NCBI RefSeq assembly: GCF_000354175.2 | Contig: NC_022349.1 | Span: 660,001 to 692,000, forward strand | Direction: 5' to 3' | DNA from: Vibrio alginolyticus NBRC 15630 = ATCC 17749 | GTDB taxonomy: Bacteria; Pseudomonadota; Gammaproteobacteria; Enterobacterales; Vibrionaceae | Length of the DNA: 32,000 bases | Shown here: piece after piece, positions 1-32,000 of the stretch | Numbering within the stretch: position 1 is the stretch's first letter | Layout of the letters: every line of letters starts with the position of its first letter | The notes under the pieces: model-generated | Databases searched by the model: none | What the model was told of the DNA's origin: nothing | What the model saw: the letters and a program-made list of their open reading frames with translations, nothing else | Translations under genes and position numbers: made by a program

Positions 1-166
1 AACTGATCAATCGTCCGAGGTTGTAGAAGAGGGGGATAAGAGGGGTAGTTTTATTTTTAGCAGAAGAGCCCATGGTAAGCAGAGACGCGATACCACCACA
101 CATACCCATACAATGACCGGCTCCTACTAAGCCGATCATCAACGCACCGATAAAATCAGGAGTCAT
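1..166 (-). CDS. Membrane protein, TauE/SafE- or DsbD_2-like (partial: only the first 55 codons are in the window)
   Basis: Minus-strand ATG at 166-164. Translation is MTPDFIGALMIGLVGAGHCMGMCGGIASLLTMGSS..., hydrophobic with an HCxGxCGG motif. It lies directly downstream of ccoS and runs off the window start. Confidence 0.5.
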   Translation of the reverse strand, partial: MTPDFIGALMIGLVGAGHCMGMCGGIASLLTMGSSAKNKTTPLIPLFYNLGRLIS

Positions 167-173
167 AAAGTCG

Positions 174-338
174 CTACTTTTTATCACTATTAGATTGGTC
201 TTCTTCGTCGAGAAGAATGTTGTGCCCTTGCCGTTCAAGATCTTCAAACTGATCGCTTCTTACCGCCCAAAGAAAAACTGCGACAGCAACACAAACGAGA
301 ACGATAGCGATGGGAATCAATATATAAAGACTTTCCAT
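174..338 (-). CDS. ccoS: cbb3 oxidase maturation protein CcoS/FixS (54 aa; absent from the ORF track because it is under 60 aa)
   Basis: Hand translation gives MESLYILIPIAIVLVCVAVAVFLWAVRSDQFEDLERQGHNILLDEEDQSNSDKK* with ATG at 338 and TAG at 176-174. It has a single TM helix plus an acidic tail and lies 15 nt after the ccoI stop. Confidence 0.8.
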   Translation of the reverse strand: MESLYILIPIAIVLVCVAVAVFLWAVRSDQFEDLERQGHNILLDEEDQSNSDKK

Positions 339-353
339 GTTTGCTTTCTCTAC

Positions 354-2717
354 TTATTTCTCTTTGAGCAGGCGCAAAGAGTTAGATACAACGATAATTG
401 AGCTTGCAGACATGCCAACTACTGCAATGTAGGGAGCCACTAAACCTGCGACCGCCAAAGGCAAAATTAACAGGTTGTAACCCAAAGACCAAGCCAAGTT
501 TTCTCGAATAATCTTTCTTGTACGCAGTGCAAGCAAACGTGCTTCTAGTAGCTTTTCGAGATTATCCCCAAGTAACGTCATATCAGCAGAAGCTTTAGCG
601 ACATCTGTACCACCACCCATTGCGACAGAAAGGTGAGCTCCGGCGAGAGTCGGCGCGTCATTGATTCCATCACCAACCATCATAGTGATACTGTTTTCGT
701 CCAAGCTCTTAAGGTATGCAAGCTTATCTTCTGGCTTTGCTGACGCGACGATGTGATCGATACCAATTTCATTCGCCACTGGTTGGGCGTTTGAGAGAGA
801 ATCACCAGTTAGCAGGGTTGTCTTAATTCCAGCGTCAGCAAAACGTTGAATAAAGGCTTTGCTTTCTTTTCGGATAGGGTCGCGGTAGTAAAAGCTAGCG
901 ACATGCTTGCCATCAACCGACAGATAGACCGCCTGGCTTTCACCACTTTCTTTGCCTTGAACAAAAGCAGCACTACCTATCTTAACGATTTTGCCATTCC
1001 ACATACCCTCAATCCCTGAACCAATCACGTTTTGCACGTCAGACACGATAAAGTCATCATTGGTGTAAGTTGCAAAAGAACGAGCGATAGGGTGGTTTGC
1101 ATGAGCCTCTAAAGCTGCAGCTAGTGATAGACAATCTTTCTGTGGGAGATCACTAAGTACCTTTGTTTCACAGATCTCAATATCACCTTTCGTTAGAGTG
1201 CCTGTTTTATCTACAACTAAGTGGTTGATCTTACATAGTGTCTCAAACACATGGCCTTTACGAAGCAAAATGCCAAAATTACCCATTCTAGAGGTAGCAC
1301 AAGTGAGAGCGGTCGGAGTGGCCAGAGATAGCGCACATGGGCATGTAGCAACTAACACAGACAGCATGATCCAAAACGCATCATCTGGTTTTGTTTGATG
1401 CCAGTAAAACCAAGTACCAGCAGAGATGATAAGAATCACACCAACAAAGTAACGGGCGACAATGTCTGCAATTTCCGCAATTTTAGGTTTGGAGTGTTGA
1501 GCTTCATCTTGTAAACGCACGATGTTAGAAATCATTGAATCGGCCTTTGAGCTTACTACCTCAAGTTCAAATGATTCGTCTCCGTTTAGCGTTCCTGCAT
1601 AAACAATATCGCCTTCTCGTTTCACAACGTGCACTGACTCGCCCGTTAGCATGGATTCATCAATATGAATACGGCCTGAAATAACTTTACCGTCAGCGGG
1701 GATATGTTCACCAGGTAGAACGCGAATGCGATCGCCAACTTTTAGCGTCTTCACGGGTATCTGATCACCGTCCAGCGTTGTAGCAATTGCAGGAATCAAC
1801 TTAAGAAGGTTACCACTCGCTGCAGCAGCTTTGCGACGAGCGCGCATCTCTAAGAATCGACCTACTAACAAAAAGAAGGTAAACATCGAGATAGATTCAA
1901 AGAAGACTTCGCCTTGTTCAGTTACTGTTGCAACTAAACTTGCAACATAGGCAAAGATCAACGCGATAGAAACCGGGACATCCATACCAAGGGTTCGGCC
2001 TTTGATACTGCGCCATGCGTTTAAGTAAAATGGAAGAGCGGAATAAAGCAAAACAGGAGTAGCAAAAATCAAACTTACCCAACGAAAGTAACTTTTAAAC
2101 TCTGGCTCTAAATCACCAAAGACTTCGAGATACAGTGCAACGGCGAGCATCATGACCTGCATGGTTGCTAAACCTGCAATACCTAGCCGATATAGATATT
2201 GCTTCATCATTCGATGGTAAGAGGCTTCTTGCTTATCTGCTTCAAAAGGTGCAGCTTTGTAACCAAGTTTATGTATAACGGAAAGGAGCTCGCTTAACCG
2301 TACCTGAGTTTTATCCCAGGCTAGTAACGCTCGATTGGTGGTTGTATTAACACGGATAGATACCAACCCGGCCGTATTAGAAACTTGCTTTTCGATTAAC
2401 CACGCACAAGCGGCACATGAAACGCCTTCCAAAGAAAGGGTTACTTCAGAAACATTTTCGCGATTTCGTACGAATTCAGATTGTACATCCGCATTGTCAT
2501 AATGAATTAAAGCTTGGAGTTGCTCTGGTACTAGATCTGCCTTTTCTGCAGGCGCAGTGCGGTATTGGTAATATGAGACAAGACCACTATCGACAATAGT
2601 CTGCGCCACAGTTTCGCAGCCCGGACAACACATGTCGCGAATTTCACCCAATATTTCTACTTTGAAATCCGTGTTGGCTGGTACATCTTCACCGCAGTGA
2701 TAACAGGATTTACACAT
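354..2717 (-). CDS. ccoI: Copper-translocating P1B-type ATPase CcoI/FixI
   Basis: 787 aa. N-terminal CxxC metal sites (CPGC, CAAC), CPC in a TM helix (ATCPCALSLATP), phosphorylation motif DKTGTLT and hinge GDGINDAP. Located within the cco cluster. Confidence 0.9.
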   Translation of the reverse strand: MCKSCYHCGEDVPANTDFKVEILGEIRDMCCPGCETVAQTIVDSGLVSYYQYRTAPAEKADLVPEQLQALIHYDNADVQSEFVRNRENVSEVTLSLEGVSCAACAWLIEKQVSNTAGLVSIRVNTTTNRALLAWDKTQVRLSELLSVIHKLGYKAAPFEADKQEASYHRMMKQYLYRLGIAGLATMQVMMLAVALYLEVFGDLEPEFKSYFRWVSLIFATPVLLYSALPFYLNAWRSIKGRTLGMDVPVSIALIFAYVASLVATVTEQGEVFFESISMFTFFLLVGRFLEMRARRKAAAASGNLLKLIPAIATTLDGDQIPVKTLKVGDRIRVLPGEHIPADGKVISGRIHIDESMLTGESVHVVKREGDIVYAGTLNGDESFELEVVSSKADSMISNIVRLQDEAQHSKPKIAEIADIVARYFVGVILIISAGTWFYWHQTKPDDAFWIMLSVLVATCPCALSLATPTALTCATSRMGNFGILLRKGHVFETLCKINHLVVDKTGTLTKGDIEICETKVLSDLPQKDCLSLAAALEAHANHPIARSFATYTNDDFIVSDVQNVIGSGIEGMWNGKIVKIGSAAFVQGKESGESQAVYLSVDGKHVASFYYRDPIRKESKAFIQRFADAGIKTTLLTGDSLSNAQPVANEIGIDHIVASAKPEDKLAYLKSLDENSITMMVGDGINDAPTLAGAHLSVAMGGGTDVAKASADMTLLGDNLEKLLEARLLALRTRKIIRENLAWSLGYNLLILPLAVAGLVAPYIAVVGMSASSIIVVSNSLRLLKEK

Positions 2718-2721
2718 ATGC

Positions 2722-3198
2722 TTACTTCATTAACGGTGTTGAAGAGGCAGGAAACTCAACTTTACCTTGGATCATCCATTGCTTGTCGTGTGGTTGTAGT
2801 TCAACAAACCATGGCCCTTGAATAGATTCCTCAGCTTTTAGTCGGTAATTACCAGATGCATCCGCTGTTACAAGCTTTGTGAAGTCACGATCAGGAAGAG
2901 TACGATGAGTGAAAGTGGCCGTTAGAGCAGGGTAATGAGGTAGCTTCCCTTTAGCGAAAACAATCACAACATTGTTATTTTCAGAGGAAATCTCAGCGTT
3001 AAGACCTAGGTCACGAGCGACATTCATTTTACTAATATCGATATTAATGCCTTTGCCTTTTTTATAGTAATCCTCAGCGACTAAAGAAACAGAGTTGTTC
3101 GAGAAAACGACCACAGTAATCACAGTCCAAACTACGACAGTAAGAGGAAGGATGATTAGGAACCACGGCCAAAATTGTTTATACCAAGGCTTTACCAT
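2722..3198 (-). CDS. ccoH: FixH/CcoH-family cbb3 assembly protein
   Basis: 158 aa with the N-terminal PWYKQFWPWFLIILPL signal-anchor typical of FixH. It lies between ccoP and ccoI, 4 nt from the ccoI start. Confidence 0.75.
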   Translation of the reverse strand: MVKPWYKQFWPWFLIILPLTVVVWTVITVVVFSNNSVSLVAEDYYKKGKGINIDISKMNVARDLGLNAEISSENNNVVIVFAKGKLPHYPALTATFTHRTLPDRDFTKLVTADASGNYRLKAEESIQGPWFVELQPHDKQWMIQGKVEFPASSTPLMK

Positions 3199-3254
3199 AA
3201 AAAAGTTCTCAACAGCTAAATGAAAAAATGTAAGGCGTTAAATTTAAAGGAAAG

Positions 3255-3277
3255 ACAGCCCCTATGAAAGGGGCTGT
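3255..3277 (-). terminator. Hairpin downstream of ccoP (possible attenuator or terminator)
   Basis: acagcccct-atgaa-aggggctgt, a perfect 9-bp stem 27 nt after the ccoP stop. The T-tract on the minus strand is only moderate (CTTTCCTTT). Confidence 0.45.
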
Positions 3278-3303
3278 TATTGCTATGTTACGTAATATCT
3301 CAG

Positions 3304-4278
3304 TTACTTACTCTCTGAGTTACTTAAACTCCAGACATATGAGGCAACGAGCTGAACTTTATCTTCACCCAAAATGTCTTTCCACGCAGGCATTACGCCT
3401 GAGCGTCCGTTCATTACGGTTTCTGTTACAGCTGCACGAGAGTCACCAAATAACCAGTCTTGGTCTGTAAGGTCAGGCGCACCGACTGCAGGGTTACCCT
3501 TACCATCGGTACCATGACAAGCAGCACACACTACGAAGCGTGCTTTACCTGCCGCGGCTTCACGAGCATTTACTTTACGACCAGATAGACTAAGTGTGTA
3601 ACTTACAACTTCTTGAACACCTTGCTCACCAAGGGCATCTTTCCATGCTGGCATTTGACCAATACGGCCGTGCATGATGGTTGTAACGATCGCTGCTGGC
3701 TCGCCACCATATAGCCATGCATCATCAGTCAGGTTAGGGAAGCCTTTCTGACCACGTGCATCAGAGCCATGGCATTGAGAACAGTTTTGCAAAAACAAAC
3801 GCTGACCAACTTTTAATGCTTCAGGATCTTGCGCAATTTCAGGAATTGGGCGTAGACCACTGTCATTGTGCGCAAGTTTACGGAATGCTTCGCCGAAGTA
3901 AGCGTCGGCATCATCCAGTTCTTTTGCATATTGGTTTAGTTGCTTGTTCTCTTGTGCTGCAGCGATGGCTTCTTTTGACTCTTCTAGTGAGCGAACGGTT
4001 TGAGCCGAACTCTGCCAGTTTAAAAAGCCCTTGAAGCTACCTAGACCTGGGAATAGGGCAAGGTAAACTGCTGCGAACACAAATGTGCTTACAAACAGGT
4101 AAGTCCACCACTTTGGTAGAGGGTTGTTTAGCTCGCGAATACCATCGTACTCGTGGCCCATGTCTTCCCCTTCCTCGACGCCCATTTTATCTTTAGCGCA
4201 CCAAGTCAGGAGAATCGCACAGCCTACTAGCGTACCGACAGTAATCACGATAATCCAGAGACTCCAGAATGTAGTCAT
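3304..4278 (-). CDS. ccoP: cbb3-type cytochrome c oxidase subunit III (diheme cytochrome c)
   Basis: 324 aa with an N-terminal TM helix and two CxxCH heme motifs (CSQCH, CAACH). Its ATG overlaps the ccoQ stop (TAATG). Confidence 0.9.
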   Translation of the reverse strand: MTTFWSLWIIVITVGTLVGCAILLTWCAKDKMGVEEGEDMGHEYDGIRELNNPLPKWWTYLFVSTFVFAAVYLALFPGLGSFKGFLNWQSSAQTVRSLEESKEAIAAAQENKQLNQYAKELDDADAYFGEAFRKLAHNDSGLRPIPEIAQDPEALKVGQRLFLQNCSQCHGSDARGQKGFPNLTDDAWLYGGEPAAIVTTIMHGRIGQMPAWKDALGEQGVQEVVSYTLSLSGRKVNAREAAAGKARFVVCAACHGTDGKGNPAVGAPDLTDQDWLFGDSRAAVTETVMNGRSGVMPAWKDILGEDKVQLVASYVWSLSNSESK

Positions 4279-4451
4279 TACTTCTTCACTCCTTGGTTAT
4301 TAGGGGTCTTTTGTTCTTCGTCAGCAAACACCAAGTTGGCATCTTCTTCAAAGCGTGCTTTACGCTTTTTACTAAATGCCCACCATACGATGCCAATAAA
4401 ACTAGCGAAGAGTACAACGGTATAAATACTATGAATTGTACCGAAATCCAT
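4278..4451 (-). CDS. ccoQ: cbb3-type cytochrome c oxidase subunit IV CcoQ (57 aa; not in the ORF track)
   Basis: Hand translation gives MDFGTIHSIYTVVLFASFIGIVWWAFSKKRKARFEEDANLVFADEEQKTPNNQGVKK*. Single TM helix, located between ccoO and ccoP. Confidence 0.8.
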   Translation of the reverse strand: MDFGTIHSIYTVVLFASFIGIVWWAFSKKRKARFEEDANLVFADEEQKTPNNQGVKK

Positions 4452-4460
4452 ATGATCCCC

Positions 4461-5081
4461 TTACTTCATTGCATGACCAAGAGACTGAAGGTAAGCGATG
4501 ATTGCATCCATCTCTGTTTTACCTTCTACTTCTTTAGCCGAATTCGCGATCTCTTCATCAGTGTATGGAACGCCGAACTGATCACGAAATAGCTCAAGTT
4601 TCTTCTGAGTTAGCTTACCGTCTAAAACGTTTTCAGCTAGCCACGGGAAACCTGGCATGTTTGACTCAGGTACAAGCTCACGAGGATCTAACAGGTGAAC
4701 ACGGTGCCATTCGTCAGAATAACGACCACCAACACGAGCTAAATCCGGGCCTGTACGCTTAGAGCCCCAAAGGAATGGGTGTTCCCAAACACTCTCACCA
4801 GCAACAGAGTAGTGACCGTAACGTTCAGTCTCTGAGCGGAAAGGACGAACCATCTGGCTGTGACAGACGTTACAACCTTCACGGATGTAGATATCACGGC
4901 CTTCCATCTCCAAAGGAGTGTAAGCGCGCAGATTTTCTACAGGTTCAGTCGTTTGCTTTTGGAAAATCAGAGGAGTGATCTCTACAAGAGCGCCCCAACT
5001 GATAGCAAACACGATAAAAATAGCCAACAAACCGACATTACGTTCTAAGATTTCATGGCGATTATTAGAATTATTACTCAT
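4461..5081 (-). CDS. ccoO: cbb3-type cytochrome c oxidase subunit II (monoheme)
   Basis: 206 aa with an N-terminal TM helix and a single heme motif [11 protein letters not shown]. Confidence 0.9.
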
Positions 5082-5093
5082 TCTTAAATCTCC

Positions 5094-6527
5094 TTATGCC
5101 GGATGTGGGATAGCTTTTAGGCTTTCTTTAGGTGCACTTACCGTTTTGTACGTGTTGTATGCCATTAGGAACATACCAGATAGGAAGATAAATCCGCCTA
5201 GGAAACGTACAAAGTAGAACGGATAAGACGCTTCTACAGATTCAACAAAACTGTAAGTTAGCGTACCGTCAGAGTTAACCGCGCGCCACATAAGACCTTG
5301 CATTACACCAGAGATCCACATCGCAACGATGTAAAGAACGGTACCGATTGTTGCTAGCCAGAAATGCACATTAACTAGACCAACAGAGTACATACGCTCT
5401 TGGCCAAATAGGCGAGGTACCAAGTGATATACAGAGCCGATAGAAACCATCGCAACCCAACCTAACGCACCAGAGTGAACGTGACCAATGGTCCAGTCTG
5501 TGTAGTGAGAAAGTGCGTTAACCGTCTTAATCGACATCATCGGGCCTTCAAAGGTAGACATACCGTAGAACGACAGTGAAACGATTAGGAAACGTAGGAT
5601 AGGGTCATAACGAAGCTTATGCCATGCACCAGATAACGTCATAATACCGTTGATCATACCACCCCAAGAAGGAGCAAATAGAACCAGCGACATAACCATA
5701 CCTAGAGACTGAGTCCAGTCTGGTAGCGCTGTATAATGAAGGTGGTGAGGGCCTGCCCAAATATATAGAGAAATAAGTGCCCAGAAGTGAACGATAGATA
5801 GACGGTAAGAATAAACAGGACGTTCTGCTTGTTTAGGAACGAAGTAGTACATCATACCTAGGAAACCAGCGGTCAGTAGGAAACCTACCGCATTGTGTCC
5901 ATACCACCACTGAACCATCGCATCCACTGCGCCCGAGTAAATCGAGTAAGATTTACCAAGTGACACAGGAATAGCCATGCTGTTCACGATGTGAAGTACT
6001 GCTACTGTGATAATAAAGGCACCGAAGAACCAGTTTGCCACATAAATATGTGACGTGTTTCGCTTCACTAGTGTGCCGAAGAACACCACCGCATATGATA
6101 CCCATACTAGCGCAATTGCGATATCAATAGGCCATTCTAGCTCAGCATACTCTTTACCCGATGTTAAACCGAGAGGCAAAGTAATGGCTGCTGCCAGGAT
6201 GATTGCTTGCCAACCCCAAAAGGTGAAGGCAACGAGTGGGCCACCAAAAAGACGTGTTTGACATGTGCGCTGTACAACATAATAAGACGTTGCGAACAGA
6301 GCACTGGTACCAAACGCAAAAATTACCGCATTAGTATGCAGTGGACGTAAGCGACTGTACGTCAACCACGGCGTATCAAAGTTTAGCTGTGGCCAAACTA
6401 ATTGAGCGGCAATCAAAACACCAACAGCCATACCAACTATGCCCCATAAAATGGTCACAAGGGTAAATTGGCGAACGACTGTATAGTTGTAGTTTTGTTC
6501 AAGCTGCTTTACTTGGCTCATTTGCAT
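5094..6527 (-). CDS. ccoN: cbb3-type cytochrome c oxidase catalytic subunit I
   Basis: 477 aa polytopic membrane protein carrying the conserved [11 protein letters not shown] motif and several His ligands. It is the first gene of ccoNOQP. Confidence 0.9.
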
Positions 6528-6778
6528 GCTTCCAATTTCTAATTAACTACACTTTTACTTCCAACACGACTTGCGTCGTAACACCACCCAAGTAAACTCT
6601 AGAATTCAAGTGTTATCATCACCTTATTTCCATTGCTGACTTTAATAAAAAGTGGCATTTTCAGCGTGACACTATACTTGAATTAACAATTCAATGACAG
6701 GGTAGTAACCTTACTGGACCTCTGGAAATCATTTTTTATTTAAAAAGTTTGAAGTTTGTAACAAGGATATTAGTAATT

Positions 6779-7135
6779 ATGCCTGCACAAAAGTTAACAA
6801 AGGCGCGACTTGCACAAATCTTAATCATGCTCAGTGTTTTAATAGGCGCATTTTTCTGGCGTACCTTTACACACGAGAGTGTCAATAGCGTTGACTGTTC
6901 ACAAAAAGAACGATGCGATGTAACAATTGAAGGAGAAATAATCACGATTAATCGTGACTCAATGGGAATTTCGCTCGAAACGACAGAAAGTAGCACTCTA
7001 AAAATTGATCTAAATCAATCTGGTAATTTTATCAATCTCAACGAAAAGCATAAGTCAGTAGAATGGGACATCATGCCTGAATCGAAAAAAATCACCTTTA
7101 AAAAAGGTGAAAACATTGTTGTAGTTCAATTATAA
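6779..7135 (+). CDS. Hypothetical membrane-anchored protein
   Basis: ATG at 6779 within the 6749 track ORF. MPAQKLTKARLAQILIMLSVLIGAFFW forms a single N-terminal TM helix followed by a soluble domain of about 90 aa. I recognise no motif. Confidence 0.4.
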   Translation: MPAQKLTKARLAQILIMLSVLIGAFFWRTFTHESVNSVDCSQKERCDVTIEGEIITINRDSMGISLETTESSTLKIDLNQSGNFINLNEKHKSVEWDIMPESKKITFKKGENIVVVQL

Positions 7136-7248
7136 ATACGATCTATCACGAGATAATCGTAACTTATTAATGAAATTAACACCTTCTTACCTAGAGAAAA
7201 TTGGTTGGAATGGTATAACAGCAGAGTGATATCCAATTATAAAATCGT

Positions 7249-8430
7249 ATGCATTGCCAATCAGTTTTTACTCATATTAAAGATGAAGACTCAGCGATAA
7301 AAACGCTCAGGTCCGAATTGACACAACAGAACTTGTCTTACGTGATGTGTTACTACACGGAAGAATACAATTTCGAGTTGATTCGAGAAGCGTTTCTTGC
7401 GCATTTTCCTGGTGTGCCTTTTCATGGCGCCAGTTCATGTCAAGCCGTAATGACAGATCAGGGCTTTCATACAGGACCAGTAATTGCGGCACTTGCTGTT
7501 TATGATACAGGTCCTCATGCTTATGGTACTGGTATTTCTAATCACAACTCAGGTGACAGCGTCACCAAGGCTTTGGATATGGCCCTTGAGAACGCAAACC
7601 GTGTAGGAGAGGTACCAAACTTAATTCTACTTCATGCTACACCAGGGCAAGAGGAATCAATCATTGCGTCTATAGATGAAAGATTTGGAACTCTAATTCC
7701 AATTATTGGTGGTTCGGCCGCTGATAATAACATCGCTGGGAAATGGTCTGTGATAACCGCCCAAGGCTCTCAAACTTCAGGTTTAAGCTTAACTCTCTTT
7801 TACTCCTCTCAACCTGTTGATATCGCTTTCAGCGCTGGGCATACACCAACTAATATCAAAGGTGTTGCAACCAAGACCAACGATAGATGCTTACTTGAAA
7901 TTGATAATGAACCTGCGCTCAATGTTTATAGAAGGTGGACAAATCACCAGGATAACCAAGTAGGTAAAGATAATATGCTGTTTACAAACTCGAGTGCTTA
8001 TCCATTAGGGCGGATCGCAGGTCATCTCTATGATCGCCCATATTACAAGTTATCCCATCCGATCCGTGAGACGCCAGATGGTGGAATCGAGTTGTTTACA
8101 CGAATAGAAGAGGGTGACGAGCTCACATTAATGAAAGGAAGTCGTGAGCATCTCGTTGCGCGCGCTGCAAAAGTCGTCAATGCCGCTTTTAACCAAAAAT
8201 TAGAAGAGTCTCGAAAAATTGGAGTGATAAATATCTTTTGCGCAGGTCCCATGTTGCACTTAATGCAAGACATGAATAGCGTTTGTGAACAAATTAACCA
8301 AGAACTAGAACATTTGCCTTTTATTTGCCCTTTTACTTTCGGCGAGCAAGGTAGATTTATTGGTGGTGAGAATGGACATGGAAACCTGATGATTTCATCG
8401 GCTATATTCCATAAACCTTATGAAAGATAA
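7249..8430 (+). CDS. FIST-domain signal transduction protein (FIST_N + FIST_C)
   Basis: 393 aa. The IIGGSAADN, PLGR and FCAGPM...FGEQG pattern is typical of FIST proteins. It is translationally overlapped with the downstream histidine kinase. Confidence 0.6.
   Translation: MHCQSVFTHIKDEDSAIKTLRSELTQQNLSYVMCYYTEEYNFELIREAFLAHFPGVPFHGASSCQAVMTDQGFHTGPVIAALAVYDTGPHAYGTGISNHNSGDSVTKALDMALENANRVGEVPNLILLHATPGQEESIIASIDERFGTLIPIIGGSAADNNIAGKWSVITAQGSQTSGLSLTLFYSSQPVDIAFSAGHTPTNIKGVATKTNDRCLLEIDNEPALNVYRRWTNHQDNQVGKDNMLFTNSSAYPLGRIAGHLYDRPYYKLSHPIRETPDGGIELFTRIEEGDELTLMKGSREHLVARAAKVVNAAFNQKLEESRKIGVINIFCAGPMLHLMQDMNSVCEQINQELEHLPFICPFTFGEQGRFIGGENGHGNLMISSAIFHKPYER
7553..7565. other. matS site (MatP-binding motif GTGACRNYGTCAC)
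   Basis: Exact match GTGACAGCGTCAC inside the FIST gene. This fits a Ter macrodomain location, with matP and dif in the same window. Confidence 0.6.
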
Positions 8431-10141
8431 ATACTTAGACATATATCAACAGGAAGCGCTTCAAGAAGCGTTAGTTGAGCTAAAGCAGGCTAGACAAAGA
8501 GAACGACTACTCGCTGATGAAAACAAGGCCATTCTTTCCGCGATATCTGCGATGAGTGAGGCAAAGAATCGGCATGAGATATTTACGGGATTAAACAATG
8601 TCCTCAAAAAGTACATCAACTTCGATGATTTTATTGTACTGACTCGTGATGGTGAACGATATCCCTTCAAGACATTGATATCAACTAATAGCGTATTTGA
8701 TAATGTATCCTGGTTACACGGTAACACCTATCAAAGAGCTCTCAATGGTGAATGCATTCTACTGTTCGAGCCAGATAAACTCGCTGAGTTTGTTAACTTA
8801 AACAGCTTTATAAAAAGCCATGTAAACTCGGTCGTTTTAACTGGTATACGTTCAGAAGTAACGCAAACCGTAATCCTACTTATTGGAGCTCAGAAAGGGC
8901 ACTTTAGCATAGAGAATAAGGAAACCTTGAGGCGGTTTCGTCCCTTAATTGAAAGGGCGGTCATTGATATCGAAACCAAAGAGAAGTTACAACGTATCGT
9001 TGAAGTAAGAACAACTCAGCTCGCTAAAGCAAGAGAAGAAGCAGAGCTTGCGAACCGGTCTAAGTCGGAGTTCTTAGCGATGATGAGTCATGAAATAAGA
9101 ACCCCTTTAAATTCCGTTCTTGGAATGCTAGATATACTGAAGCAATCAACCTTGTCAGAAGAACAAATTGATGCTTTGAGCCAAATGGAGTGCTCTGCAG
9201 AGTTACTTCTCGCGATAATCAGTGACATTCTTGATCTTTCTAAAATCGAGTCAGGTCGCTTTCAGCTCAATGAACAATGGATTAACTTAAGAGACACTGT
9301 CACTTTTGTTATTTCTCAGCAAAAACAAATCGCTAAGAAGAAAAATCTTAAATTCAAGCTCAACTGTACTGTCACTAATGACAAACAATTTTGGATTGAC
9401 TCCACGCGGTTATCTCAAATTCTGTTTAATCTAATAGGGAATGCAATAAAGTTTACAGACGAAGGTGAAGTAAAAGTTTCTGTATCTGAGCAAGATGCTG
9501 AACTTGTGATCTCAATATCTGACACTGGAATTGGTATATCTAAAGCAAAGCAAGAGCACTTGTTTACGGCATTTCATCAAGGAGACCGTTCCATCACGAG
9601 ACGCTTCGGTGGTACAGGACTGGGGCTCGCAATAACCAAGCATTTAGTTGAAATGATGCGTGGCAAGATTGCCGTTAAAAGTGATGAGCATGTTGGTTCA
9701 ACCTTTACGATTTCGATTCCAGTTTTGACTCGTTGTAATCAAAATCGTCCAGTTAGAATCGAAACCAATCAACCGACAAAAGCAATGGAACTTCTCGTCG
9801 TAGAAGATACCGAGTCGAATCAGTTCGTAATAAAGCTTATCTTAAATAAGCTTGGCCATAATGTTCATATCGCAAGCCATGGAGCAGAGGCATTAACATT
9901 TTTAGAAGAGAATGAGGATTTAATCGATTTGATTCTCATGGATGTCTCGATGCCAGTGATGGATGGAATTACCGCAACAAGACTTATTCGAGATAAAGGT
10001 CTCAGGACCCCAATTATAGCGTTAACTGCACATGCGCTAGAAAGCGATAGAGATAAATGCCTGGATGCCGGTATGGACGGATTCATTTCTAAGCCAGTTA
10101 GAAGACAAGATATCTTTGAAGCTATACAGTCATTTCAATAA
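8420..10141 (+). CDS. Cytoplasmic hybrid sensor histidine kinase / response regulator
   Basis: 573 aa. H-box SHEIRTPLN; ATPase boxes [20 protein letters not shown]; C-terminal receiver domain ([13 protein letters not shown] ... SKP). No TM segments. Its start overlaps the FIST stop by 11 nt. Confidence 0.85.
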
Positions 10142-10152
10142 GTAAAAAGGCG

Positions 10153-10198
10153 TTAATATAGATCTTAACAATCGATAGATTATTAAGATCTATATTAA
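10153..10198 (+). terminator. 16-bp perfect inverted repeat after the kinase gene (probable terminator)
   Basis: TTAATATAGATCTTAA - 14 nt - TTAAGATCTATATTAA, beginning 12 nt after the stop and followed by the T-rich sequence gtatttta. Confidence 0.45.
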
Positions 10199-10312
10199 GT
10201 ATTTTATGGTAAATAACCATTATGTTTAATGCTCACAGTAAGGCCCTTAAATTTAAAATCTGCAGGGGAATAGGAGCATACTCAGACAACATTTAGCGTA
10301 CGGCGATATACA

Positions 10313-10340
10313 ATTTAACATAACACATATAATGCGCACT
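10313..10340. other. dif: dif-type XerC/XerD recombination site, forming the left junction of the prophage
   Basis: ATTTAACATAA-CACATA-TAATGCGCACT with canonical 11-6-11 architecture. Both arms match the Vibrio/E. coli dif arms as I remember them. Confidence 0.85.
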
Positions 10341-10683
10341 GATATAGTGGTTCCTGTGGACTTGAAATCACTAAGGCTAATCCAGTGCAAGCCATTGAGA
10401 TTCCTGACAATCCAAGCCCATTAAACTTTTTTGCAATTCCTTCCCATACTGCTTTTATCTGCGGATTATCATTGCGATCAGCGTGACAACCCAGCAATGC
10501 AATCTCAGGGTCTAAACCTGATTGCTCTGCAAGAAAAATTGCTTGTGTATCAGTCATATAACGCTTTCCTTTGCGGAAATCACTGATTCTTTGCGGCGGC
10601 ACATTCATATCCGCTGCAATTTGTTTGTCTTGTACGTAACTTTGAGCCTTTTTGTAGGCATCTAATAGTTTGTTCTGATACAT
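10315..10683 (-). CDS. Phage HTH transcriptional repressor (size equals vpf122 of Vf33 as I recall)
   Basis: 122 aa with a putative helix-turn-helix around QIAADMNVPPQRISDFRKGKRY. It is divergent from the phage structural and replication operon. Its last 9 codons lie inside the dif site. Confidence 0.7.
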   Translation of the reverse strand: MYQNKLLDAYKKAQSYVQDKQIAADMNVPPQRISDFRKGKRYMTDTQAIFLAEQSGLDPEIALLGCHADRNDNPQIKAVWEGIAKKFNGLGLSGISMACTGLALVISSPQEPLYQCALYVLC

Positions 10684-10720
10684 ACCGCTTCCTCCGTTTC
10701 CGTCAGTTTAGCTTATCAAT

Positions 10721-10783
10721 CACCATTTTTGGTGTCTTGCGCTAACCAATTTTGGTGATTACGCTAATAACCAAATTTGGTTA
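10721..10783. promoter_or_regulatory. Three operator-like palindromes in the divergent phage promoter region
   Basis: CACCATTTTTGGTG (10721-10734), AACCAATTTTGGTG (10744-10757) and TAACCAAATTTGGTTA (10768-10783). They share an ACCA-N6-TGGT core with centres spaced about 23-25 bp apart, between the repressor and the first plus-strand gene. Confidence 0.6.
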
Positions 10784-10809
10784 CTCAGTTAAATTTGCTT
10801 GGTGTTGCT

Positions 10810-11433
10810 ATGAAAAAACTCTCTACTCAGAACGCGATCATTCTTGATACGGAAACTACTGGTTTAGGTTCTCAAGCAGAAATTGTCGAGTTCACTGCTA
10901 TCTGCGCTCACACTGGCAAAGTTATCGTGAACGAACTTGTTAAACCTACATGTTCGATTCCTGCTGACGCAACGGCTATTCATGGCATCACCGATGAAGA
11001 CGTTAAGGATGCGCCCGACTTTCATTTAGTCTTCTCAAACCATTTTCTTCCGCTTCTTAACGGTCGTCCAATCATCATCTACAACTCAGATTTTGATACG
11101 CGCTTAATTATCCAATCTTTGGATAAGCACTGTAACGCTGCTTACGTCCAATCCGTTCACGATTTGTTTTTCAAGTTCTGTGTTCCTCAATGCGCAATGC
11201 TTTGGTATGCAGAGTTCTTTGGTGTTTGGAATGAACACCATGAAGATTACAAGTGGCAAGCACTTTCCAACGCTTGCGCTCAACAGAATGTTGATGTGTC
11301 TGACTTAACGGCGCACCGTGCACTGGCTGATTGTGAAATGACTCGTCGATTGATTCACACCGTTAACTCACAGATTGAAAACCAAAACAATCAAAACTGT
11401 GACAGCGTCACTAAGCCTAGTTCAGAGGCTTAA
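10810..11433 (+). CDS. DEDDh 3'-5' exonuclease (DnaQ/epsilon-like fold)
   Basis: ATG at 10810, in frame inside the TTG-started track ORF. ExoI motif ILDTETTG, ExoII motif IIIYNSDFD, ExoIII motif HRALADCEMTRRL. Confidence 0.8.
   Translation: MKKLSTQNAIILDTETTGLGSQAEIVEFTAICAHTGKVIVNELVKPTCSIPADATAIHGITDEDVKDAPDFHLVFSNHFLPLLNGRPIIIYNSDFDTRLIIQSLDKHCNAAYVQSVHDLFFKFCVPQCAMLWYAEFFGVWNEHHEDYKWQALSNACAQQNVDVSDLTAHRALADCEMTRRLIHTVNSQIENQNNQNCDSVTKPSSEA
11399..11411. other. matS-consensus 13-mer inside the prophage
   Basis: Exact GTGACAGCGTCAC, identical to the chromosomal copy at 7553-7565. It lies at the 3' end of the exonuclease gene. Confidence 0.5.
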
Positions 11434-11436
11434 TCC

Positions 11437-11652
11437 ATGAACGAAGCTCAAATCATCTATTACGACTTGCTGCCTGACTACACGGTTTCTGTGTTGGTCA
11501 AAGGTTGCGACGAATGGGATTTGCTTAAATCCATGTCTCATCTTGAGTCTTGGGCTTCGTCTCAGTTCGCTTCTTATGAGTTGGTGTCCATCACCAACAC
11601 GACCGTTGAACAACGTATCAATATGGGGGTGTTCGATGACTACTGCAACTAA
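11437..11652 (+). CDS. Hypothetical small phage protein (71 aa)
   Basis: ATG lies 3 nt after the exonuclease stop. The ORF overlaps the rep start by 17 nt, suggesting translational coupling. No motif recognised. Confidence 0.45.
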   Translation: MNEAQIIYYDLLPDYTVSVLVKGCDEWDLLKSMSHLESWASSQFASYELVSITNTTVEQRINMGVFDDYCN

Positions 11653-12784
11653 CATCCTCAAAAAGTTCGATGAGCAAAGCGTTCATATTGATTACCTGTG
11701 TTTTACGTTTGCCGTGAAAGACTTACGTCATTGTCATGATGCGGTTCGTCGATTGCACAAGCATGAGGAATACAAAGGCTTTGCCAAATCAGGACTGTTA
11801 CAGCGTCACTGTCGTGCGCCTAAGTTCCCTGCTCCACCTGTATTTAATCCGACCGTCGCTAAGACGTCTGAAGACATTGAAGCGTACAACAAAGCATTTG
11901 ATATCTGTTACCGCAACTACTTGGAAGACTGCTTGCGCATCTTCACCAATCAAGTGCTTGGTTTGTCGCTGTCTGCGCCTCGCGGTTTGGGTTTCCAGTT
12001 CTACACCGAATCCATGAAACTGACTTCGCCAGATGGTGAGGACTTCTGCGGCTTCGTTGGTATCGGCGGTAACAATGACACGGTGCATTTCCAAATCAAC
12101 GGAACGGGATGCAAGCATGTATTTGCCCGTCGTCCTACGTGGTCGCTACATGACTGGCTGACCAATGTACTTGGTGTGCAAACTCTGGCGCGTGTTGACT
12201 TGGCTTATGACGATTACGACGGGATTTTCGATTGCGAATACGCTTACAAGGCGTGGCGCGACGACTGTTTCAGAACGGCTGAACGTGGCCGTGGTCCTGT
12301 GCTTCATGAAGATATGACCATTGCCAGTATCGGCAAAGACGGCAAACCGATTTACACCAAAGAGCAATACTCGATTGGTTCGCGTACCTCGCGCATTTAC
12401 TGGCGTATCTACAACAAGGCACTTGAGCAGAAACTCGCAAACACGGGTCTTGTTTGGTATCGCTCTGAAGTCGAGCTTAAAAAATGGAATGTTGATGTGT
12501 TGCTGAATCCGGCTGGCGCGTATGCCGCGCTCAATGATTTCGCTGCGTCTATTTCTACCGCTAAGAAATTCAATACCAAACCTGTCCCGACGAAGCGCGC
12601 GGCGTTAGACCTGTTGGCCTCTGCGCATTGGATGCGTCGCCAGTACGGGAAAATCCTTAATTCACTTATCGAGTTCCATGAGGGCGACATTGAAACCGTG
12701 GTCGGTTCCCTTGTCCGTGATGGAACGAAATTCACCTTCCCCGATACCTACGGCAAGTTGGTGACTCACATATTGGAGACTTAA
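11636..12784 (+). CDS. Rolling-circle replication initiation protein (Rep_trans / RstA / pII-like)
   Basis: MTTATNILKKFDEQSVHIDYLCFTF matches the N-terminal IDxLxFT motif of the Rep_trans family, and RIYWRIYNKALE resembles the catalytic-Tyr RxYDK motif. An alternative upstream ATG at 11576 would give 402 aa (vpf402-like). Confidence 0.75.
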   Translation: MTTATNILKKFDEQSVHIDYLCFTFAVKDLRHCHDAVRRLHKHEEYKGFAKSGLLQRHCRAPKFPAPPVFNPTVAKTSEDIEAYNKAFDICYRNYLEDCLRIFTNQVLGLSLSAPRGLGFQFYTESMKLTSPDGEDFCGFVGIGGNNDTVHFQINGTGCKHVFARRPTWSLHDWLTNVLGVQTLARVDLAYDDYDGIFDCEYAYKAWRDDCFRTAERGRGPVLHEDMTIASIGKDGKPIYTKEQYSIGSRTSRIYWRIYNKALEQKLANTGLVWYRSEVELKKWNVDVLLNPAGAYAALNDFAASISTAKKFNTKPVPTKRAALDLLASAHWMRRQYGKILNSLIEFHEGDIETVVGSLVRDGTKFTFPDTYGKLVTHILET

Positions 12785-12787
12785 CAA

Positions 12788-13141
12788 ATGGCTAAATCCG
12801 TTTTTGTACTTGGCATGGATATCACTTGGAATTCAGCACGTGGTGACAGTGCTCAACTGAACGTGTCGCGTCCTCTACGTGAAATCAACTCAGAGAAATT
12901 CAAACGCCGCACTATCGGTGAATCCGGTGATGTGAATCCACAGTGGGACCAACCGTTGATGATTGATCATCAATACGCCCTATTACTTGAGCGTACTGGT
13001 GCTCTCGTTCCTCGCCGTGAATACCAATTGCGTTTGGAGATTAACCCAGACGATCCATTGGCAGGTGCCATTGTGACAGAACTCATCCCTGTGGATGACG
13101 ACATCAAGAAACATTTTGAAGCCTCGCTAAAGGCTAAATAA
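12788..13141 (+). CDS. Probable phage ssDNA-binding protein (pV analogue; 117 aa)
   Basis: It lies immediately after rep, as in other Vibrio inoviruses. Its size equals vpf117. No independent motif supports the call. Confidence 0.5.
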   Translation: MAKSVFVLGMDITWNSARGDSAQLNVSRPLREINSEKFKRRTIGESGDVNPQWDQPLMIDHQYALLLERTGALVPRREYQLRLEINPDDPLAGAIVTELIPVDDDIKKHFEASLKAK

Positions 13142-13152
13142 GGAATTTCGTT

Positions 13153-13398
13153 ATGCCTGTGTGTGCTTTACCTAACGCGGACGGTTTTCTCGCTGTCGTT
13201 CCTGACATTGAAGCGGCTTCATGCCGCGGTTATGTCATGGTGACGGCTCAAGAATATGACACGTTAATGAGCTACACACAGCTGACTCCAGGAGAGATAT
13301 CTCAAGCGTTCGGCTTGGGTTTCACCTTGGTGTTCGTTGGCGGATATCTCTCAACTTACGCCATCAAGATGGCAATACGTTTAATAAAACTACTTTGA
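13153..13398 (+). CDS. Small phage membrane protein (81 aa)
   Basis: C-terminal hydrophobic segment FGLGFTLVFVGGYLSTYAI. It lies between the ssb-like and major coat genes. Its size equals vpf81. Confidence 0.5.
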   Translation: MPVCALPNADGFLAVVPDIEAASCRGYVMVTAQEYDTLMSYTQLTPGEISQAFGLGFTLVFVGGYLSTYAIKMAIRLIKLL

Positions 13399-13408
13399 GG
13401 AATCTGTT

Positions 13409-13642
13409 ATGAAACGTCTAAACGCGCTTAAAAAGTTCGGTAAACAAGCGGCGGCAACCGTCACTGTTGCGGTGCTTTCTGTCCCTGCTATGGCGGCGGA
13501 AGGTGGTGCAGCTGACCCGTTCTCCGCTATCGACTTATCTGGTGTGGCAACCAAAATCGGCGCGGCTGGTCTGGTGATTGTCGGCATTACTATGGCTTAC
13601 AAATCCATCACCCTTGCTAAGCGTGCTGTGAACAAGGCTTAA
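13409..13642 (+). CDS. Major coat protein (pVIII-like)
   Basis: 77 aa. Signal peptide ...AVLSVPAMA/AEGG, an acidic N-terminus in the mature protein, a hydrophobic core (GAAGLVIVGITMAY) and a basic C-terminus (KRAVNKA). Confidence 0.85.
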   Translation: MKRLNALKKFGKQAAATVTVAVLSVPAMAAEGGAADPFSAIDLSGVATKIGAAGLVIVGITMAYKSITLAKRAVNKA

Positions 13643-13646
13643 GTTT

Positions 13647-13739
13647 ATGTTGGCCGTTCTCCACGATGTCCAACTCATCGTCTTTGTGCTTTTGGGTGGC
13701 ATTGCCGGATACGTGGCCAGCCAAAACTTTAGAGGATAA
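13647..13739 (+). CDS. Possible minor coat micro-protein (30 aa, pVII/pIX-like)
   Basis: Hand translation gives MLAVLHDVQLIVFVLLGGIAGYVASQNFRG*. It is hydrophobic and sits between the coat gene and the terminator. Not in the ORF track. Confidence 0.3.
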   Translation: MLAVLHDVQLIVFVLLGGIAGYVASQNFRG

Positions 13740-13762
13740 GGGGGCTTCGGCTCCCTTTTTTA
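13740..13762 (+). terminator. Intrinsic terminator or attenuator after the coat genes
   Basis: GGGGGC-TTCG-GCTCCC hairpin followed by TTTTTTATT. This is the classical inovirus position, downstream of gVIII. Confidence 0.75.
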
Positions 13763-13775
13763 TTGGTTTAATACA

Positions 13776-15251
13776 ATGAATCACTATCTCCGTTTTTTTA
13801 TTGCCCTTGTTATTCTATGCGCTAGTCATCATACGTATGCTTTAGAAGCACGTATTAGTCATATGCAAATGAGGGGGTGTGGCTCTCAAGGTGATTGGGT
13901 TGACCCTTACAAGGTGAATACTTGTTTTTTGGATACTGGGTATTTCGACTCATGCACATTTGAGAAGACATCATATGCTAATGCTCGCGATCCCTATCAA
14001 ACAGTTTGTGATAATGGGCTCGGTCTTTCTTATTCTGAGGTTCGTTGTCCAGAAAATAGCGAATTTGACCCTTCAACCTTACGTTGTAAATCGGTTTGTG
14101 AATATGGCAAGAACCCTGACGGCACTTGTATGGACGTGTGTCAGTTTAAAAAGTCCATTGATGAAATCAAATCGCTTCAGTGGTTGGCTTATGTCTATGG
14201 CGAACAAGTGACAGGGTCATGTTACGGCGATTATGGCGCAACCCGTTGTGAATTGGAGCGTACTCCTAGTGATAGTACGCTGTGTACGGGTGTTGATTCC
14301 GGCCAATGGACACAAAACACCATCTGTCATGGTAACTTTCAATTCACAGGCAACCAGTGTGAAGGCGGTACACTCTTCTGGGGTAAAGATGGCCCTGACA
14401 CCCCTATTATTCCTGATGACCCCATTCATGACCCTGACGACCCAACAGGCGACATCGAAGACCCTAGCGTATTACCTGATGGCTCAACCAATACGGTGAA
14501 TCCACCGGATACCGACAGTGAGCCAGACGTGGAAGAGCCAGACACCGATGAATCGACAGACACGGCAGTTCTGAAAGCCATTACTGGAATGAATAAGGAC
14601 GTCAACAAAGCACTAAACGACATGAACATCGACATCAATCAAGCCAGTGCTGACGTTCAAAACCAAATCATTGCGCTGAATGCGTCGATGGTCACCAACA
14701 CGCAAGCCATTCAAAAGCAGCAAATCAACGACAACAAGATTTACGAAAACACTAAGGCCCTTATCCAACAAGCGAATGCTGACATCACCACGGCCATGAA
14801 CAAGAACACCAATGCCGTTAATGGTGTGGGTGACGATGTAGAGAAAATTGCAGGGGCAATGGATGGTATCGCGGATGAAGTTTCCGGTATTTCTGACACC
14901 TTAGACGGTATCGCAAACACAGATACGTCTGGTGCAGGTACGGGTGGTACGTGTATCGAGTCCCAAAGTTGTACCGGATTTTATGAGTCGGGCTATCCCG
15001 ATGGCTTAGGTGGTTTGGTGTCCGGTCAGTTAGATGATCTTAAACACAACACCATCGACAACTTTGTGAACTCGTTTGGTGACCTCGACTTATCCAGTGC
15101 CAAGCGCCCTTCTTTCGTGCTCCCTGTGCCGTTCTTCGGTGACTTCAGTTTTGAGGAGCAAATCAGCTTTGATTGGGTGTTCGGTTTTATTCGTGCGGTG
15201 CTCATCATGACGTCAGTGTTTGCGGCGCGTCGTATTATTTTTGGAGGTTAA
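13776..15251 (+). CDS. Minor coat / adsorption protein (pIII-like)
   Basis: 491 aa with a signal peptide, Cys-rich N-terminal domains and a D/P-rich linker (PIIPDDPIHDPDDPTGDIEDP...EPDTDES). It also has an N/Q-rich helical region and a C-terminal hydrophobic anchor. Confidence 0.8.
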   Translation: MNHYLRFFIALVILCASHHTYALEARISHMQMRGCGSQGDWVDPYKVNTCFLDTGYFDSCTFEKTSYANARDPYQTVCDNGLGLSYSEVRCPENSEFDPSTLRCKSVCEYGKNPDGTCMDVCQFKKSIDEIKSLQWLAYVYGEQVTGSCYGDYGATRCELERTPSDSTLCTGVDSGQWTQNTICHGNFQFTGNQCEGGTLFWGKDGPDTPIIPDDPIHDPDDPTGDIEDPSVLPDGSTNTVNPPDTDSEPDVEEPDTDESTDTAVLKAITGMNKDVNKALNDMNIDINQASADVQNQIIALNASMVTNTQAIQKQQINDNKIYENTKALIQQANADITTAMNKNTNAVNGVGDDVEKIAGAMDGIADEVSGISDTLDGIANTDTSGAGTGGTCIESQSCTGFYESGYPDGLGGLVSGQLDDLKHNTIDNFVNSFGDLDLSSAKRPSFVLPVPFFGDFSFEEQISFDWVFGFIRAVLIMTSVFAARRIIFGG

Positions 15252-15252
15252 T

Positions 15253-15567
15253 ATGGATTGGTTAGTCGATTTATTTAACAAGCTGTTGGTGTTCCTCTAT
15301 CAGCTTTTAATCTCGCTGGTCAACATGCTCAAAGACCTGTTCTTTTGGGCGGTTGAGCAAATCATGGCAATGGTGAACCTGTTGCTCTCTGGTGTGTTCT
15401 CCCTATTCGCTCCGGTCGATATGAGCCAGTACATGACCAGTATTCCGCCTACTGTGGCTTGGGTTATGGCGGCGGTCGGTGTGCCTCAATGTCTGTCCAT
15501 CATTCTGGCCGCTATTACGGTGCGTTTGATGCTGCAATTGATTCCGTTTACGAGGTTAGGCTCATGA
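15253..15567 (+). CDS. pVI-like minor coat protein (104 aa)
   Basis: ATG at 15253 follows the RBS GGAGG. The protein is highly hydrophobic with multiple TM helices. It lies between the pIII and Zot genes and shares an ATGA overlap with the next gene. Confidence 0.65.
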   Translation: MDWLVDLFNKLLVFLYQLLISLVNMLKDLFFWAVEQIMAMVNLLLSGVFSLFAPVDMSQYMTSIPPTVAWVMAAVGVPQCLSIILAAITVRLMLQLIPFTRLGS

Positions 15568-16706
15568 TATACGCCATAGCAGGAAGACCAGGAGGCGGTA
15601 AAACCTATGAGGCTGTTGCCTACCATATTATTCCGGCCATTAAGGATGGCCGTAAAGTCATCACCAATATCACCTTAAACATTGATTGGTTCGTTAAGGT
15701 GTTTGGTGAAGACGTTCGAGAACTCATCAAAATCGTGGATGGCCGTTTAACGGATTTTGGTTCAACCTCACGTCCTTTCAGTCAGATTGAAGACTACTCC
15801 GACGAATGGCGCAATGAAAAAGGACAAGGGCCACTTTATGTGGTCGATGAGGCGCACATGAGCTTGCCAAGTCGAGGCTTGGCCGCGCCCATTCTAGAAT
15901 GGTACTCAATACACCGTCACTACGGTGTCGATATCATCTTGCTCACGCAGAACATCCGCAAAGTGCATCGAGACATTAAGGACATGATTGAAGTGACCTA
16001 CCGATGCACAAAGAACACGGCTATGGGCTCAACCAGTTCTTACACCAAGAAAGTGCAAGATGGTTGTGCCGGTGAAGTGGTGAACACCTCTACCCGATTT
16101 TATAAGTCGGAATACTTCCCGTTCTATAAGAGTCATTCGCAATCCAACAAGCAAGTGCAGGAAGCCGAAGCAAAAGACATTCGCCCGTTCTGGAAGCGTT
16201 GGCCTGTCGTCGGAACGGTGGTGCTGTTATCGCTTGGGTTAGTTTTCAATATCTGGGCTTGGTGGCCGGAGCCAGAGCAACCGCCCGACCCCGTTAAACC
16301 ACCACAACCAGTACAAACGCAGCTGCCTGATGGAACGCCAACGGTAGATACGGCAGAAACCAAAGCTAAGAAGAAAAAGAAAGCATCAGGGTTTGGGCCT
16401 TTGGAAGATTACGACTTCTACATCACCGGATACGCAAAGCAAATCGCCTACGCCAAACGGCTGAAATATGCTGCCGAACTAGACCGTGACCTGACGTTCT
16501 ACAAGATATACATCGATGTGTACGATGGCCGCGACAAGCTATTCAGTTTCGATCATCTGGACTTGGTAAAGATTGGGTATCAGTTCGAAGTGTTGAGCGA
16601 CTGCGTATATCGAGTGACTTGGGAAGAAACAGAAAGGATCTTCACGTGCGGCCAAAGAGAAAAGCCATCAGACATATTGCAGCAAAACATGCCTGTCCAT
16701 ATCTAG
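15564..16706 (+). CDS. Zot / pI-like assembly ATPase (380 aa)
   Basis: MIYAIAGRPGGGKTYEAV is a Walker A motif and LYVVDEAH a Walker B motif. There is a central TM helix (WPVVGTVVLLSLGLVFNIWAWW) and a Pro-rich periplasmic linker. Confidence 0.85.
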   Translation: MIYAIAGRPGGGKTYEAVAYHIIPAIKDGRKVITNITLNIDWFVKVFGEDVRELIKIVDGRLTDFGSTSRPFSQIEDYSDEWRNEKGQGPLYVVDEAHMSLPSRGLAAPILEWYSIHRHYGVDIILLTQNIRKVHRDIKDMIEVTYRCTKNTAMGSTSSYTKKVQDGCAGEVVNTSTRFYKSEYFPFYKSHSQSNKQVQEAEAKDIRPFWKRWPVVGTVVLLSLGLVFNIWAWWPEPEQPPDPVKPPQPVQTQLPDGTPTVDTAETKAKKKKKASGFGPLEDYDFYITGYAKQIAYAKRLKYAAELDRDLTFYKIYIDVYDGRDKLFSFDHLDLVKIGYQFEVLSDCVYRVTWEETERIFTCGQREKPSDILQQNMPVHI

Positions 16707-16808
16707 ACCGCTCGCCACAGCGTCGAAGCTAGCGTAGTCTGCGTAGACCGAGGAAGCGGAACATGTAGGACACCAAACCTTGGCACTTCCACACCGAACT
16801 TAATCATG

Positions 16809-16831
16809 GGGCTCTATACGAGCCCTTTTTT
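16809..16831 (+). terminator. Intrinsic terminator ending the phage morphogenesis operon
   Basis: GGGCTC-TATAC-GAGCCC followed by T6. Confidence 0.7.
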
Positions 16832-16962
16832 ATTACGTGCGCGGTATTGCGAGCATTTTGGGAGGGGCCCGCTTTGCGGGAGGGACCTAAAAGCGGAGCA
16901 AACCCCCGAATCTGTATTACGGGGGTAAATTCCCACTCCTTACTAACCTTGTACTCTGGTAC

Positions 16963-16990
16963 AAAAAAGCCGAGCTATAAAAGCTCGGCT
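16963..16990 (-). terminator. Intrinsic terminator of the minus-strand 84-aa gene
   Basis: Perfect 9-bp stem AGCCGAGCT-ATAAA-AGCTCGGCT preceded on the plus strand by A6, which reads as T6 on the minus strand. It lies 38 nt after the stop at 17028. Confidence 0.7.
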
Positions 16991-17027
16991 GAATCTACTA
17001 AATACAAGCATGCATAAAAGTTTCGTT

Positions 17028-17282
17028 TTACTCGTCTTCTTCTAACGCCACAATTACCTGAGATATATATTTCGGTAAATTGCTTAGATGCTCATCTAGC
17101 CTTGTTCCCGTACGTTGTGACGTTGCAGAAATATCAGCTTTAATCAATTCTAAAACAACTGATGCTGCTGCATGCTTTTTCTCAGTGTCTGTCAGTGTGG
17201 AATATTCAGTTCTCCACTTCTCATTTGCGTTATCCCAATGTGGGATTGTTTTTAGAATATCTCCCATGTACTCATTAGACAT
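17028..17282 (-). CDS. Hypothetical small acidic protein (84 aa), cargo gene A
   Basis: ATG at 17282 preceded by the RBS AGGAGG (ttaggaggcacaATG). Sequence begins MSNEYMGDILKTIPHWDNANEKWRTEY... and ends ...VALEEDE. No motif recognised. Confidence 0.55.
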   Translation of the reverse strand: MSNEYMGDILKTIPHWDNANEKWRTEYSTLTDTEKKHAAASVVLELIKADISATSQRTGTRLDEHLSNLPKYISQVIVALEEDE

Positions 17283-17301
17283 TGTGCCTCCTAACAGGTG
17301 T

Positions 17302-17375
17302 TTGATGTGTGTCAATAATATGAAACCGTATACACACAAAATCAAGAAAATAATTAATTTAGCACGCTCGTGCTA
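17302..17375. promoter_or_regulatory. Inverted repeats in the divergent cargo promoter region
   Basis: TTGATGTGTGT (17302-17312) pairs imperfectly with ACACACAAAATCAA (17332-17345). There is also a perfect 7-2-7 palindrome TAGCACG-CT-CGTGCTA (17360-17375). Both lie between cargo genes A and B. Confidence 0.35.
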
Positions 17376-17577
17376 TGCAAATTATGTATTGCAGGCCGTT
17401 TCTAAACGATCCTCTGACCTTCGGAGAGAGCTGGAGCTGGTCGATACCTATTGTTAGGCCTTCATAGCAGTGCGACTTATAGAACTGAACATAGTTGAGT
17501 TCTTTAAACTCTATGGTGTACTATATTCGTGTTTTTATGCAAGGGGTAGCTCCCTTATCTCAATAGCAGTGTTTGAA

Positions 17578-18315
17578 ATGTATACAGACAATAAATTTGT
17601 TTTTTACGAAAAACAGTATTATCACGAAATAGAGTCCAAGCAGAAAATTGACCTTCGCTTGCAAACGATTATCGTTTTCACGTTTGCTTGGCTTAATTTA
17701 GCTACGTATACATTACAAGTTATAGATTATGAAAATAATAAATTAATCTCTCTGATATTTTATAACTTGATGGCAATGTATTTTATTTTCGTATTACAGA
17801 GCATGAGATACTCTATTTTCTCATTCTATGGTAGTACTTATCAATATTTACAATCTCCATTAGTGTTTGATGATTATTATAAAGACACTAATGACTATTA
17901 CACTAAGTACAAAAATGACCCCGATTTTGCGGATGAAGAACTTAAACTCTTTATCAAAGAGAACTTGATAAATTCTACACATCATAATTGCAAGCTTAAC
18001 GATGAAAGATCTCAAAAGGCTTTTGAGTCAGTAAAGTGGTTAGTAATATCTTTCTTACCCTTCTCGTTAGCATTCGCAATTTTTATAGCTTTTAAGCTAG
18101 ATTTAAAACACCCTACAAAACCTATTTTAATCGAAGAAACCAATCTATCAGGAGCACATATAAATGTCAGAGAAGGACGCACCTCAGAAACAGACAAAAC
18201 CATCATCGCCACCATCACGACCGATAGGAATTCGCTCTGTACGCAACCATGTAACGATTCCGGTGGAGAACCCATCACCAACTTCTCATCGCCAAGGTCA
18301 AAGGACGTTCTCTAA
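17578..18315 (+). CDS. Hypothetical 3-TM membrane protein, cargo gene B
   Basis: ATG at 17578 within the GTG-started track ORF. Predicted TM helices are LQTIIVFTFAWLNLATYTLQV, LISLIFYNLMAMYFIFVLQSM and WLVISFLPFSLAFAIFIAF, with a soluble Y/D/K-rich loop of about 80 aa between TM2 and TM3. The 3' end is uncertain because the last 150 nt overlap micro-ORF P1. Confidence 0.55.
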   Translation: MYTDNKFVFYEKQYYHEIESKQKIDLRLQTIIVFTFAWLNLATYTLQVIDYENNKLISLIFYNLMAMYFIFVLQSMRYSIFSFYGSTYQYLQSPLVFDDYYKDTNDYYTKYKNDPDFADEELKLFIKENLINSTHHNCKLNDERSQKAFESVKWLVISFLPFSLAFAIFIAFKLDLKHPTKPILIEETNLSGAHINVREGRTSETDKTIIATITTDRNSLCTQPCNDSGGEPITNFSSPRSKDVL

Positions 18316-18325
18316 TGAGGAGTAA
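18164..18325 (+). CDS. Proline-rich micro-ORF P1 (53 aa)
   Basis: AGGAG lies 9 nt upstream of the ATG. Sequence is MSEKDAPQKQTKPSSPPSRPIGIRSVRNHVTIPVENPSPTSHRQGQRTFSNEE*. It shares the motif KPSxPP..RPxG[IV]RxV with P2. Not in the ORF track. Confidence 0.35.
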   Translation: MSEKDAPQKQTKPSSPPSRPIGIRSVRNHVTIPVENPSPTSHRQGQRTFSNEE

Positions 18326-18330
18326 AGTTT

Positions 18331-18462
18331 GTGACAGATGACAACAAGAATGATAAAAAACCAAGTCCTCCACCTCCTCCACCTCGTCCACCTGGTGTTC
18401 GATATGTGAAAGATGGTTACAATCACGGTAAAGACAAAACCGAGAAGAAGAATAGAGGCTGA
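18331..18462 (+). CDS. Polyproline micro-ORF P2 (43 aa)
   Basis: GTG start 8 nt after GAGGAG. Sequence is (M)TDDNKNDKKPSPPPPPPRPPGVRYVKDGYNHGKDKTEKKNRG*. It ends 8 nt before the next gene. Not in the ORF track. Confidence 0.4.
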   Translation: MTDDNKNDKKPSPPPPPPRPPGVRYVKDGYNHGKDKTEKKNRG

Positions 18463-18470
18463 GTCTATTT

Positions 18471-18869
18471 ATGTACTTAGATATACTAGAATGCGAAGAA
18501 TATTTTTTCCCTAAACTAATAGAGCAATACTCTATGCTGGGAAATTACTTACAATCTTCAGACTATGTTAGTTTTGAAAATAACATTATAACTATTAATT
18601 TATTGTCTTATGAATTCAAATCAAAATATGGAGTTGTCTTTATAGATAAAAACATAAGATTGCGAGTTAAATTTGAAACTGTATCTTTAGATGGTGACGA
18701 TTTATACTTTGACTTGTACTTAGATCCTCAAGGTCGAATTTATTCTGACTACAATTCTATCTTAGATAAAAACTACGTAGATATTTTAGAGCGCAGTAGC
18801 GTTAAATCAATTGACAAATATATTTCTGAGTTTGTTTATAACTTTCTAAGTAAAAATAGCTTGATATAA
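18471..18869 (+). CDS. Hypothetical acidic cytosolic protein (132 aa), cargo gene C
   Basis: ATG start. Sequence begins MYLDILECEEYFFPKLIEQYS.... No TM helix, no signal peptide and no motif I recognise. It is the last gene of the plus-strand cargo operon. Confidence 0.55.
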   Translation: MYLDILECEEYFFPKLIEQYSMLGNYLQSSDYVSFENNIITINLLSYEFKSKYGVVFIDKNIRLRVKFETVSLDGDDLYFDLYLDPQGRIYSDYNSILDKNYVDILERSSVKSIDKYISEFVYNFLSKNSLI

Positions 18870-18877
18870 AGAAATAA

Positions 18878-18900
18878 AAGTTAGGCTCATAGCCTAACTT
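18878..18900. terminator. Bidirectional intrinsic terminator
   Basis: Perfect 10-bp stem AAGTTAGGCT-CAT-AGCCTAACTT flanked by A-rich sequence on the left and T-rich sequence on the right. It lies between convergent genes. Confidence 0.75.
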
Positions 18901-18906
18901 TTACTT

Positions 18907-19272
18907 TTACATGATTTTTTTCAATGCTCTAGCGTACTTTAGTACTTTTCCCGCAGCTTCTAAATCAGTCAATGCTCCAATCTCTAACAACGCAATTCCA
19001 GTCAAAACTTGCTGAGCCGTTACCAGCTGTCCTGTTGGAAGCTCTAGTCTGTCGTAGTGCATTTTAAAGTGCTCCCATTGTTCTGATGGGCTCAATTCCC
19101 TTCCTTTTGTCATTCTCATGAGTCGTTTACACTCAGGAGGAATGGTTTTCCCCTTATCCCATTCTTTGACCGTTCTCACAGTTTTCAAACAAAGTTCAGC
19201 AGCTTGTTCGACGGATAAACCACATTCAAATTCACGAAAAATATAGTTTTTAGTCATTTCGTGATACTTCAT
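18907..19272 (-). CDS. HTH + DUF3653-like protein (XafT-like candidate Xer activation factor)
   Basis: ATG at 19272 follows GAGGGA; the track ORF starts at an upstream TTG. LSVEQAAELCLKTVRTVKEWDKGKTIPPECKRLMRMTKGRELSP...LELPTGQLVTAQQV follows the HTH-WxxG-PP...L.xPxG pattern I associate with DUF3653. It ends 53 nt from the right att site. Confidence 0.55.
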   Translation of the reverse strand: MKYHEMTKNYIFREFECGLSVEQAAELCLKTVRTVKEWDKGKTIPPECKRLMRMTKGRELSPSEQWEHFKMHYDRLELPTGQLVTAQQVLTGIALLEIGALTDLEAAGKVLKYARALKKIM

Positions 19273-19324
19273 TGAATAGTCCCTCAAAAGAGAGACATTT
19301 TATAGGACTGGCATATGCAATCGC

Positions 19325-19353
19325 ACTCAACATAAGCAGATATAATGCGCACT
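19325..19353. other. dif-like hybrid site, forming the right junction of the prophage
   Basis: ACTCAACATAA-GCAGATA-TAATGCGCACT. The XerD arm is perfect (11/11). The XerC arm matches the left-site arm at 9/11. The spacer is 7 nt if the arms are aligned this way. Orientation is the same as the site at 10313. Confidence 0.75.
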
Positions 19354-19792
19354 AAGGGGGGTAAACTCAAAGCAATAATGTCCGGTTTTAGCTGCTTTAA
19401 AATGTCATCCTAAGATTAACAACATTGTTTTCTTTTGAAGCTTTAACCGAGGTTTCTGTGGGCTTGCAATCGCTAGTTTGGTTTGTGGTTATGCTTACGA
19501 AGCAAATCAAATCTCTTATTGAAAATTGATGCGCGCGTAGTCCTCGACTTACTGGCGTGTTCTTCCGTAAGTACCTGAATCAATCTATGTATGGTGATGA
19601 TGGCCAACTCACTGAATTTGCCATTCAATGGCATCACGATTACTAACTTAAGCGCTACCAAACAAAAAAGCCTTTCATACTCGCCTCGTACAACAGCAAA
19701 AATCAGCTAAACGCTCTAATCGCTCCGCAACGAAATCTGCCAAAAATCACGAGCTCAGTTCACTCGCTCTTAATCAAGGCGTTCTGAAACAT

Positions 19793-20116
19793 TTATAAGC
19801 CTGTGGTTATATGGAGGCGAATGTACTTTTCGGGGTATTTGTAACGATAGCGTTTTCCTTTCTTCAAGTTGGACTTAACGTACCTACACACTTTTTGGTC
19901 ACCACTGCTGGTTACTCTTTTTATTACTGCGTTTTTACTTTTGTGCTCCATTTCTATCATGACGTCACAATAACCTTGATAGCCATCAAACTTATTGTCT
20001 ACTTTCTTTTGAAGCTTAGTCTTAATCTTTTTAGCCAACAGGTTCGTTTCTGAATCGTCAGCAAAAACTGAATTACTTGTAAAGATCAATACCATTAAAG
20101 TTACAACGTATCTCAT
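19793..20116 (-). CDS. Secreted small protein with a TolA C-terminal (domain III)-like pattern
   Basis: ATG at 20116 (MRYVVTLMVLIFTSNSVFA/DD is a signal peptide). The mature part ...FDGYQGYCDVMIEMEHKSKNAVIKRVTSSGDQKVCRYVKSNLKKGKRYRYKYP fits the G..C.V.I...(x)V..V..SGD...C......L.K....P spacing of TolA domain III. Confidence 0.45.
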   Translation of the reverse strand: MRYVVTLMVLIFTSNSVFADDSETNLLAKKIKTKLQKKVDNKFDGYQGYCDVMIEMEHKSKNAVIKRVTSSGDQKVCRYVKSNLKKGKRYRYKYPEKYIRLHITTGL

Positions 20117-20180
20117 CGTTTTGGTCCGTTTATGTTGTTGATTGTTCGATGATAAGTAATTTTTCTGTAGATACGAAAAT

Positions 20181-20200
20181 GGGACGCCACATTGCGTCCC
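20181..20200 (-). terminator. Hairpin downstream of the DUF3634-like gene
   Basis: GGGACGC-CACATT-GCGTCCC, a 7-bp stem. The minus strand continues ATTTTCG, which is a weak T-tract. Confidence 0.4.
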
Positions 20201-20230
20201 ATTTAACATGATGAAGTAACTGATATGTAA

Positions 20231-20542
20231 TTAAGCGCGCTTCTTGCCTTTGTTTGCTTTGAAGCCCTGATGCGGAAAAACGTTACGAATCCTCTGTTGA
20301 ACTTTTTTGGGAATGCCTTTGGAAAAGCTTAAGCGCATTCCTGTTCGTTGGCTATACACCTTCATTTCACCAGTAAACGGGTTATGCTCACTAATATCCT
20401 GTAAGTTGTGTTTGAAAGAAGGAGGTAGATGCCCTTTTACGTTACTAATATGGCCATTATCGAACTTTACTTTTAACACCGGCCTATCGACTGCGATCAA
20501 CCAAAAGATCACGATAGCTGCAATTAAGATTACATATAACAT
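20231..20542 (-). CDS. DUF3634-like small membrane-anchored protein
   Basis: 103 aa with an N-terminal TM helix (MLYVILIAAIVIFWLIAV) and the C-terminal IPKKVQQRIRNVF pattern I associate with DUF3634 of Vibrio. Confidence 0.45.
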   Translation of the reverse strand: MLYVILIAAIVIFWLIAVDRPVLKVKFDNGHISNVKGHLPPSFKHNLQDISEHNPFTGEMKVYSQRTGMRLSFSKGIPKKVQQRIRNVFPHQGFKANKGKKRA

Positions 20543-20557
20543 TTGGCACTCCCTATC

Positions 20558-21007
20558 CTAGCTAGATAGCAATTTACTCAAATCCTCTTTAATTGAGGTA
20601 ACTTTTTGACTCGCTTTTTCACTTCTCGACGCTTCGGAAAGCAAATATTCAATTGCGTCAGATAACGTACAACCAAGTTCATTCGCTCTACTAGAAAGCT
20701 TTTCCCAAACTCGGTAATCTAAATCAATGGATTTTTTCTTTGTATGGACTTGCTCTGCATTGAAGTGACGTTTCCGTTTCGCTCGGATAGCCTGCTTGAG
20801 TTTATTATCTAACTCTTCTGACATGTGGTTTTCTATCCAAGCCAAGACAAGTGTAGGCTCGTGTTCAAGGCGTTTTAGTTCTGCGACCGCTGCATCTGCT
20901 TCGCTTGTATCAATATGTCGGGTAATCGCTTCACCATCTTTCCATTTTTTGATGAGATACTTCCATTTCCACCCACATTCTAGATTCTCAAGCTGCTGAT
21001 ATTTCAT
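20558..21007 (-). CDS. matP: Macrodomain Ter protein MatP
   Basis: 149 aa. MKYQQLENLECGWKWKYL...RAKRKRHFNAEQVHTKKKSIDLD is near-collinear with E. coli MatP. Confidence 0.9.
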   Translation of the reverse strand: MKYQQLENLECGWKWKYLIKKWKDGEAITRHIDTSEADAAVAELKRLEHEPTLVLAWIENHMSEELDNKLKQAIRAKRKRHFNAEQVHTKKKSIDLDYRVWEKLSSRANELGCTLSDAIEYLLSEASRSEKASQKVTSIKEDLSKLLSS

Positions 21008-21217
21008 TTGTTCGGACCCATAAACATAACCTAGTGACAGCGTAACCCAGATGGTTTACTTGGGCAAATAAAACTCTTAGAAGTATCGATGTTGATCACT
21101 CATTTGTCTAAGTATTGTTCATTGAGAGTTGAATGCCGAGAACAAACCAAATTGGTGCTAGGGTGTTATAGTCCGTTTCGTTATAATGTCGGCAAGATTG
21201 AATTACGATGAATTTTA

Positions 21218-22858
21218 ATGAACCAACTTAATTGGCAAGACGTAACACCTTCACTTGAGCGGTACGAAGCACTTTTAAAGTCTGCACCTTCGTTACCAAA
21301 GAAGTCTTTTACTGAGCTCCAACCGAGAATGTCGGCAACGATATCTCGTTTTTCAAAAATTTCCGGATTGACGCGAGTACTACTCATTAACTGCGTAGAT
21401 AATTCTGTATATAGAGAGTTCATCAGTAAAGCTCTTCAGAGCCAGTCTAACGCTGCGATAGTTTTGTCGGAATCACTTGATGCCAAACGTTTATTTGACC
21501 GTTACAGTGTTGATGTAAGTGGTGATATTGCCTTCCAACCTGGTTTAATTTCACAGGCAGATAACGGTTACTTAATAGTACCGGCTAATCTAATTTTGGC
21601 TAACCCAGGGCTTTGGCCAAATATAAAGTCTGCAATTCAACAAAACCTTATCGAGCCACTGAACCTAAGCCCTACTCGTTTACCTACTTCAGTACCGCAA
21701 GCTAAAGCCTATGATGTAAAACTGATTGTAACAGGAGAAAGAAGTCAGTTAGCAGAGCTAGAATACATCGATGAAGACTTCTGTTCTGGCTTTGCCATGT
21801 ATACGGAAGTTGAAGAAGATATTCATCTGTCAGAGCAGAATTTGACAGATTACTTTGGTTTAGTGAACTGGATATGTTCTCAATATCAGCTGCCTCACTT
21901 AACTGAATGTGGTTTTAGAAGATTGTTGCTGGCCGGTATGAGATTTACTGAAGATCAACATTATCTGCCTTTAGGAGTAATGTGGCACTCTCAACTTCTA
22001 ACGCTTGCTAGCCAGTTCAGTGATGGCCACGCATTAGATTACAAGTCGTTAGATAAAGCGATTGACGATAAGTATTACCGAGAATCTTACCTTCCTCAGC
22101 GTGCCGTGTACGATATTTTAGATGGCCAAGTCATCATTGAGACAACTGGGGAACAAGTTGGTCAAATCAATGGCCTAACCGTTATTGATATGGCTGGGCA
22201 CCCTGTCAGCTATGGTGAGCCTGCACGAATATCTTGTGTAATTCATTTTGGTGATGGCGATGTTTCCGATGTTGAGCGCAAAGCTGAGCTTGGAGGCAAT
22301 CTACATGCAAAAGGCATGATGATTATGCAAGCTTTCTTGAGCTCTGCTCTGAAACTGGATGAACCACTGCCTTACTCTGCCTCCATCGTATTTGAACAGT
22401 CTTATAGTGAAGTTGATGGTGACAGCGCATCTCTTGCAGAACTTTGTTGCTTGGTGAGTGCTTTATCTGAATCTCCAATTAATCAACAAGTTGCTGTTAC
22501 AGGAGCTGTTGATCAGTTTGGTCGAGTGCAAGCCGTCGGTGGCTTGAACGAAAAAATTGAAGGCTTTTATCAGGTTTGTAAACATCAAGGTTTTACAGGA
22601 AATCAAGGTGTTGTGATGCCAAAATCAAACCTTAAACACCTTGCATTACATAAAGATGTAATAGAAAGCATTAAAAATGGTGAGTTCCATATTTGGTCCG
22701 TTTCTACCGTAGATGAAGCTATTCCGATTGTAATGAATAAACCTTTTAGAGGTGAAGACGATAGCATTATTGGCAAAATAGCGGAACGTATTGAAAACTT
22801 TGAAAGACATGAGCATCCAGAAGGAATTGTGCAGCGCATCAAAAACTGGTTTGTCTAG
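21218..22858 (+). CDS. lonH: Lon-related protease (YcbZ/LonH family)
   Basis: 546 aa with a C-terminal Lon S16 domain whose catalytic Ser sits in VDGDSASLAELC. The fabA-ycbZ-matP synteny matches E. coli. Confidence 0.75.
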   Translation: MNQLNWQDVTPSLERYEALLKSAPSLPKKSFTELQPRMSATISRFSKISGLTRVLLINCVDNSVYREFISKALQSQSNAAIVLSESLDAKRLFDRYSVDVSGDIAFQPGLISQADNGYLIVPANLILANPGLWPNIKSAIQQNLIEPLNLSPTRLPTSVPQAKAYDVKLIVTGERSQLAELEYIDEDFCSGFAMYTEVEEDIHLSEQNLTDYFGLVNWICSQYQLPHLTECGFRRLLLAGMRFTEDQHYLPLGVMWHSQLLTLASQFSDGHALDYKSLDKAIDDKYYRESYLPQRAVYDILDGQVIIETTGEQVGQINGLTVIDMAGHPVSYGEPARISCVIHFGDGDVSDVERKAELGGNLHAKGMMIMQAFLSSALKLDEPLPYSASIVFEQSYSEVDGDSASLAELCCLVSALSESPINQQVAVTGAVDQFGRVQAVGGLNEKIEGFYQVCKHQGFTGNQGVVMPKSNLKHLALHKDVIESIKNGEFHIWSVSTVDEAIPIVMNKPFRGEDDSIIGKIAERIENFERHEHPEGIVQRIKNWFV

Positions 22859-22928
22859 TACTGATCGGAGTTGTTTAGCGTACACGTGTTCACTAAGATG
22901 CAGCTATCAAAAATTGGAGTAATTGATA

Positions 22929-23447
22929 ATGCAAAACAAACGTGATTCTTATAACCGTGACGATCTACTTGCTTCTAGCCAAGGCGAACTGTTTGGGCCT
23001 GGTTACCCTCAGCTTCCTGCGCCAAACATGCTAATGATGGATCGTGTTACTAAAATGTCTGAGACTGAAGGCGATTTTGGTAAAGGTTTGATCTTGGCGG
23101 AATTGGATATTACTCCAGATTTGTGGTTCTTTGACTGCCACTTCCCTGGCGACCCTGTAATGCCGGGTTGTCTTGGCCTTGATGCGATGTGGCAACTTGT
23201 TGGTTTCTTCCTTGGCTGGGTTGGTGGCAAAGGAAAAGGTCGTGCTCTGGGTGTTGGCGAAGTGAAGTTTACAGGTCAGATCCTGCCAACAGCGAAAAAA
23301 GTGACGTACGAGATCCACATGAAACGCGTTGTAAACCGTAAACTTGTGATGGGTTTGGCCGACGGTCGTGTATGTGTGGACGGCAAAGAAATCTACGTAG
23401 CAAAAGATTTGAAAGTTGGCTTGTTCCAAGACACTTCAAGCTTCTAA
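22929..23447 (+). CDS. fabA: 3-hydroxydecanoyl-ACP dehydratase/isomerase
   Basis: 172 aa counted from the ATG at 22929. Active-site region [27 protein letters not shown]. Confidence 0.9.
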
Positions 23448-23470
23448 TCACGATTTTAATCGATTTATTA

Positions 23471-23495
23471 AGGCTCCTATTTAGGAGCCTTTTTG
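23471..23495 (+). terminator. fabA intrinsic terminator
   Basis: AGGCTCCT-ATTT-AGGAGCCT followed by TTTTTGTT. Confidence 0.75.
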
Positions 23496-23537
23496 TTATC
23501 GAGTGTTAACCTACTTCCCTATGTCCCTATAATGTAG

Positions 23538-23557
23538 AAAAGGCTCCGTAGAGCCCT
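23538..23557 (-). terminator. Probable rmf terminator
   Basis: GGCTC-CGTA-GAGCC hairpin. The minus strand continues TTTTC. Confidence 0.45.
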
Positions 23558-23587
23558 TTCGAATCCTTCTTTTTGTATGTGGAGAGT

Positions 23588-23761
23588 TTATTTGTAGAGA
23601 CCAGATTGTCTTTCATCTCTGGCATCACGCCAACCACCTAACCAATACGACCGAGCATCAACTTGTTGATATGGGCAAGCCTCTTGAGACCTTCCATTCA
23701 ACCCAGCTTTGTAGCCTTGAGATTGAGCTCGTTCTAGGCGATCACGCTTTTGTCTCTTCAT
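23588..23761 (-). CDS. rmf: Ribosome modulation factor
   Basis: 57 aa from the internal ATG at 23761: MKRQKRDRLERAQSQGYKAGLNGRSQEACPYQ...WLGGWRDA. Confidence 0.85.
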   Translation of the reverse strand: MKRQKRDRLERAQSQGYKAGLNGRSQEACPYQQVDARSYWLGGWRDARDERQSGLYK

Positions 23762-23875
23762 AGTTAATTCCTCATACAGGTCCATTTACTAACGTACAGC
23801 TGTTATTGTGAAACTTTGATGGAGTTTTTATGACTCCACTTATAAGAATCGATCAAAGTAGGCAATTTCTCAAGG

Positions 23876-23914
23876 CATAAAAAAAGCAGAGACTCAAATG
23901 TGTGAGCCTCTGCT
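23876..23914 (-). terminator. Intrinsic terminator after the DUF3466-like gene
   Basis: AGCAGAG...CTCTGCT stem with an inner CTCA/TGAG extension. It is preceded on the plus strand by an A-run, which reads as a T-run on the minus strand. Confidence 0.6.
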
Positions 23915-23942
23915 TGATTTAAAAATTACTGACGATTTTTAA

Positions 23943-25676
23943 CTATTTTCTACGGAACCCAAACAATCCAAGCATGGTCAAAGCTAACCAACCAAGACCT
24001 GCACCTTGACGCTCTGTCGTCGTTGAGTCAATGCTTCGAGATACGATGTCGTCCTTCGTTGCGTCAGCAATAGGTACTAGTTTGACGGCTACAATTTGCT
24101 CTTCAGAGCTACATGTCGCATTGTTTGCTGTTGTACTATAACCACCTGCACATTTCATAGCAGTGCCAGAGATCACACCTGCATCATTGATATCAGTTGC
24201 GTCGATAATACGAAACTGATTGTTTTGTTCAGAGTAATCACCGCCATTAGTCAAACTGTCTAGGAACCAAGCTTTTCCATTAAACAAAGTTGCAGCACGT
24301 TCACTAGTCTCGCCACCTAGGCTATATGGATAGATAAAACCGCGCTTACGACGTGGCTTGCCATCGTCTTCACGAGTCGTTTCCGCATCAAGTTGCCCGA
24401 CGATTTCATTGTAAGAGTTGATACCGCCCATCTTACCGCCCGCACCGCTAAAGAAAATGCCAGTAGTTGGGTAAAAAGCGCTAATAGAATCCTTACGAAC
24501 ATCATCTACGATAAAGAGACGATTCGGAGCAGAGCCCGTTGGCATTAAGTATCCGCCCGAACGTTTCGCTTCACCAATAGCAACAAAATTAGAGTTAACG
24601 TCGGTTAAGCGTGAGTTTGTATGAACCGTATCATCACCTTCGCGCTGTCTAGCTCCTACAACAACTTTATTTTTCCAAGTTGCGTTTTCAACTCTACCTT
24701 CGGCTTCTAGAGTTCCGACAAAAACAGTCGCATTCAGGTAGTTATCATCACTGTAAGTGTTGTAACCTACGCCATAGACCGTAGTTCCATCAGTGACAAG
24801 GTCACGCATGCTCCCTTGAGCTAACCTTTCTCCATCTTTAGATGTGCCACTTGGCCAAGCCAATTCACTGACGGTTCCGCTTTGATCCCAAATCGCTGCT
24901 TTTGATGTATGGTGAGATCCATTGGTATTGCTTGCTGTTCGAGAAACACTGCCAACAGTAAAAATGCCGTCTGTGCTCCAAGCATGGCTTTGCACAACAC
25001 TTGCGTCACTATCGCCAGTAAGAATATTTGGCTCTACTGGTGCAACTACGGTATTTCGTGTTTCTAATGTAGAAGCATTTTCTGTGCTAACTTTACTCTG
25101 ATTACCGACAGCTGCACCATCCTCGGTAAGCTGGTTGATAACATTGTTATATTCATTTTTATAAGCAGCAGAATCTTCTTCTATGAACGCTAACGCATTA
25201 GAAGTAAAGTCTTTACTACGTTCTTTATTCCACGGCGTCCAGTTTACTGAAGCCCAAGAGTCACAGGTGGAATAGCGAAGCTGGTTGTAACAGTAACGCT
25301 CAAAGTCTTTGAGTTCTTGGATGTAATAAAAGCCAGCGTCTAATCCGAATGGGATTTCTTCACGATAGCTGTTCCCATCCACGGCTTGTGTCGCTGAAAT
25401 CGGCGTAGTGCGAGTTTCCATTGCAAGTTTAAACTGCTCTGGCGTGCAGTTTGCTGCTGCATCAAAGCAGCCTAAAGCGAAAGGTGAACCTGTTGAAGGA
25501 TCTGTACCTGCATCGCCCTGTTGAATTGCAACCCCGTAAGCCGTTTGGTAGTCACCGTTTGAACCATGATCCTGAGGTGAAACCTCAACAACTTGATACA
25601 ATGCCGCCTGTGCGTTCATTGTGGTACCAACCATCATTGCAATGGCGGTCAATTTGAATTTATTACTACAATTCAT
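23943..25676 (-). CDS. Secreted DUF3466-like protein with a GlyGly-CTERM-type sorting tail
   Basis: 577 aa with signal peptide ...TTMNAQA/AL. The C-terminus QGAGLGWLALTMLGLFGFRRK is a Gly-rich motif, a TM helix and a basic tail, which suggests rhombosortase-type sorting. Confidence 0.5.
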   Translation of the reverse strand: MNCSNKFKLTAIAMMVGTTMNAQAALYQVVEVSPQDHGSNGDYQTAYGVAIQQGDAGTDPSTGSPFALGCFDAAANCTPEQFKLAMETRTTPISATQAVDGNSYREEIPFGLDAGFYYIQELKDFERYCYNQLRYSTCDSWASVNWTPWNKERSKDFTSNALAFIEEDSAAYKNEYNNVINQLTEDGAAVGNQSKVSTENASTLETRNTVVAPVEPNILTGDSDASVVQSHAWSTDGIFTVGSVSRTASNTNGSHHTSKAAIWDQSGTVSELAWPSGTSKDGERLAQGSMRDLVTDGTTVYGVGYNTYSDDNYLNATVFVGTLEAEGRVENATWKNKVVVGARQREGDDTVHTNSRLTDVNSNFVAIGEAKRSGGYLMPTGSAPNRLFIVDDVRKDSISAFYPTTGIFFSGAGGKMGGINSYNEIVGQLDAETTREDDGKPRRKRGFIYPYSLGGETSERAATLFNGKAWFLDSLTNGGDYSEQNNQFRIIDATDINDAGVISGTAMKCAGGYSTTANNATCSSEEQIVAVKLVPIADATKDDIVSRSIDSTTTERQGAGLGWLALTMLGLFGFRRK

Positions 25677-25683
25677 TGAATTC

Positions 25684-27603
25684 TTAACTATCCTGTTGCA
25701 TTGCTTCGAGTTCTTCCCATCTCTCGAATGCGATTTCCAACTCCTGCTCTAGTGCAGCAAGCTGTTCCAATACCGGCTGAGTTTGCTCTACAGGTTTAGC
25801 AAAGAACTCTGGATCGTTCACTTGCTCCTGAAGGCTCTCGATATCCGACTCTAATTGTTCAAGTTTAGCTGGTAGAGCCTCTAATTCTCTTTGCAGCTTA
25901 TACGATAACTTCTTCGAATTGTTCTTAGGTTGCGTAGTTTTGGGAGTTTCCTCAACCACTTTCTCTTTCTTCGTTGGTTTTTCAACCTGACTGCGCGAAG
26001 CAAGAACTTGGTCACGCTGTTGTTTAGCATCATGATAACCACCAACGAACTCTTCGATTATACCGTTACCCTCAAAAATCCAGCTGGTTGTTACTGTGTT
26101 GTCTACGAACTCACGGTCGTGACTCACTAACAATAATGTACCCTGATAATTGGCAAGCATTTCTTCTAAAAGTTCCAACGTTTCGATATCCAAATCGTTA
26201 GTTGGTTCATCAAGAATAAGTAAGTTGTTTGGTTTCAACAAGATACGGGCTAGCAATAATCGGTTTTTCTCACCACCGGAAAGTGCCTTAACCGGGGTTC
26301 TGGCGCGCTTAGGTGCAAATAAGAAGTCTTGAAGATAACTCAGCGCATGACGCTGACGTCCCCCAACCATTACTTCTTGTTTCCCATCCGCTAAGTTATC
26401 GATCACTGTCTTTTCTGGATCCAAAATCTCTCGGTACTGATCAAAGTACGCGACTTCTAATTTTGTTCCGCAGTGTAAACGACCAGACTGCGCTTCCAAT
26501 TGCCCTAGTAGCAATTTAAGTACCGTACTCTTACCGCAGCCATTTGGTCCGATAAGTGCAATACGGTCACCACGCATGATGTTAAAGCTAAAGTCGTCGA
26601 CAATTGTCTTGCCTTCGTAAGCAAAAGATACATTTTCTGCTTCAAATACAATCTTACCTGAACGAGAAGCATCATCGATGTTTAGGTTAACTTTACCTTG
26701 AACTTCACGACGGTCACGACGCTCTTCACGAAGTTTTTTAAGGGCTCGAACACGGCCTTCATTACGAGTACGACGTGCTTTAATGCCTTGACGAATCCAC
26801 ACTTCTTCCTGCGCTAGTTTCTTATCGAACTCAGCATTTTGCATTTCTTCGACGCGAAGCATTTCTTCTTTGTCATTCAAATACTGTTCATAATTACCAG
26901 GGAAAGAAGCTAATTGACCGCGATCTAAGTCAACGATGCGTGTCGCCATCGACTTGATGAATGCACGGTCGTGAGAAATAAAGATGATCGAGCCTTTGAA
27001 GTCTTTTAAGAAGTTCTCTAACCATTCGATCGTTGTCACATCGAGATGGTTTGTTGGTTCATCAAGAAGCAATACATCAGGATCACAAACCAGCGCACGA
27101 GCTAAAGCAGCTTTACGTTGCCAGCCACCGGATAGATCGGTCAGTTTGGTTTCTGGGCTTAGTTTTAAAGCGCCAAGTACGTTCTTAACACGGTCATCAA
27201 AGCGCCAAGCGTTAGAATGATCAAGTTGCTCTTGAACTTTCGCCAAACGGTTAATGTTCTTCTCACTTGGGTCTTGAGCAACAAGATCGAGAAGATCGTG
27301 ATAGATCTTCAAGTGTTCGCCGATTTCAGCCAAACCGCCAGATACGTATTCGTAAACCGTACCCTCTTGATTGCGCGGTGGATCTTGTTCAAGCCGAGAA
27401 ACTACTACGTCTTGAGTTATTTGAATCTTGCCATCATCCAACAAAATGTCGCCGGCAAGCACTTTCATTAACGTGGACTTACCTGCTCCGTTACGACCAA
27501 CTAAACAAACGCGTTCGTTTTCTTGAAGAGCGAACTCCGCTTTGTCTAGCAATGGGTGGTCACCAAATGCAAGTTGTGCGTTATGAATGGTAAGTAATGC
27601 CAT
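25684..27603 (-). CDS. uup: ABC-F family ATPase Uup
   Basis: 639 aa. Two ABC cassettes (GRNGAGKST with LSGGWQRK; GPNGCGKST with LSGGEKNR) and a C-terminal coiled-coil. Confidence 0.85.
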   Translation of the reverse strand: MALLTIHNAQLAFGDHPLLDKAEFALQENERVCLVGRNGAGKSTLMKVLAGDILLDDGKIQITQDVVVSRLEQDPPRNQEGTVYEYVSGGLAEIGEHLKIYHDLLDLVAQDPSEKNINRLAKVQEQLDHSNAWRFDDRVKNVLGALKLSPETKLTDLSGGWQRKAALARALVCDPDVLLLDEPTNHLDVTTIEWLENFLKDFKGSIIFISHDRAFIKSMATRIVDLDRGQLASFPGNYEQYLNDKEEMLRVEEMQNAEFDKKLAQEEVWIRQGIKARRTRNEGRVRALKKLREERRDRREVQGKVNLNIDDASRSGKIVFEAENVSFAYEGKTIVDDFSFNIMRGDRIALIGPNGCGKSTVLKLLLGQLEAQSGRLHCGTKLEVAYFDQYREILDPEKTVIDNLADGKQEVMVGGRQRHALSYLQDFLFAPKRARTPVKALSGGEKNRLLLARILLKPNNLLILDEPTNDLDIETLELLEEMLANYQGTLLLVSHDREFVDNTVTTSWIFEGNGIIEEFVGGYHDAKQQRDQVLASRSQVEKPTKKEKVVEETPKTTQPKNNSKKLSYKLQRELEALPAKLEQLESDIESLQEQVNDPEFFAKPVEQTQPVLEQLAALEQELEIAFERWEELEAMQQDS

Positions 27604-27823
27604 TATTATCCAACCAATGTGTGAGTTGTTCTAAGTCAAACGGCCAGTTCAACTCAGAATCTTGATATTTTAATACGGGTATTGTGACGCCGTAACGAGA
27701 AAATAGTACATCATCGAACGCAATATCAATGATATCTGTTTGCTCGGCCAAACCGACTTGGTCTACTAGAGCAAATGCCATCTCACAAAGATGGCATCCC
27801 TCCGTGCTATACAATATCAGCAC
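27581..27823 (-). CDS. Glutaredoxin-like small protein (DUF836 type)
   Basis: 80 aa with a GTG start. CHLC redox motif in LILYSTEGCHLCE. It overlaps the uup start by 23 nt. Confidence 0.6.
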   Translation of the reverse strand: MLILYSTEGCHLCEMAFALVDQVGLAEQTDIIDIAFDDVLFSRYGVTIPVLKYQDSELNWPFDLEQLTHWLDNNGITYHS

Positions 27824-27844
27824 GTATTAATCCTTTTGTTTATA

Positions 27845-29965
27845 CTACGCGTGCGTTACTAGCCAACAGTTATGAATCTGTTTATTACGCGCAAAATCTA
27901 ATGGTAACGTTTGAGAAGAAATATTCTGAGCCTTCAAACCCAATTCAGCGAGTGATTCTTCATCCATCTTGAAATGACGTTTGTTATTTGAAAATACGAT
28001 TGTGCCTTCACTTCTCAGTAAACGTTTGAGGTTCTTCATTAGCTTAATGTGGTCACGTTGTACATCGAATGATGTTTCCATACGCTTAGAGTTAGAGAAC
28101 GTAGGTGGGTCAATAAAGATCAAGTCGTACTCACCTTTTGCGTTTTCTAGCCATTGCAAACAGTCCGCTTGTTCATATTTATGTTGGCGCCCTACACAAC
28201 CATTAAGCTGCATATTGTCTTTCGCCCAGTTCAAGTAGGTGTTTGACATATCGACAGTTGTAGTGGAACACGCACCACCAACTGCAGCGTGCACTGTTGC
28301 ACTACCAGTGTAAGCAAACAAGTTAAGGAAATCTTTACCCTGTGCCATTTCGCCAAGACGACGACGAGTGATCTTATGATCCAAGAACAGGCCTGTGTCT
28401 AGGTAGTCATGAAGGTTAACGATCAGCTTCACACCGTACTCGTTTACTTCGAGCGTCTCTGATACCTGACCTAATTTTTGGTACTGGCTTCGACCTTTCT
28501 GCTTCTCACGAACTTTCAGTACAACTTTGTTCGCTTCGACACCGGTCACCTGAATCGTCGCACGGATAATGTCCGTTAGACGACGCTTGGCTTTTTCTTC
28601 AGGGATGTTCTTAGGTGCTGCGTACTCTTGAATCACAATTTGATCGCCGTACACGTCGATCGCTACGTTGTATTCTGGAAGGTCTGCATCGTAGATACGA
28701 TAGCAGTCTAGTTTCTCTTTACGAGCCCACTTGCCAATCTTGCCAATGTTTTTCTTCAAACGGTTTGAGAAGTCTGGTGCGATTTGAACGTTAGTATCTG
28801 CACCTTTAACTTCATCAGCGCTGCGCTCGGCAATGCTGTAGTTCTTTTGGTGACACGGTAACGCACCGTTGTTCAATTTAAACTGTTTATCAGCGCGCAT
28901 ACGAAGGCAACTCAAGAGCTCGTCTGAGCTAGAGAAGATAGATGCTTTACATCCGCCAAACTCAGATTTTAGCTGTCCACCGAATGCGGTATAGAGCGCA
29001 ATCAGCCCCGGCTCAGTTCCTAGACGCTCACCGTAAGGTGGGTTTGAAACGATAACACCCTGTTCAAATCCTGCGGGACGAGTAATAGTTGCAGCATCAC
29101 CTTGCGCAAACTCAATCAACTCTTCAACACCTGCTCTGCGGGCGTTTTCTTGAGCAACTTTTAATACTTTGGGGTCGTTATCGAATCCAAAAAACTTAGC
29201 GTCAACTTTCTTGACACCTCGTCTAGCTTGAACATTAGCCTCTGATTTAATCTCAGCCCAGGTCTCCGGTTCAAAATCTTCCAAAACTTCGAAGCCCCAT
29301 TGTTTGCGCTTAACGCCAGGTGCCATGTTGGCTGCCATCATTGCCGCTTCAATAAGCAAAGTACCAGAACCACACATTGGATCGAGTAATGGTTGATGCC
29401 CATCCCAGCCACAACGCATGATAATCGCAGAAGCAAGCGTTTCACGTAATGGCGCACGACCCGATTCTGGTCGATAACCACGCTGATGAAGACCACTACC
29501 TACCATGTCTACCCCAAGCAACGCTTTATCTTTATGCAAACGAACGTGAATACGAATATCTGGGCGTTCTTTGCTGATATTAGGACGTGGCAAGCCTTTG
29601 TTCTCAAAGCAATCTACGATGCCATCTTTGACCTTCATAGCTCCGTATTGGCTATTTCTAATCTCACGGTTTGTGCCGTTAAAGTCCACAACAAAGCGTT
29701 TAGAGCTATGAAATTGGTTAACCCAGTTAATAGTGGAAGTGGATAGATACAAGTCCATGTCGTTGTTACACGTGAACTCAGATAAAACACGTACAAATCG
29801 AGACGCTAAACGGCTCCACAAACAACAGCGATAAACCTGTTCGTTTGTCGCTTTAAATTTTACGCCTGCCTGTACTGGTTTCGCATTTTCAATGCCTAGT
29901 TTAGTCAGTTCTTCAACAAGCAAATTTTCCATGCCATTTGAAGTTACCGCGAGATATTGATTCAT
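27845..29965 (-). CDS. rlmL: Bifunctional 23S rRNA methyltransferase RlmKL (m2G2445 / m7G2069)
   Basis: 706 aa from the ATG at 29965 ([16 protein letters not shown]). Motifs [13 protein letters not shown] and NPPYGER, plus a C-terminal second methyltransferase domain with DPPTFS. Confidence 0.85.
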
Positions 29966-30382
29966 AGTGTTCTTTCGCTGATAAAAAATGGCTTCAATTA
30001 TACCTGACTTTACGATCAATGCCTCGTTTTTAAAGGTATTTTCCCACCCGTTAGTTCAAATCATCACCACTCAAATGATCTAAAACTTTCAACATCTTTA
30101 GTTTGAATGTTTTTCATTCATGAACGTATTTTGTTTCCTTTAGAAGAAGTGAATACTTATTTACATGCATTTTGGTATATACCAGTCGGGATTGGTTGAT
30201 GTAAATTACTTACAAACACCCTTTATAGGGGAATAAATAGGGTTGTTTTAGGCGCTAGGTTGCCTAATTAAAGGAGTAATCAAATTGAAATAAGTAAAAT
30301 AAAAGTGACCAGCTTCATGTTTGCATGCATAGAAAACAAACAGTTTCATGGTCTTTCGGATTGGAGTGTCAGAGGAAAGGAC

Positions 30383-30409
30383 AAAAAAAATCGACCCAAT
30401 AAGGTCGAT
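30383..30409 (-). terminator. zapC intrinsic terminator
   Basis: ATCGACC-CAATAA-GGTCGAT preceded on the plus strand by A8, which reads as T8 on the minus strand. It lies 43 nt after the stop. Confidence 0.8.
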
Positions 30410-30451
30410 TAAGGCAAACAAAGGAACGAAATAAAGAAAAATTAAACAGCT

Positions 30452-30995
30452 TTAACCCACCATTGCCATAGGGGTCATTGCAAAGAGGTGGTTTGCACAA
30501 GCCATGCGATCATGCATTACTTTAATCGGCTGCCCAAATTGAAGCGCCTTATTGCCATCAAGAACAAAGGCTTCTTGGTTAACATAAGCACATAAGCTCG
30601 ATGTTTCGCCTGGTTCTAGAACGATGAACATACCATCAGAATATTGATTTGTGAGAAAGACCATGTCCCCTTCTTGAGGTTCATAATCAGAGGACTGTGC
30701 ATCGAAGAACCAGCTCTTAGGCTGTACAGGTTTATGAAAAACGCTTTGCAGCAACACAATACAGTGTTAATTCAGCTTGGCGATATTCACTGATATCGAG
30801 ACAGCGAATGCGCTCATTAAACGTTTGAAATGCGCTGGCGTCATCAACGGTAAATTCACTGTTTGAGAAGGCACAGTTAACCAACAATTTTCGGGATAGA
30901 TTGGTTTGGAAAATCATTTCCTCCCCCAGATCCAGCATTAAGCAAGCTTTTTGCTCGTCAAAATACCAATTCCATTTGTCGCTGGGTTTAAGCAT
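30452..30995 (-). pseudogene. zapC: zapC (cell division protein ZapC) interrupted by a +1 frameshift in a T5/A5 run
   Basis: ORFs 30732-30995 and 30452-30757 are collinear with the N- and C-terminal halves of E. coli ZapC. MLKPSDKWNWYFDE...AELTLYCVAAKRF joins HKPVQPKSWFF if one T of the run at 30737-30741 is removed. Confidence 0.75.
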
Positions 30996-31089
30996 TATTC
31001 CGTTCTCTCTTGACTAGTTAAATCAGTGGTAAAGAGGTAAGACGCTTAATTACCTACTCGTGATTTTTAAATTCTACAAACGAACGGAT

Positions 31090-31121
31090 AAAAAAAAAGA
31101 GGAAACAAAGTCCTCTTTTTT
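31090..31121 (-). terminator. pyrD intrinsic terminator
   Basis: AGAGGA-AACAAAG-TCCTCT flanked by A9 and T6. It is bidirectional in form, and on the minus strand T9 follows the stem. Confidence 0.75.
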
Positions 31122-31163
31122 ATGTAACAGGTACTGATTTTTCAGTAGTTTTTGATGTATATG

Positions 31164-32000
31164 TTAAAGATTCTTAACAATATCACGTACGAGACCTGGG
31201 CCGTGGTAAATAAAGCCAGTGTAGACTTGAACAAGTTTAGCGCCTGCCATGATCTTTTCTTTGGCTGCAACATAGGAATCTACACCACCAACACCGATAA
31301 TTGGAAGTTTGTCTCCAAGCTCTTCATGAAGCTTACGTACGACCTCCGTAGAGCGTGATTGCACAGGGCGACCACTCAAGCCACCTGCCTCATTGGCGTG
31401 TCTCATCCCTTCTACGATCGTGCGATCCAAAGTTGTGTTAGTCGCGATCACACCATCTATATTGTTTTTCAATAAAGAATCGCAGATTTGGCAGATTTCA
31501 TCGTCACTTAAATCTGGCGCAATCTTTAATGCTAACGGGACATACTTGTTGTACTTCTCTGATAACTCCGCTTGTTTCGCTTTTAATTCGGAAAGCAGTT
31601 CATCAAGCGCTTCACCATATTGAAGTGAACGAAGACCTGGAGTGTTTGGCGATGAGATGTTTACTGCAATATAGCCAGCATACTCATACACTTTTTCCAT
31701 ACAAATCAGGTAGTCCTCTGCCCCTTTCTCAATTGGCGTATCTTTATTTTTACCGATATTAATTCCGAGAACACAATTGAATTTTGCTCGTTTAACATTC
31801 TCGATCAAATTATCAACGCCTAGGTTATTAAAGCCCATGCGGTTGATGATCCCTTCTGCTTCCACTAAACGGAATAAGCGTGGTTTATCATTACCTGGTT
31901 GTGGTCGTGGCGTTACAGTGCCGACTTCGACAAAGCCAAAGCCCATGGCATCAAATGCTTCAATACATTCGCCGTTTTTATCTAAACCAGCCGCAAGACC
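31164..32000 (-). CDS. pyrD: Dihydroorotate dehydrogenase (quinone), partial: the N-terminus lies beyond the window end
   Basis: The frame stays open to position 32000 ([45 protein letters not shown]...). [11 protein letters not shown] motif. Collinear with E. coli PyrD. Confidence 0.9.

Follow-up and report, generated by a model that had tools for sequence, protein, structure and literature searches.

The window analyzed here (the 32,000-nucleotide stretch of Vibrio alginolyticus NBRC 15630 = ATCC 17749, contig NC_022349.1, positions 660,001 to 692,000) contains a Vf33/VALGphi8-like inovirus prophage that is flanked by dif-like sites (Table 1); a 14-nt arm of the left, dif1-like site recurs at 19340-19353. 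The block 16953-18906 was acquired horizontally and occupies, as cargo, the ORF8-type variable slot of this prophage. The match to Vf33 and VALGphi8 is perfect until position ~16952 and absent beyond it, so that the variable slot starts there, and conserved phage backbone borders the slot on both sides. The backbone gene on the right, R, is found in nearly all related loci and shows a weak Pfam match to HTH_3; given that primer PhORF9R1 (Foxall 2023) matches exactly at 19251-19275, within R, this gene is the conserved ORF9 of that study, which describes two variable regions in these phages, with functions that are 'not discernable'. The placement of the cargo in the variable slot of the family, as originally predicted, is thus borne out. 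A search of the cargo block against 50,697 phage records matched nothing past the first 74 nt, and the cargo is absent from Vf33, Vf12, VALGphi6/8, VfO3K6 and the vB_Vipa phages. The G+C content of the block 16991-18905 is 34.4%, compared to 48.1% in the phage core (11425-16950), in agreement with the previously noted sharp contrast between individual sequence lines (13/60 G+C in the line at 17701 and 32/60 in the line at 12001). Within the block, the G+C content is 30% in the core of gene B, 27% in gene E and 46% in C1-C2, the last value being due to CCN proline codons.

Table 1. Features of the cargo block and its surroundings (coordinates in the window)
Feature	Coordinates	Strand	Basis or description
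dif1-like site, left end of the prophage	10313..10340	+	2 mismatches to V. cholerae dif1; 0 expected by chance
Terminator of the zot (phage morphogenesis) operon	16808..16826	+	stem-loop followed by a plus-strand T-run
Left junction of the slot, including the gene A terminator (16968-16990)	16953..16992	-	end of homology; hairpin
Gene A, 84 aa, acidic (pI 4.9)	17028..17282	-	ORF; AGGAGG ribosome-binding site
A/B divergent intergenic region, with palindrome TAGCACGAGCGTGCTA at 17360-17375	17283..17577	.	sequence; hairpin listing
Gene B, predicted three-helix membrane protein	17578..18315	+	alignment; AlphaFold; family profile search; hhalign
B, conserved core (residues 1-~193)	17578-~18160	+	alignment of relatives
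B, predicted TM1 (T30-I49)	17665-17724	+	
B, predicted TM2 (L56-F83)	17743-17826	+	
B, predicted TM3 (W154-F172)	18037-18093	+	
B, juxtamembrane motif KLDLKHPTKPILIEE	18094-18138	+	
Gene C1, 53 aa, basic (pI 10.3), proline-rich, motif KPSSPPSRPIGIRSVR	18164..18325	+	own GGAG and start in 8/8 Vibrio lineages
Gene C2, 43 aa, basic (pI 9.8), GTG start, motif KKPSPPPPPPRPPGVRYVKDG and then a tail rich in Lys	18331..18462	+	retained in every Vibrio lineage; separate small ORF 3' of the membrane protein gene in about 23 of 35 other proteobacterial loci
Gene E, 132 aa, acidic (pI 4.5), soluble	18471..18869	+	ORF; PHROG match; homologues
Bidirectional terminator, end of the cargo block and of gene R	18872..18906	.	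13-16 bp stem; T-runs on both strands
Gene R, phage-backbone gene outside the cargo	18907..19287	-	80% aa identity to a Vf33 ORF that lacks annotation

The original prediction described the block as five ORFs insulated by two strong terminators. All five ORFs lie where it had placed them and both hairpins exist, the right one being bidirectional; the left one plays a different role from the one proposed. This hairpin (16968-16990) consists of 9 pairs and is followed by TTTTTT on the minus strand only, so that it terminates gene A, and the morphogenesis operon ends earlier, at the 16808-16826 terminator that is the same in Vf33 and VALGphi8. Gene A is preceded, as predicted, by a perfect AGGAGG (17287-17292, minus strand, 4 nt from the ATG). 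The promoter-like sites in the region between the divergent genes A and B do not exceed the shuffle expectation, so its presumed role as a promoter/operator is inferred only.

Searches of Pfam, PADLOC, PHROGs, NCBIfam and PDB sequences yield no usable match for A, B, C1, C2 or E, and PADLOC-DB v2.0 contains no family that matches any of the five at E<=1. As anticipated, none of these ORFs shows homology to inovirus morphogenesis or regulatory proteins; there is no Pfam match, and the PHROG matches are to families of unknown function, namely phrog_24846 for gene A and phrog_31168 for gene E. Gene A is seen only alongside B and E; all its carriers are prophages of the Vf33 type in V. alginolyticus and V. 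parahaemolyticus. Homologues of E (22-36% identity) are encoded 3' of C2 in four other Vibrio inovirus lineages and nowhere else, and PDB and Pfam searches started with E return no match. Judging by this distribution, A and E are lineage-specific additions.

Gene B encodes a predicted three-helix inner-membrane protein; the three hydrophobic helices, already recognized in the original prediction, are supported by AlphaFold models (pLDDT 77-93 for residues 1-177). The conservation of B ends at about residue 190, directly before the ATG of C1, and the 3' remainder of the gene (18164-18315) is a non-conserved read-through that is overlapped by C1. A profile search identifies 1,969 representative proteins at E<=1e-3, 860 of these at E<=1e-10, which makes B a member of a large and as yet unnamed family of Proteobacteria. 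In addition to the lack of PADLOC, Pfam and NCBIfam model matches for B itself, Foldseek searches of the B models against PDB and BFVD find nothing.

The small genes C1 and C2 are tandem paralogs encoding basic polyproline micro-proteins. C1 overlaps the last 152 nt of B in the +1 frame. The two proteins start with MSEKD and MTDDN, respectively, and neither contains a hydrophobic leader or any cysteine; no signal peptide or lipobox is detected in C1, C2, the equivalent modules of other lineages or the three polyproline ORFs of the E. coli version described below. Genome annotations call C2 in one genome only and C1 in none, and PGAP annotates neither gene in V. parahaemolyticus genomes. Nevertheless, the proposal that the micro-ORFs are genuine genes holds up well: both are present in 8/8 divergent Vibrio lineages (B identity 42-98%), with their own Shine-Dalgarno sequences and starts and with a substitution bias toward the third codon position. 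Substitutions in C1 are rarest at C1 codon position 2, which corresponds to position 3 of the B frame, and in two pairs of C2 sequences the substitutions at codon positions 1, 2 and 3 number 4, 0, 13 and 3, 2, 14, respectively. These patterns show that both the C1 and the C2 frames are subject to purifying selection. Near-identical relatives differ by one substitution in 299 nt, synonymous in C1 and non-synonymous in the B frame, so that dN/dS is uninformative at this distance.

Comparison of gene neighborhoods indicates that the conserved functional unit is not the five-ORF module originally envisaged but a three-gene cassette that consists of B, C1 and C2, its constant companions, given that A is restricted to this phage lineage and E is present in 5/8 Vibrio lineages. 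In Vibrio, the cassette resides in three backbones, namely Rep_trans inoviruses, GPA/secretin inoviruses and a plasmid-like contig. A scan of the genome collection with the Vibrio-only alignment yields no matches; the loci outside Vibrio were retrieved with a different alignment. Among 35 loci from other Proteobacteria, about 23 contain both polyproline modules and five contain one. A stretch of 4-11 prolines followed by R-x-[IVLF], either fused after TM3 of the membrane protein or encoded in an adjacent ORF, usually with a second such ORF behind it, is found in about 28 of the 29 intact non-Vibrio loci as well as in C1 and C2 of the window and in all 8 Vibrio lineages; E. coli possesses three such ORFs. 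The carriers include P2-like myoviruses, inoviruses that represent two replication types, plasmids, conjugative ones of P. syringae among them, and ICE or integrase islands, and the hosts are Beta-, Gamma- and Zetaproteobacteria, Desulfobacterota (the former 'Deltaproteobacteria') and Campylobacterota. Among 320 neighboring ORFs in 38 loci, there is no conserved partner gene beyond the cassette.

In the usual layout among the relatives, the C-terminal tail of the B-family protein itself contains 7-11 prolines followed by R-x-[IVL]-[KR]-[EDG], and the second module is a small ORF whose start falls right at the stop codon of the membrane protein gene or overlaps it. The first module is fused to the membrane protein in 90 of 120 family members; in the Vibrio clade, it is shifted to the +1 frame and has its own start, and it is split off in at least 7 other loci. 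The small soluble partners of the original prediction are thus not novel orphans: C1 and C2 are detached copies of the C-terminal polyproline tail of the wider family, with C1 being the equivalent of the tail that is fused in most relatives. We are highly confident of this anatomy of the cassette. A 1-nt frame change at ATAAATG would suffice to produce C1 from a fused ancestor. A programmed frameshift that would produce a B-C1 fusion is unlikely because a TAA in the C1 frame abuts its ATG and because every lineage retains the GGAG and the start.

The single-nucleotide route from a fused ancestor, together with the omission of C1 and C2 by PGAP in V. parahaemolyticus, could also be taken to mean that there is no functional unit, that is, that B is decaying after a frameshift, with C1 as its remnant in another frame and with the remaining ORFs being unrelated or spurious. 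We regard this scenario as extremely improbable, and it is largely refuted by the comparative data: the split layout with an intact GGAG and start persists in 8 Vibrio lineages, down to 42% identity of B, the C1 and C2 frames are under purifying selection, and the polyproline peptide motif is conserved across phyla.

The arrangement of B and C1 resembles that of the Rz/Rz1 spanins, in which the gene for a small proline-rich protein likewise lies in the +1 frame, inside the 3' part of a membrane protein gene or overlapping it, and relatives of both show embedded, overlapped and separated layouts. Rz1 is a lipoprotein of the outer membrane that has a signal peptide and a cysteine in a lipobox, Rz combines a single TM helix with a periplasmic coiled coil, and inoviruses do not lyse the host. 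As C1 lacks a lipobox, a signal peptide and a lysis context, its interpretation as a spanin is rejected. The holin and lysozyme genes of the E. coli P2-like prophage are located ~6.5 kb from the cassette. B also does not fit the description of a holin, a protein of <150 aa with 1-4 TM helices and a charged C-terminus that is encoded beside an endolysin: its core of ~195 aa includes a 65-aa helical domain, and there is no endolysin nearby. Holin-family matches are obtained for 2/76 B relatives, at 2e-4 and 1e-2.

In the E. coli version of the cassette, a membrane protein gene is followed by three polyproline small ORFs. The homology of the E. coli protein to the B family spans the N-terminal helix and the TM1-TM2 hairpin as well as the helical domain and TM3, and an hhalign comparison with the B-family alignment gives a probability of 99.7% (E 2e-25, 33% identity over 181 columns). 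This cassette immediately follows gpQ, which encodes the portal, within the gpA-gpQ hotspot of a P2-like prophage, which has been validated as a defence hotspot of P2-like phages (Rousset 2022, Cell Host Microbe). The E. coli homologue is system #96 in Table S5B of that work, with 33 occurrences and no reported activity. The entry and B thus belong to the same protein family and are both cargo in a phage variable slot; the entry, however, is a single '2 TM' protein with no Pfam family, which leaves the three polyproline ORFs outside, and the E. coli and Vibrio cassettes differ in the carrier (a P2-like myovirus versus an inovirus) and in the number of free modules (three versus two). At other loci, PDC-M38A/B is encoded directly upstream of the cassette (L010), and PDC-S31 (DUF2971) is present in both L012 and L020, the former also having a PLD/DrmC-like gene after the cassette; the flanks of further loci include Septu, SIR2-HerA, AbiL/AriA-type ATPases and integrases. 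Many loci are instead flanked by signalling or housekeeping genes, such as those for histidine kinases, GGDEF proteins and transporters, and the defence neighbors listed here are individual occurrences rather than an enrichment over background.

Profile searches yield weak but recurrent matches to known effectors. SLATT, PycTM and CBASS-2TM effectors are, like B, small helical membrane proteins encoded in defence loci, with helices flanking a TM hairpin. Among 76 B relatives, PADLOC searches yield matches to PycTM for 6 (best 2.8e-6), to CARF_2M for 4, and to the CBASS 2TM effector and the RT-associated SLATT for one each, and the NCBIfam model SLATT_4 matches 3 (best 5.8e-5), all below the respective thresholds. 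In Pfam, the best-scoring families for the B relatives do not include SLATT; the hits are to scattered, unrelated membrane families at 1e-3 to 1e-4. Membrane proteins are prone to spurious profile matches. The similarity of the B family to SLATT/PycTM effectors is weak. In addition, B differs from SLATT-type effectors by the third TM helix, no nucleotide cyclase, TIR, SMODS, CARF or RT partner adjacent to the cassette is conserved across the 38 loci, and polyproline partners of SLATT proteins are not described in the literature searched.

The presence of a homologue in the P2 defence hotspot, the PADLOC-candidate neighbors and the weak SLATT/PycTM-type matches lend circumstantial support to the favored hypothesis that B, C1 and C2 form a self-contained, membrane-acting phage-exclusion or abortive-infection cassette carried in defence hotspots of mobile elements, to which we give an even chance of being correct. 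Under this hypothesis, B would oligomerize as a latent membrane-permeabilizing effector, in the manner of the SLATT, PycTM and 2TM effectors, and the polyproline modules, tethered or free, would be its regulatory or sensing partners. Translational coupling would ensure that the modules are produced in a fixed proportion to B, and infection would shift the supply or occupancy of the modules, resulting in the release of the effector. That B is gated specifically by module supply or occupancy is a rather doubtful part of this scheme. The polyproline peptides are probably disordered, and in the AlphaFold model the tail is undocked from the B core.

Polyproline stretches are translated slowly and depend on EF-P. 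As tandem micro-proteins with 7-11 consecutive prolines each and 1-3 copies per cassette, the modules might be part of an immune or conflict module of a kind not described before, in which they serve as a gauge of the translation state via EF-P and the supply of proline-tRNA, such that disturbance by a phage would shift the peptide:effector ratio and open the effector; alternatively, the polyproline helix and the R-x-I-x-E motif could be a bait for a phage protein, and E could be a polyproline-binding adaptor in Vibrio inoviruses. We consider this set of ideas quite improbable. A literature search on polyproline or proline-rich small proteins in anti-phage systems found nothing relevant.

The same compact, self-contained organization, with small ORFs that start at or overlap the stop of the membrane protein gene, would be expected of a toxin-antitoxin-like addiction module, in which B would be a membrane toxin and the labile micro-proteins its antidote, killing the cells that lose the prophage, plasmid or island and so stabilizing these elements instead of defending against phages. 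The presence of the cassette on plasmids, ICEs and prophages fits this possibility, and the plasmid-like contig of locus L010 also encodes the PemK toxin and ParA. However, the presumed toxin of most relatives carries the first 'antidote' as a covalent fusion, an uncommon arrangement for toxin-antitoxin pairs, and the places where the cassette resides are cargo hotspots and not the surroundings of replication or partition genes, so that an addiction role seems distinctly unlikely.

A role outside phage conflict also has to be considered, namely that the cassette is a moron that alters the envelope physiology of the host (ion leak, stress tolerance, surface or colonization traits, or secretion of filamentous phage). 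Cargo of filamentous vibriophages often changes host traits, ctxAB of CTXphi being a case in point; many of the loci are flanked by sensory or housekeeping genes, and no library assigns a function to the cassette. On the other side, the spread over P2-like myoviruses, inoviruses, plasmids and islands in several phyla speaks against a role confined to a single host or to the morphogenesis of inoviruses, and the hotspot position and the defence-candidate neighbors favor conflict; we find an envelope role rather unlikely.

The predicted topology of B bears on yet another possibility. The three TM helices place the tail of the B family on the side of the membrane opposite to the helical bundle, and the K+R counts slightly favor the N-terminus inside, which would make the tail periplasmic. 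The tail following TM3 could then be a rigid, TonB-like periplasmic polyproline rod that engages Tol, the pilus or the entry machinery and blocks DNA entry of related phages, i.e., superinfection exclusion at the envelope level. Polyproline spacers are known to span the periplasm in TonB (also discussed in PMC12204202), and resident inoviruses commonly exclude their relatives (Foxall 2023). Such a rod is hard to reconcile with C1, C2 and the three E. coli ORFs, none of which has a signal peptide or a lipobox; furthermore, the tail has been repeatedly split off with the cassette retained, and the carriers include elements that do not use Tol or pili. We accordingly view this mechanism as very unlikely.

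Two characterized systems invite comparison with the exclusion or abortive-infection cassette. PfsE of Pf4 is likewise an inovirus accessory gene product that, like the present cargo, could protect the lysogen from other phages; as cited by Foxall 2023, it is a single membrane peptide of ~30 aa acting on PilC (Schmidt 2022). There is no sequence relation between the two, and the cassette described here combines soluble, basic polyproline proteins with a 3-TM partner and is found well beyond inoviruses. The gop-beta-cII system of P4 resembles the cassette in having a membrane toxin component and protective partner genes in a defence hotspot of phages or satellites. P4 Gop is a small TM toxin that is SLATT_4-like by HHpred (Rousset 2022, Table S3); a relationship of the B family to Gop was rejected, with an hhalign probability of 0.2%.

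We found no report in the literature of a test of the function of the B-polyproline cassette. If the exclusion or abortive-infection hypothesis is valid, the cassette would represent a new, widespread conflict system of mobile elements, with ~2,000 representatives of the membrane protein across Proteobacteria, and would expose a class of very short polyproline genes that are skipped by annotation pipelines. The E. coli version is located in a well-studied hotspot and is therefore directly testable with existing phage panels. The prophages of the Vf33 type would then carry defence-type cargo in the ORF8 slot, with a bearing on phage therapy and on the succession of vibrio strains. Filamentous prophages of this type are common in V. 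parahaemolyticus and V. alginolyticus.

The AT-rich block, with a G+C content of 34.4% vs 48.1% in the phage core (13/60 and 32/60 G+C in the two 60-nt lines cited in the original prediction), is foreign and sits in the variable slot of the prophage. Look-ups of exact proteins give N646_0609 and N646_0610 of V. alginolyticus ATCC 17749. The region at ~11425-19693 is 94.7% identical to Vf33/Vf12 and 97% identical to VALGphi8, and base-perfect homology to Vf33 and VALGphi8 ends at ~16952. A megablast search with 16900-19000 against 50,697 phage records matches the first 74 nt only, and tblastn detects no homologue of the membrane protein B in these records. The gene to the right of the block, R (originally described as XafT-like), belongs to the backbone; an unannotated Vf33 ORF shares 80% identity with it. 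Primer PhORF9R1 of Foxall et al. 2023 matches exactly within R. These authors describe ORF1-7 as a conserved core, together with ORF9 and ORF10, and report that the functions of two variable regions "were not discernable". Given this right-hand backbone gene and the stop of homology on the left, the block occupies an ORF8-type slot, as originally proposed.

Coordinates of the features discussed (window positions unless a contig is named)
Feature	Position	Strand	Comment
dif1-like site	10313-10340		2 mismatches to V. cholerae dif1
pIII-like receptor-binding gene	13776-15251
zot operon terminator	16808-16826
Left hairpin	16968-16990
A	17028-17282	-	84 aa
Palindrome	17360-17375		TAGCACGAGCGTGCTA
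B	17578-18315	+	245 aa
C1	18164-18325	+	polyproline micro-ORF
C2	18331-18462	+	polyproline micro-ORF
E	18471-18869	+	132 aa
Bidirectional hairpin	18872-18906	both
R	18907-19287	-	backbone gene
Second copy of dif1-like arm	19340-19353
138-aa protein	19793-20209	-	just beyond the right end of the prophage
matP	20558-21007		just right of the prophage
E. coli cassette	L081 (NZ_CP035882.1) 7078-8074		B homologue, then three polyproline ORFs (45, ~45, 35 aa)

The proposal that the five ORFs of the block form one undescribed module is real in a narrower form, three genes rather than five, and has been partly anticipated by a catalogue entry (Rousset et al. 2022, system #96). In line with the original remark that no family motif is recognisable, Pfam and PADLOC return nothing for any of the five; A, B and E each have a near-identical PHROGs family, all three of unknown function. 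Clustered at 90% identity, the homologues of B fall into 17 groups, all of them Vibrio. In the locus survey, B follows zot where the host element is a Rep_trans inovirus (V. crassostreae, V. vulnificus and another Vibrio) and the secretin gene where it is a GPA-type inovirus (V. alginolyticus); a plasmid-like contig carries B as well. According to tblastn and ORF maps, both C1 and C2 accompany B in all eight Vibrio lineages. E follows the micro-ORFs in only five of these; in the others, a PLD-like gene or an 81-aa ORF takes its place, or the position is empty (an HMM search with E finds no E without B). A is confined to Vf33-like prophages, nearly identical to one another, in V. alginolyticus and V. 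parahaemolyticus.

C1 and C2 are genes. In every Vibrio lineage, GGAG precedes the ATG or GTG of each by 6-11 nt, and C1 always overlaps the 3' end of B in the +1 frame. The B protein is conserved up to about residue 190, and the C1 ATG follows within a few codons; past this point B homologues vary in length and sequence. The B tail "TIIATITTDRNS" is a frame shadow of C1 "KPSSPPSRPIGIR". In moderately diverged pairs, substitutions at codon positions 1, 2 and 3 number 4, 0, 13 and 3, 2, 14 for C2, and 19, 11, 22 and 8, 7, 16 for C1, with the fewest at C1 position 2, the third position of B; close relatives differ at a single site, where the change is silent in C1 but not in the B frame. A reading of the block as a decaying gene with a remnant and spurious ORFs is contradicted by the comparative data. 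C1 (K-P-S-x-P-P-x-R-P-x-G-[IVT]-R-x-V) and C2 (K-K-P-x-P4-8-[KR]-P-x-G-V-R-[YF]-V-K-D-G and a Lys-rich tail), both basic with pI ~10, are paralogous. Both are uncalled in the V. parahaemolyticus genomes L057-L062 (~4812-4968); among 15 billion proteins, exact C1 is absent and exact C2 is present only via the annotation of one strain. Their runs of CCN proline codons account for a local G+C of 46% at 18164-18462, within genes of 27-30% G+C, and explain the 40% in the 18001-18500 composition window. For B, some public annotations use GTG 17470 (281 aa), but the ATG start is supported because all homologues begin at the MY[ST]DNKF methionine.

Beyond Vibrio, a search of 1.84 billion representative proteins with the B profile retrieves 1,969 sequences at E<=1e-3 (860 at E<=1e-10), from Geomonas, Duganella, Janthinobacterium, Desulfogranum, Magnetococcales and others, all named members being "hypothetical". 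Most have 230-310 aa and a C-terminal polyproline tail, for example PPPPPPPPPPRQIREGVEVVKP; in 90 of 120 members TM3 is followed by a run of 4 or more prolines, and the T/A/S-rich ends of tail-less members are CCN codons read out of frame. Among 35 non-Vibrio loci from species-representative genomes, ~23 encode the first module together with a small ORF immediately downstream (31-47 aa; M-[AST]-[ND]-[DE]-K...P7-11-x-R-[LM]-V-[KR]-[GDS]...KK), whose start codon adjoins or overlaps the stop of the membrane-protein gene; the first module is fused in frame in ~17 of these and lies in another frame in ~6. Five loci have a single module, and six are truncated or otherwise unclear. Since the first module is fused in most relatives, the Vibrio arrangement is a fission of the ancestral tail, with the junction at a conserved internal Met preceded by codons with a GGAG-like Shine-Dalgarno. 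The conserved cassette consists of a membrane protein and polyproline peptides, repeatedly fused and split; no other conserved neighbour gene is found beside it.

In the AlphaFold models of B (pLDDT 77-93 for residues 1-177) and of a fused homologue modelled with a 120-sequence alignment (93-98 for residues 1-175), the N-terminal helix runs on into TM1, a short loop leads to TM2, and a helical domain precedes the long helix whose end is TM3. The tail is disordered and undocked in both models. Neither Foldseek (PDB, BFVD) nor a profile search of PDB sequences yields a match for the B family. Individual relatives show weak, recurring, below-threshold similarity to PADLOC profiles for PycTM, CARF_2M, the CBASS 2TM effector and RT-associated SLATT, and to NCBIfam SLATT_4. 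Kinship with P4 Gop is rejected by profile comparison. Three helices place the tail opposite the helical bundle, yet no export signal is present on the detached modules; charge counts favour neither side of the membrane clearly. A periplasmic TonB-like exclusion device is one rival reading of the cassette.

The cassette resides in defence-type hotspots of unrelated mobile elements. B-family members occur on 18 IMG/VR contigs, and one subgroup, with three tandem polyproline ORFs, occurs in 6 of 5,426 complete E. coli genomes. There it belongs to a P2-like prophage, in which it immediately follows the portal gene and is succeeded by a DinI-like gene and then the replication endonuclease (at L081, PGAP annotates just one of the three ORFs and starts it further upstream). 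Rousset et al. 2022 showed this gpA-gpQ region, where old and tin reside, to be a hotspot of anti-phage systems, and Table S5B of that work lists the E. coli protein, aligned to B by hhalign with the probability of 99.7%, as system #96, a "2 TM" protein with 33 occurrences and no Pfam family; the small ORFs are unmentioned and no assay is given. On a plasmid-like contig that also carries ArdC (antirestriction protein), PemK and ParA (L010 6275-10206), the cassette lies immediately downstream of the PADLOC candidate PDC-M38A/B (E 9e-230 and 9e-41). Other loci include a TrwC/integrase element of Geomonas, a P4-type integrase island and conjugative P. syringae plasmids; at further loci, flanking genes include Septu, SIR2-HerA, AbiL/AriA-type ATPases and integrases, with ordinary neighbours at many others. 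We infer that the cassette would serve in exclusion or abortive infection by acting at the membrane, with B as the effector and the polyproline modules regulating it or acting as its sensors; an addiction module and a physiological moron are rival readings of the same cassette. In the literature searched, small polyproline proteins are not described for any defence system.

Of the two insulating terminators proposed for the block, the right one stands and is bidirectional; the left hairpin has its T-run on the minus strand and therefore terminates A, not the zot operon, which has its own terminator. A palindrome in the divergent A/B intergenic region is a possible operator.

The 14-nt arm ATATAATGCGCACT of the dif1-like site recurs to the right, so that the inovirus has a dif-like site on either side, which fits XerCD-type integration at the chromosome terminus. 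The same site, between FIST/histidine kinase and DUF3634-MatP-Lon-FabA genes, harbours a different inovirus in another Vibrio (L012/L013, ~3000-12100), with B-C1-C2 followed by a PLD-like gene (PDC-S69/DrmC-like) in its slot and a PDC-S31 (DUF2971) gene beyond; L020 also has PDC-S31/DUF2971 near the cassette. The 122-aa gene at the left edge of the prophage is 68% identical to a DUF3693-type gene in the same position of a V. crassostreae inovirus. The 138-aa protein apparently has a signal peptide and matches the TolA C-terminal domain weakly (E 0.03). The pIII-like gene (8032-9669 in L057-L062) encodes 429, 491, 509 or 545 aa among otherwise near-identical prophages with the same cargo.
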